Source of the DNA: a virus
Lineage: Duplodnaviria; Heunggongvirae; Uroviricota; Caudoviricetes
IMG/VR virus record: IMGVR_UViG_2778261537_000014
Coordinates: 1-21,495 of that record
Direction: 5' to 3' (one strand)
DNA: 21,495 nt
Shown: one piece after another, positions 1-21,495 of the stretch
How positions within the stretch are numbered: position 1 is the first letter of the stretch
How the letters are laid out: the number at the start of each line of letters is the position of its first letter
Notes under the pieces: model-generated
Seen by the model: only the letters and a program-made list of their open reading frames with translations
Databases searched by the model: none
What the model was told of the DNA's origin: nothing
Translations under genes and position numbers: made by a program

Positions 1-690
1 TCAAACCAGCGTGATGCCTGAAAAAACTGGTGTTTGCTGGAATTCTCGGTTTAGCATTGCTCCTATGCTCGACCGGAAGTATTCCGCCTGGACTTTGGAG
101 GCAGACAGGAAGATTTGCGGATCGCCTGTCATGACCGCGTTTTCAAAGGCTTCAAATGCAAAGTACCAGGTGGCACCGATCTGGCGGCTTTTAAGGATGT
201 TCCTGACCTGCTGGCCAATGTTCCTGCGCAGGTGTTTCTGGTATTCAAAAAGATGTTCTTCCGCCCAGGCGTCAAAATCCGCCTGGGTCAGAGAAGAAAT
301 ATCGTTTTTCCTGTTTTTACGTTTGGGGCGCGGTTCATCGCTGTTGCTGTCCCGCGCAGCTGCCTGCCCGTTACTCTGGCCACTGGCCATCTTTTCTTTA
401 TGCTTATTGCTTTGAGCACGCAGCTTTGTGGCGTGAGCAATCAGCATGTCCATTTCTTTCAGGTCGAGATCGGTTTTGTTATCGCGGCTTGCCAGCAGCT
501 GGTAGCGGCGTTCAATTGCCTCCTCTGTGCTTTCAAAACTGAGTAAATCCGCCCAGCTGTATTTCTCAGCCCAGTAGTAAACGATCCGCGCATTCGGCAG
601 ATTTAATTCTGATGCAATTTCTTTTGGCGTATAGCGGCGCAAATAAAGTGCGCGGACAACGCCTTTTAGTTCTTCTGAGTATTTAGCCAT
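1..690 (-). CDS. Terminase ATPase (large) subunit, gpP-like, short 229-aa ORF (possible N-terminal fragment)
   Basis: Divergent from the gpO-like gene as in P2 (P leftward, O rightward). N-terminal HTH-like segment (YTPKEIASELNLPNARIVYYW) and a terminase N-terminal-like motif (KSRQIGATWYFAFEAFENAV). Minus-strand stop TGA occupies window positions 1-3, so the ORF is only 229 codons, far shorter than the roughly 590 aa I recall for P2 gpP. Confidence 0.55.
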   Translation of the reverse strand: MAKYSEELKGVVRALYLRRYTPKEIASELNLPNARIVYYWAEKYSWADLLSFESTEEAIERRYQLLASRDNKTDLDLKEMDMLIAHATKLRAQSNKHKEKMASGQSNGQAAARDSNSDEPRPKRKNRKNDISSLTQADFDAWAEEHLFEYQKHLRRNIGQQVRNILKSRQIGATWYFAFEAFENAVMTGDPQIFLSASKVQAEYFRSSIGAMLNREFQQTPVFSGITLV

Positions 691-742
691 GCGGATAATT
701 ATGCCGTGGCTGTTATGAAAAAACGGTGGTGTTAATTCGCGT

Positions 743-771
743 CTGTTCGGTAATACGTGATAACCGAACTG
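743..771. promoter_or_regulatory. Imperfect dyad (CTGTTCGGTAAT-acgtg-ATAACCGAACTG, 10 of 12 arm positions symmetric) in the divergent P/O intergenic region; candidate late-activator or operator site
   Basis: Read directly from the sequence. It lies between the divergent gpP-like start (690) and gpO-like start (852), where P2-like phages carry divergent late promoters. No canonical TGT-N12-ACA Ogr site was found in 691-851. Confidence 0.3.
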
Positions 772-851
772 TTCAGAATAAAGCGTGATGCGGTGGTGGT
801 TTTATTTGGCAATAATTGATTTGCAGCGTCGGTGAATAAATCAGGGGGGAT

Positions 852-1655
852 ATGTCGCATTTAAAAACTGACTGGCTGTGTGTTGCTACCGAAGGGGATA
901 CCGTTGATGGCAGAGATATTAAACGTCAGTGGATTATCGATATGGGGGAAACCTATGACTATAACCACTATGTCGCTCTAATCTGGCCAGAACACGAGGA
1001 TAATTGCGGTAATTTTGGGGAGGTACTGGAAGCCACCTGGCATGATGGTGAGGACGGACTGGCGCGGCTTTACGTCAGCCTTTGCCCGAATATGCGTTTA
1101 ATTTTCGCCAACCATGAAGATCAGCTCCTGTTCTTCTCGATTGAACCGGAAGAAAACTGGCGCGGTAGTGGGCGTACATACCTCAAGGGGCTGGCGGTAA
1201 CAGATACTCCCGCCAGTGTTGGCACCACACGGCTGCGCTTTAGTAGTCGGCGCAAAAAATTATCTAAGCAGGGATATTACAGTTGTGTGATTTCCCGTGA
1301 TGGAAAAATTAAACAGGAAATACGAATGAAGAACTGGCAAAAATTGTTTGGTATTAAACCGAAGTTTGAAGATGAAACGCCGCCTGATGATACCGCGCAG
1401 GGTGATGATAAGTTACAGGCGCTGGCCAACGCGGTAAACGAACTGGAAGGCCGTGTGGCCAAAATTGAAAATCAGCTGAATGATGTTCAGGGTGATGTGG
1501 ATACCATTGCGGAAGTGGTCGATACCGAAGAATTTGCGGCTATTCGTGATAATGCAAAAGATATTGTTAAACGTTTTAACGATCTGGGTAATAAATCCAC
1601 CCGTGCACCAGGACGCAAGATTTCAGAAAAAGCGGGTAAATTTAATTTCCTGTAA
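852..1655 (+). CDS. Capsid scaffolding protein, gpO-like
   Basis: 267 aa. SD GGGGGGA just upstream. N-terminal motif (VATEGDTVDGRDI...) and the motif YLKGLAVTDTPASVGT resemble P2 gpO (GVEGDTCDGR..., YLVGLAVTDDPASLGT). Position immediately upstream of the capsid gene. Confidence 0.8.
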   Translation: MSHLKTDWLCVATEGDTVDGRDIKRQWIIDMGETYDYNHYVALIWPEHEDNCGNFGEVLEATWHDGEDGLARLYVSLCPNMRLIFANHEDQLLFFSIEPEENWRGSGRTYLKGLAVTDTPASVGTTRLRFSSRRKKLSKQGYYSCVISRDGKIKQEIRMKNWQKLFGIKPKFEDETPPDDTAQGDDKLQALANAVNELEGRVAKIENQLNDVQGDVDTIAEVVDTEEFAAIRDNAKDIVKRFNDLGNKSTRAPGRKISEKAGKFNFL

Positions 1656-1716
1656 TACGTTCTGACGTTAATTAGTACAAAACATTTTTATTATCGCTTA
1701 ATCGCGAGGGAGTTTT

Positions 1717-2739
1717 ATGCACCTTAATAATCGTGCACGGGATTTACTGGATAAATATTCGAGTGGTATGGCGCAGCAGTTTGGCGCACGTGATACCAGT
1801 CGTTATTTCTCCCTGAATGACCCGCAGGAAAATGCGCTGCGTCTGGCGCTGCTGGAGTCCGTGGAGTTCCTGAACATGATCACCTGTCTGGACGTTGACC
1901 AGCTGAGTGGCCAGGTGATTTCTGTTGGTTCCTCCGTGCTGCATACCGGCCGCAGTGAAAATGGCCGCTTTGTTCGTCAGGTTGGCGTGGACGGCAATGA
2001 CTATTCACTGGTTGAAACGGACAGCTGCGCCGCACTGCGCTGGGATCTGCTTTCGGTCTGGGCCAATGCCGGTAAGGACGAAAACGAGTTTTACAACCTG
2101 GTCCAGGCGTTTACCACACAGGCGTTTGCGCTGGATATGCTGCGTATTGGTTTTAACGGTAAGAGCCGTGCCAAAACGACGAATCCAACGGATAACCCGA
2201 ACGGCGAAGATGTCAACATCGGCTGGCATGAGCGTATGAAAACGCTGCTGGGTGGTAATCAGATTATGACCGATCCGGTCGTGCTGGATGAAGCCGGGGA
2301 TTACAAATCACTGGACGCAATGGCTTCAGACCTGATTAACGCCAAGATTCCGGCACAGTTCCGCAATGACCCGCGTCTGGTGGTTCTGGTCGGTGCCGAT
2401 CTGGTCGCCGCTGAACAGTACAGACTGTATCAGGCCGCAGACCGCCCGACTGAGAAAATTGCGGCGCAGATGCTGGGCAGCACCATTGCTGGCCGTCCTG
2501 CTGTTATCCCGCCGTTTATGCCGGGTAAACGTATGGTCGTCACGCCGCTTTCTAATTTGCATATCTACACCCAGCGCAACACCCGCATGCGTAAGGCGGA
2601 ATTTGTTGAAGATCGTAAGCAGTTCGAAAACAAATACCTGCGCAATGAAGGTTACGCGGTTGAAGTGCCGGAGCTGTACGCGGCCATTGATGAATCCGCC
2701 GTGACCATTGGCAAGGTTTCCGAACCGGCAGAGGGCTGA
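1717..2739 (+). CDS. Major capsid protein, gpN-like
   Basis: 340 aa. SD GAGGGAG. Several blocks resemble P2 gpN from memory (IGFNGKSRAKTTNPTD..., GWHERMK, GDYKSLDAM, DPRLVVLVGADLVA, and a C-terminal ...TIGKVSEPAEG-type tail). Confidence 0.85.
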   Translation: MHLNNRARDLLDKYSSGMAQQFGARDTSRYFSLNDPQENALRLALLESVEFLNMITCLDVDQLSGQVISVGSSVLHTGRSENGRFVRQVGVDGNDYSLVETDSCAALRWDLLSVWANAGKDENEFYNLVQAFTTQAFALDMLRIGFNGKSRAKTTNPTDNPNGEDVNIGWHERMKTLLGGNQIMTDPVVLDEAGDYKSLDAMASDLINAKIPAQFRNDPRLVVLVGADLVAAEQYRLYQAADRPTEKIAAQMLGSTIAGRPAVIPPFMPGKRMVVTPLSNLHIYTQRNTRMRKAEFVEDRKQFENKYLRNEGYAVEVPELYAAIDESAVTIGKVSEPAEG

Positions 2740-2742
2740 TAG

Positions 2743-3444
2743 ATGGCACTTTCTCCCGCGCAGCGCCACAGCCAGCGCATTGCGATGGAACAAAAGCTGA
2801 AACGCAGCCAGGCACTGGAAACCACGGAAAGCATGCACCTGCTGATTAAGGCGCTTGAAGCGGATGTGGAACATTGCCGCAACCTGCCGACGATCGCGGA
2901 TCGCGTTGAGTTTAAGCGGGATGTGTTGCTGCCGCGCTGGACACCGACTGTGGAAGCCTATCTGGAAAGCGGGCAGGTGTACGCCAACCCGGTATTTGCC
3001 TGGTGTGTTATCTGGCTGTTTGACGTGGGCGATCTGGATAAGGCGCTGGACTGGGCTGACATTGCAATCAGCCAGCAGCAGGCAACCCCGGATCGGTTAC
3101 GCAGCAATTTTCCCACGTTCGTGGCCGATACGATGCTGGCCTGGGCGCAGGAAACATCGGGGCGCGGGGAAAGTGTTGAGCCGTATTTCTCCCGCACATT
3201 TGAGCGTGTCGCCAGTACCTGGCGGCTGCATGAACAGGTCACGGCCAAGTGGTTTAAGTTCGCGGGGTTGAGGCTGCTGCGCAGCGAAGATGGCCAGACA
3301 ACGGCTGCGAGTGTGGATGATATCGAAACGCTGGTGAAGGCTGATCGGTTGCTGGCCACCGCAGAAAAATACTATCTAAAAATCAGCGTCAAAACGGCAC
3401 GGCAGACGATTGCCGCCCGTATCCGAAAACTGACGCAGGGGTAA
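2743..3444 (+). CDS. Terminase endonuclease (small) subunit, gpM-like
   Basis: 233 aa. Starts 3 nt after the capsid stop. N-terminus MALSPAQRHSQRIAM resembles P2 gpM (MTSPAQRHMMRV...). Gene order O-N-M. Confidence 0.8.
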   Translation: MALSPAQRHSQRIAMEQKLKRSQALETTESMHLLIKALEADVEHCRNLPTIADRVEFKRDVLLPRWTPTVEAYLESGQVYANPVFAWCVIWLFDVGDLDKALDWADIAISQQQATPDRLRSNFPTFVADTMLAWAQETSGRGESVEPYFSRTFERVASTWRLHEQVTAKWFKFAGLRLLRSEDGQTTAASVDDIETLVKADRLLATAEKYYLKISVKTARQTIAARIRKLTQG

Positions 3445-3540
3445 AGACTACCGCAAGCCAGGCGGACGCGGTGGAGGGCAGAACACTCCGTGTGTCACTG
3501 TGCCGTGGAAACCGGTCAGTCCGCCTTTTTCGGGGGAATT

Positions 3541-3993
3541 ATGTTTAGCGGAAAACCGCTGGATTATCAGGATGAACCGCTGACGAATAACGGGTTCTGG
3601 CCGGATCTGAATCTGAAGGACTTTCAGGCGCAGCGGTCACTGCCAGCCGATATCGACGCAGACACCATCAGCCAGGCGCTGCTGGCCGCTGTCGCGGAGG
3701 TGAATGCCGAGCTGGAAAACGTGGAGGCCAGCTGGAAAGCAAAAGGCCACACGCTGGCAGCAGATGTTCCGGGCGTAAAAATGGGCGGGCTTAACAGTCT
3801 GTGTGCCCAGTACATGAAAGCGGTATTTGCCAGGGCAAAAGCGGATCTGCTGGGGGAGTTCGCCACTGTCGGGCGACGTGAAACCCATCCGGGGCAGGAG
3901 AGTATGGAAACCCGCGCCGGGTTACTGGCTGAGGCTTCAGTGGTTATCCGTCGCATGAAGGGGCTTAAACGGGCAACGGTGAAAAAAGTATGA
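3541..3993 (+). CDS. Head completion/stabilization protein, gpL-like
   Basis: Start chosen at the internal ATG at 3541 (SD GGGGGAA 6-8 nt upstream) rather than the ORF-track ATG at 3490. Motifs FWPDLNLKDF, EVNAELENVEA and AADVPG resemble P2 gpL as I recall it. Follows gpM. Confidence 0.75.
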   Translation: MFSGKPLDYQDEPLTNNGFWPDLNLKDFQAQRSLPADIDADTISQALLAAVAEVNAELENVEASWKAKGHTLAADVPGVKMGGLNSLCAQYMKAVFARAKADLLGEFATVGRRETHPGQESMETRAGLLAEASVVIRRMKGLKRATVKKV

Positions 3994-4496
3994 GCCAGAC
4001 ACAGCTTGAGAGCCTGACCGCATTTTTTCAGCAAAACGTGCCGCCGCGCGCCATGCAGTCATTTGACAGTGTGCTGGATGAAATGAAGTTCATCCCTGCC
4101 GCGAAGGATTACGGGCTGGGGCAGTACCGCCAAGCGGTGATTCGCTATGACGCGGTAATCAGCTGGCAGCGTTTCCCGTATCGCCTGTGTCCGCCGCAGT
4201 TGCTTATGTCACTGCTGGCTGCGTGGCTGGATGAGGCTGACAGGGAATTACTGGATGAAGTCGGGCTGACTGAGGCCGAACCGGACTGGGACGTGTCCGT
4301 GGAGGATGAGGAAACCGCCACCATTGTGCTGACGGTACCGATGGCGGAAGAACTGGTGATCAGGGAGGACGAACACGGGGCGATCCCGTGGCAGGGGAAA
4401 CGCTGGTCGCTGGTTAACCCTGAAGTCTGGATAGCGATCACCGCCAATATTTATGGCGTGGATGAAACCGGTGCGCCGGTAGGCGGTAACGAATGA
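3990..4496 (+). CDS. Putative tail completion protein, gpR-like
   Basis: 168 aa. ATGA start/stop overlap with the gpL-like gene. Position after the head-completion gene and a weak resemblance (LLMSLLAAWLDE versus the P2 gpR LLIVPVLAWLRE-type segment). Assignment is tentative. Confidence 0.4.
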   Translation: MSQTQLESLTAFFQQNVPPRAMQSFDSVLDEMKFIPAAKDYGLGQYRQAVIRYDAVISWQRFPYRLCPPQLLMSLLAAWLDEADRELLDEVGLTEAEPDWDVSVEDEETATIVLTVPMAEELVIREDEHGAIPWQGKRWSLVNPEVWIAITANIYGVDETGAPVGGNE

Positions 4497-5200
4497 TTGC
4501 CGGTGGCGAGTTGAATAAAAAACAGCTGGCAGAGTTGCGCAAATCACTGGCCAGCATGGAGCTGCCGCCCAAAAAGCGCCAGCGTCTTATCTGGAGGCTG
4601 GCCAAATACGGTGTGATTGCCGCCGCAAAACGGCATGTTCGCAATCAGGAAGCACCGGATGGCCAGAAGTGGCCGGGGCGTAAAACGAAGCGCAAAGGGA
4701 AGATGCTGCGGAACCTGCCAAAACTGCTGCATATCCGTGAAATGCCAGAAATTCAGGCGGTGCGGATTTATTTGCAGGGCGGTGGCTACCGGAACGGGGA
4801 AACGCCGGTACCGGCCGGGACAGTCGGATATGCGCAACAAAACGGGATGCGCGTCAGTGCCAGCCGTCGCAGCCAGCCACGGAAGGCGCAGGCCGGAAAA
4901 ATGGCCACGCCAGCCCAGGCCAAAAAACTGCGGGCGCTGGGGTACCGGGTACGCACCGGTAAACGCTGGAAAAAGCCCACGCTGGGCGAGTTAACCCAAA
5001 CGATGCCATACAGCCGGGCGGGGTTACTGATTCGAAAACTCAGCGGTAAGGCGGTGAAAACCAGCTGGACAGTGGATCTTCCTGCCCGTGTCTTTCTGGG
5101 CATGAGTGACGATGAATTTGATAACGCGCTGGCGCGTCAGCTTCAGGCCATCGGCTTTGGCTGGGATGTTAAGGCGCAGGATATTAAGGGGAAAGCATGA
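4493..5200 (+). CDS. Putative virion morphogenesis / tail completion protein, gpS-like
   Basis: 235 aa with a basic-rich central region. ATGA overlap with the upstream gene and with the downstream sheath-like gene. Call rests on synteny only. Confidence 0.4.
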   Translation: MIAGGELNKKQLAELRKSLASMELPPKKRQRLIWRLAKYGVIAAAKRHVRNQEAPDGQKWPGRKTKRKGKMLRNLPKLLHIREMPEIQAVRIYLQGGGYRNGETPVPAGTVGYAQQNGMRVSASRRSQPRKAQAGKMATPAQAKKLRALGYRVRTGKRWKKPTLGELTQTMPYSRAGLLIRKLSGKAVKTSWTVDLPARVFLGMSDDEFDNALARQLQAIGFGWDVKAQDIKGKA

Positions 5201-6324
5201 CCTGGCCAAACGTGACCGTGAACCAGGTAAACCAGTTGCTGGGTGAAACCAATGAAGTGGAGCGCACGCTGCTGTTTATCGGTACGGGTACCAAAAATGT
5301 GGGGAAAACGCTGGCAGTGAATGCCCAGAGTGATTTTGATGCACTGCTGGGAGAAGGGGAAAGCCCGCTGAAAAACGATGTTCTGGCGGCACTGGCAAAC
5401 GCCGGTCAGAACTGGTGGGCATTTATGCATGTGCTGCCCGCAGATGCTGAGGACGATGCCTGGGTGAAAGCGGTTCTGGCCGCACAGGTGGTGTGTTCGG
5501 TGGAAGGGGTGGTGCTGTCCAGTGATGTGACGGCAAAAGCTCAAGTGAATCAGGCGGCGACGTTACGATCCACGCTGATTTCCAAATATGGGCGCTGGGT
5601 GTGGTTCATCCTGGCCGTGCAGGGAATGCAGGAAGAAGAAGGCCAGGCGGATTACCTGACCCGTGTGTCTGCTATCCAGGACGGTATAGCAGAGAAGGCG
5701 GTGCAGCTGATCCCGCGTCTGTGGGGAAATGAGCCGGGTGTGCTGGCTGGCCGTCTGTGTAGCCGTGCCGTGACTATCGCAGACAGTCCCGCCCGTGTGA
5801 AAACCGGGGCGCTGCTGAATCTGGGCAGTGATGAAATGCCGGTTGATGGTACCGGAGCGGTACTGGAGCTGGCCACGCTTAAGGCACTGGAAGCGCAGCG
5901 CTTTAGTGTGCCGATGTGGTACCCGGATTATGACGGTTTTTACTGGGCTGACGGGCGAACGCTGGATGTGGAAGGCGGCGATTACCAGTCGATTGAAACC
6001 CTGCGTGTTGCCGATAAAGCGGCGCGTCGTGTACGTCTGCTGGCTATCAGCAAAATTGCGGATCGTTCACTCAACAGCACACCGGGCAGCATTGCTGCAC
6101 ACCAGACGCTGTTTGCACGTCCACTGCGTGAAATGTCCACAGCGGCCAGTATCAATGGCGTGTCATTTCCGGGGGAAGTGAAGCCGCCGCAGGATGGTGA
6201 TGTGATCATTGTCTGGAAGAACAAAAAGACGGTGGATATTTATCTGGTGGTACGCACCTGGGAAGTCCCGCTGCAAATCACCATCAGTCTGTTACTGGAT
6301 GCCAGTCTGGAGGCCGCTGCATGA
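5197..6324 (+). CDS. Putative contractile tail sheath protein
   Basis: 375 aa. Immediately upstream of a roughly 150-aa tube-sized gene and downstream of the completion genes. Size is comparable to P2 FI. Call is by synteny; no direct sequence match recalled. Confidence 0.55.
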   Translation: MTWPNVTVNQVNQLLGETNEVERTLLFIGTGTKNVGKTLAVNAQSDFDALLGEGESPLKNDVLAALANAGQNWWAFMHVLPADAEDDAWVKAVLAAQVVCSVEGVVLSSDVTAKAQVNQAATLRSTLISKYGRWVWFILAVQGMQEEEGQADYLTRVSAIQDGIAEKAVQLIPRLWGNEPGVLAGRLCSRAVTIADSPARVKTGALLNLGSDEMPVDGTGAVLELATLKALEAQRFSVPMWYPDYDGFYWADGRTLDVEGGDYQSIETLRVADKAARRVRLLAISKIADRSLNSTPGSIAAHQTLFARPLREMSTAASINGVSFPGEVKPPQDGDVIIVWKNKKTVDIYLVVRTWEVPLQITISLLLDASLEAAA

Positions 6325-6776
6325 GTAAACGTATTTCGGGTATGTCGTTTGATACCTATCTTGACGGCGATCTGATCCACATCGAGAAAATCACGCTCGA
6401 TATCACGGATAACAGCGCCGCCGCCCAGACCCGTGGTGTGCCGGATGGCCATACTGATGGCGATGTGGCCGCAGAGGGAGAAATTGAAGTCAGTTCCAAA
6501 GTGCTGGGCGTACTGACAGCCAAAGCCCGCGCCGCAGGTTCGTGGCGCGGTATTCCTCCACTGGATTTCCTTTTCTATGCCAAAGCGGGCAGCGAAGAAA
6601 TGAAAGTGGAATCGTTCGGCAACAAACTCCAGCTAAGTAATCTGCTGGATATCGATCCCAAGGGCGGCGGTGTGGCGACGCACAAAATCAAATATTTTGT
6701 GACCAGTCCCAAGTTCGTGAACATCAACGGTGTGCCGTATCTGGAAGCGGAAGCCACGGAAAACCTGATCGGATAA
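6321..6776 (+). CDS. Putative tail tube protein
   Basis: 151 aa. ATGA overlap with the sheath-like gene. Size and position are consistent with an FII-like tube protein. Confidence 0.5.
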   Translation: MSKRISGMSFDTYLDGDLIHIEKITLDITDNSAAAQTRGVPDGHTDGDVAAEGEIEVSSKVLGVLTAKARAAGSWRGIPPLDFLFYAKAGSEEMKVESFGNKLQLSNLLDIDPKGGGVATHKIKYFVTSPKFVNINGVPYLEAEATENLIG

Positions 6777-6786
6777 GGAAGCCGGA

Positions 6787-7089
6787 ATGCAGGAACATGA
6801 AAAGAGCCTTTATTCACTGCTGATTATGGGGGCGCTCATTGCTGTTGCGAAGGTGCTGGCCAGTGATGATCCCATTACACCGCGCCTGTTTATCAGCCGT
6901 GTGATCCTGGGCAGTTTTGTTTCAGTCATCGCTGGCGCGGCGCTGATTCAAATCCCGGAGGCCAGCCCGCTGGCTATTCAGGGGCTGGGGGCTGCGCTGG
7001 GTATTGCTGGTTATCAGGCTGTTGAAATGTGGCTGCGCAGACGTGCAGCGGGAAAGAAGAACGGGAGCGTGACAAATGACCCTGAGTGA
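6787..7089 (+). CDS. Holin
   Basis: 100 aa with three hydrophobic helices (LYSLLIMGALIAVAKVLA, ISRVILGSFVSVIAGAALI, LAIQGLGAALGIAGYQAV) and a charged C-terminus. Strong SD AGGAAG 5 nt upstream. Directly precedes the endolysin. Confidence 0.7.
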   Translation: MQEHEKSLYSLLIMGALIAVAKVLASDDPITPRLFISRVILGSFVSVIAGAALIQIPEASPLAIQGLGAALGIAGYQAVEMWLRRRAAGKKNGSVTNDPE

Positions 7090-7417
7090 AAAGCAGCAAC
7101 TGTTTACCGTCATGGTGGCCAACCTGATCCACTGGGCGGAAGAACGAGGCTACCGGCTGACGTTTGGTGAAGCGTACCGCACCCCGGAACAGGCGGCGCT
7201 GAACGCGAAGAAGGGCAGCGGCATTTCTAACAGTCTGCACACCCAGCGTCTGGCCGTGGATTTTAATCTGTTTGTGAATGGCCAGTACCAGACCCGTACA
7301 GAGGACTATCTGCCACTGGGTGAATACTGGGAATCACTGGGCGGAAGCTGGGGCGGGCGCTTCAAATCCAGACCGGATGGTAATCATTTCAGCCTGGAAC
7401 ATAACGGGGTGCGCTGA
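7076..7417 (+). CDS. Endolysin, peptidase M15 family (zinc D-Ala-D-Ala carboxypeptidase / L-Ala-D-Glu peptidase-like)
   Basis: 113 aa. Metal-ligand-like pattern SLHTQRLAVDF ... GGSWGGRF ... DGNHFSLEH, typical of the M15 H-x6-D...H-x-H arrangement. SD GGGAG 8 nt upstream. Overlaps the holin stop. Confidence 0.8.
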   Translation: MTLSEKQQLFTVMVANLIHWAEERGYRLTFGEAYRTPEQAALNAKKGSGISNSLHTQRLAVDFNLFVNGQYQTRTEDYLPLGEYWESLGGSWGGRFKSRPDGNHFSLEHNGVR

Positions 7418-7797
7418 TGAGTCACGCGCAGTGGCTGGTTGTGGTGGCGCTGGCGTTTGTCTGGGGCTGGCTGACAGCTGACTGGCGGCGCGACAGTCTG
7501 GAGCTGGCAATCAATACGGCGGCGCAGGTGGCTGGTAATGAATCGCGAAAGGTTATGCAGGGCATTGCCAGTGATTCCGCCAGGGCGCTGGAAGATAAAC
7601 TGGAGGCGCTAAGAAATGCGCAACCGCGAGAGATCCGCACGGAAGTGCTTAAGCCGGTTTTTACTAACAGGTGCCTGTCTGATGAGTTTGTCAGCATGTA
7701 CAACAGCGCCGTCGCCGGTACCGAACGTGCGTTATCAGGAAAACCTGAAAACACGATGCGCCACGCAGCTGCCGCGCCTGAACGGGGCAACAGGTAA
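7417..7797 (+). CDS. i-spanin, Rz / LysB-like
   Basis: 126 aa with an N-terminal transmembrane segment (WLVVVALAFVWGWL) followed by a charged, helical periplasmic region. Start shares one base with the endolysin stop (TGATG). Contains an embedded lipoprotein ORF in another frame. Confidence 0.6.
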   Translation: MSHAQWLVVVALAFVWGWLTADWRRDSLELAINTAAQVAGNESRKVMQGIASDSARALEDKLEALRNAQPREIRTEVLKPVFTNRCLSDEFVSMYNSAVAGTERALSGKPENTMRHAAAAPERGNR

Positions 7798-7915
7798 AGA
7801 TGCAGCGGAACTGCTGACTGTTTACCTTGAAATATATGGCCAGTGTGCGGCGCGTCATAATCAGTTAGTCGATGAAATTAATTTAAGAGAACGTGTTATT
7901 TATGGAACAAATTAA
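7616..7915 (+). CDS. o-spanin, Rz1 / LysC-like outer-membrane lipoprotein (overlapped architecture)
   Basis: ORF in the +1 frame starting inside the Rz-like gene and running past its stop. Lipobox L-S-A-C after a signal-like segment (FLLTGACLMSLSAC) and a Pro-rich mature N-terminus (CTTAPSPVPN). GGAGG about 10 nt upstream of the ATG. Confidence 0.55.
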   Translation: MRNRERSARKCLSRFLLTGACLMSLSACTTAPSPVPNVRYQENLKTRCATQLPRLNGATGKDAAELLTVYLEIYGQCAARHNQLVDEINLRERVIYGTN

Positions 7916-8159
7916 ACTGAGCGTTTGTGGTGCAGATATTGTTTTTGAACCTAATCAGACTGCTTACAATAAACTGATTAATGAAATGGCAATGGATAAT
8001 AAAGTTGCACCTGCAAATAATTATCTGATGCGTATTGTTACCCCAGAAACGAAAGAAGCACTGATTGACGTATTAAAACGTCCGGGTGCAGCGTTGCAAC
8101 TGGTCAGTAAGGTTAATGATATTTACGCGCCGGAACTGGAGATTGAAGTAAAAAACTGA
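7902..8159 (+). CDS. Tail assembly chaperone (P2 gpE / lambda gpG analogue), zero-frame product
   Basis: Small acidic protein immediately upstream of the tape measure gene. ATG at 7902 is preferred over the ORF-track GTG at 7893. Ends at TGA 8157-8159, directly after the heptamer A_AAA_AAC. Confidence 0.65.
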   Translation: MEQIKLSVCGADIVFEPNQTAYNKLINEMAMDNKVAPANNYLMRIVTPETKEALIDVLKRPGAALQLVSKVNDIYAPELEIEVKN

Positions 8160-8350
8160 CAAAGCGAGTCCATGATATTGAACTAAATGGACTCGAACAG
8201 TATTTAATTCTCCGTCGTCATTATTTACCACATGGCCAGGATTCCGTTGACGATATTGCCGCCGCTATATGGCTGGATAATCGTCACTGGGAATATACGG
8301 GAATAGCCGTAGCTAATGGCGTGGCTAAAGCATTTAAAGGCACTGAATGA
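7902..8350 (+). CDS. Predicted -1 programmed-frameshift fusion chaperone (E+E' / G-T analogue): slip at A_AAA_AAC (8150-8156), then -1 frame open from 8156 to TGA 8348-8350
   Basis: Read directly: the -1 frame after the slippery heptamer has 64 sense codons (LTKRVHDIELNGLEQYLILRRHYLPHGQDSVDDIAAAIWLDNRHWEYTGIAVANGVAKAFKGTE) and ends in ATGA, overlapping the tape-measure start codon at 8347. No start codon exists for this frame. Confidence 0.6.
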
Positions 8351-10314
8351 AACAGTTAGATTTTACATTAAGCCTGATTGATAAATTGTCCCGCCCGTTA
8401 AAACAGGCGCAGGGCAGCGTAACGGGCTTTGCTGAAAAATCAAAAGAAGCCTTTATGCAGATTGGCGGCGGCGTTCTGGGGCTGGCGGGCACAGGGATGG
8501 CCATTAAAGGTGCGCTGATGCCTGCCATTGAAATGTATGACGCGCTGAATGATGCGGCCGCAAAAGGGATCGATGATTCTGCGCTTAAAGCCGTTCAGCG
8601 TGATGCGCTGCGCTTCAGTACAACCTACGGCGCCAGTGCGGTGGAGTTCGTCCAGTCCACGGAAAGTATAAACGCCTCCATTGCCGGACTGACCGGGAAT
8701 GAACTGCCGAAAGTGACGAAAGTCGCCAATACCCTGGCGTTTGCGCTCAAGTCCACCGCAGTAGAAACCGCTGAGTTTATGGGGCAGATGTTCGGTAACT
8801 TTTCCGCCGATGCCAACCGGCTGGGGAAGGTTGAGTTTGCTGAACAACTGGCCGGAAAAATGGTGTTCATGCGCAAAACCTTTGGCACGGAAATGGCCGC
8901 TATCAAGGATTTGATGGAAGGGGCGCGCGGCGTGGGTACTAACTACGGCGTGGGGCTGGATGAACAGCTGGCCGTGCTGGGACAGCTACAGCGGACACTT
9001 GGCACAGAAGCCAGCAGCGCTTATGAGGGCTTTATGACAGGAGCCATTGAGGGCGGTAAAAAGCTGGGGCTGTCCTTCACGGATTCCACCGGCAAAATGC
9101 TGTCCATGCCTGAAATGCTGATCAAGTTACAGGGCAAGTATGGCAAAAGTCTGGAAGGAAATCTGAAGGCCCAGGCTGAACTGGATGCGGCATTTGGAGA
9201 CAGTTCGGCGGTGGTTAAACACCTGTACGGTAATGTGGCATTGCTTCAGCGCAATATCACCGAGCTGGGCGGTGCAGATGGCCTGAAGCGTACCCAGGAA
9301 ATGGCGCAGAAAATGGTGAAGCCGTGGGATCGCTTTGTCGCAATCCTGAAGGCTATCCAGACCGTAATCGGCCTGACGCTGATCCCGGTGCTCTATCCGG
9401 TTCTGAACCGCCTGGCTGATATGGGGCAGACTTTTGCCCGCTGGATGCAGTTGTTTCCCAACATTGCGCGTGTTGTCGGGTATGCGGCAATGGCCTTGCT
9501 CAGCTTTGCGGCTGTGGGTGCTGTCGCCAATATTGTGATGGGGGCCTCTAAATTCATCATGATGGGGTTGCGCGGGATCTGGGTGGCGCTGATGGCCGTC
9601 ACGAAAATTTACACCGCCACTGTCTGGCTGGGAAACATTGCCGTTGTTGCCTGGAACGCCACGCTGAAATTTCTGCGCGGTACGTTGCTGGCGGTTCGTA
9701 TGGCGGCAATGATGGCCGGGATAGGTATCAATCTGATGAGCTGGCCGATCCTGCTGGTGATTGGTGCCGTCGCCTTACTTGCTGCCGGTTGCTGGCTGCT
9801 GATTAAACACTGGGACACGGTAAAGAACGCGGTCATGGATACCGCTGCATTTCAGGCATGCGCCAGGGTAGTGGAATGGCTGGCCGGGGTGTTTACTTCA
9901 GCCTGGCAGTTTATCAGCGAAGGATGGAACAGTTTTATTTCCATGCTGACCGGGTTTTCTCCTTCACAGGCATTAAGCGGTCTGGCCACGGGTATTGTTT
10001 CGTTGTTTGATAATGTCTGGCTGTCCGTTAAAAACGGTTTTCTGAAGTCGTGGAACTGGATTGTTGAGAAACTGAATAAAATCCCCGGTGTGGATATATC
10101 AATGGCAAGTACCACTTCACCACCATTAACTGGAAATACGTTGTCAACGGGTGGAGAGATAAAAGGAATTGATAAGGGCGGGATAAATAAAACAATCAGC
10201 AGCAATTCTAAATCAGTCACTGATAACAGCAAAAAAATAGGGGAGGTTCATTTCCATACCAAAGAAGCGATGTCCCCTGGTCAGTTAATGGAATGGCAGG
10301 AGCTAAATGCGTGA
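8347..10314 (+). CDS. Tail tape measure protein
   Basis: 655 aa, Ala/Gly/Leu-rich with a long central hydrophobic block (for example VLYPVLNRLADMG ... WPILLVIGAVALLAAGCWLLI). Sits immediately downstream of the frameshifted chaperone pair. Confidence 0.8.
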   Translation: MKQLDFTLSLIDKLSRPLKQAQGSVTGFAEKSKEAFMQIGGGVLGLAGTGMAIKGALMPAIEMYDALNDAAAKGIDDSALKAVQRDALRFSTTYGASAVEFVQSTESINASIAGLTGNELPKVTKVANTLAFALKSTAVETAEFMGQMFGNFSADANRLGKVEFAEQLAGKMVFMRKTFGTEMAAIKDLMEGARGVGTNYGVGLDEQLAVLGQLQRTLGTEASSAYEGFMTGAIEGGKKLGLSFTDSTGKMLSMPEMLIKLQGKYGKSLEGNLKAQAELDAAFGDSSAVVKHLYGNVALLQRNITELGGADGLKRTQEMAQKMVKPWDRFVAILKAIQTVIGLTLIPVLYPVLNRLADMGQTFARWMQLFPNIARVVGYAAMALLSFAAVGAVANIVMGASKFIMMGLRGIWVALMAVTKIYTATVWLGNIAVVAWNATLKFLRGTLLAVRMAAMMAGIGINLMSWPILLVIGAVALLAAGCWLLIKHWDTVKNAVMDTAAFQACARVVEWLAGVFTSAWQFISEGWNSFISMLTGFSPSQALSGLATGIVSLFDNVWLSVKNGFLKSWNWIVEKLNKIPGVDISMASTTSPPLTGNTLSTGGEIKGIDKGGINKTISSNSKSVTDNSKKIGEVHFHTKEAMSPGQLMEWQELNA

Positions 10315-10640
10315 ATGAACCACTTTATATAGATTTGCTGATCCTGAAGGGTGATTTTGTTCTAAACACCGGATATGAACCTGAACTGTGTAATAACCGT
10401 AAAAGTATCGGGCAGGACATTATTCACGCCATTATTGAGAGCGGACTGGCAACGGAACTGATTGCTGAACGCAGCCCAACAATGCGGGCGGATATTTTTA
10501 CCCGTATGGAATTATTGATTGAAGATGATGAACGGATTATTCCGGGAACTGTAGAAATCAGTGAGAAAAGCCAGAAACGTTTATGGATAACTGCCAGCAC
10601 CTATGACTTGGGCGGAATTTCTGCGCAGGTGGATTTATGA
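10293..10640 (+). CDS. Putative baseplate wedge protein, gpW / gp25-like
   Basis: 115 aa, the same length as P2 gpW as I recall. Position immediately upstream of the baseplate J gene. Start is ambiguous: ATG 10293 (overlaps the tape-measure end) or GTG 10311 with GGAG 8 nt upstream. Confidence 0.5.
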   Translation: MAGAKCVNEPLYIDLLILKGDFVLNTGYEPELCNNRKSIGQDIIHAIIESGLATELIAERSPTMRADIFTRMELLIEDDERIIPGTVEISEKSQKRLWITASTYDLGGISAQVDL

Positions 10641-11821
10641 CGGAAAAACCGCAGGTTGATTTTGAAGAAGTGGTGAAAGCCAGCGGGTTGCCGGTGACGG
10701 AATCGGAAGTGCGCGAACGCTTCAATGCGATAGCGGCCGAGGAAGGGATCATCACTAACACATCCCGCATGTCACCGTTCTGGCGTCTGATTACGGCCAT
10801 TGTGACGGCACCAGTGATGTGGCTGAAGGATGTTCTGGTATTCACCGTGCTGGCCAATATGTTTGTGGCCACGGCCAGCGGGAGCATGTTGCGTCTGCTG
10901 GCCTGGGCGGTAAACGTCACGGCAAAGCCCGCCAGTGCTGCTCAGGGGGTGATCAGGTTCTTTAAAGAAGATGCCAGAGCCGTGGTGACGGTGAAGACCG
11001 GAACGGTTATCCAGACTGAACGCATCAACGGCCGGGTGTATGAGCTGGCGACCACTGACGATGTGGTGATCCCATCCGGCACTGCCAGTGCATTGCTGCC
11101 GGTGAAAGCCACCGGAACCGGGGGAGCCTATAACCTTGCACCAGGGTATTACCGCATTCTGCCGGTGGCCGTGGATGGTATCAGCCATGTGGCCAGTGAG
11201 GAAAACTGGCTGACAGTGCCGGGTGCCGATGAAGAAAGTGATGATGAACTGCGTGAACGCTGCCGCAACCAGTTCAACCTGGTGGGCAATTACCACACGG
11301 ATGCGGTTTACCGTTCAATGATTGCTGGTGTTGCCGGGCTGAGTATCGACCGGATTTTCTTTGAGCATGAAGCGCCGAGGGGACCGGGTACAGCAAACGC
11401 CTATTTATTGCTGGACAGCGGGGTGGCTTCCGCGCCGTTTGTGAATGCGGTGAATGACTACATCAACACGCAGGGGCATCACGGCCACGGTGACGATATG
11501 CAGTGTTACGCCATGCCGGAAACCCTTCACGATCTGGCCGTGACGGTGTACGTCAGAAATCTGACCAACCTGACAGACGACGAACAGAACAACCTGAAGA
11601 ACGGGATTGAAAACCTGATCCGCTGTGCTTTTCGTGAGAATGCAGATTTTGACGTCAGAAAGACGTGGCCATATTCGCGTTTCTCGTTTTCTCAACTGGG
11701 GCGCGAGATCCACAAAACCTTTTCGCTGGCAGATTCACTGTTCTTTTCTCTGGGTGACATTACCAGTGAGCTGAATGTGCCGCGCCTGAAATCACTGGTA
11801 GTGAGTCTTGAGAATGAATGA
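10637..11821 (+). CDS. Baseplate assembly protein J (Baseplate_J family)
   Basis: 394 aa. ATGA overlap with the upstream gene. Central region (VVTVKTGTVIQTERINGRVYELATTDDVVIPSGTASALLPVKATGTGGAYNLAPG) is typical of baseplate J proteins. Followed by a gpI-like gene. Confidence 0.75.
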   Translation: MTEKPQVDFEEVVKASGLPVTESEVRERFNAIAAEEGIITNTSRMSPFWRLITAIVTAPVMWLKDVLVFTVLANMFVATASGSMLRLLAWAVNVTAKPASAAQGVIRFFKEDARAVVTVKTGTVIQTERINGRVYELATTDDVVIPSGTASALLPVKATGTGGAYNLAPGYYRILPVAVDGISHVASEENWLTVPGADEESDDELRERCRNQFNLVGNYHTDAVYRSMIAGVAGLSIDRIFFEHEAPRGPGTANAYLLLDSGVASAPFVNAVNDYINTQGHHGHGDDMQCYAMPETLHDLAVTVYVRNLTNLTDDEQNNLKNGIENLIRCAFRENADFDVRKTWPYSRFSFSQLGREIHKTFSLADSLFFSLGDITSELNVPRLKSLVVSLENE

Positions 11822-12401
11822 GTTCATGAAAAAGCTGACCGGGATGGTGCTTCCTTCCTGGATGAATCGGGGAGAGCCGAACAAGCTGCTGAAAACAGCC
11901 CGGCGATTCTGGGCGGAGGTTTACGGCTGGATAACATGGCCGATGAATCAGTTTGATCCGCTGACCTGCACCCCGGCATTGCTGAACCTGCTGGCCTATG
12001 ACCGAGATATTACCCGTTTTGACGGGGAGCCATTGAGCCTGTTCCGCAAGCGCGTGGCGTACGCCTTTATTAATGCGCGTGATGCCGGTTCGGTTGAGGG
12101 ATTTATCAATATCTTTGAACGGTTGGGCATTGGATATGTGGAACTGCTGGAGCGCCAGCCGGGGATCGACTGGGACGTGATTCAGGTACGTGTCACTGAT
12201 AGCCAGGTTTCGGACAACACGCAACTGATGATTCAGATTATCCGTAAGTACGGGCGAACATGCCGCCGTTATCAGTTTGAAGTGATTACATCAGAGAGCC
12301 TGGCAATTCGGGCGGGATGGGATCAGGGGGAATATGTGGTTTATCCGGCATCATTAAGCGGTACGGAAACACCCAGCGCGACATTCAGCGCGGGTTTGTA
12401 A
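11814..12401 (+). CDS. Tail protein I, gpI-like
   Basis: Motif DPLTCTPALLNLLAYDRDITRFD resembles the P2 gpI NPDTCPAALLPWLAWALSVDRWD-type signature. ATG 11814 overlaps the J stop (ATGAATGA); the ORF track used TTG 11808. Confidence 0.8.
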   Translation: MNEFMKKLTGMVLPSWMNRGEPNKLLKTARRFWAEVYGWITWPMNQFDPLTCTPALLNLLAYDRDITRFDGEPLSLFRKRVAYAFINARDAGSVEGFINIFERLGIGYVELLERQPGIDWDVIQVRVTDSQVSDNTQLMIQIIRKYGRTCRRYQFEVITSESLAIRAGWDQGEYVVYPASLSGTETPSATFSAGL

Positions 12402-12411
12402 GGAGTTTTAT

Positions 12412-13959
12412 ATGTCACAGACAACGATAACGCTGGCGTTTGAGCAGTGGAAAGCGAAACAGGGTACTACGGGTGAGCCTGTTCTATTGGATGAATTTGT
12501 TTTTGCCAGTGTGCCGGGGCTAGACCCTGATGCGCCCATTGATCGGGCTGAGGTGTTGCCGCCTGAATCGCAGATTGTTCATCGCCAGGCAGTCAGCCGC
12601 AAAGGCGTTGTAAATAACAACGCCGTGGTGCATTCCGCTGTTCTGGGCGCTGATGTGGGCGATTTTTCGTTTAACTGGATTGGGTTGGTTAACAAGGCCA
12701 GCGGCACACTGGCAATGATTGTTCATGCGCCGGTACAACAGAAGCTGAAAACAAAAGAAGGGCAGCAAGGTAACGTTCTGACCCGTTCTTTTTTGATGGA
12801 ATACAACGGCGCACAGGCTGAAACCGGAATTAATACACCGGCTGAAACCTGGCAGATTGATTTCACGGCGCGTATGGCCGGAATGGATGAGCGCCAGCGC
12901 CTGGAAAATGTTGATATTTACGGCGCAGCGGCATTCTTTGGGGACGGTTATCTGGTCGGGAAAACGGGTAATCAGTTTTTCGTCACCAAAGGCACCGGAT
13001 ATGTGGCGGGGCTGCGTTCTTCACTGGTTGCAAATCAGGATATTACCGTGACAACTAAGCCTGTAAAAGTCTGGCTGGATGTGTGCTGGACTGGGACGTT
13101 GACTGGTGTCTGGAATGCGCAGAGCAAAATTACTGTAGCGGAAAAACTGACTGATTATGTGCTGGGTGGGGTGCAACATTATGTTTTTGCGCTCGCCAGT
13201 ATTGATTCAGATGGCAATATCACGGATTTACGCCCAAAGGGTACGCTGAATGAACAACAGGCTACTGATGCGCTTAAAAGGCATGAGCAATCCCGGAATC
13301 ACCCCGATGCTTCAATCACAGAAAAGGGGTTTGTACAGTTAAGCAGTGCAACGGATAGCAATTCCGAAAAACTGGCCGCAACGCCCGCTGCGGTTAAGCA
13401 GGTTAACGAGAACGCCAATAAAAGACAGCTGGCGAATCCTCTGTTAACTGCACTTGCCAATCTTGCCACGCAAAAGAACATGTTTCCGTGGTTTACCGGG
13501 GAAAATACCGTTGCTACCAGTGCACTGACTGAATTTGCCCGTGAATTGCTTAGTAAAGGTGATGTGGCATCGGTTCTCAGGCATCTGAAACTGGGGAACG
13601 CCGCTACAAAAGATGTTGGTGTTCTGCCCGGGCAGGTGTTACCCGCGACAGCGTTTACTGCGCATTTGTCTGGATCGGGAATGTGTAAATTCCCGGTTCA
13701 GGCAACATCCGGAGCGTTTATTAATCTGATTTTTATGTGGGGCGTTACCAGTACCCCACCTGGTTCTTCTGCTGGTTACAATTTCCACACGGCTTTTCCC
13801 TATGCCTGTCTGATGGCTATGGGGTGTCGCGGGGCGGATGGTACGAATGCCAGTATGAATGTCAGGGCGCATAACAACACAACAATGATTATTCAGAACT
13901 GGGCACCAGTGGGGTCCGGTTACTGGGAAGACTGCATTTGGTTTGCAATTGGTTACTGA
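12412..13959 (+). CDS. Tail fiber protein, gpH-like
   Basis: 515 aa. Perfect SD AAGGAG. Internal block HEQSRNHPDASITEKGFVQLSSATDSNSEKLAATPAAVK closely matches the P2 gpH repeat HEQSRRHPDASLTAKGFTQLSSATNSTSETLAATPKAVK. Divergent C-terminal domain. Confidence 0.85.
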   Translation: MSQTTITLAFEQWKAKQGTTGEPVLLDEFVFASVPGLDPDAPIDRAEVLPPESQIVHRQAVSRKGVVNNNAVVHSAVLGADVGDFSFNWIGLVNKASGTLAMIVHAPVQQKLKTKEGQQGNVLTRSFLMEYNGAQAETGINTPAETWQIDFTARMAGMDERQRLENVDIYGAAAFFGDGYLVGKTGNQFFVTKGTGYVAGLRSSLVANQDITVTTKPVKVWLDVCWTGTLTGVWNAQSKITVAEKLTDYVLGGVQHYVFALASIDSDGNITDLRPKGTLNEQQATDALKRHEQSRNHPDASITEKGFVQLSSATDSNSEKLAATPAAVKQVNENANKRQLANPLLTALANLATQKNMFPWFTGENTVATSALTEFARELLSKGDVASVLRHLKLGNAATKDVGVLPGQVLPATAFTAHLSGSGMCKFPVQATSGAFINLIFMWGVTSTPPGSSAGYNFHTAFPYACLMAMGCRGADGTNASMNVRAHNNTTMIIQNWAPVGSGYWEDCIWFAIGY

Positions 13960-13960
13960 G

Positions 13961-14407
13961 ATGATGATGACTGACAAATACCGTTTTTCCGGCAATATTT
14001 TTTACCCATATTCCAGTAAAGCTGATTTTGATGCTGCCGGAACATGGCCAAAATCCGGCGTGGATGTGGATCTGACTACTTATCTGACTTTTATTCAGCC
14101 ACCTCCGTTTGGAAAGTTGCTTGGTACCGACAAAAAAGGCGCGCCATGCTGGATTGATATTCCGCCATTAACGCGCGAACAATTGATCACCCAGGCTAAG
14201 TATGAGAAAAGCCGCCGCCTGGATGAAATTAATATGTTCATCAATGACAGGCAGTGGCTGGGTAAGGCGGTGCTGGGCCGTCTTACTGACGACGAAAAAG
14301 AACTGTATGGGAAAGCCCTGGATTACCTTGATGAACTTAGCGCCTTGGATCCGCAAGATATGCCAGACAACTGGCCGGAATTTGAGGGATTTACCAATGT
14401 GGCGTGA
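13961..14407 (+). CDS. Tail fiber assembly chaperone, gpG / Tfa-like
   Basis: About 148 aa, immediately downstream of the tail fiber gene. Start is at the ATGATGATG run just after the fiber stop. Confidence 0.65.
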   Translation: MMMTDKYRFSGNIFYPYSSKADFDAAGTWPKSGVDVDLTTYLTFIQPPPFGKLLGTDKKGAPCWIDIPPLTREQLITQAKYEKSRRLDEINMFINDRQWLGKAVLGRLTDDEKELYGKALDYLDELSALDPQDMPDNWPEFEGFTNVA

Positions 14408-15122
14408 AGCACGTCTGGCCTTCACTGACTCACTGACAGCACTGAATTGTTCGGTCGTTCCGGCGCATCCGTGGATAAACGGACTGGGGCAACAAACGGA
14501 TAATGGGGCATATCTCAGTCCGGTTAATGCTGTCCGCTATCTTGCTGAAAGGCTTGCCGGAACGGGGGGGAATACCGATGTGATGATCATGATGGTGACT
14601 GGTCAGACGCATGAAAACTTTATTACCCGCCTCAACGGTCTGGTAGATGTTTTTCCGGCACCGGCTTTCACTCAGGTCAAGCGCCTGGCGCAATCCGCCG
14701 CGGCGCTGGCCATCGAAAAAATGCAGATCCCTGCGAAAACTGGGGCAGGGTTACCGGTTGCCATTCCTCTGTCGGTGCCAACCACCAGGGCGGCATTGTC
14801 AGCTGCGGCTGTCAGCCAGGCACAAAAAGCGGCCAGCGCAGGTTTCAGCCTGGGCGGGTTAAAGCAGCAACTGGGGGAATTCACGCAGCTGCGTGAAAAA
14901 CTTATCGGTGATGTGGCCAGCGGGCTGGACGATTTACAGGGAAAAAGCGCCAGAGCCTGGGTGTTTACGAGCAACGGCAACACAGCCACCACGCTGCTGG
15001 AGCTGGTAAAAGATATTCCGCAGCCATCAGCCGTTTATGCAGCGGCAGTGATGCTGGTTGGTGACAATCTGGATGGAATAAAGGGAATGATTCATGACTT
15101 CGATCCCAATACTGGCGCTTAA
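14397..15122 (+). CDS. Hypothetical protein (241 aa), function unknown
   Basis: ATG at 14397 with SD GAGGGA 8 nt upstream, overlapping the Tfa-like stop. Ala/Leu/Gly-rich; no motif recognised. The ORF-track start at 14202 is rejected as an upstream extension. Confidence 0.5.
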   Translation: MWREARLAFTDSLTALNCSVVPAHPWINGLGQQTDNGAYLSPVNAVRYLAERLAGTGGNTDVMIMMVTGQTHENFITRLNGLVDVFPAPAFTQVKRLAQSAAALAIEKMQIPAKTGAGLPVAIPLSVPTTRAALSAAAVSQAQKAASAGFSLGGLKQQLGEFTQLREKLIGDVASGLDDLQGKSARAWVFTSNGNTATTLLELVKDIPQPSAVYAAAVMLVGDNLDGIKGMIHDFDPNTGA

Positions 15123-15639
15123 CGGCGAGGCCATACCGCTGAAAAACATGCGTGTGACTGTATCGCAGCAGTTTCAGGATAAAGACCAGTCCGGCCAGAC
15201 AAGCGCCACAACCAAATCAGAACAGGGGGCAAAGGGGAAAGAGCTGCGTATCAGTGGCGAAATTCCGTTTAAAAGCCCGGAGATCCTGAAGCGTATTTTT
15301 GAACTGGCCAGCGCCACGGATGCCGGAGGAAATCGCCAGAAATACCGCGTGGCGCATGAAGTGGCCAGAGCCGTGAATTTTCGCGAGGCGACATTCAGCG
15401 GGATGCTTGATGCTCCGCAGCAGGACGGGAAAATGGCCTGGCTGGTTACGTTCACCCTGGCGGAACATATCAGCGTGCAGGAAAAGCGGGAAGCCAGGGC
15501 AACAGGCAAAACGTCTGCCAAAAAACAGACTGCCGGTAATGCGGGACAATCTGGCGGCCAGAGTGCCGGAGAAGATGAAGAAAAACTGACGTGGTTTGAA
15601 AAACGGGTGCTGAAACCCGTCAATGATGCTTTGGGTTAA
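15094..15639 (+). CDS. Hypothetical protein (181 aa); possibly a gpU-like tail protein by position
   Basis: SD AAGGGA 7 nt upstream. Overlaps the upstream ORF by 29 nt. Low-complexity Gly/Ser/Gln/Ala-rich stretch near the C-terminus. No family recognised. Confidence 0.45.
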   Translation: MTSIPILALNGEAIPLKNMRVTVSQQFQDKDQSGQTSATTKSEQGAKGKELRISGEIPFKSPEILKRIFELASATDAGGNRQKYRVAHEVARAVNFREATFSGMLDAPQQDGKMAWLVTFTLAEHISVQEKREARATGKTSAKKQTAGNAGQSGGQSAGEDEEKLTWFEKRVLKPVNDALG

Positions 15640-17342
15640 TGATGAAACCAGTTAAACGCCTGTACCTTTCAACGGATGAAGTTCACCTGGCTGATGCCAG
15701 CCTTGTGCTGGAGCTGAACAGCTGCGGCCGGGGATTTATCACTGCACAGACAGCCGCGGATTACACCGGGAAACTGGTGCGGCTGGATGTGGGGTATTCC
15801 GATCTGCTTTTGCGCTGGTTTACTGGTTATGTGGAACGCTCACAACCCGCCGAAAACGGCTTTCAGCGTCTGTTTGTGCGCGAGCTGGTCGGCGTTTTTG
15901 AAAGAATGTGGCCATGTTCATTTCAGCATCCCACTTTGCGCAAGGTTGCCAACTGGCTGGAGGAAAACAGCGGAATTACAGTCAGTGTGCCGGATGCCCC
16001 TTACAGCGATAAACCGATCCCCCATTTCACTCATAACGGCACGGGCTATCAGTTGCTGAATAATCTGGGCAGAGCATTCAGTATTCAGGATTACATCTGG
16101 TACCAGTTGCCAGATGGTTCCCTGTATGTGGGCGGCGCGGAAAAAGCGATGTTTGCCGGTCGTCCGGTAGATATCCCGGCAGAGTTCAGCCAGGGGGCTG
16201 CTGGCGGTAATTCCATGACGCTGCCGGTGATCCAGAGTCTGCGGCCGGGAGTGGAGCTGAACGGGGAGCGCGTGACAAAAGTGCACCTGACCAATGACAC
16301 AATGGCAGTTACCTGGACACCCAGAAATCGCGCAACAGGTCAGCCCTTACAGAAAACACCGGCACAGCGTCAGATTGAAAGCCATTACCCGGAACTGGCT
16401 TCCGGGCTGCACCTGCCAAAACTGGCCAGAGTGATAGCACCCAGTGAGGTCGTGAAAAGTGGTAGTTTTGCCGATCCGTTCCGGCCACGCTATGCCGTTG
16501 ATGTGCAACTGCTTGATGCAGACGGCAACCCGGATAACCAGACGCCAGTTTATTCTGCGGTGCCGCTGCCGGTACCTATGGCCGGTAATGACTCCGGCAT
16601 GTTCCAGTTTCCGCCAGAAGGAACGCTGGTTGAAGTTGCGTTTACCGGAGGGCGCCCGGATAAACCTTTTATCAGGCAGACGCTGCCAGATGGTACCAGT
16701 CTGCCGGATGTTAAGCCCGGTGAGCAGCTGCAACAGCAGCGGGCTGAAGTGTCGCAGCGTGTTACCCAGGCTGGCGATTGGGTACGGCAGACCGATCAGA
16801 CTATCAGCGAAATATCGATGGCGCGGACGGTCAAAGCCGACACGGAACAGCGTGATCTGATCAGCCGTGAAACCACGGTTAAAGCCACTGATAAAACTAC
16901 GGTGCTGGGTACCGCCACCCTGATGGCCGGAGCCATTCAGCAGGTCAGTGCCGGGGATTATAGCCAGGCCGTGAAAGGCAACAGGCTGGCCAGCATTGAA
17001 GGGAATGACGAAACCGATATTGCAGGGGAACAGTCCACTAAGGTGGCCGGAGGCGTGGATGTATATGTGGGGGGAACCCTGACTGAAAAGATTGCTGCAT
17101 TACGCAAATCTGTAGCATCGGGCGGCCAGCAGATTATGGGACCAACCGTCCATATTGGTAGTGAGAGTGTCAACACGCTGGCCATGATGCTGGATACCAT
17201 TGATTTACTGGCGGAGCTGGCGCAGCAATGTGCGAGCCATTCACACCCCAGCGTGGCTACGCCAACCAATGCCGGCGCATTTACCCAGACGGCAGAAAAG
17301 GCCGGACAGACCCGCAAGAAGTACCAGAGCATAATTGCCTGA
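15639..17342 (+). CDS. Baseplate hub-spike fusion protein: gpD-like N-terminal domain plus gpV-like spike C-terminal domain (VgrG-like)
   Basis: 567 aa. N-terminal block TLRKVANWLEENSGITVSVP resembles P2 gpD TLRQIAETLANEHGLELEVP. The region AVPLPVPMAGNDSGMFQFPPEGTLVEVAFTGGRPDKPFI resembles the gpV/gp5 OB-fold signature (WLTHRAGRSRTWWAPSVGEQVLIL...). HxH motif near the C-terminal tip (SHSHP, nt 17238-17246) is like P2 gpV HTHKHP. Confidence 0.65.
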   Translation: MMKPVKRLYLSTDEVHLADASLVLELNSCGRGFITAQTAADYTGKLVRLDVGYSDLLLRWFTGYVERSQPAENGFQRLFVRELVGVFERMWPCSFQHPTLRKVANWLEENSGITVSVPDAPYSDKPIPHFTHNGTGYQLLNNLGRAFSIQDYIWYQLPDGSLYVGGAEKAMFAGRPVDIPAEFSQGAAGGNSMTLPVIQSLRPGVELNGERVTKVHLTNDTMAVTWTPRNRATGQPLQKTPAQRQIESHYPELASGLHLPKLARVIAPSEVVKSGSFADPFRPRYAVDVQLLDADGNPDNQTPVYSAVPLPVPMAGNDSGMFQFPPEGTLVEVAFTGGRPDKPFIRQTLPDGTSLPDVKPGEQLQQQRAEVSQRVTQAGDWVRQTDQTISEISMARTVKADTEQRDLISRETTVKATDKTTVLGTATLMAGAIQQVSAGDYSQAVKGNRLASIEGNDETDIAGEQSTKVAGGVDVYVGGTLTEKIAALRKSVASGGQQIMGPTVHIGSESVNTLAMMLDTIDLLAELAQQCASHSHPSVATPTNAGAFTQTAEKAGQTRKKYQSIIA

Positions 17343-17352
17343 CTATCCCTTC

Positions 17353-17378
17353 AGCCCGCGCATAATGCGGGCTTTTTT
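17353..17378 (+). terminator. Rho-independent terminator closing the late/tail operon
   Basis: 7-bp GC-rich stem AGCCCGC / GCGGGCT with 7-nt loop GCATAAT, followed by TTTTTT. Lies 11 nt after the hub-spike stop codon. Confidence 0.75.
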
Positions 17379-18023
17379 GTGCCCATCCTCAGACCCCACC
17401 AGACGCATTCTAAGCGCTTCTTTTATCTGACCACTACCGCGCAACACCACAAAAGGATCTGTTCTGTCACGTTACGCTGACGACGCTACACGCTGACAAA
17501 ATAAATCTTTCGCAGACAAAAACGGCACTACACCGCACCCGCCTGCGGTTTCTGGATAGATAAAATTTTTCAGTTTTCTTTTTCTACAAATTAGGCAGCC
17601 AGACAGCGCCAGTTCTGGCGGTTTGCGGGATATTTCAAACTGAAAAGATTGAAAAGAATTTCAGCATTTTTCAGTTAGAAGGATCAGTGAAGGATCTGAG
17701 TGAGTTTATAACTATCAGATAAATATAGTAAAATATCACTTTCCGTGTGAAGCACGATCTAATTTTATTAGAAGTAGTGTTGAGATGAAAAAACTCGCAG
17801 GCTTAGGAATGATGCTAGATGTAGCTGAGTTAGAAAAATTTTGAAACTGAAATTTTTTGTCTTAGACATTAACCTGTTAGATATGAGATTACTTGCTTTT
17901 TTGCTGCAAAGTATTTGGTAATCTAGCTAAAAGCACTAGCGGATTAGACTATTGTTGGTTTGATCTCAATTGGCTCTTTGAAGTACAGGATAGAAACATT
18001 TAATTGGAAACTGAGAGGATGTT

Positions 18024-18638
18024 ATGCCATTTGCTCAAATGATGCGCGATAAATTAACACTAGTAAAACAAGATGGTAGTCGTATTGAAGATCTAAAAGG
18101 AAGTGTTCAGAAAGGGAAAATAATCATCATGAGAGGGGATATCTCGATTGAACCTGACGATGAACTGCATCGTGCAATGCCAGCTGGAAAATTTGAGGAG
18201 TACATTGTTGTTGAGCCGAATTTTCGGCAGGGACTCCATGGGATACCGTCCCATTACCAAGCTGAGGTGAGGAGGAAGACCCAAAGTAACTTTGTTACAG
18301 GAGCAACTCCGGGTGCACATACCATAAATTACAATCTATATGGTGCGAACAGCAGAGTGAACAACGACTCTATCGATAATTCTAGAAACTTCTCGGGAAG
18401 TGATGAAAATATTCGTCAGGTTTTGCAGGTTCTATCATCAGCACGAAAGGATGTCGAGTCTGCCACAATGGAACCAACCGATGTGCAAACAACAACTGCT
18501 ACTCTAGATATCGTCGAAAGCCAAATACAGACACAGGCACCTTCGAAGCCTGTGATTAAGACCTTGTTAGCTGGATTACCTGCTGTTGCGCAGGCATTGC
18601 CTTCGATAGTCAAATTGATTGAATTCTTTAAGGATTAA
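18024..18638 (+). CDS. Hypothetical protein (204 aa) in a visibly AT-rich accessory segment; unknown function, candidate moron or defense gene
   Basis: Strong SD GAGAGGA 5 nt upstream of the ATG. Codon usage and flanks are much more AT-rich than the phage or host genes. Compact N-terminal domain, Asn/Ser/Thr-rich middle, and a C-terminal amphipathic/hydrophobic segment (PVIKTLLAGLPAVAQALPSIVKLIEFF). No family recognised. Confidence 0.6.
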   Translation: MPFAQMMRDKLTLVKQDGSRIEDLKGSVQKGKIIIMRGDISIEPDDELHRAMPAGKFEEYIVVEPNFRQGLHGIPSHYQAEVRRKTQSNFVTGATPGAHTINYNLYGANSRVNNDSIDNSRNFSGSDENIRQVLQVLSSARKDVESATMEPTDVQTTTATLDIVESQIQTQAPSKPVIKTLLAGLPAVAQALPSIVKLIEFFKD

Positions 18639-18720
18639 CGCTCTGTCGCCATTTTGTCGCCACACTCGTTAAATGTGTGCTCTAAACGGTTGATTCGAAA
18701 GGGGCTGAATTTCAGGCAAC

Positions 18721-18763
18721 AAAAAACCCATCAACCTTGAACCGAAATGGCGGGGTTGATGGG
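18721..18763 (-). terminator. Probable rho-independent terminator downstream of ybjL (minus strand)
   Basis: Perfect 10-bp inverted repeat CCCATCAACC / GGTTGATGGG (18727-18736 and 18754-18763) with a 17-nt loop. On the minus strand the stem is followed by TTTTTTG. Lies about 110 nt beyond the ybjL stop. Confidence 0.5.
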
Positions 18764-18875
18764 CTCCACAAAATGGGGACATCAAAGAAAAGCAGTGGCA
18801 TTAATTAAGACTGATGCCCTGCGGAAAAGTTCTGCGGTTGTGCAAAAAAATTTCATTTTCAGGGCAACTTCAGTT

Positions 18876-20561
18876 TTATCCTAATCCTGGCCATACCATG
18901 ACGATGATTGTCCCTGCCAGCGTCAGCAGGACGTTGGCGATTGCGTAGGTGCCCGCATAGCCCAGCGCAGGGATGTTACTGCGAGCTGTATCACTGATGA
19001 TCTCCATTGCCGGCGCGCAGGTGCGTGCGCCCATCATTGCGCCGAACAACAGTGCGCGGTTCATTCGCAATACATAAGCACCGAACAAGAAACAGATAAC
19101 CACGGGCACAAGACTGACAATTAATCCGGCAATCAACATCTGACCGCCAATCGCGCCCAGGCCGTTATTAATACCGCTACCGGCGCTCAGACCAACGCCT
19201 GCCATAAACACCATCAAGCCGAACTCTTTCACCATGCTTAATGCACCTTGCGGAATGTAACCGAAGGTCGGGTGGTTAGCACGCATAAAGCCCAGCATAA
19301 TTCCGGCGAATAACAACCCGGCAGCGTTCCCCATGCCGAAACTGAATGTGCTGAACTGGAAGGTGATCATCCCGATCATCAGCCCAATAACAAAGAAGGC
19401 GCAAAATGCCAGCAGGTCAGTGACCTGGCTGTGAATCGAGATAAAGCCGATGCGATCGGCGATGGTTTTTACGCGACGGGCATCACCGCTGACTTGTAAA
19501 ACGTCACCTTTGTTAAGCACGACGTTGTCATCTATCGGCATCTCAATCTGGCTACGAATGACGCGGTTAAGGAAGCAACCGTGATCGGTCAACTTCAGTT
19601 GTGCGAGACGTTTACCTACAGCGTTATGGTTTTTAACGACCACTTCTTCAGTGACGATACGCATGTCGAGAAGGTCACGATCGAAAACTTCTTTACCGTT
19701 ACGGAAGCTGGGATCGAGTCGGGCATGGGCGTCGGGATAGCCTACCAACGCTATTTCATCGCCCATTTGTAGCACGGCATCACCGTCTGGATTTGCCAGA
19801 ATCCCGTTACGTCGAATACGTTCAATGTAGCAGCCGGTTTGTCGATAAATACCCAGTTCACGCAGATTTTTGCCGTCGGTCCAGGCCACCAGCTCCGGGC
19901 CGACGCGATAGGCGCGGATCACCGGTAAATAAACCTTACGGTTGGCATCAGTGTCCAGGCCACGTTCGCGGGCGATTTGCTGGGCGCTGGTCTGTAAGTC
20001 CTGATGCTGCAATTTCGGCAAGTAACGCGCACCAACAATCAAACTCACCAGACCGATTAAATAGGTTAAGGCATACCCGAGGCTCAGATTATCCAGTGCC
20101 AGTGAGAGCTGCCTGCTTTCCATGCCGGAATGACGCAGTGTATCGCCAGCACCGACCAGAACCGGTGTCGACGTCATAGAGCCTGCTAACATACCGGCCG
20201 TCAGGCCAATATCCCAGCCAAACAGCTTACCTAACCCTAAGGCGATCACCAGCGCACTGCCAACCATCACCAGTGCTAACATTAGGTAATTTTTCCCATC
20301 GCGAAAAAAAATGGAAAAAAAGTTCGGTCCGGCTTCGACCCCGACGCAGAAAATAAACAGCATAAAGCCAAGATTAAGCGCATCGGTGTTAATGCTGAAA
20401 TGTTGTTGGCCTAATAACAGCGATACGACTAAAACGCCAATGGAATTACCCAGTTGGATCGAACCAAGTCGTAACTTTCCGAGACATAGCCCAAGCGCGA
20501 GGACCACAAATAATAACAGAATGTAATTCCCATTTAACAATTCGGCGACGTTTATATTCAC
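18876..20561 (-). CDS. ybjL: Putative AAE-family transporter YbjL
   Basis: 561-aa polytopic membrane protein with paired transmembrane blocks flanking central cytoplasmic regions. Recognised as E. coli YbjL from memory. GTG start at 20561. Confidence 0.85.
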
Positions 20562-20830
20562 GGAGGCTAACTTCTTGTTTACTAGTAAGCTGTTGAAAGA
20601 AATGGTAATTTACGATAATGTTTTTTACCAGAATTCAGGGCGCAGATTCATTCAGCGCACCTAAACGATAGTAAAGTAACAATATATTTTACTAGTGTAA
20701 TCACATTAGGTATCAACGGCTATATGAATTGCGTTGGCCTATATTAGCATGGAATGCGAAGCGGCTTTATCTTACTGAACGCCACACTGGCGAAAAATGT
20801 GTTCGATAGACGCAGTGTCAGGAGGAACGA

Positions 20831-21208
20831 GTGAAACATAAACAACGTTGGGCGGGGGCAATCTGCTGTTTTGTCCTCTTCATTGTGGTGTGCCTTTTTC
20901 TGGCGACGCACATGAAAGGCGCTTTTCGGGCTGCCGGGCATCCTGAAATCGGCTTGCTATTTTTCATTCTTCCTGGAGCAGTCGCCAGCTTCTTTTCACA
21001 GCGTAGAGAAGTCCTGAAACCTCTATTTGGCGCAATGCTGGCGGCACCCTGTTCAATGCTCATTATGCGGCTGTTTTTTTCACCGACGCGCTCATTCTGG
21101 CAAGAGCTGGCATGGTTACTAAGCGCGGTGTTCTGGTGTGCGCTGGGGGCACTGTGTTTCTTATTTATCAGTAGTTTGTTTAAACCACAGCACAGAAAAA
21201 ATCAGTAA
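20831..21208 (+). CDS. ybjM: Inner membrane protein YbjM
   Basis: 125-aa hydrophobic protein. GTG start with SD AGGAGGAA. Conserved position between ybjL and grxA as in E. coli K-12. Confidence 0.8.
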   Translation: MKHKQRWAGAICCFVLFIVVCLFLATHMKGAFRAAGHPEIGLLFFILPGAVASFFSQRREVLKPLFGAMLAAPCSMLIMRLFFSPTRSFWQELAWLLSAVFWCALGALCFLFISSLFKPQHRKNQ

Positions 21209-21227
21209 AGCCCTCAACGCGAGGGCT
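21209..21227. terminator. Hairpin between convergent ybjM and grxA (possible bidirectional terminator)
   Basis: AGCCCTC-aacgc-GAGGGCT perfect 7-bp stem immediately after the ybjM stop and 11 nt before the grxA stop. T-runs on both sides are weak. Confidence 0.4.
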
Positions 21228-21237
21228 TGTCAGACGA

Positions 21238-21495
21238 TCAGGCGTCCAGATTTTCTTTCACCCATGCAGCAAAATCGGTATAGCCGCCGATATGTTGCTG
21301 ATCGACAAAAATCTGCGGCACGGTTTCTACGGGTTTACCTGCCTTTTGTTGTAGATCTTCTTTAGTGATCCCTTCCGCACGAATATCTACATACTGATAC
21401 TGAAAATCATCGCGTTCATTGCTCAATTTCTCAGCCAGATCTTTTGCACGCACACAGTAAGGGCAACCCGAACGACCAAAAATAACGGTTTGCAT
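21238..21495 (-). CDS. grxA: Glutaredoxin 1
   Basis: 85 aa with the CPYC active site (GRSGCPYCVRAKDLA). Sequence recognised as essentially identical to E. coli GrxA. The start codon sits at the window end. Confidence 0.9.
   Translation of the reverse strand: MQTVIFGRSGCPYCVRAKDLAEKLSNERDDFQYQYVDIRAEGITKEDLQQKAGKPVETVPQIFVDQQHIGGYTDFAAWVKENLDA

Follow-up and report, generated by a model that had tools for sequence, protein, structure and literature searches.

Results

Organization of the analysed region and of the truncated terminase gene

The window, i.e. the whole stretch of DNA that was analysed (21,495 nt), carries the greater part of the late genes of a P2-like prophage, together with the adjoining chromosomal segment of its Escherichia coli host. 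Both ends of the window are gene boundaries, formed by the stop codon of a truncated ORF on the left and by the start codon of grxA on the right. Since the window was cut at such boundaries, the location of this stop codon at its very edge, to which the original prediction had drawn attention, is not a biological feature.

The truncated ORF (window 1..690, minus strand) starts with an ATG at 690-688, ends with a TGA at 3-1 and comprises 229 codons. The ORF list and the Pfam search confirmed its predicted composition of an HTH-like, gpP-type N-terminus and the beginning of an ATPase region: the gpP-type N-terminal domain (Terminase_5, PF06056) was placed at residues 13-63 (E=1.2e-11, above the gathering score), and the Terminase_6N domain at residues 164-214 (E=1e-9), where only positions 1-56 of the 215 in the profile are matched. 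The ATPase domain typical of P2-family TerL proteins (Terminase_6N, with Walker A and Walker B) is incomplete in this ORF, which ends 33 residues past the Walker A segment KSRQIGAT. The nuclease domain Terminase_6C (PF17289) was detected neither in the ORF by Pfam nor anywhere in the window by tblastn.

Comparison by BLASTP with the intact 591-aa terminase of the JNE25-001 prophage revealed that residues 1-207 are identical at 206 of 207 positions, after which the two sequences diverge abruptly. The ORF is composed of a truncated gpP/TerL gene, 22 foreign codons and a fortuitous TGA. Its genuine terminase part, delimited by megablast and alignments to codons 1-207 (71..690, minus strand), encodes the gpP-type N-terminal domain, a linker and Walker A (KSRQIGAT), but neither Walker B nor the remaining ATPase, nor any of the nuclease domain, and represents 35% of a P2-family large terminase. 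With the nuclease absent and the ATPase largely lost, the predicted product cannot cleave or translocate DNA, as judged from its domain content and the established biochemistry of terminases. Nor is the lost part encoded elsewhere in the window: with the full-length protein as a tblastn query, no match past residue ~207-222 was obtained, and an analogous search with a portal protein revealed no homologue of the latter in the whole window. The 229-aa ORF therefore has neither the length (~590 aa) nor the portal gene directly downstream that are expected of a TerL gene.

Intact relatives of the terminase

Among phages, protein identity is highest (80-88%) with ESSI2_ev129, ev015 and ev040 of Escherichia and ESSI-2 of Cronobacter (Peduoviridae, Quadragintavirus). 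In these phages the large terminase gene has 1776 nt (591 aa), with the portal gene behind it; the same 591-aa gene is present in three E. coli prophages (JNE25-001, EC42405 and EcPF15). The likeness of the truncated gene to P2-family gpP is evident from residues 1-207, which share 88% identity with the phage proteins and 99.5% with an E. coli prophage copy, as well as from its divergent orientation relative to the scaffold gene (GPO), as in the Peduoviridae relatives. It differs from them in the loss of the nuclease and the greater part of the ATPase, and in its last 22 residues, which are foreign.

We considered whether the 229-aa protein might be a normal, functional form of a split or minimal terminase, as had been suggested. 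The best 120 homologues from a search of 5.8 billion proteins, which lists only full-length cluster representatives and hides fragments inside their clusters, are all 583-639 aa long and carry all three domains (PF06056; Terminase_6N, PF03237; PF17289), in agreement with the expectation that P2-type gpP proteins are far longer than the window ORF. The 229-aa sequence itself is recorded from one contig only, as a fragment within a cluster of 1212 members whose representative has 591 aa. Since the relatives are of 583-639 aa and the short form was seen once, such a terminase is not normal in this lineage. This explanation, against which the antisense origin of the last 22 residues (see below) also speaks, is refuted and deserves hardly any credence.

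The resident prophage and its chromosomal site

The rest of the late arm (852..17342, plus strand) was identified by Pfam labels, gene order and megablast. It encodes scaffold (GPO), major capsid, small terminase, head completion, tail, lysis, tape measure, baseplate and fibre proteins, and both the gene order and the ORF sizes match those of the JNE25-001 prophage. Window positions 71-17694 are collinear with that prophage (87-97% identity by megablast), with no match over ~13311-14396, i.e. the distal tail-fibre and fibre-assembly region, and over a short stretch at the holin gene (6843-7072). The tail fibre has 515 aa in the window versus 682 aa in JNE25-001, a difference typical of mosaic host-range variation. 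Apart from part of the tail-fibre region, the late arm thus appears to be intact. The idea of a domesticated, particle-producing element is not borne out by these data, as the remaining 17 kb of head, lysis and tail genes, except for that part, follow an intact relative collinearly (87-97% identity). Because of this collinearity of the remaining late genes, which a single recent event would leave undisturbed, we consider that the disruption is probably recent and not the outcome of long-term domestication.

The right boundary of the prophage lies at the RybB sRNA gene (18718..18796, minus strand; Rfam RF00110, 105 bits). Alignment with the rcdA-rybB region of E. coli K-12 and with attL of the EcPF15 prophage identified the right-hand attachment core as AACAAAAAACCCAT (18718-18731), at the 3' end of rybB; prophages of this type integrate at the rybB terminator. 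To the right of rybB follow the chromosomal genes ybjL, ybjM and grxA. A prophage of the same type occupies the same rybB/ybjL site in EcPF15, where the terminase gene is full-length and the left side is bounded by rcdA and the integrase gene. The EcPF15 prophage (NZ_CP054227.1) lacks, at 24691-24957, a stretch of ~12 kb that reaches from the gene for the small terminase as far as those for the baseplate, which constitutes an independent route to a defective prophage within the same lineage. The related JNE25-001 prophage is located between mntS and mntR.

The last prophage gene before the attachment site (18024-18638, plus strand) encodes a 204-aa ORF without a Pfam match; weak PADLOC matches to PDC-M14B (E=4e-5) make it a candidate component of a defence system. 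In relatives, this position is occupied by other cargo, namely PIN, STAS and ATP-binding genes (JNE25-001), a PIN-domain gene (LR-51) or two hypothetical genes (EcPF15).

Origin of the foreign DNA

The DNA that follows terminase codon 207 (window 1-73, plus strand) is a phage-borne copy of the 5' end of dusA (dusA nt 33-105), recognized by sequence identity and by its adjacency to integrase genes. It corresponds to the attachment-site arm that lies on the integrase side in lambdoid phages integrating at dusA, and, when read antisense, provides the final 22 codons and the stop codon of the 229-codon ORF; the last 22 residues of the predicted product are hence antisense dusA-arm sequence. Identity of the segment reaches 98.6% with the dusA start that adjoins a prophage integrase gene in E. 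coli E2863, whereas it is just 80-90% with the native dusA of most genomes, and dusA of K-12 differs from the segment at many positions. The source contig (NMHQ01000026.1 of assembly GCA_002511735.1) extends 42 bases past the stop codon of the ORF, all of which belong to the same arm, so that the contig begins 10 nt upstream of the dusA ATG. Over its first 115 nt, the contig shares 99.1% identity with phages 1720a-02 and SKA5, 97% with Lys8385Vzw and 93% with mEp460. In SKA5, Lys8385Vzw and mEp460 the arm is placed directly beside the integrase gene, next to which there is a dinI-like gene. The phage records matching the arm are those of full-size lambdoid phages (37.6-51 kb).

The presence of an element-borne replacement of the dusA 5' end is characteristic of dusA-specific integrases (Farrugia et al. 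2015, PMC4482086), and the arm found in the window is such a replacement copy. An origin from a native dusA fragment, displaced by chromosomal rearrangement, was rejected on the basis of the identity of the segment to the phage arms (98.6-99.1%) and its greater divergence from K-12 dusA. The insertion of an IS element was also dropped as a candidate, since window 1-73 matches dusA and not an IS end. Integration of the P2-like phage itself at dusA was likewise rejected: its own right end lies at rybB next to ybjL, and its relatives reside at rcdA/rybB or mntS/mntR, with an integrase of their own.

The identity of this DNA bears directly on the cause of the truncation. The short length of the ORF is all that favours a point mutation or a sequencing error (frameshift or nonsense) within a complete gene, and this explanation is refuted by the finding that the DNA past codon 207 is dusA arm with no terminase in any frame; we regard it as extremely improbable. 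The proposal that the gene is disrupted and the prophage defective therefore holds as regards the disruption and the lack of a working large terminase, but not as regards a frameshift or nonsense mutation as the cause. The missing terminase domains, sought upstream of the window in another frame, are not found in the 42 bases available there, which are further dusA arm.

The fusion has also generated a by-product ORF on the plus strand (11..415 in the window; listed as 'MMPEKTGVCWNSRFSIAPMLD...'). According to the ORF list, the contig start and the E2863 dusA start, it consists of 35 codons of phage-borne DusA N-terminus that are fused in frame to the antisense of the terminase remnant. Starting at an ATG 31 nt left of the window, this ORF totals ~149 codons. 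This ORF may be expressed: if the promoter of the arm, which normally drives the rebuilt dusA, is active, antisense transcription would run over the remnant towards the divergent late-promoter region (691-851).

The recombination junction

The junction (65..73, plus strand) was compared base by base with attP, attB, attR and attL. In the phages considered here, an 8-bp block, ATGCTCGA (window 65-72), is identical in all four sites: attP of SKA5 and mEp460 reads ...GCTCCT ATGCTCGA TAGGATGTACCG..., attB of K-12 ...GCACCA ATGCTCGA CTGGACGGACAG..., attR of E2863 ...GCTCCT ATGCTCGA CTGGACGG... and attL of CFSAN061769 ...GCACCA ATGCTCGA TAGGATGTACCG.... As it is the sole block common to all four att sites, strand exchange is assigned to ATGCTCGA. 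The corresponding sequence of the window is ...GCTCCT ATGCTCGA CCGGAAGTATTCC..., where the phage arm ends exactly at ATGCTCGA, as it does in the att sites, and is followed by terminase sequence. Both the arm and the terminase target contain the trinucleotide GAC (window 71-73).

At the breakpoint, the intact terminase gene reads GACG ATGTAAGA CCGGAAGTAT, with ATGTAAGACCGGAAGTAT as the target sequence. Over 18 nt, attP and attB share 14 positions, 10 of which are also found in this target, and within the overlap block the agreement is 5/8 (ATGTAAGA versus ATGCTCGA). When both strands of the intact JNE25-001 prophage were scored, only 12 of 64,166 positions equalled the target, placing it in the top 0.02%. 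The target is therefore a plausible pseudo-site, albeit not a unique one, given that about 1 in 5,000 positions match the core equally well. Because the break falls at the exact crossover block and the target resembles the core, the junction is most readily ascribed to the integrase of the phage itself and not to random breakage, point mutation or an assembly error. The site is a secondary one, since the DNA past the block is not dusA but the terminase gene of the rybB/ybjL prophage, a locus ~1.27 Mb from dusA in K-12 coordinates.

Distribution of the junction

The last 27 nt of the arm were found in 55 IMG/VR contigs, where they lead into dusA (49 contigs) or the partner arm of attP (5), or stop at the contig edge (1); in none of the 55 does the arm run into any other sequence. 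Use of secondary sites must thus be rare, as all 49 integrated copies of the arm in IMG/VR are in dusA. The window junction was absent from 5,426 complete E. coli genomes, IMG/VR, the GTDB species representatives and the JGI metagenomes. When window positions 1-1700 were compared by megablast with the same 5,426 genomes, 29 near-full matches were obtained, all of which begin at position 70/71. A pattern scan of IMG/VR revealed no reciprocal junction, and a literature search for assembly accession GCA_002511735.1 returned nothing. The observed distribution looks like a one-off use of a secondary site and not like an evolved, recurrent target.

Such rarity, together with a junction only 115 nt away from where a draft contig ends, would also be compatible with a chimeric read, or a mis-join during assembly, that masks an intact gene: the 229-aa protein comes from a single contig, and the junction occurs nowhere else among the collections searched. 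However, random chimeras would not favour a join within a few bases of the att crossover block, nor a target resembling the att core, and the sequence shared by the two partners, merely GAC (or ATG...GA), is too short for a k-mer mis-join. Moreover, the contig is continuous across the junction, with no branch leading into the remaining terminase sequence. An artefact of the assembly or the library is thus very improbable.

Discussion

The comparisons above show where the truncation lies, what the foreign DNA is, that it is joined at the crossover block and that the target resembles the att core. Taken together, these findings argue for an event in which a dusA-type temperate phage integrated at a secondary site within the terminase gene of the P2-like prophage residing at rybB/ybjL, which we consider the probable explanation. 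The starting point would have been an ordinary 591-codon large terminase gene of the Quadragintavirus/ESSI-2-like type in an E. coli rybB/ybjL prophage. A second temperate phage, a lambdoid one whose normal target is the 5' end of dusA (with mEp460, SKA5, Lys8385Vzw and 1720a-02 as relatives), would have used its tyrosine integrase to recombine with the att-core look-alike inside this gene, splitting it after codon 207. The window would then represent the integrase-side (attR-like) junction, composed of the dusA 5' copy, the ATGCTCGA crossover block and the terminase remnant, whose translation would run 22 codons into the antisense strand of the arm until a chance TGA, resulting in 229 codons.

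This model also predicts the structure of the DNA beyond the contig, which covers the integrase-side junction only and ends 115 nt into the arm, before the integrase gene or the phage body. The whole phage would be located to the left of the window, and the missing two-thirds of the terminase gene beyond that phage. Leftwards from the junction, one would expect, in turn, the remaining dusA arm, an integrase gene with the lambdoid prophage, the reciprocal junction, and finally terminase codons 208-591, portal, ogr and the early region. The reciprocal junction should read ...TTGACGATG(TAA or CTC)GATAGGATGTACCG..., i.e. ...ATG[TAA/CTC]GATAGGATGTACCGTTTTTG..., and should contain the other arm of attP (TAGGATGTACCGTTTTTGAAAAAC...).

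The same junction at the crossover block, and the same resemblance of the target to the core, would also result from an integrase-mediated event other than simple insertion, in which attR of a nearby prophage, or of one at a rearranged dusA, recombined with the pseudo-site, so that the intervening DNA was deleted or inverted; in this case the P2-like prophage would no longer have its left arm (the 3' part of the terminase gene, portal, ogr, replication and integrase genes) in place, the arm having been lost or moved. The break of the contig within the arm suggests that the arm is repeated in the genome, e.g. in a second, related prophage at dusA, and thus hints at the second copy from which such an event could start, while the EcPF15 prophage demonstrates that large internal deletions do occur in this lineage. 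However, this scenario needs an additional prior integration that was not observed. Relative to the plus strand of the window, ybjL, ybjM and grxA are oriented as in K-12; the dusA arm lies on this strand as well, like dusA in K-12. As the sites are directly oriented and 1.27 Mb apart in the K-12 gene order, recombination with an attR at the true dusA would be expected to cause a deletion of more than 1 Mb, removing essential genes such as dnaB beside dusA. A rearrangement of this kind therefore seems rather unlikely, and the insertion of a circular phage genome, which needs no such loss, is the simplest account.

The case is of value mainly for annotation. The 229-aa "terminase" should be annotated as a pseudogene fragment and, unless the insertion is lost, this copy of the prophage should count as packaging-defective despite its full set of head and tail genes. 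The domain content and the apparent integrity of the late arm suggest that the P2-like prophage is probably defective for packaging only. It is conceivable that precise excision of an SOS-inducible dusA-type phage would rebuild the terminase gene, so that the insertion acts as a reversible switch, or that the Peduoviridae terminase gene is a recurrent secondary target, but we regard either possibility as highly unlikely. If the switch did exist, packaging by the P2-like prophage would be tied to the induction of the dusA-type phage, in a manner resembling the delay that helper-embedded satellites impose on a late gene of their helper. What is known about terminases is left unchanged by this case. 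The cutting of a prophage gene by another mobile element is an ordinary kind of event, and the twist lies in the use of a secondary site by a dusA-targeting phage. The junction provides a base-resolved example of a dusA-specific integrase apparently acting at a non-dusA site inside another prophage, and as such it bears on the formation of nested prophages and on the target strictness of these integrases.

The integration of temperate phages at secondary attachment sites is a classical phenomenon of phage lambda. It is also referred to in a recent study of satellites (PMC10111431, refs 33-34). The junction described here resembles such cases in its position at the phage att core and in the partial similarity of the target to that core; it differs from them in being known from one junction in one draft genome, where the activity of the integrase at the site is predicted.

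Among the elements encoding dusA-specific integrases (PMC4482086), the closest parallel is the replacement of the dusA 5' end, which in the window stops at the crossover block that also bounds it in attP and attR. The difference concerns the recombination partner, which is not dusA but a prophage terminase gene. Members of this integrase family have also been found at the non-cognate sites dusB, rluA and abgT (Farrugia et al. 2015, PMC4482086).

The third system with which the locus can be compared is represented by the helper-embedded PICIs, satellites residing inside late genes of prophages, including a terminase gene (Tommasini, Mageeney & Williams 2023, PMC10111431). In both cases a mobile element occupies a late gene of a resident prophage, and production of the intact late protein would require its excision. 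The helper-embedded PICIs, however, are ~11-kb satellites that have a dedicated integrase clade and regularly target the late genes of lambdoid helpers (PMC10111431). As judged from the arm and the junction, the inserted element would not belong to that group of small satellites with their separate integrase clade and recurrent site: its arm matches that of full-size, dusA-targeting lambdoid phages, the prophage hosting it is P2-like, and the event is apparently unique among the collections searched.

Follow-up and report, generated by a model that had tools for sequence, protein, structure and literature searches.

The −1 frameshift that joins E to E′ in phage P2 was reportedly described by Christie et al. 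2002. According to the P2 record (NC_001895), the shift occurs at position 19685 in the heptamer T_TTT_TTG and the resulting E+E′ ends 8 bases into gene T; the frameshift has been described and no hairpin is reported downstream of the P2 heptamer (PMC3091744). In lambda, the gpG/gpGT heptamer is G_GGA_AAG (Levin et al. 1993; Xu et al. 2004, 2013, 2014, summarised in PMC5009743). The G/GT ratio is 30:1, the domain common to both products binds the tape-measure protein and the rare C-terminal domain binds the tube subunit (PMC5009743). The shiftiness of A-rich heptamers is also documented, A_AAA_AAC being far less shifty than A_AAA_AAG in E. coli, and the IS1 family uses frameshifting (PMC5009743).

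The stretch of DNA analysed here, all 21,495 nt of which we refer to as the window, is from an HP1-like prophage of E. coli, of the ESSI-2/Quadragintavirus type within the Peduoviridae. Its closest phage records are those of the E. coli ESSI2_ev phages (Quadragintavirus, Peduoviridae), with 86–87% DNA identity, and the region is present in five E. coli chromosomes at 97%. The head and neck genes of the phage encode a scaffold, a capsid protein, a small terminase, an adaptor and a terminator. The tail genes run in the order sheath (DUF2586; 5197–6324), tube (Phage_HP1_Orf24; 6321–6776), lysis cassette (6787–7915), chaperone (7902–8159), chaperone extension (to 8350) and tape measure (8347–10314), and the downstream tail genes comprise, with the tape measure, those for the baseplate (including HP1_ORF34) and the fibre. 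The chaperone pair therefore occupies the place of lambda G/GT, between the tube and tape-measure genes and directly upstream of the latter.

The lysis cassette is complete and comprises a holin (6787–7089), an M15 endolysin (7076–7417), an Rz-like spanin (7417–7797) and a LysC/Rz1-like ORF (7616–7915) that overlaps the gene of the Rz-like spanin and, by 14 bases, the start of the chaperone gene. A lysis cassette between the tube and chaperone genes also occurs in HP1, K139 and their relatives, unlike in P2. Elsewhere in the window, a minus-strand ORF (18876–20561) encodes an Asp-Al_Ex/TrkA_C transporter of 561 aa. This ORF is probably a host chromosomal gene, so one end of the prophage probably lies between about 17343 and 18875. 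At the prophage edge, an ORF of 204 aa (18024–18638) had no Pfam match and weakly matched PDC-M14B, a candidate defence family in PADLOC (E = 4e-5).

The tail assembly chaperone gene of this HP1-like prophage very probably undergoes a programmed −1 ribosomal frameshift. The features on which this reading draws are as follows:

7902–8159, + strand: tail assembly chaperone gene, encoding the short G-like product of 85 aa and 9.5 kDa (Pfam Phage_TAC_10)
8144–8146, + strand: TGA, last −1 frame stop upstream of the shift site, from translation of the −1 frame
8150–8156, + strand: slippery heptamer A_AAA_AAC, in X_XXY_YYZ phase, read from the sequence
8156–8350, + strand: −1 extension, a T-like/E′-like domain of 64 codons plus TGA, accessible by frameshift only
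8157–8159, + strand: TGA, 0-frame stop adjoining the heptamer, read from the sequence
8165–8195, + strand: RNA hairpin, candidate frameshift stimulator, with arms 8165–8173 and 8187–8195, 9 bp and a 13-nt loop
8336–8340, + strand: AAAGG, Shine–Dalgarno-like sequence with an inferred role for the tape-measure gene
8347–10314, + strand: tape measure protein gene, 655 aa (Pfam PhageMin_Tail; phrog_28, tail length tape measure protein)

The chaperone ORF starts at ATG 7902, an alternative in-frame GTG at 7893 being possible, and ends with GTA (8148), AAA (8151), AAC (8154) and TGA (8157–8159). The initial annotation had located A_AAA_AAC at 8150–8156 in this GTA AAA AAC TGA terminus, and its coordinates are right. 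The −1 frame is shut by TGA 8144–8146 and opens at 8147, which confines the change of frame to 8147–8156. Over these 10 nt only, both frames are open, and the heptamer lies inside them; the overlap of the two frames is also 10 nt in most relatives. The first −1 codon after the slip is CTG 8156–8158, which begins a run of 64 sense codons that ends at TGA 8348–8350. Both the length of this run and the overlap of its stop with the tape-measure start as ATGA (ATG 8347–8349) agree with what had first been described, and the −1 ORF exactly spans the gap to the ATG. In relatives, the same ATGA overlap is found or the tape-measure start lies within a few bases. The predicted fusion comprises 149 aa (16.8 kDa), close to the roughly 150 aa first estimated, as against 85 aa (9.5 kDa) for the short form.

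The 5515 codons of the window's genes contain 18 in-phase X_XXY_YYZ heptamers, and the chance that a −1 frame lacks a stop over 66 codons is ~0.01. It is unlikely that a heptamer and an open −1 frame coincide here by chance, and the comparative evidence given below is decisive. Other in-phase heptamers are present in the holin gene (G_GGA_AAG, 7050–7056) and the fibre gene (T_TTT_TTG, 12789–12795), as well as at the ends of two ORFs: G_GGT_TTG at 12392–12398 in ORF 11808–12401 and T_TTG_GGT at 15630–15636 in ORF 15094–15639. None of these lies where a gene ends and an open −1 ORF leads on to the next, and they are probably due to chance.

For the comparison with relatives, we used 80 loci from viral contigs, 54 from bacterial genomes (searched with a chaperone profile) and 17 from annotated public records (searched with tblastn), the last including HP1, K139, PV94, phiO18P, F108, SMHB1, C5a, phi3, ACA1, yong1 and SI7. 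Both parts of the gene were found in 151 loci, representing 138 distinct sequences, whose chaperones share from 100% to 28% identity with that of the window. In all 138, a DUF6890 homologue lies in the −1 frame of the chaperone gene. HP1, HP2, K139, F108 and phiO18P are among them, and the window shares with these five the adjacent Phage_TAC_10 and DUF6890 pair of the HP1 group, with DUF6890 at −1. An in-phase A_AAA_AAN heptamer is likewise present in 138 of 138 (AAC in 127, AAA in nine and AAG in two), and the codon before it has A as its last base throughout: GTA in 111, ATA in 20 and CTA in seven, encoding Val, Ile and Leu, respectively. The HP1 gene, for example, reads ...ACC GTA AAA AAC TAA, with the extension next in the −1 frame. 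The initial annotation had held that a heptamer or extension frame not conserved in relatives would speak against a frameshift; the opposite was found, both being kept in all 138.

At the protein level, the chaperone ORF of the window matches Pfam Phage_TAC_10 (E = 5e-34), and the extension matches Pfam DUF6890 (E = 2e-23 to 3e-24) and phrog_7050 (E = 2e-22). Homologues of the extension were detected by tblastn in 73 phage records, and the protein is conserved across phages of Enterobacterales, Vibrionaceae, Pasteurellaceae, Aeromonas, Pseudoalteromonas and Pseudomonas. Two loci, L083 and L120, encode Enterobacterales-like chaperones (86% and 56% identity, respectively) in metagenome bins labelled Bacillota and Bacillales. 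These host labels are probably binning or labelling errors and not a real host range.

The selective constraints on the two frames were evaluated in 120 distinct sequences of at least 53% identity. The three synonymous positions of the heptamer were unchanged in 120/120, 120/120 and 119/120 sequences, and the adjacent third positions vary freely. In the last 20 chaperone codons, variability at the three codon positions was 0.14, 0.08 and 0.37 when read in the 0 frame; in the first 17 extension codons, it was 0.14, 0.15 and 0.37 when read in the −1 frame. These patterns indicate that the frame selected for protein switches exactly at the heptamer. Along the extension, the numbers of variable columns at −1 frame codon positions 1, 2 and 3 were 25, 20 and 59, respectively, in the 63 distinct sequences from the loci collected first. 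The extension is thus a conserved domain on which purifying selection acts in the −1 frame. As in the lambda G/GT type, the window and its relatives combine an in-phase heptamer in the overlap, a downstream ORF without a start, an arrangement kept despite divergence and selection on both frames. Pairs of the lambda type also produce, at a fixed ratio, two proteins with the same N-terminus, which tail assembly requires but which virions lack.

Open −1 runs of at least 64 codons are present elsewhere in the window, accounting for nine of 394, and the −1 ORF might on that count be a chance open frame or a decaying remnant, with the 85-aa chaperone alone being made. The comparative data, namely a Pfam match with E of about 1e-23, broad conservation of the protein and codon-position selection, refute this explanation, to which we give almost no credence.

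We then considered whether DUF6890 is an independent small gene, translated from CTG 8156 or ATT 8207 or by reinitiation after TGA 8157. Database annotation takes this form: in E. coli genomes, RefSeq/PGAP gives the 'DUF6890 family protein' a CDS of its own, and there are many such entries, of 45–76 aa. Moreover, CTG 8156–8158 overlaps the TGA as CTGA, which resembles stop–start coupling, and some entries begin at the CTG that overlaps the chaperone stop. The annotated starts are nevertheless inconsistent, those checked in the DNA being CTG, ATT or similar; the E. coli locus of 97% identity has ATT as its start (window positions 8207–8350; positions 2108–2251 of locus L001). Neither codon is a dependable start, as many relatives have CTA or ATA in place of the CTG, the ATT is not conserved, and no Shine–Dalgarno sequence or start is conserved for DUF6890. 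Furthermore, residues upstream of the ATT are conserved, and purifying selection acts from the first codon past the heptamer. An independent gene would also leave the invariant in-phase heptamer and its frozen synonymous sites unexplained. We therefore consider an independent origin of DUF6890 translation very improbable.

The search for conventional start codons gave a concordant picture. The first ATG, GTG or TTG in the extension of the window is GTG 8321, nine codons before its end, and none is conserved in the 138 loci, in keeping with the original description of an extension that lacks a start of its own. ATG, GTG and TTG are absent from the first 45 extension codons in 73 of the 138 loci and scattered in position in the others. 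Together with the −1 extension domain and the heptamer kept in phase in 138 of 138 loci, the lack of a conserved start lends sequence-level support to the programmed −1 frameshift that the initial annotation had proposed.

Annotation of the extension in public databases varies. The stand-alone DUF6890 calls constitute a systematic mis-annotation in many genomes of Enterobacterales, Vibrio, Aeromonas and Pasteurellaceae, and several phage records have a bare 190-base gap where the extension lies. No entry combining the chaperone and DUF6890 domains was present among the best matches of either protein search, and NCBIfam contained no model for the fusion of the window or for P2 E+E′. The record of a distant relative, Pseudoalteromonas phage ACA1 (GenBank OR438928), contains a joined CDS, described as a 'projected programmed frameshift analogous to that in phage P2', which is a prediction by its depositors. 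A literature search, the coverage of which excluded Xu et al. 2004 and Christie et al. 2002, returned no explicit report of a frameshift in HP1, K139 or DUF6890.

The 0-frame stop adjoins the heptamer in 135 of the 138 distinct loci, as TGA in 73, TAA in 52 and TAG in 10. The third position of the first extension codon (CTN) is four-fold degenerate and yet is occupied exclusively by G or A; this purine-only Leu site preserves the 0-frame stop. In the three exceptions, comprising two Pseudomonas phages with A_AAA_AAG and ACA1, the stop occurs 21 nt later. It is conceivable, if rather doubtful, that selection maintains the abutting stop as an element of the frameshift signal, a '−1 shifty stop'. 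In such a signal, an A site awaiting release factor would give the tRNAs on A_AAA_AAC extra time to slip. Slow A-site decoding weighs more for +1 than for −1 shifts, and pea enation mosaic virus has a −1 shift with an essential nearby stop (PMC5009743). Alternatively, the stop may have been retained only because the short chaperone has to end there.

We examined the RNA downstream of the heptamer for structure, a check proposed in the initial annotation, and found a hairpin separated from the heptamer by an 8-nt spacer. Its conserved 8-bp core pairs 8165–8172 with 8188–8195. The predicted free energy of the hairpin is −14 kcal/mol, corresponding to a z-score of −6.4 against dinucleotide shuffles of the 44-nt segment. 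Among 3000 synonymous recodings encoding the same peptide, 0.17% folded as stably. When compared with the local genomic background, the hairpin is not unusually stable, since 13% of the 45-nt windows within 900 bases on either side in L001, a nearly identical relative, are as stable.

Comparative data provided further information on the hairpin. Across the window's clade, represented by 43 distinct sequences with a chaperone identity of 71% or more, 91.7% of the hairpin cells were paired, as against 8–39% in slid controls. At 8172:8188, the pair is A-U in 21 sequences, G-C in 21 and G-U in one, a synonymous change in an Asn codon; one more pair has a double change and several have G-U substitutions. 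The hairpin is thus conserved with covariation, in the window's clade only. An unusually stable fold follows the heptamer in 3–4 of 21 clade representatives, and the hairpins differ between clades; a downstream structure common to the whole family is ruled out on these grounds. HP1, K139 and the Serratia and Xenorhabdus prophages have no notable fold after the heptamer, and the absence of the hairpin from many relatives, these phages included, indicates that it is not required family-wide. Five Vibrio/Salinivibrio phages with A_AAA_AAA (L140, L148, L152, L145 and L142) have, within the first 50 nt past the heptamer, hairpins of −17 to −26 kcal/mol that begin 2–8 nt after it and the sequences of which are unrelated to that of the window hairpin. 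The distribution of these structures suggests clade-specific tuning of shift efficiency.

Other candidate stimulators were also evaluated. A Shine–Dalgarno-like GGAG (8138–8141) lies 8 nt from the heptamer, outside the about 10–14 nt upstream that characterizes dnaX/IS3-type stimulators. We rejected it as a stimulator, as it is not conserved: the corresponding sequence is GGAA, GGAT or GGAC in 104 of 120 related sequences. A search of Rfam with positions 8050–8400 yielded no match.

In bacteria, transcriptional realignment has been documented as another route besides ribosomal frameshifting (PMC5009743, citing Larsen et al. 2000). Applied to the window, RNA polymerase would stutter on the A6 run (8150–8155) and add one A to some transcripts, yielding a product with ...EVKK-LTKR..., one residue different from the ribosomal product. 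Known productive slippage in bacteria occurs on A or T homopolymers of at least about nine residues, or on shorter runs next to which the nascent RNA forms a hairpin upstream. Six or seven A residues do form the invariant core of the site in 138 of 138 loci, and slippage would need to supply only a low level of product. However, the run never exceeds seven in these loci and is six in the window, and the conserved hairpin lies downstream of it, at the 8-nt spacing of a ribosomal signal. The Pseudomonas relatives, moreover, have A_AAA_AAG, the optimal ribosomal heptamer. Finally, the characterised tail chaperone shifts are ribosomal, both in lambda (PMC5009743) and in P2 (P2 record; PMC3091744). 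The short run, the location of the hairpin downstream of it and the A_AAA_AAG variants thus weigh against slippage of RNA polymerase relative to a ribosomal shift, and we consider such slippage improbable.

To characterize the two products, the chaperone and extension halves were modelled separately. The chaperone fold matches that of the HK97 tail assembly chaperone, as for chaperones of the G type. The AlphaFold model of the extension consists of three helices and has a pLDDT of 90.6. A Foldseek comparison of the extension model with viral structures gave no significant match, the best E being 0.86; the fold is accordingly uninformative as to the partner of the T-like domain. At the C-terminus of the extension, AAAGG 8336–8340 is embedded in the conserved ...AFKG codons, and FKG is conserved in the extension alignments. 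As this likely Shine–Dalgarno sequence of the tape-measure gene lies inside the AFKG codons, conservation of the motif may in part reflect a constraint at the RNA level.

In the ribosomal mechanism that we propose, most ribosomes would translate 7902–8156 and terminate at TGA 8157, yielding the 85-aa chaperone. In a minority, tRNA-Lys and tRNA-Asn on A_AAA_AAC would re-pair with AAA_AAA, one base back, and the slipped ribosomes would read from CTG 8156 and terminate at TGA 8348, producing the 149-aa Phage_TAC_10–DUF6890 fusion. The slip is probably aided by the hairpin 8 nt downstream in the window's clade and possibly by the stop that follows the heptamer into the A site. If the division of labour is as in lambda, the tape-measure protein, whose gene comes next downstream, would be coated by the N-terminal domain that both forms have in common, and recruitment of the tail tube subunit would fall to the rare C-terminal domain. 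The efficiency of the shift would then set the ratio of the short and fused forms. Since A_AAA_AAC is a weak shifter in E. coli, the shift is expected to be of low efficiency and the fusion to constitute a low percentage of the product; this low shiftiness fits the few-percent levels typical of the tail chaperone system, such as the 30:1 of lambda. We infer that ribosomes, not RNA polymerase, slip, and infer in the same way the efficiency of the shift and the assembly role of each domain, both roles being carried over from lambda.

If the abutting stop does belong to the signal, different clades would tune efficiency differently. The window's clade would combine a weak heptamer with a stop and a hairpin, the Vibrio phages would combine A_AAA_AAA with a stop and a very strong hairpin, and the Pseudomonas phages would rely on the optimal A_AAA_AAG with no adjoining stop. 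Within the family, heptamers, stops and hairpins occur in naturally varying combinations, which could be used to study how weak slippery sites are tuned in bacteria.

The finding is real but ordinary: the probable frameshift of the window is unannotated here, and its mechanism is well known in tailed phages. The finding leaves knowledge of phage tail assembly and of recoding unchanged. Its main value is for annotation, because hundreds of RefSeq DUF6890 entries have invented CTG or ATT starts, or the extension is represented by gaps. DUF6890/phrog_7050 is to be regarded as the frameshift-encoded C-terminal domain of the HP1-group chaperone and not as a set of free-standing small proteins. Recognition of the frameshift gives a function to DUF6890 and completes the tail module of a whole branch of the Peduoviridae.

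The initial annotation had likened the locus to both G/GT of lambda and E/E′ of P2. The likeness in arrangement and in inferred function is borne out, and sequence similarity to the P2 proteins was not found. In the comparison with P2 E/E′ that had been suggested as a check, BLASTP gave an E value of 0.16 and hhalign gave probabilities of 0.4% and 0.1%, the P2 side of the latter being a single sequence and thus weak for very remote homology. A match of 'SVDD' to the P2 proteins that had been noticed by eye is unsupported by the profile and BLAST comparisons. Assignment of the window pair to the P2 families was likewise rejected, as its hits are to Phage_TAC_10 and DUF6890 only, whereas the P2 proteins are Phage_TAC_7 and Phage_P2_GpE. 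With no detectable similarity to the P2 proteins, the window pair would function as E/E+E′ does while lying outside those families.

The systems nonetheless share a number of properties. P2 and the window phage both belong to the Peduoviridae, and in each the pair lies upstream of the tape-measure gene, the shift is in the −1 direction, the products are of similar length (91 and 142 aa in P2; 85 and 149 aa in the window) and the extension stop overlaps the tape-measure start. They differ in that the P2 heptamer, T_TTT_TTG, occurs six codons before the E stop, whereas A_AAA_AAC in the window adjoins the stop, and in that the P2 chaperone gene directly follows the tube gene, whereas the lysis cassette intervenes in the window. 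The gp36/gp36a pair of ACA1 is homologous to that of the window in both the chaperone (37% identity) and the extension (29%), and its shift is predicted at the homologous A-run. By contrast with the window, the ACA1 heptamer is A_AAA_AAA and its 0-frame stop lies 21 nt further downstream.

The heptamer of the window is the same as that of the IS1 insA-insB′ frameshift. According to Sekine and Ohtsubo 1989, that shift reportedly occurs at A_AAA_AAC in E. coli with low efficiency, fusing two ORFs. Its product is a transposase instead of a virion assembly factor, and the surrounding sequence bears no relation to that of the window. Lambda is a siphovirus, whereas the window phage is contractile-tailed. 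Relative to lambda, the window locus is further distinguished by a heptamer, A_AAA_AAC, that adjoins the stop, by a downstream hairpin conserved in its clade, and by the Pfam families of its two domains, Phage_TAC_10 and DUF6890.

Follow-up and report, generated by a model that had tools for sequence, protein, structure and literature searches.

We conclude that the two overlapping reading frames lying between the tail fibre assembly chaperone gene and the hub-spike gene of this DNA (the window, that is, the whole stretch of 21,495 nucleotides that was analysed) are conserved tail genes of an ordinary kind, carried by an HP1-like E. coli prophage. The second of them, ORF2, is assigned by its modelled fold and its position as a putative tube initiator, a functional analogue of P2 gpU that would sit on the hub. 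The first, ORF1, is a member of the HP1 orf33 family; its product is probably associated with the baseplate at low copy number, as part of the hub module. Taken as a whole, the best explanation in our opinion is a conserved inner-baseplate module with ORF2 as its tube initiator and ORF1 as its low-copy baseplate protein, and we would give this reading a probability of about 60%.

The late tail operon of the window is that of an HP1-like (Peduoviridae) temperate myophage, present here as a prophage adjoining E. coli ybjL. Its tail genes comprise sheath, tube, chaperone, tape measure, gpW-like, gpJ, gpI, fibre, Tfa, putative tube initiator and hub-spike genes, and the operon closes with ORF1, ORF2 and the hub-spike gene, in that order (Table 1). 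The reading-frame coordinates, lengths and overlaps of start and stop codons given in the earlier note proved exact on recheck. ORF1 starts inside the Tfa gene, whose TGA stop occupies 14405-14407, and overlaps it by 11 nt; the overlap of ORF1 and ORF2 is 29 nt; and in the TAATG at 15639 the ORF2 stop and the hub-spike ATG have one base in common. Promoter-like sites occur at chance level, without excess, and no terminator was found within the operon before 17353. The intrinsic terminator, a strong one, starts 11 nt past the ORF3 stop, and the annotated terminator of K139 is in the same location. Indeed, with three overlapping genes at the end of the operon and a terminator only behind them, the earlier proposal of translational coupling and a tail-related role is well founded.

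Table 1. Features of the late tail operon discussed in the text (window coordinates)
Feature	Coordinates	Strand	Properties
Major tail tube gene	6321-6776		PF10772; separate from ORF2
Tail fibre assembly chaperone (Tfa)	13943..14407	+	Pfam Caudo_TAP, E 1.2e-19
ORF1	14397..15122	+	241 aa, 25 kDa, pI 6.3; ATG 14397, TAA 15120-15122
ORF2	15094..15639	+	181 aa, 19.7 kDa, pI 9.3; ATG 15094, TAA 15637-15639
Hub-spike fusion (ORF3)	15639..17342	+	567 aa; HP1 orf35 type; final gene of the operon
Intrinsic terminator	17353..17373	+	8-bp stem (6 GC) then TTTTTT; closes the late tail operon

The length of a reading frame does not by itself prove a gene here, since chance frames on the opposite strand of the window reach 182 aa. 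That ORF1 and ORF2 are nevertheless real genes follows from their homologues, which number hundreds for each, from their strong family-profile scores and from the purifying selection seen against orthologues, with dN/dS of 0.09-0.22 for ORF1 and 0.06-0.15 for ORF2. An in-frame ATG at 14202, upstream of ORF1, would yield a protein of 306 aa; we place the start at 14397 because the homologues are 241 aa long and begin with MW, Trp2 being invariant. A programmed frameshift between ORF1 and ORF2 was considered and dropped, as ORF2 lies in the +1 frame and the overlap varies from 11 to 35 nt among relatives. The database entries in which the two are fused into a single frame look like sequencing or assembly artefacts and do not speak for a frameshift.

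The hub-spike product matches phrog_2258, a baseplate protein family, with E 3e-276, gives weak matches to Phage_base_V and Gp5_C, and matches the beta-helix of T4 gp5 in the PDB with E 2e-8. Homologues of gpD and gpV are fused in HP1 (PMC10612066 Table S1). The hub partner of the HP1 type is a gpD-gpV fusion, one chain that combines the equivalents of P2 gpD and gpV. A BLASTP comparison of ORF3 with P2 gpD and gpV returned nothing. In the window, HP1, K139, YenM324 and ACA1 the gene immediately preceding the hub or hub-spike gene is of the orf34 type. The same order was found in all 18 sampled phages and in 40 of 42 genome loci, the remaining two being cut at contig ends.

The earlier note saw no recognisable features in either protein. 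This is true of ORF1, but ORF2 matches the Pfam family PF25759 (HP1_ORF34 baseplate complex protein) over its full length, its residues 1-181 aligning to profile positions 1-176 of 180 with E 8.6e-55 and 185.6 bits against a gathering cut-off of 27. It is of the same family, size and position upstream of the hub gene as HP1 orf34, K139 orf38 and ACA1 gp47. In the AlphaFold2 model a core with pLDDT above 90 forms a tube-like beta-sandwich with one helix, and a long low-confidence segment (about 25-49) resembles those with which tube proteins line their lumen. The tube-fold core covers residues 1-125 and is followed by a flexible linker rich in Gly, Ala and Gln (about 129-161) and by a conserved C-terminal helix (167-180). 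The window protein keeps this helix (LTWFEKRVLKPVNDALG), while the K139, ACA1 and C5a copies are without it. Among solved structures the best matches of the model are tube initiators and "ripcords", namely Pam3 gp17 (7yfz), Pa193 gp38/gp39 (9b45), pyocin R2 PA0626 (6u5b), Mu protein N (9ki1) and XM1 gp11 (7kh1). Identity to these proteins is 10-15%, and several of the initiators carry a LysM domain, which ORF2 does not. Because these matches lead those to ordinary tube proteins only narrowly, the label of initiator rests on the fold together with the gene position. On that footing, the tube fold and the initiator and ripcord matches suggest that ORF2 would do the job of P2 gpU.

The earlier suggestion of a gpU-like protein therefore holds for fold and position, but not for sequence. 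P2 gpU (159 aa, against 181 aa for ORF2) is a tube initiator whose C-terminal helix contacts the gpJ/gpI triplex (bioRxiv 10.64898/2026.09.14.750843). Both proteins have a tube-fold core, a flexible stretch and a C-terminal helix, and both genes adjoin the hub gene on its upstream side. However, ORF2 has no match to PF06995 (Phage_P2_GpU) at E <= 0.1, where P2 gpU itself scores 149.7 bits, and hhalign aligns the two with a probability of 0.2%. When viral contigs were scanned for relatives of gpU, the only sequences returned were 98-100% identical to P2 gpU, too uniform for a diverse profile. A published HHpred analysis had tentatively tied HP1 orf34 to gpU, at 15% identity, while treating homology as uncertain (PMC10612066 Table S1).

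ORF1 is a different case. It belongs to the HP1 orf33 family, PHROG 1677, which it matches over residues 15-227 with E 3.7e-73; against the same profile HP1 orf33 scores E 1.2e-72 and K139 orf37 E 9.7e-121. Together with gp46 of Pseudoalteromonas phage ACA1 these proteins make up one family (PHROG 1677 and 20570), whose members are of similar size (about 210-300 aa) and are encoded between the fibre region and orf34. A search of 1.84 billion proteins gave 259 cluster representatives, all of about 210-320 aa, and none of the matches listed reaches much past the length of the family. K139-type members are extended at the N-terminus by about 65 aa, and ACA1 gp46 is without the HPW...YLSPxNA motif, the most conserved N-terminal motif of the family. 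In alignment A1 the protein has no invariant acidic or cysteine residue and His24 is the sole invariant residue of a classic catalytic type; in the wider family there are no conserved polar positions at all. We propose that ORF1 is a lineage-specific, non-enzymatic protein.

Searches outside the family returned little. PDB sequence and profile searches with ORF1 alone, with an alignment of 136 sequences and with a diverse alignment of 92 gave nothing below E 0.3, a Pfam scan of the 136 family members (E <= 5) yielded scattered noise only, and NCBIfam gave nothing for ORF1. The AlphaFold2 model is of moderate quality (pLDDT 64.6). A long helical hairpin is predicted, with a disordered middle part rich in Ala. 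None of the known baseplate proteins matched the model, and Foldseek against the predicted viral structures of BFVD found nothing at E <= 0.001. ORF1 is also the fastest-evolving tail gene, with a mean pairwise identity of 0.50 against 0.64-0.69 in the others. When identity matrices were compared in the manner of mirror trees, all tail genes correlated with r of 0.8-0.95, and no set of partners was singled out for ORF1.

The position of ORF1 led the earlier note to compare it with the Z/fun slot of P2, a hotspot that likewise lies downstream of the tail fibre assembly gene, and to allow for a cargo function. A defence, superinfection exclusion or lysogenic conversion gene might indeed be suspected here, given that ORF1 is of no known function, that a recombination point lies just upstream of it, and that ACA1 carries a retroelement cassette at the junction upstream of its homologue. 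Megablast matches in related prophages and phages begin at query 497/498, which is window 14396/14397, and ORF1 keeps 84-92% identity in places where fibre C-terminus and Tfa have been replaced. The fibre C-terminus and Tfa thus form a swappable host-range cassette, which stops exactly where ORF1 starts. ORF1 is untouched by these swaps and co-diverges with the other tail genes. Moreover, fun(Z) of P2 is variable cargo that lies after the terminator of the V operon and on the opposite strand, whereas ORF1 is conserved and syntenic within its operon, overlaps both of its neighbours there, and has neither a terminator nor an excess of promoter-like sites to set it apart. The check that the earlier note proposed, whether the 241-aa gene varies among otherwise syntenic prophages, gave no such variation: in 42 of 42 bacterial loci from Enterobacterales and Pasteurellales a gene of the same family immediately precedes the orf34-type gene, and the order also holds in the 10 sampled phages that have ORF1 and in three distant metagenomic members. 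The PADLOC defence families gave no match to ORF1 at E <= 0.1. This prophage has its variable slot elsewhere, at 17374-18640, which is past the operon terminator and surrounds a 204-aa frame at 18024-18638. With a homologue present in virions as well (see below), the cargo reading is already contradicted, and we regard it as highly improbable.

Conservation in this sense does not make ORF1 indispensable. In 8 of the 18 sampled phages of the HP1 subgroup the gene is absent while the orf34, hub and spike genes are kept, and nothing fills the gap, hence we regard ORF1 as an accessory and not a core part of the baseplate. The phages without it are all phages of marine Vibrionaceae or Pseudoalteromonas, and their hub and spike genes are split alike. 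The earlier note would have given up a non-structural role for these genes had both products been found as stoichiometric virion components with clear homologues in all related phages. Of this, the ORF1 homologue of ACA1 is indeed found in particles (PMC10612066), but not all related phages have the gene. ACA1 gp46 is a true homologue, aligned by hhalign with a probability of 98.2% and E 3e-14 at 15% identity. In that one phage it was detected in purified virions by 2 spectra at 6% coverage, which corresponds to a spectral count per kDa of 0.09, against 0.08 for gpW, 0.05 for gpJ and 0.06 for gpV (PMC10612066 Table S2). This low-level detection is the one experimental observation on any member of the orf33 family. 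The ORF2 homologue, gp47, was not detected in the same virion mass spectrometry (PMC10612066 Table S2).

The two spectra of gp46 could represent carry-over, in which case ORF1 would be a morphogenetic factor for the hub, the tube initiator or the fibre base and not a stable part of the virion. The coupling of ORF1 to the Tfa chaperone gene directly before it would suit such a role, as would its dispensability in an entire group of related phages, its rapid evolution and its predicted helical hairpin with a disordered centre. However, the authors of the ACA1 study detected no further, non-virion phage proteins (PMC10612066 Table S2), and, per kDa, gp46 gives as much signal as bona fide baseplate proteins do. 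ORF1 also has no Caudo_TAP match and no likeness to known tail chaperone families in Pfam or PHROG, and since it does not co-vary with the cassette of fibre tip and Tfa, it is not a chaperone specific to the fibre tip. We consider a chaperone role in the wider sense a doubtful but serious alternative.

A peripheral baseplate protein that holds the conserved N-terminal part of the fibre on gpI/gpJ, and is not a hub-wedge glue, seems to us unlikely. In its favour, the gene is placed between the fibre and the hub genes, most phages without ORF1 lack Tfa and have long fibres made in one piece, and in ACA1, where gp46 has lost its N-terminal motif, the fibre has been rebuilt with a separate attachment subunit, a VHML-type antireceptor and a diversity-generating retroelement. 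But these observations are not phylogenetically independent, and the phages without ORF1 may reflect very few loss events. Both P05B and ACA1 carry ORF1 but no Tfa, and in SMHB1 a small gene follows the fibre while ORF1 is missing. The identity matrices of the tail genes correlate about equally (r 0.88-0.95), and neither co-variation nor structure lends this role support. Given the ACA1 particles and the place of the gene beside the hub genes, we keep to the reading of ORF1 as probably a low-copy baseplate-associated protein.

What such a protein could do is suggested by comparison with P2, where gpX is the LysM "glue" of the baseplate (literature). LysM proteins serve as hub-to-wedge glue in P2, in pyocins and in extracellular contractile injection systems. 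No LysM or gpX protein was found among the late and tail genes of the window. ORF1 is like gpX in being small, non-enzymatic and encoded with the hub genes, which allows for a possible functional equivalence and nothing closer: it has 241 aa against 67 aa for gpX, is without a LysM domain or a fold match, and shows no similarity to P2 gpX in hhalign. As the ORF1 model matches no baseplate protein, a glue-like role would rest on position and on the missing LysM protein. We also looked at a 65-aa frame that follows the spike gene in the phages without ORF1, as a gpX-like LysM protein mutually exclusive with ORF1. This idea was dropped, as the frame has no LysM match; nor did phmmer match it to the last 62 residues of the window ORF3.

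Our proposal for the assembly is then as follows. ORF1, ORF2 and the hub-spike protein would form an inner-baseplate module whose genes close the late operon. A ring of tube-fold ORF2 subunits would sit on the trimeric hub-spike and seed the polymerisation of the tail tube, while its linker and C-terminal helix probably reach the wedge in the manner of the P2 gpU C-terminal helix. ORF1 is most likely part of the baseplate at low copy number, and may be an adaptor that links the hub complex to the wedge and fibre-base proteins around it. The stoichiometry of the ring, its contacts and the glue-like role of ORF1 are what we infer from this arrangement. More tentatively, in one branch of the HP1 lineage orf33 could be a baseplate part of new fold, either a hub-to-wedge glue that replaces LysM or a coupler of fibre base and hub, with which a sister branch dispenses. 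The branch that manages without orf33 is the one with split hub and spike genes.

The practical value of these results lies mainly in annotation, and the biological point is modest. Genes of the ORF2 family widely carry wrong GenBank labels ("adenine glycosylase", "DNA-binding protein" or "tail-collar fibre protein") and can be called tube initiators, and those of the ORF1 family can be labelled HP1 orf33-family tail-module proteins instead of candidate defence cargo. In HP1-like prophages, defence hotspots should be sought past the terminator of the late operon and not past the fibre chaperone gene. Searches of the PDB and the literature found no structure of an HP1-type baseplate. Compared with P2, this baseplate has a fused hub-spike, no detectable LysM glue and, in some branches, an extra orf33 protein, which makes orf33 a defined target for structural or genetic study.

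The 181-aa ORF preceding the hub-spike gene (ORF2), which had been described as lacking recognisable features, matches Pfam PF25759 ('Bacteriophage HP1 ORF34 baseplate complex protein') along its full length (E 8.6e-55), and it also matches PHROG 1398. An AlphaFold2 model based on 102 homologues reaches pLDDT >90 in the core and comprises a beta-sandwich and one helix, a long low-confidence segment (residues ~25-49), and a disordered Gly/Ala/Gln-rich linker (~129-161) followed by a conserved C-terminal helix (167-180). Structure matches, with the values listed, are Pa193 ripcord-1 (9.2), the Pam3 tube initiator gp17 (9.1), the phiCD508 LysM initiator (8.3), the pyocin R2 ripcord (8.2), Mu protein N (8.0) and XM1 gp11 (7.7). 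Since another gene of the window encodes the major tube protein and ORF2 directly adjoins the hub gene, ORF2 is best read as the tube initiator. In our opinion it very probably (about 0.85) forms the tube-initiator ring that sits on the hub and seeds the tube, its C-terminal helix probably lying at the wedge.

The earlier note had suggested that ORF2 could be gpU-like. With regard to role this stands, as hub adjacency and the model both point to a tube initiator, but it fails with regard to sequence: there is no match to PF06995, and hhalign against P2 gpU gives a probability of 0.2%. According to a recent cryo-EM preprint, P2 gpU is the tube initiator and its C-terminal helix touches the gpJ/gpI triplex (bioRxiv 10.64898/2026.09.14.750843); ORF2 has an analogous linker and C-terminal helix. 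Hardies and co-workers made a similar tentative gpU link for the homologue in Pseudoalteromonas phage ACA1 by HHpred, at 15% identity, and called it 'uncertain' (PMC10612066 Table S1). Hence, ORF2 functions like gpU, yet its sequence family is PF25759 and not the gpU family.

The linker of ORF2 (window 15519-15600) is of low complexity, rich in Gly, Ala, Gln and Lys, and its length and sequence differ among relatives. The 17-residue C-terminal helix is kept in the enterobacterial, Aeromonas and Pseudomonas members of the family and in some of those from Vibrio, and is absent from K139, ACA1 and C5a. Several PF25759 genes carry misleading GenBank names, namely 'adenine glycosylase' (vB_YenM_324, PV94, 1.202.O and vB_Psp_PY3), 'nucleoid DNA-binding protein' (phi3), 'DNA-binding protein' (ValB1MD-2) and 'tail-collar fiber protein' (yong1).

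That there are two ORFs here which overlap their neighbours is confirmed by coordinates, homologues and dN/dS. The start of ORF1 overlaps the stop of the tail-fibre-assembly gene by 11 nt, ORF1 and ORF2 overlap by 29 nt, and purine-rich Shine-Dalgarno-like stretches (GAGGGA and AAGGGA) precede the two starts. ORF length by itself is weak evidence, as the opposite strand holds chance ORFs of up to 182 aa; homologues of each ORF, however, number in the hundreds, and dN/dS against orthologues is 0.06-0.22 for both, the same range as for the hub-spike gene. An in-frame ATG at 14202 was rejected as the start of ORF1, given that homologues are 241 aa long and begin with MW, Trp2 being invariant.

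Features of the region from the fibre chaperone gene to the prophage-host junction
Feature	Position	Strand	Start	Stop	Length	Remark
Tail-fibre-assembly (fibre chaperone) gene	13943-14407	+		TGA 14405-14407		
ORF1	14397-15122	+	ATG 14397	TAA 15120-15122	241 aa	
ORF2	15094-15639	+	ATG 15094	TAA 15637-15639	181 aa	
Hub-spike gene (ORF3)	15639-17342	+			567 aa	starts on last base of ORF2 stop
Strong intrinsic terminator	17353-17373					11 nt past hub-spike stop
204-aa ORF	18024-18638	+			204 aa	PHROG 16834 (function unknown); between late-operon terminator and prophage-host junction (~18640)

The window carries a prophage late region, whose genes were identified by Pfam and PHROG scans: a partial large terminase, scaffold, capsid of the P2 family, small terminase, gpL, gpR, gpS, sheath (DUF2586), tube (HP1 Orf24 family), holin, endolysin, spanins, tail chaperone, tape measure, DUF2590 (a gpW-like sheath initiator), gpJ and gpI, and then fibre, fibre chaperone, ORF1, ORF2 and the hub-spike fusion, which has a T4 gp5-like beta-helix. 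Among phages, those of the ESSI2_ev series (genus Quadragintavirus, Peduoviridae) come nearest, at ~83% DNA identity. The same gene order is seen in phages HP1 of Haemophilus (orf33-orf34-orf35), K139 of Vibrio (orf37-38-39) and vB_YenM_324 of Yersinia (gp33-35). From ~18640 onward the DNA is E. coli core sequence (ybjL-ybjM-grxA, 99% identical), so the element is an E. coli prophage with its right end at ~18.6 kb. The flank at 18876-21495, with ybjL (aspartate:alanine antiporter family), ybjM and grxA, is ~99% identical to thousands of E. coli genomes, which places the insertion beside ybjL. Between its small terminase and head-completion genes, ESSI2_ev015 carries an additional gene of 65 aa ('L33' in the annotation, 8687-8884), where the window shows just a spacer of 46 nt (3444-3490).

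ORF1 falls into PHROG 1677 (E 3.7e-73), the family of HP1 orf33 and K139 orf37, and had no match in Pfam, NCBIfam, PADLOC or PDB by single-sequence or profile searches. The family is small, with 259 representatives when a set of 1.84 billion proteins is clustered at 50%; its full-length members have ~210-320 aa, and none of the matches listed reaches far past that length. In its AlphaFold2 model, which is based on 136 sequences and of moderate quality (pLDDT 64.6, pTM 0.56), an alpha/beta core (residues 1-106 and 184-234) carries a long helical hairpin as an insertion (132-180), and an Ala-rich loop is disordered; a Foldseek search of predicted viral structures gave no match. Conserved positions are mainly aromatic, proline or small residues, with no invariant acidic residue or cysteine; in the wider family, only Leu40 and Ala45 are nearly invariant. 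Judged from this conservation, an enzyme role is unlikely. ORF1 evolves fastest among the tail genes (mean pairwise identity 0.50, against 0.64-0.69 for the others), and its divergence tracks theirs (r 0.88-0.95).

The earlier note also considered that ORF1 might be cargo in a slot like Z/fun of P2, variable among otherwise syntenic prophages. In P2, the V-operon terminator lies past the chaperone gene G, and fun(Z) is found beyond that terminator, in the opposite orientation. In the window, unlike P2, no terminator was found between the fibre chaperone gene and the terminator at 17353-17373, promoter-like sites over this stretch are at chance level, and the operon runs on through ORF1-ORF3, in function the counterpart of the P2 F operon end (U and D) plus V. 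Nor is ORF1 variable in the sense proposed: across 42 loci in bacterial genomes of Enterobacterales (Morganellaceae among them) and Pasteurellaceae, an ORF2 homologue lies directly 3' of the ORF1 homologue in all 42, with a hub-spike homologue next in 40, the remaining two ending at contig edges. Three distant metagenomic members keep the ORF1-ORF2 adjacency as well. The likely variable cargo slot is instead the post-terminator space, 17374-18640, where other E. coli strains have different genes, e.g. a PIN-domain protein, and where the 204-aa ORF weakly matches PDC-M14B, a candidate defence family of PADLOC, over its C-terminal 90 aa (E 4e-5). A cargo or defence role for ORF1 is thus highly improbable. 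In ACA1, a diversity-generating retroelement cassette (10693-12588: accessory variability determinant, reverse transcriptase and a small ORF) lies exactly between the antireceptor gene and the ORF1 counterpart, gp46, which indicates that the junction 5' of ORF1 can take cargo while ORF1 itself is not cargo.

Leftward of ORF1, gpI and the fibre N-terminus are kept, and the fibre C-terminus and chaperone are swapped for unrelated sequence. Megablast matches (49 E. coli genomes, 10 phage records) set in no more than one base from the ORF1 start, so ORF1 lies just outside the host-range cassette, on the side that is conserved. The fibre gene and its chaperone are the immediate neighbours on that side, and an adaptor at the fibre base is a role that we find unlikely for ORF1. 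Contig LLKR01000110.1 of GCA_002900115.1 encodes (2193-3035) a 280-aa protein whose C-terminal ~100 aa are of the orf33 family and whose N-terminal ~150 aa, judged by eye, resemble a tail-collar-like fibre tip; a 143-aa stub, with a weak phage-tail-repeat match as its sole Pfam mark, precedes it. This fusion is probably a deletion in a decaying prophage.

ACA1 gp46 has the same gene position as ORF1 and is a true homologue (hhalign probability 98.2%, E 3.3e-14, 181 columns; phrog_1677 E 1.5e-9). Mass spectrometry of purified ACA1 virions gave 2 spectra for gp46 (6% coverage). Per kDa this is a spectral count of 0.09, similar to the values for the homologues of gpW, gpJ and gpV, and proteins unexpected in virions were not detected by the authors (PMC10612066 Table S2). 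These spectra give modest but direct support to a low-copy virion protein. We therefore lean somewhat towards ORF1 being a virion component; that it acts as an assembly chaperone is doubtful, though clearly less so than a place at the fibre base.

Clear homologues of ORF1 are not found in all related phages. In 18 phages with an ORF2-family gene, each locus being searched with the ORF1 family profile, the family is present in ten (ESSI2_ev015, HP1, YenM324, K139, ValB1MD-2, phiO18P, P05B, phi3, UFJF_PfPro and ACA1) and was not detected in eight (C5a, PV94, yong1, ZF14_PE001, two 10N.286.54 prophage elements, 1.202.O and SMHB1). The subgroup shows two layouts: a fused hub-spike of 533-567 aa, always with an orf33-family gene (7/7), and a split hub and spike of ~230 aa each, usually without it. 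Hub and spike are separate in all eight phages lacking ORF1, in most of which the fibre gene passes straight to the orf34-type gene; this pattern was counted without a tree and supports no functional correlation. All eight are marine phages of Vibrionaceae or Pseudoalteromonas and share the split arrangement, hence the pattern may reflect very few evolutionary events. ORF1 is dispensable to the HP1-type baseplate and is a lineage-specific addition. Six of the eight (the Vibrio ones) have a 65-aa ORF after the spike gene, which has no Pfam match and is not LysM. In Pseudomonas phage phi3 (KT887559), an unannotated gap of ~914 nt (~2581-3495) between the fibre-assembly-like and orf34-type genes codes for a clear ORF1-family protein (hmmsearch E 1.9e-60), and the hub gene is apparently unannotated too (gap 4034-4717).

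We propose that trimers of ORF3 would form hub and spike, that ORF2 would assemble on the hub as the initiator ring, probably contacting the wedge by its C-terminal helix, and seed tube growth around the tape measure, and that ORF1 would probably be a low-copy, baseplate-associated adaptor of the hub module. ORF1 may replace the LysM glue (gpX in P2), of which no counterpart was found among the window's late genes; this specific glue-like role is tentative and less likely than not. Searches of PDB and the literature found no solved HP1-type baseplate. ORF1 and ORF2 are ordinary members of recognised families, with homologues of 90-97% identity already in databases; the remaining interest lies in the HP1-type baseplate and in the orf33 family, a family without known fold or role.

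Follow-up and report, generated by a model that had tools for sequence, protein, structure and literature searches.

A probable single-chain baseplate hub and central spike protein at the end of an HP1-type prophage late operon

In the gene that ends the late operon described here, the central hub of a contractile tail and the spike that pierces the membrane are very probably encoded as one polypeptide, which would make the protein a phage counterpart of VgrG. The gene lies in a viral stretch of 21,495 nucleotides (the window; IMG/VR record IMGVR_UViG_2778261537_000014), and the features discussed are collected in Table 1. A sequence-only reading of the same DNA had proposed a 567-aa ORF at this place, and the ORF listing and translation bear this out. 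Judged by its relatives, the ORF is an intact gene, orthologous to HP1 orf35 (UniProt P51739) and K139 orf39. Identity by tblastn is 40% with HP1 orf35, 34% with K139 and 90–92% with ESSI2-type phages. Altogether 1267 database proteins match the ORF at E<=1e-5, and the best 120 of these 1267 are nearly all 558–568 aa long. In a PHROG search residues 2–567 aligned with profile positions 1–544 of 544 of phrog_2258 'baseplate protein' (E = 3e-276). Because the matches are of near-uniform length and the match to PHROG 2258 runs from end to end, these comparisons exclude a sequencing artefact. The start codon and the TAA of the upstream gene share one base (TAATGATG), forming a TAATG stop/start overlap; an alternative ATG at 15642 is the start in most homologues.

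Table 1. Features at the end of the late operon, in window coordinates.
Feature	Coordinates	Strand	Basis or remarks
HP1 orf33 homologue, 241 aa	14397..15122	+	phrog_1677; start set by 241-aa homologues
HP1 orf34 homologue, baseplate complex protein, 181 aa (upstream neighbour)	15094..15639	+	Pfam HP1_ORF34 PF25759, E 9e-55
Hub-spike gene, 567 codons + stop	15639..17342	+	ORF listing, translation, phrog_2258 match
Hub domain, residues 1–~232, predicted short gp27/Mu gp44/gpD-type core	15639..16334	+
Linker, residues ~233–240 (RATGQPLQ..)	16335..16358	+	pLDDT 52–56 for residues 231–260; split-gene junction
Spike N-terminal helix and putative OB-fold, residues 241–355	16359..16703	+
Neck, residues 356–395, invariant P-G-E-Q-L-Q-Q-Q-R-x-E-V	16704..16823	+	53 diverse homologues
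Triple-stranded beta-helix region, octad repeats (xVxGxxxx), residues ~396–507	16824..17159	+	phmmer, octad register
Tip module, residues 508–567: predicted helix 513–533, H534-S-H536-P, predicted helix 545–566	17160..17339	+
Intrinsic terminator closing the late operon	17353..17380	+	AGCCCGCG-CATAA-TGCGGGCT then TTTTTTGT

In the AF2 model, residues 1–230 are predicted with a pLDDT of about 90 and superpose on hub proteins. Alignment with hub structures covers essentially the whole domain at 2.5–3 Å and scores twice as high as alignment with N0 domains. As modeled, residues 1 to about 232 have the hub-core fold of gp27, Mu gp44 and gpD in a short form, without the C-terminal ~100–150 aa of gp44 and gpD. 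Because none of the gpD, gp27 and VgrG sequence models, Pfam Phage_GPD (PF05954) included, reaches threshold on the N-terminal part, the hub assignment rests on the predicted structure and a weak profile match. The latter is a collinear hhalign match of the gpD family profile to the hub-domain profile (P = 5.5e-4, weak). The gpD profile was built from seven sequences of diverse gpD genes, as the search for relatives of P2 gpD itself gave only copies 98–100% identical. With the hub domain, hhalign found nothing when run against P2 gpD as a single sequence, and a PDB profile search gave no significant match. For 14 family members, Pfam searched at E<=10 also yielded no significant match, 1/14 reaching E217_GP41 at E 0.029. 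Since the expected pairs DUF2590/gpW and orf34/gpU were scoreless as well, negative results from hhalign with small profiles carry little weight. The gpD-like N-terminal region of the sequence-only reading is upheld by the fold match of the AF2 model, but its boundary lies at ~235 (232–240) and not at 290. That reading had also named a separate hub gene elsewhere in the element as evidence against a fusion; neither a separate gpD nor a separate gpV turned up in the window or in the complete HP1 genome, and the gpD profile misses the hub-spike ORF too.

Residues ~241–567 are a gpV/gp5-type spike composed of a putative OB fold, a gp5-like octad beta-helix and an HxH tip. The C-terminal beta-helix of T4 gp5 matches residues 413–508 by phmmer (E 2e-8), and Pfam Gp5_C is sub-threshold. 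This match and the conserved HxH support the gpV/gp5-like spike region claimed from the sequence. Successive octads carry Gly at position 4. Between fixed anchors the beta-helix falls into length classes of 122/121, 114/113 and 99/98 residues, which are steps of 8 and 23–24. Pro360 to Val371 in the neck are invariant in 53 diverse homologues. The AF2 monomer predicts the neck poorly and gives the beta-helix a pLDDT <50.

The HxH motif, a marker of spike apex domains (bioRxiv 10.1101/2023.02.25.529910), lies within C-A-S-H-S-H-P at residues 531–537, with H534 encoded by nt 17238–17240 and H536 by nt 17244–17246. Both histidines are kept in 233/234 homologues, and the SHSHP motif noted earlier near the end of the protein is confirmed. 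The secondary structure of the tip is taken from AF2 (pLDDT 70–87). A PDB search with residues 501–567 found no sequence relative. Some Vibrio relatives have a Cys/His-rich tip ('ICPFxGxPH') instead, and a Pfam search with the alternative tips of relatives was empty. The predicted helix-HxH-helix tip is the sole part of the protein not yet described.

The element is an HP1/ESSI-2-type (Peduoviridae) prophage adjoining E. coli ybjL, and is HP1-type, not P2-type. Its late operon contains scaffold, capsid, terminase, head completion, sheath and tube genes together with holin, endolysin, Rz/Rz1, tape measure, wedge, fibre and fibre chaperone genes. The order at the end of the operon, with the orf33 and orf34 homologues followed by the hub-spike gene, is the same in HP1, K139 and phiO18P. 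The terminator is strong, with an 8-bp stem containing six GC pairs ahead of TTTTTTGT. Its stem-loop (17353–17373) begins 11 nt past the hub-spike stop codon, in agreement with the earlier claim that this gene is the last of the operon, and in K139 a terminator is annotated at the corresponding position behind orf39. On the 3' side of the terminator is a low-GC stretch of 1.3 kb with one 204-aa ORF, and the E. coli chromosome (ybjL, ybjM, grxA; 99% identical) restarts at ~18643. A tail fibre might have been expected from the last place in the operon; this identity was rejected for the hub-spike gene, the fibre being encoded at 12412–13959 and its chaperone at 13943–14407.

The orf34-like protein is a candidate for a gpU-like tube initiator. 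The gpU assignment of orf34 has been called uncertain (PMC10612066), and hhalign with small profiles, which is insensitive for this tail module, gave no confirmation. The AF2 model of the orf33-like protein is alpha/beta with long helices and has a mean pLDDT of only 50.8. The same insensitive hhalign comparison found no similarity of this protein to gpD or to the hub domain, and as modeled it does not look like a hub. As the orf33-like model is of low confidence, a second hub-like component in the element is judged only unlikely.

Fusion of hub and spike in HP1 is already in print (PMC10612066, Table S1 footnote d), and P2-like phages of the HP1 group normally have it. Comparison with the hub and spike genes of relatives, a check suggested by the sequence-only reading, returned the fused orthologues HP1 orf35, K139 orf39 and phiO18P gp46, each of them the final late gene. 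In most of its relatives the short hub stands alone, at about 230 aa. The best 150 cluster representatives of the hub include 90 stand-alone proteins and about 12 fusions, and all fusions form one clade in a neighbor-joining tree of the hub domain that is only indicative. In the three split relatives examined, the same two modules are adjacent genes, and split relatives place a stop codon and a new start at the linker position. Such a pattern might be expected if the single ORF were an artefact, a frameshift from sequencing or assembly or a recent mutation having joined two normally separate genes. Relatives in Pseudomonas, Pseudoalteromonas and some Vibrio are indeed split, the three split pairs examined overlap by 10–28 nt exactly at the junction, and stand-alone hubs make up the majority of clusters. 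Against an artefact, the fused form recurs at the same length among the homologues listed from seven genera (Escherichia, Salmonella, Citrobacter, Enterobacter, Vibrio, Aeromonas and Haemophilus) and in the isolated phages HP1, HP2, K139, phiO18P, F108 and ESSI-2. The fused forms belong to one clade and the linker is conserved within the Enterobacteriaceae, leaving the artefact a practically negligible chance. The fusion probably arose within a short-hub family whose other members have a hub gene of their own that overlaps the spike gene, where loss of the stop codon and a change of frame in the overlap would be sufficient to create it. Programmed frameshifting in the split relatives was considered and rejected; the spike frame is -1 relative to the hub in 3/3, but the overlaps contain no slippery heptamer. 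Short overlaps of this kind are read as ordinary translational coupling.

Two other readings accept the single chain and assign it a different role. The protein might be only a spike, its N-terminal 232 residues serving as an accessory or adaptor (secretin N0-like or receptor-binding) and the true hub being the orf33- or orf34-like protein. This is improbable given the twofold higher score of hub proteins over N0 domains in the whole-domain alignment, and the full-length, collinear matches to VgrG, Afp8 and PVC8. Moreover, the low-confidence model of the orf33-like protein is mostly helical, small-profile hhalign showed no similarity of it to gpD or the hub domain, and the orf34-like protein, at 181 aa, has the size of a tube initiator. 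The structural matches themselves could suggest a bacterial VgrG or eCIS spike belonging to an effector-delivering secretion or tailocin system and not to an infection device. Foldseek ranks the fused, VgrG-like spikes of eCIS and T6SS highest over the full length, all of them collinear (E 4e-17 to 1e-12). Yet the gene sits within a complete phage late operon, in a prophage with capsid, terminase and lysis genes, and has close relatives in plaque-forming phages. TIGR01646 vgr_GE scores 16.2 bits (cut-off 121.8), over the OB region only, and no effector domain follows the spike, so that a bacterial delivery system is extremely unlikely. The VgrG-like architecture pointed out in the sequence-only reading stands on these Foldseek matches; its supposed rarity among such phages does not, since fusion is the rule in HP1-type phages.

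How a fused hub and spike would assemble and act can be proposed from the baseplate structures solved for P2, Mu, pyocin, T4 and eCIS, with the composition of the P2 baseplate taken from bioRxiv 10.64898/2026.09.14.750843. By analogy, the protein would form a trimer around the tail axis, with its three hub domains in a pseudo-hexameric ring. This ring would reconcile the six-fold symmetry of the tube and its initiator (probably the orf34-like protein) with the three-fold symmetry of the spike. A rigid needle would be built from the OB folds and the intertwined beta-helix, and at its point six histidines from three HxH motifs may cage a metal ion, as Fe is held in P2 gpV. Sheath contraction would then push the needle through the outer membrane. 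Because they are covalently joined, hub and spike would have to leave jointly, exiting the tube end together like VgrG, so that the tape measure protein and DNA can pass through the channel.

A tentative extension, possible but doubtful, is that the tip represents a new kind of apex in which a trimeric coiled coil extends the beta-helix and ends in a His6 metal cage, the C-terminal helices folding back in place of the beta apex of gpV. If this were true, the covalent link would mean that hub and spike are necessarily lost as one during DNA injection, and the tip would be an exchangeable module because some Vibrio relatives carry the 'ICPFxGxPH' tip.

The discovery value of the gene is small, as the family numbers well over a thousand database clusters and its fusion was already noted for HP1. 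For annotation, 'baseplate hub-central spike fusion protein' would be a suitable name. Database copies are mostly called 'hypothetical protein' and some 'baseplate assembly protein V', and in RefSeq genomes they are mostly without a name. Closely related tails in which the same short hub and spike are either fused or split, and which carry at least two alternative tips, offer a natural experiment for contractile injection systems. Fused and split pairs could probe whether DNA delivery needs release of the spike from the hub.

Among known systems, the closest are HP1 orf35, K139 orf39, phiO18P gp46 and the proteins of F108 and ESSI-2, to which the window protein is orthologous with 34–42% identity over the full length (78–92% for ESSI-2-type phages). 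Identity to HP1 orf35 is 40–42% across 100% of the length. The group shares its modules, the terminator, the HxH motif and a place at the end of the late genes, behind the orf33 and orf34 homologues. Its members differ only in sequence drift and in beta-helix length, HP1 having 32 and K139 and phiO18P 24 fewer residues. No solved structure or genetic study of proteins of the HP1 orf35 group was found in the literature.

The window protein is predicted to have the folds of P2 gpD and gpV, Mu gp44 and gp45, and the pyocin R2 hub with PA0616 (hub core, a putative OB-fold, beta-helix and HxH tip), and these proteins presumably occupy the same places in the baseplate. Their sequence similarity to the window protein is at or below detection. 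In each of these pairs hub and spike are two polypeptides from two genes, which are far apart in P2, whereas the window encodes one chain; the P2 genome coordinates (V at 10308–10943, D at 22791–23954) agree with the separation stated in the sequence-only reading. gpD and gp44 are longer than the 232-residue hub, at 380–390 aa, and have in addition a C-terminal domain and loops. In gpV the apex, a beta structure of 21 residues, ends 12 residues past the HxH, whereas the HxH of the window protein is flanked by two predicted helices and stands 31 residues from the C-terminus.

VgrG of the T6SS and the spikes of eCIS (Afp8, Pvc8, AlgoCIS Alg8 and those of the Anabaena and Streptomyces CIS) join a gp27-like hub to a gp5-like OB-fold and beta-helix in a single chain, the layout predicted for the window protein. 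They belong to capsid-less systems and usually end bluntly, capped by a separate PAAR protein, whereas the window protein has its own HxH tip and a hub part about 130 residues shorter. Conversely, the short hub and the spike are separate, overlapping genes in Pseudoalteromonas phage ACA1 (gp48 and gp49), Pseudomonas phage phita81A/2 (gp38 and gp39) and cyanophage Pam3 (gp19, 229 aa, and gp20).

The late operon in the window, on the + strand, belongs to a P2-like prophage of HP1/ESSI-2 type. From ~18643 the sequence is E. coli chromosomal DNA (ybjL, ybjM, grxA; 99% identical), so the host is E. coli. No late gene follows the hub-spike ORF, and 1.3 kb separate it from the right end of the prophage. 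The sequence-only reading had placed this ORF at the end of the operon, and the terminator directly behind it and the same gene order in relatives bear this out.

Features of the late operon and of the adjoining prophage end
Feature	Position	Strand	Remark
scaffold	852-1655	+	
capsid	1717-2739	+	
small terminase	2743-3444	+	followed by head and tail completion genes
sheath	5197-6324	+	
tube	6321-6776	+	
lysis cassette	holin 6787, M15 endolysin 7076, Rz 7417, Rz1 7616	+	
small chaperone-like ORF	7893-8159	+	
tape measure gene	8347-10314	+	
DUF2590	10293-10640	+	
Baseplate_J	10637-11821	+	
Tail_P2_I	11808-12401	+	
tail fibre	12412-13959	+	
fibre assembly protein	13943-14407	+	
HP1 orf33 homologue	14397-15122	+	
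HP1 orf34 homologue	15094-15639	+	Pfam PF25759, E 9e-55
hub-spike ORF	15639-17342	+	last late gene
intrinsic terminator	17353-17373	+	3' of hub-spike ORF
204-aa ORF	18024-18638	+	phrog_16834
ybjL	18876-20561	-	host gene
ybjM	20831-21208	+	host gene

The lysis cassette (6787-7915), in which Rz1 overlaps Rz in another frame, follows the tube gene and precedes the tail chaperone, as in HP1; in P2, by contrast, the lysis genes adjoin the head genes. After the small chaperone-like ORF (88 aa) no ORF is listed in the 187 nt up to the tape measure gene (7893-8346 in all). The 88-aa ORF has the position and size of the P2 gpE/E+E' tail chaperone pair, which in P2 involves a -1 frameshift, and HP1 has a matching gap after orf26.

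Homology between the window and E. coli genomes begins at ~18643 in most of the 5,422 compared, which marks the right prophage end just downstream of the ybjL 3' end. Between terminator and host junction (17381-18643) lies a low-GC (0.39-0.45) stretch of 1.3 kb with a single ORF, whose product weakly resembles the PADLOC candidate defence family PDC-M14B over its C-terminal ~90 residues (E 4e-5). The gene content at this position differs in related prophages at the ybjL site of other E. coli (EcPF15 has two small hypothetical ORFs, LR-51 a PIN-domain protein), and the stretch therefore looks like a variable cargo (moron) slot.

The hub-spike ORF is intact over 567 codons and translationally coupled to the upstream gene by a TAATG overlap. 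A chance ORF or assembly artefact was rejected: PHROG 2258 ('baseplate protein') matches the protein end to end (E = 3e-276), 1267 database proteins match at E<=1e-5, and nearly all of the 120 best matches listed are 558-568 aa long. Identity is 90-92% to the counterpart in ESSI2-type Escherichia and Salmonella phages and 34-42% over the full length to HP1 orf35, HP2 orf35, K139 orf39, phiO18P gp46 and the Pasteurella phage F108 protein. The late operon ends with this homologue in all those relatives, and the protein belongs to the HP1 orf35 family.

The N-terminal part was recognised by no sequence library searched. Its structure was predicted from an alignment of 53 enterobacterial, Vibrio and Aeromonas homologues. 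Residues 1-230 reach a pLDDT of about 90; the value falls in a linker (231-260) and sinks under 50 in the beta-helix, where a monomer model of an intertwined trimer is expected to do poorly. The best Foldseek matches in the PDB are fused VgrG-like eCIS spikes, led by AlgoCIS (7aef_q, E 4e-17) and including Anabaena 7b5h, Streptomyces 9gtr, PVC8 (6j0m, 9qgm) and Afp8 (6rbk), alongside the T6SS VgrGs 9jg9, 8gra, 9mlp, 7q5p and 4mtk; these alignments span the full length. Hub-only matches follow: PhiTE, Mu gp44 (2e-9), MuSo2, P1, E217 gp41 and the pyocin R2 hub. Among viral models (BFVD) the matches were 'Phage protein D', '43 kDa tail protein' and XkdQ. Profile-profile comparison with a seven-member gpD alignment gave a weak, collinear match (query 2-147 to gpD 13-174, P = 5.5e-4) that stands out, as control comparisons gave nothing. 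Thus the proposed relation to gpD/gp27 is upheld by predicted fold, and on the structural model the N-terminal part is a hub. It is short, lacking the final 100-150 residues present in gp44 and gpD, and similar in size to the 229-aa hub gp19 in the solved baseplate of cyanophage Pam3.

The C-terminal half is the spike. Residues 292-355 resemble the OB region of a VgrG (E 6e-4) and residues 413-508 the C-terminal beta-helix of T4 gp5 (E about 2e-8); in Pfam, Phage_base_V (22.9 bits vs 23.8) and Gp5_C fall just below threshold. Written in rows of eight, residues 412-499 fall into gp5-type octads whose fourth position is glycine. The beta-helix (16824-17159, residues 396-507) is polymorphic in length and is 32 residues shorter in HP1. 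In 234 homologues, two invariant anchors lie 122/121, 114/113 or 99/98 residues apart. These length classes differ by 8 and 23-24 residues, close to one and three octads, so needle length appears, from sequence, to vary roughly by the 8-residue repeat unit.

Spike apex domains are by convention recognised by an HxH close to the C-terminus, and in P2 gpV H197-x-H199 of three chains cages an Fe ion (bioRxiv 10.1101/2023.02.25.529910). The HxH noticed earlier lies in CASHSHP (residues 531-537); H534 and H536 are kept in 233/234 homologues. The monomer model predicts a helix (513-533), HSH and a second helix (545-566) at pLDDT 70-87, and no sequence relative of the tip was found among solved structures. 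A structure unlike the 21-residue beta apex of gpV is therefore probable for the tip. A ~30-residue ending rich in Cys and His (…NGGxGVxxxxxICPFxGxPHxDxSxTVxAGK; proteins P0218, P0377 and P0378) takes the place of the helix-HxH-helix tip in certain Vibrio relatives, both split and fused. At the split locus L007 the gene with this ending (3166-3861) precedes an extra 65-aa ORF (3864-4061), and neither the ending nor the ORF has a Pfam match. This suggests that tips are exchangeable modules within one spike family.

In some relatives the two modules are separate overlapping genes: 234 + 317 aa in Pseudoalteromonas phage proACA1-A, 232 + 323 aa in Pseudomonas phage phita81A/2 and 229 + 231 aa in Vibrio cyclitrophicus phages. 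Because the split falls at residue 232-240, the match to the spike-only family PHROG 4011 begins at residue 243 and pLDDT drops in the linker, the boundary lies near residue 235 and not at 290 as first proposed.

We wondered whether a second hub is encoded elsewhere. The gpD profile, P2 gpD and P2 gpV, searched against all six-frame ORFs of the window and the complete HP1 genome, gave nothing at E <0.02. Only the orf33 and orf34 homologues are late proteins without an assigned role. The latter has the size of a tube initiator and has tentatively been related to gpU (PMC10612066), a relation that profile-profile comparison did not confirm. The former, modelled at low confidence (pLDDT 50.8), comes out as mostly helical and has no profile similarity to hubs. 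A second hub is unlikely. The orf33-like gene is shorter than the mechanically called ORF (14202-15122, 306 aa): its homologues all have 241 aa, which places its start at the ATG at 14397, so that it shares 11 nt with the 3' end of the fibre assembly gene. Members of this family diverge strongly, with 17-24% identity to the versions in HP1, K139 and Pseudomonas.

An exhaustive HMMER search of the hub domain against 1.84 billion cluster representatives found 256 clusters. The best 150 comprise 90 stand-alone proteins of 215-262 aa, ~12 true fusions (10 with the helix-HxH-helix tip, 2 with a different tip) and fragments. In a neighbour-joining tree built on the hub domain all fusions fall in one clade of 18 leaves, together with five 'split' leaves, at least two of them apparently fragments of fused proteins. 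The simplest reading takes the two-gene state as ancestral and places one fusion event, or a few, in the gammaproteobacterial HP1/K139/ESSI-2 lineage. Losing a stop codon in a short gene overlap would suffice; no sign of programmed frameshifting was seen in the split forms.

The solved P2 baseplate contains three gpD, six gpU and trimeric gpV beneath the hub, and the P2 spike is located in the periplasm after contraction. By analogy with solved P2, Mu, pyocin R2, T4 and eCIS baseplates, three copies would form an axial complex, with the hub domains as a pseudo-six-fold adaptor below the tube initiator, OB folds and beta-helix as the needle, and three HxH motifs binding metal at its point. Sheath contraction would push the needle through the outer membrane. 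Once fused, hub and spike would have to leave the tube end as one unit, like VgrG.

As the sequence-only reading stated, P2 V (10308-10943) and D (22791-23954) are separate, distant genes, and the window joins hub and spike in a single intact ORF. This finding is correct but already known. To it are added confirmation of each half from predicted structure, a precise boundary, the mostly stand-alone state of the short hub with fusion in one probably derived clade, and a tip that appears to be a distinct, exchangeable module. The VgrG-like architecture stands on the full-length eCIS and T6SS fold matches. It is not unusual for a phage of this kind: the sequence-only reading made its comparison with P2, and fusion is ordinary in HP1-type elements. 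In architecture and working mode the protein resembles VgrG and Afp8, but by context it belongs with neither, and by sequence model it is no VgrG (16 bits vs 122).

Follow-up and report, generated by a model that had tools for sequence, protein, structure and literature searches.

The window analyzed here, a 21,495-nt stretch of DNA, contains at the end of its E. coli prophage an AT-rich segment with a single gene for a 204-aa protein, which raises the question of how this gene relates to the phage and the host and what its product does. The sequence-only reading had proposed an AT-rich patch with a real gene at the prophage/chromosome junction, and both parts of this proposal hold. The GC content is 0.324 at positions 17700–18023 and 0.428 in the 204-aa gene; the last tail gene (0.556) and ybjL (0.512) are both richer in GC. 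The open reading frame (ORF; 18024–18638, plus strand) starts with ATG, and the strong Shine-Dalgarno sequence ascribed to it is present (GAGAGGA at 18013–18019). The protein has close relatives in about 22 clusters, and about 1258 clusters (50% identity) are remotely related to it. In a comparison with a 75%-identical homologue, pN was 0.154 and pS 0.784 (pN/pS about 0.2); therefore, the gene is a real one under strong purifying selection. It is the final gene of the prophage, flanked by the DNA-packaging site (cos) on one side and by the attachment site within the host gene rybB on the other. The features are as follows.

17353..17373, plus strand: intrinsic terminator at the end of the tail operon (8-bp GC-rich stem and T-run)
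17480..17700, no strand: cos (DNA packaging) region of an ESSI-2-like phage, assigned from the ends of virion-derived records; conserved non-coding backbone
17528..17542, no strand: CTACACCGCACCCGC, putative cohesive end (cosN) of 15 nt, occurring at each end of the ESSI-2 genome record
17700..18023, plus strand: cargo-specific upstream region (32% GC), presumed home of the gene's own promoter
18024..18638, plus strand: 204-aa orphan gene (ORF, homologues, selection), candidate single-protein anti-phage sensor-effector
18024..18281, plus strand: N-terminal six-stranded beta-barrel domain (residues 1–86), putative sensor
18330..18389, plus strand: nearly invariant motif Y-N-x-x-G-x-N-S-R-V-N-x-x-S-x-D-N-S-x-N (residues 103–122)
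18402..18635, plus strand: C-terminal helical region (residues 127–204; AlphaFold models, PDC-M14B match), putative effector
18549..18626, plus strand: moderately hydrophobic, proline-kinked tail (residues about 176–201; hydrophobicity scores)
18643..18662, no strand: CTGTCGCCATTTTGTCGCCA, attP-derived arm motif directly 3' of the stop codon, common to sister prophages
18708..18718, no strand: phage/host junction (attR), where identity with prophage-free E. coli starts
18718..18796, minus strand: host sRNA gene rybB, complete (Rfam RF00110)

A variable cargo slot between cos and rybB

The terminator predicted to close the tail operon was located at 17353–17373, downstream of a 567-aa baseplate/tail gene (15639–17342), and its stem is also kept in sister prophages. 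The following block, 17480–17700, has repeated TTTCAGT/ACTGAAA and GGATC motifs and is kept across prophages with different cargo. Three virion-derived records (ESSI-2, ev129, and ev015) end at 17528–17542, and a 15-nt terminal redundancy occurs there; on this basis, the sequence comparison identifies this block as the cos region of an ESSI-2-like Peduoviridae phage, and the 15-nt element probably represents its cohesive end. The start of the 204-aa gene lies 482 nt from this element. The gene had been credited with a non-coding leader of roughly 640 nt; indeed, no ORF of at least 60 aa occurs in 17343–18023, but the first ~350 nt of this leader belong to the phage cos site. Two other identities for the conserved block were rejected: it is not an attP arm, as the core lies beyond about 1 kb of cargo, and it is not a coding gene, as the window offers no ORF equivalent to the 114-aa gene called in one of the compared loci. 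A satellite-like element of strain EC958 (ST131) has the same cos core, with variable genes of its own beside it; among complete E. coli genomes, about 9% gave a similar weak match to this core.

On the host side, an Rfam search of 17200–19000 returned RybB as the sole match (105.3 bits, E-value 3.6e−22, model positions 1–79 of 79). The attachment site of the prophage overlaps the 3' end of rybB, which is convergent with the cargo gene, and CTGTCGCCATTTTGTCGCCA also occurs in a P2-like (ogr) prophage that uses this integration site. Thus, the segment 18639–18875, formerly attributed to the ybjL terminator, instead holds the attP-derived arm, attR at about 18708–18718, and the complete rybB gene. 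Since 17480–17700 is phage cos and 18639–18875 is taken up by the arm, the junction, and rybB, the foreign cargo proper is restricted to about 17700–18640. Its upstream part (17700–18023) is not kept in prophages with other cargo. No convincing promoter of the 204-aa gene was found there; the one promoter-like site, at 17705–17734, corresponds to a frequency no higher than chance.

The cargo module had no match in 5426 complete E. coli genomes (megablast and sensitive blastn) and is absent from the prophage-free rcdA-ybjL interval, while the 204-aa gene moves with ESSI-2-like prophages in other Enterobacteriaceae and is kept in decayed prophages. Its close homologues are also solitary. In sister prophages, the same slot carries at least seven different cargos, including matches to the PADLOC candidates PDC-S64 (4.7e−42) and HEC-04 (an OLD-like ATPase; 3.1e−33), and six other cargo proteins of this slot had no match in PADLOC. 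The differing slot genes, PDC-S64 and HEC-04 among them, therefore define a cos-adjacent hotspot like P2 old/tin. These results bear out the earlier suggestion that the gene is a moron at the prophage terminus: it is linked to the prophage, the slot cargo varies between related prophages, and it is a self-contained accessory gene lodged in the variable slot beside cos of a prophage at the rybB 3' end.

Members of the wider family occupy other classic moron sites as well, namely upstream of the tail sheath (in one locus near an invertase gene and tail-fiber genes), between the tail tube and chaperone, and upstream of the small terminase. They also occur in integrative islands with toxin–antitoxin genes. 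In some subfamilies, a 118-aa partner gene abuts the family gene; the window copy has no such partner, and the solitary form may therefore be incomplete.

Domain architecture and relatives of the 204-aa protein

Searches of Pfam and NCBIfam with the 204-aa protein and its family gave nothing above noise, and a Pfam search of 55 family members gave no match. Two profiles searched against PDB sequences yielded weak matches, the best being a trimeric autotransporter adhesin fragment (E-value 0.12). The previous statement that the gene could not be placed in any known family is thus correct for curated libraries but not beyond them, since the protein falls into PHROG 16834 (E-value 8.6e−43), a family without assigned function, and into a large unnamed family. 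In tblastn against 50,697 phage records, the window protein had no match, and one distant homologue matched only Cronobacter phage ENT39118.

The protein has three parts: an N-terminal barrel, a strand with the invariant or nearly invariant sequence N-x-R-V-N-x-x-S-x-D-N-S-x-N, and a helical C-terminus with a tail. The AlphaFold models (pLDDT about 91 for the barrel, below 50 for the linker, and about 62–77 for the C-terminal helices) agree with the compact N-terminal domain, polar linker, and C-terminal amphipathic helix deduced before. Residues 103–122 are disordered in the monomer models, and we infer that they form an oligomerization strand. The tail, residues about 176–201, is the sole hydrophobic segment (KD 1.67, Eisenberg <H> 0.55, muH 0.40; too low, by the usual cutoff, for a transmembrane helix in a monomer), and 95% of standalone members have a comparable tail. 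The 204-aa protein has no signal peptide or N-terminal membrane segment.

The C-terminal module is exchanged for a TIR domain in some relatives. About 25 full-length clusters, from Salmonella, E. coli, Citrobacter, Klebsiella, and Kluyvera, fuse a CAP12/Pycsar-type TIR domain (Pfam PF10137) to the same N-terminal domain (60% identity over 88 aa, E-value 2e−34). Another relative carries a TIR_2 domain matching the PADLOC spbK model. TIR matches were found in three relatives; in the window protein, neither Pfam nor PADLOC found a TIR domain. TIR is an NAD-degrading effector in known defense systems, and its fusion to the same N-terminal domain implies a shared sensor-plus-effector logic. Furthermore, the TIR-fused relative in E. 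coli adjoins genes for a Gabija-like OLD-TOPRIM ATPase and a UvrD helicase, and a gene with a weak DUF4238 match lies directly 3' of it. HEPN-like Rx4-6H motifs noticed by eye in the C-termini of two other relatives were confirmed by no profile.

The C-terminal part of the window protein (residues 112–201) gave a partial and weak match to positions 169–256 of the 261-position PADLOC model PDC-M14B (E-value 4e−5), and relatives matched this model with E-values up to 3.5e−10. PDC-M14 is a two-gene candidate cassette in PADLOC, proposed from guilt-by-embedding (Payne et al. 2024, preprint); a literature search for “PDC-M14” and six WP_ accessions found no papers. No PDC-M14A partner gene lies beside the 204-aa gene, and no flanking ORF of at least 60 aa occurs between cos and attR. 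PADLOC and Pfam searches of the genes neighboring distant homologues (the 118-aa partner and 282-aa, 160-aa, and other products) returned nothing.

As for the barrel, its modeled fold resembles that of neck stopper/Neck2 (Phage_H_T_join-like) proteins, a weak fold match. A fold search of BFVD returned “SPP1 head-tail adaptor” with a probability of 1.0, and the phage stopper, Neck2, and head-closure structures compared were SPP1 gp16-like (e.g., 8vhx_F, 8fwe_AM, 9lbn_J, and 2kz4_A). Foldseek against PDB gave E-values of 0.045 or worse, with PilZ domains mixed with neck proteins, so this assignment is ambiguous. PilZ domains carry the motif D/NxSxxG; by eye, this pattern is not kept in the family consensus, nor does the window protein have an RxxxR near its N-terminus. 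No sequence-profile link between the family and any neck family was detected, and when the family profile was compared by hhalign with three proteins of the prophage itself (Ad1, the tail terminator, and Neck1), the probabilities were 1% or less.

Proposed function of the 204-aa protein and competing explanations

A defense role for the 204-aa gene is plausible, judging from the sequences: the TIR effector swapping, the Gabija-like neighborhood of a TIR-fused relative, and the PDC-M14B match all point this way. We consider the chances about even that the gene is a single-protein defense of the abortive-infection type, carried as a moron in the cos-adjacent slot. In such a system, the N-terminal barrel would sense infection. 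Because the best structural matches of the barrel are neck/stopper proteins, our leading guess is that it would dock onto a head-tail connector component of the invading phage. The conserved strand and the following helices would then drive oligomerization, the clustered and moderately hydrophobic C-terminal helices might insert into or perturb the inner membrane, and the resulting membrane damage would halt the infected cell before progeny release. Neck components are known immune triggers of Avs12, 14, and 15 (PMC12803255), and a literature search for neck-like sensor domains in defense found nothing relevant. It is a much less probable, speculative extension that the unnamed family as a whole comprises one-protein sensors with an exapted neck (stopper/Neck2) fold, in which the symmetric connector ring of the virus would serve as a template on which exchangeable effectors gather until activated. 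These would be a membrane-inserting helix here and TIR, possibly also HEPN-like, domains in relatives; self-tolerance would follow if the carrier Peduoviridae prophage builds its neck without such a stopper, which it may do.

The gene may also have nothing to do with defense and instead serve lysogenic conversion or a phage-selfish function (for instance, as a membrane-associated factor that acts on host physiology, on the timing of lysis, or in envelope-level superinfection exclusion), or be a silent passenger. We regard this as unlikely. In sister phages, the slot can hold acetyltransferases, typical conversion genes, the family gene is co-oriented inside the tail operon in six viral contigs, and a clear promoter was not found. 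Against it stand the strong purifying selection and the absence of a signal peptide or N-terminal membrane segment such as envelope exclusion proteins have; in addition, the family extends to non-phage islands, with TIR-fused relatives next to Gabija-like and weakly DUF4238-like genes.

Less probable still is that the protein acts as an assembly decoy, in which the neck-like barrel joins or caps the head-tail connector of a competitor and blocks tail joining or DNA retention; there would be no active killing, and the C-terminal helices would merely obstruct. The BFVD match fits this explanation, but the fold match is not decisive. Furthermore, the C-terminal module is recurrently swapped for TIR, and a sensor-effector fits this swap better than a passive plug does. 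Prophage-encoded blockers of tail assembly do exist, namely Tab (PMC10884400) and Tai (PMC11364771); phage phi80 encodes a Tai. Tab is set apart by its size, and the window protein matched none of the phage records; identity with Tab was rejected from its 83-aa length and its different locus, between the terminase genes.

The least probable alternative, an orphan second-messenger receptor in which a PilZ-like or S-2TM-beta-like nucleotide-binding barrel switches on the membrane effector in response to a cyclic nucleotide from the cell or the phage, draws on the CAP12/Pycsar-type TIR, normally nucleotide-activated (PF10137), and on Cap15 and OptE, in which membrane helices accompany a nucleotide-sensing beta-barrel (PMC12657218), but is opposed by the absence of a nucleotide cyclase from the window and the annotated homologue contexts and of cyclase, CD-NTase, and SMODS genes beside the gene in the Pfam-annotated contexts, by the lack of any match to the PADLOC Cap15 and S-2TM-beta models, by a domain order opposite to that of Cap15, and by the missing motifs and poor Foldseek E-values described above.

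Significance and comparison with known systems

If the 204-aa gene defends its host, a compact single-gene family of about 1258 clusters (50% identity) would be added to the defense catalogue, one that is absent from Pfam and NCBIfam and of which PADLOC matches only half of the protein. The pairing of a single sensor domain with either a membrane helix or TIR as effector would then be a natural experiment on the sensing of phage assembly intermediates, and the “hotspot next to cos” rule of P2 and P4 would extend to a third lineage, the ESSI-2-like Peduoviridae, whose cos site and adjoining slot would offer a simple genomic handle for mining candidates. If it does not, the gene is an ordinary prophage moron.

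P2 and P4 have established anti-phage hotspots adjacent to cos (Rousset et al. 2022, PMC9122126). As in the P2 old/tin and P4-like hotspots, the slot described here adjoins a Peduoviridae cos and holds differing cargo, including candidate defense-associated genes, and the satellite-like element, with its ESSI-2-like cos core and its own variable genes beside it, is reminiscent of P4-like satellites. Unlike the P2 hotspot, the lineage is that of ESSI-2-like Quadragintavirus/Seongnamvirus, and cos lies between the tail operon end and attP/int instead of between gpA and gpQ, so that cos and the attachment site form the two borders of the slot. HepS (a tail-tip-sensing HEPN protein), Tab, and Tai resemble the proposed defense protein in being solitary prophage morons whose targets or triggers are virion components of competing phages, but no homology to any of them was recognized, and Tab differs in length and locus.

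At the protein level, stopper/Neck2 proteins share the barrel fold, at the level of a weak match, whereas the 204-aa gene lies outside the head-tail module, its product has an extra 120-residue C-terminal region, and it has TIR-fused relatives. Cap15 and OptE (S-2TM-beta) couple a small beta-barrel to membrane-active helices, as is proposed for the 204-aa protein, and their oligomerization-driven membrane disruption is, by analogy, a model for the possible action of the 204-aa protein; in S-2TM-beta proteins, however, two N-terminal transmembrane helices precede a C-terminal barrel, whereas the barrel is N-terminal here. PDC-M14B has the C-terminal module in common (the N-x-R-x-N-x-x-S-x-D-x-S-x-N strand, helices, and hydrophobic tail, at about positions 150–255 of about 265), but its N-terminal ~150 residues are unmatched and there is no full-length match. 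Finally, single-protein TIR sensors (SpbK-like, CAP12/Pycsar-type, and PADLOC PDC-S35) differ from the TIR-less window protein, in which the helical, hydrophobic C-terminus is the presumed effector; nevertheless, it is to such TIR domains that relatives fuse the N-terminal domain of the window protein.

Boundaries of the cargo segment

The window holds the late-gene half of a prophage and, after it, E. coli chromosomal sequence. The prophage is a member of the Peduoviridae, in the ESSI-2 group (Quadragintavirus/Seongnamvirus); its match over positions 71–17531 is 85% to Escherichia phage ESSI2_ev129 and 76% to Cronobacter phage ESSI-2. The relevant features are as follows.

Ending at 17342: terminase, P2-type capsid, tail and lysis genes, the last being a 567-aa baseplate gene
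17353–17373: tail-operon terminator
18024–18638, plus strand: the window gene, 204 aa
18643–18662: CTGTCGCCATTTTGTCGCCA, immediately 3' of the window gene's stop codon
18718–18796, minus strand: rybB sRNA gene (Rfam, complete, 105 bits)
18876–20561, minus strand: ybjL, followed by ybjM and grxA

Public records label the 567-aa tail gene (15639–17342) just “baseplate protein” or “hypothetical.” It has no Pfam family, and its only likeness is a faint local one of residues 313–357 to the VgrG tip protein (TIGR01646; E 0.0038).

The sequence-only reading had described a 640-nt non-coding leader upstream of the gene. When the approximately 650 nt from the tail-operon terminator to the ATG were aligned with sister prophages, ~17345–17700 was strongly conserved even where the downstream genes differed completely, and 17700–18023 was particular to the window cargo. 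Virion-derived genome records terminate within the conserved block: the ESSI-2 record has an identical 15 nt at its start and end, CTACACCGCACCCGC (window 17528–17542), and the ev129 and ev015 assemblies end directly after GGCGCTAC and directly before CGCCTGCGG or GCACCCGCC, flanking the same 15-mer. Nextera adapter residue was present on three of these four record ends. The transposase adapter (CTGTCTCTTATACACATCT...) left in the public records occupies positions 1–43 and the last ~49 nt of NC_049394.1 (ev129) and the first ~48 nt of NC_049395.1 (ev015), where it directly abuts the true genome ends.

Among 5426 complete E. coli genomes, roughly 466 contained the core of this block (CAGAC.AAAACGGCACTACACCGCACCCGCCTGCGGTTT and AACTGAAAAGA.TGAAAAGAA.TTCA...TTTTCAGT) at ~75% identity. 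One of these, EC958 (ST131), was inspected; there the core lies inside a small tRNA-Arg integrative element (window 17513–17676 against 6001–6164 of that locus) encoding int, sce7725/sce7726-family proteins, an ogr/Delta-like protein, a DUF927 primase, an Icd-like protein, and a P2-family major capsid protein. This element resembles a satellite, with a packaging site borrowed from ESSI-2-like phages and variable genes of its own beside cos, the same relation as that of P4 to the cos of P2. From the conservation across cargos, the record ends, and the core in the EC958 element, we conclude that 17480–17700 is the cos region rather than a leader. The proposed leader is therefore mostly phage cos site, and only its cargo-specific, AT-rich part at 17700–18023 stands. 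A second insertion point was seen between the tail-operon terminator and cos (comparison loci L005, 6687–7241; L003, 7694–7948; L054, 4691–4945), occupied by a hexapeptide acetyltransferase in one sister prophage and a 255-nt ORF in others.

On the right, the boundary had been placed at a ybjL terminator; Rfam and the comparison with prophage-free strains, with which identity begins at 18708–18718, instead locate attR and rybB there. The motif CTGTCGCCATTTTGTCGCCA is common to sister prophages and to a P2-like, ogr-bearing prophage at the same integration site, and we read it as a putative attP arm. The attachment site (18643–18718 region) overlaps the 3' end of rybB, which stays intact. The window gene and rybB converge; as the window gene lacks its own terminator, transcripts running past its end would be antisense to RybB. 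With cos on its left and attR/rybB on its right, the true cargo is ~17700–18640, one gene and its own AT-rich upstream region between cos and attP. The window gene is the terminal gene of the packaged linear genome.

The ORF itself was found as claimed, with an ATG start and GAGAGGA 5–10 bases upstream, and the AT-rich composition was borne out (GC 0.32 at 17700–18023 and 0.43 in the gene; the last tail gene has 0.56 and ybjL 0.51). Close homologues (53–75% identity) occur in Enterobacter, Citrobacter, Klebsiella aerogenes, Cronobacter, E. coli, and Yersinia, and against the 75%-identical copy pS was 0.78 (synonymous sites saturated) and pN 0.15. The homologues across genera and this contrast indicate that 18024–18638 is a real gene.

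Protein family and exchange of its modules

The window protein matched nothing in curated family libraries, and matched PHROG 16834 (function unknown; 8.6e-43). An exhaustive profile search gave 1258 clusters (50% identity) at E ≤0.001 and 727 at E ≤1e-10, mostly of 190–205 aa; members with source names were called “hypothetical protein,” save one labeled “DUF1192 family.” An AlphaFold model built with 55 sequences showed a six-stranded barrel (residues 9–84, pLDDT about 91), a disordered segment (87–125), and helices at 127–146, 151–169, and 175–203. The family's most conserved sequence lies inside this “disordered” segment, Y-N-x-x-G-x-N-S-R-V-N-x-x-S-x-D-N-S-x-N, in which G107, N113, S116, D118, S120, and N122 were invariant and R111 nearly so in the family alignment. 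Because its conservation alternates, as is typical of such strands, we infer that it may be a strand folding only in the oligomer. The protein closes with a moderately hydrophobic stretch of ~25 residues (KPVIKTLLAGLPAVAQALPSIVKLIEFF; KD 1.67, Eisenberg <H> 0.55, muH 0.40), and 95% of standalone members have a comparable tail. By the usual thresholds, the tail probably associates with the membrane or spans it as a multimer, and is less like a classic single transmembrane helix.

The N domain was also found fused to a CAP12/Pycsar-type TIR domain (Pfam PF10137, 8.7e-36), sharing 60% identity with the window protein over 88 residues (E 2e-34). About 25 clusters from Salmonella, E. coli, Citrobacter, Klebsiella, and Kluyvera covered at least 98% of the 366-aa fusion query. 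A further relative pairs the barrel and motif with a TIR_2 domain matching the PADLOC spbK model, and others have unrelated C-termini or N-terminal extensions. The C-terminal half of the window protein matched PADLOC PDC-M14B (E 4e-5; relatives 1e-8 to 3.5e-10), which has a different N-terminus and belongs to PDC-M14, a two-gene “guilt-by-embedding” candidate. Since the N domain recurs on TIR proteins and the C-terminal half on PDC-M14B, both halves behave as exchangeable modules, the pattern of sensor-effector defence proteins. This modularity is the strongest functional clue to the window protein. In two relatives (P0150 and P0162), the C-terminal module is replaced by domains of ~150 residues whose Rx4-6H motifs (RDFRNLVH, RNIADAH) recall HEPN nucleases, a likeness that no profile confirmed.

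The E. coli TIR relative lies in an AlpA/DUF3987 element, adjoining a Gabija-like OLD-TOPRIM ATPase and a UvrD helicase. Directly after the TIR relative comes a gene weakly matching DUF4238, and the same pair occurs on a Citrobacter plasmid; the two may form a cassette. In six comparison loci (L055–L060, 7001–9268), the TIR relative was always followed, 33–37 nt downstream, by a 373–376-aa weak-DUF4238 protein.

Genomic contexts and slot cargo

All contexts of other family members were accessory positions:

L014 and L022: just upstream of the tail sheath gene, which in L014 means adjoining invertase and tail-fibre genes
Six viral contigs: between the genes for tail tube FII and chaperone E
Three contigs: just before the small terminase gene
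Integrative islands with HicAB or Phd/Fic

P2 has Z/fun at the position corresponding to the tail-sheath site. In a distant subfamily (33–37% identity), a 118-aa gene always begins 1–3 nt after the stop (L010, L012, and L014, 7595–7951; L024 and L030, 5595–5951; 113 aa in L039, 5594–5935). This partner matched nothing in Pfam or PADLOC, and the window copy and its close relatives are solitary.

Sister prophages carry different cargo in the cos-att slot:

JNE25-001: ATPase, STAS-like protein, and PIN protein
TK3887: 345-aa protein matching PADLOC PDC-S64 (4.7e-42)
MFDS1019527: serine acetyltransferase and a 524-aa ATPase matching HEC-04 (3.1e-33) and OLD/PARIS-type ATPases
SC434: DUF6338 protein and two unknowns
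EcPF15: two unknowns
ev015 and ev129: acetyltransferase and unknowns

The window cargo had no match in the 5426 complete E. coli genomes, sensitive blastn included. A homologue with 75% identity occupies the same slot adjoining ybjL in other Enterobacteriaceae, decayed prophages among them. Heavily decayed copies with head or tail modules deleted (L007 and EcPF15) keep slot genes by ybjL, suggesting that cargo is kept after phage death.

Candidate function

We consider the likeliest reading, at about even odds, to be that the window protein is a single-protein, abortive-infection-type defence. The N-terminal barrel would sense infection, the invariant strand and helices would oligomerise, and the hydrophobic C-termini would attack the inner membrane; in TIR-fused relatives, the TIR domain would kill instead. 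Sensing of a neck component by the barrel is plausible; connector proteins are known immune triggers (PMC12803255).

That the gene is a non-defence moron is a possible but rather doubtful alternative. For the barrel, Foldseek returned no match reaching E 0.001 and a list in which PilZ and neck proteins were interleaved. A BFVD match to “SPP1 head-tail adaptor” had probability 1.0 but E 2.6e-3, and sequence-profile comparison linked the family neither to neck families nor to the neck proteins of the prophage itself. The neck resemblance is a lead, not demonstrated homology. A Tab/Tai-like assembly decoy seems improbable. More improbable still is an orphan effector activated by a nucleotide, its barrel being PilZ-like or Cap15-like.

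The sequence-only observation of an accessory island holds with corrected boundaries, and its interpretation is partly supported. The window gene, whose family is unnamed, is a good candidate for a defence gene. The hotspot beside cos in which it sits is newly delimited, and its slot fits the hotspots described adjacent to cos in P2 (old/tin) and P4 (PMC9122126).
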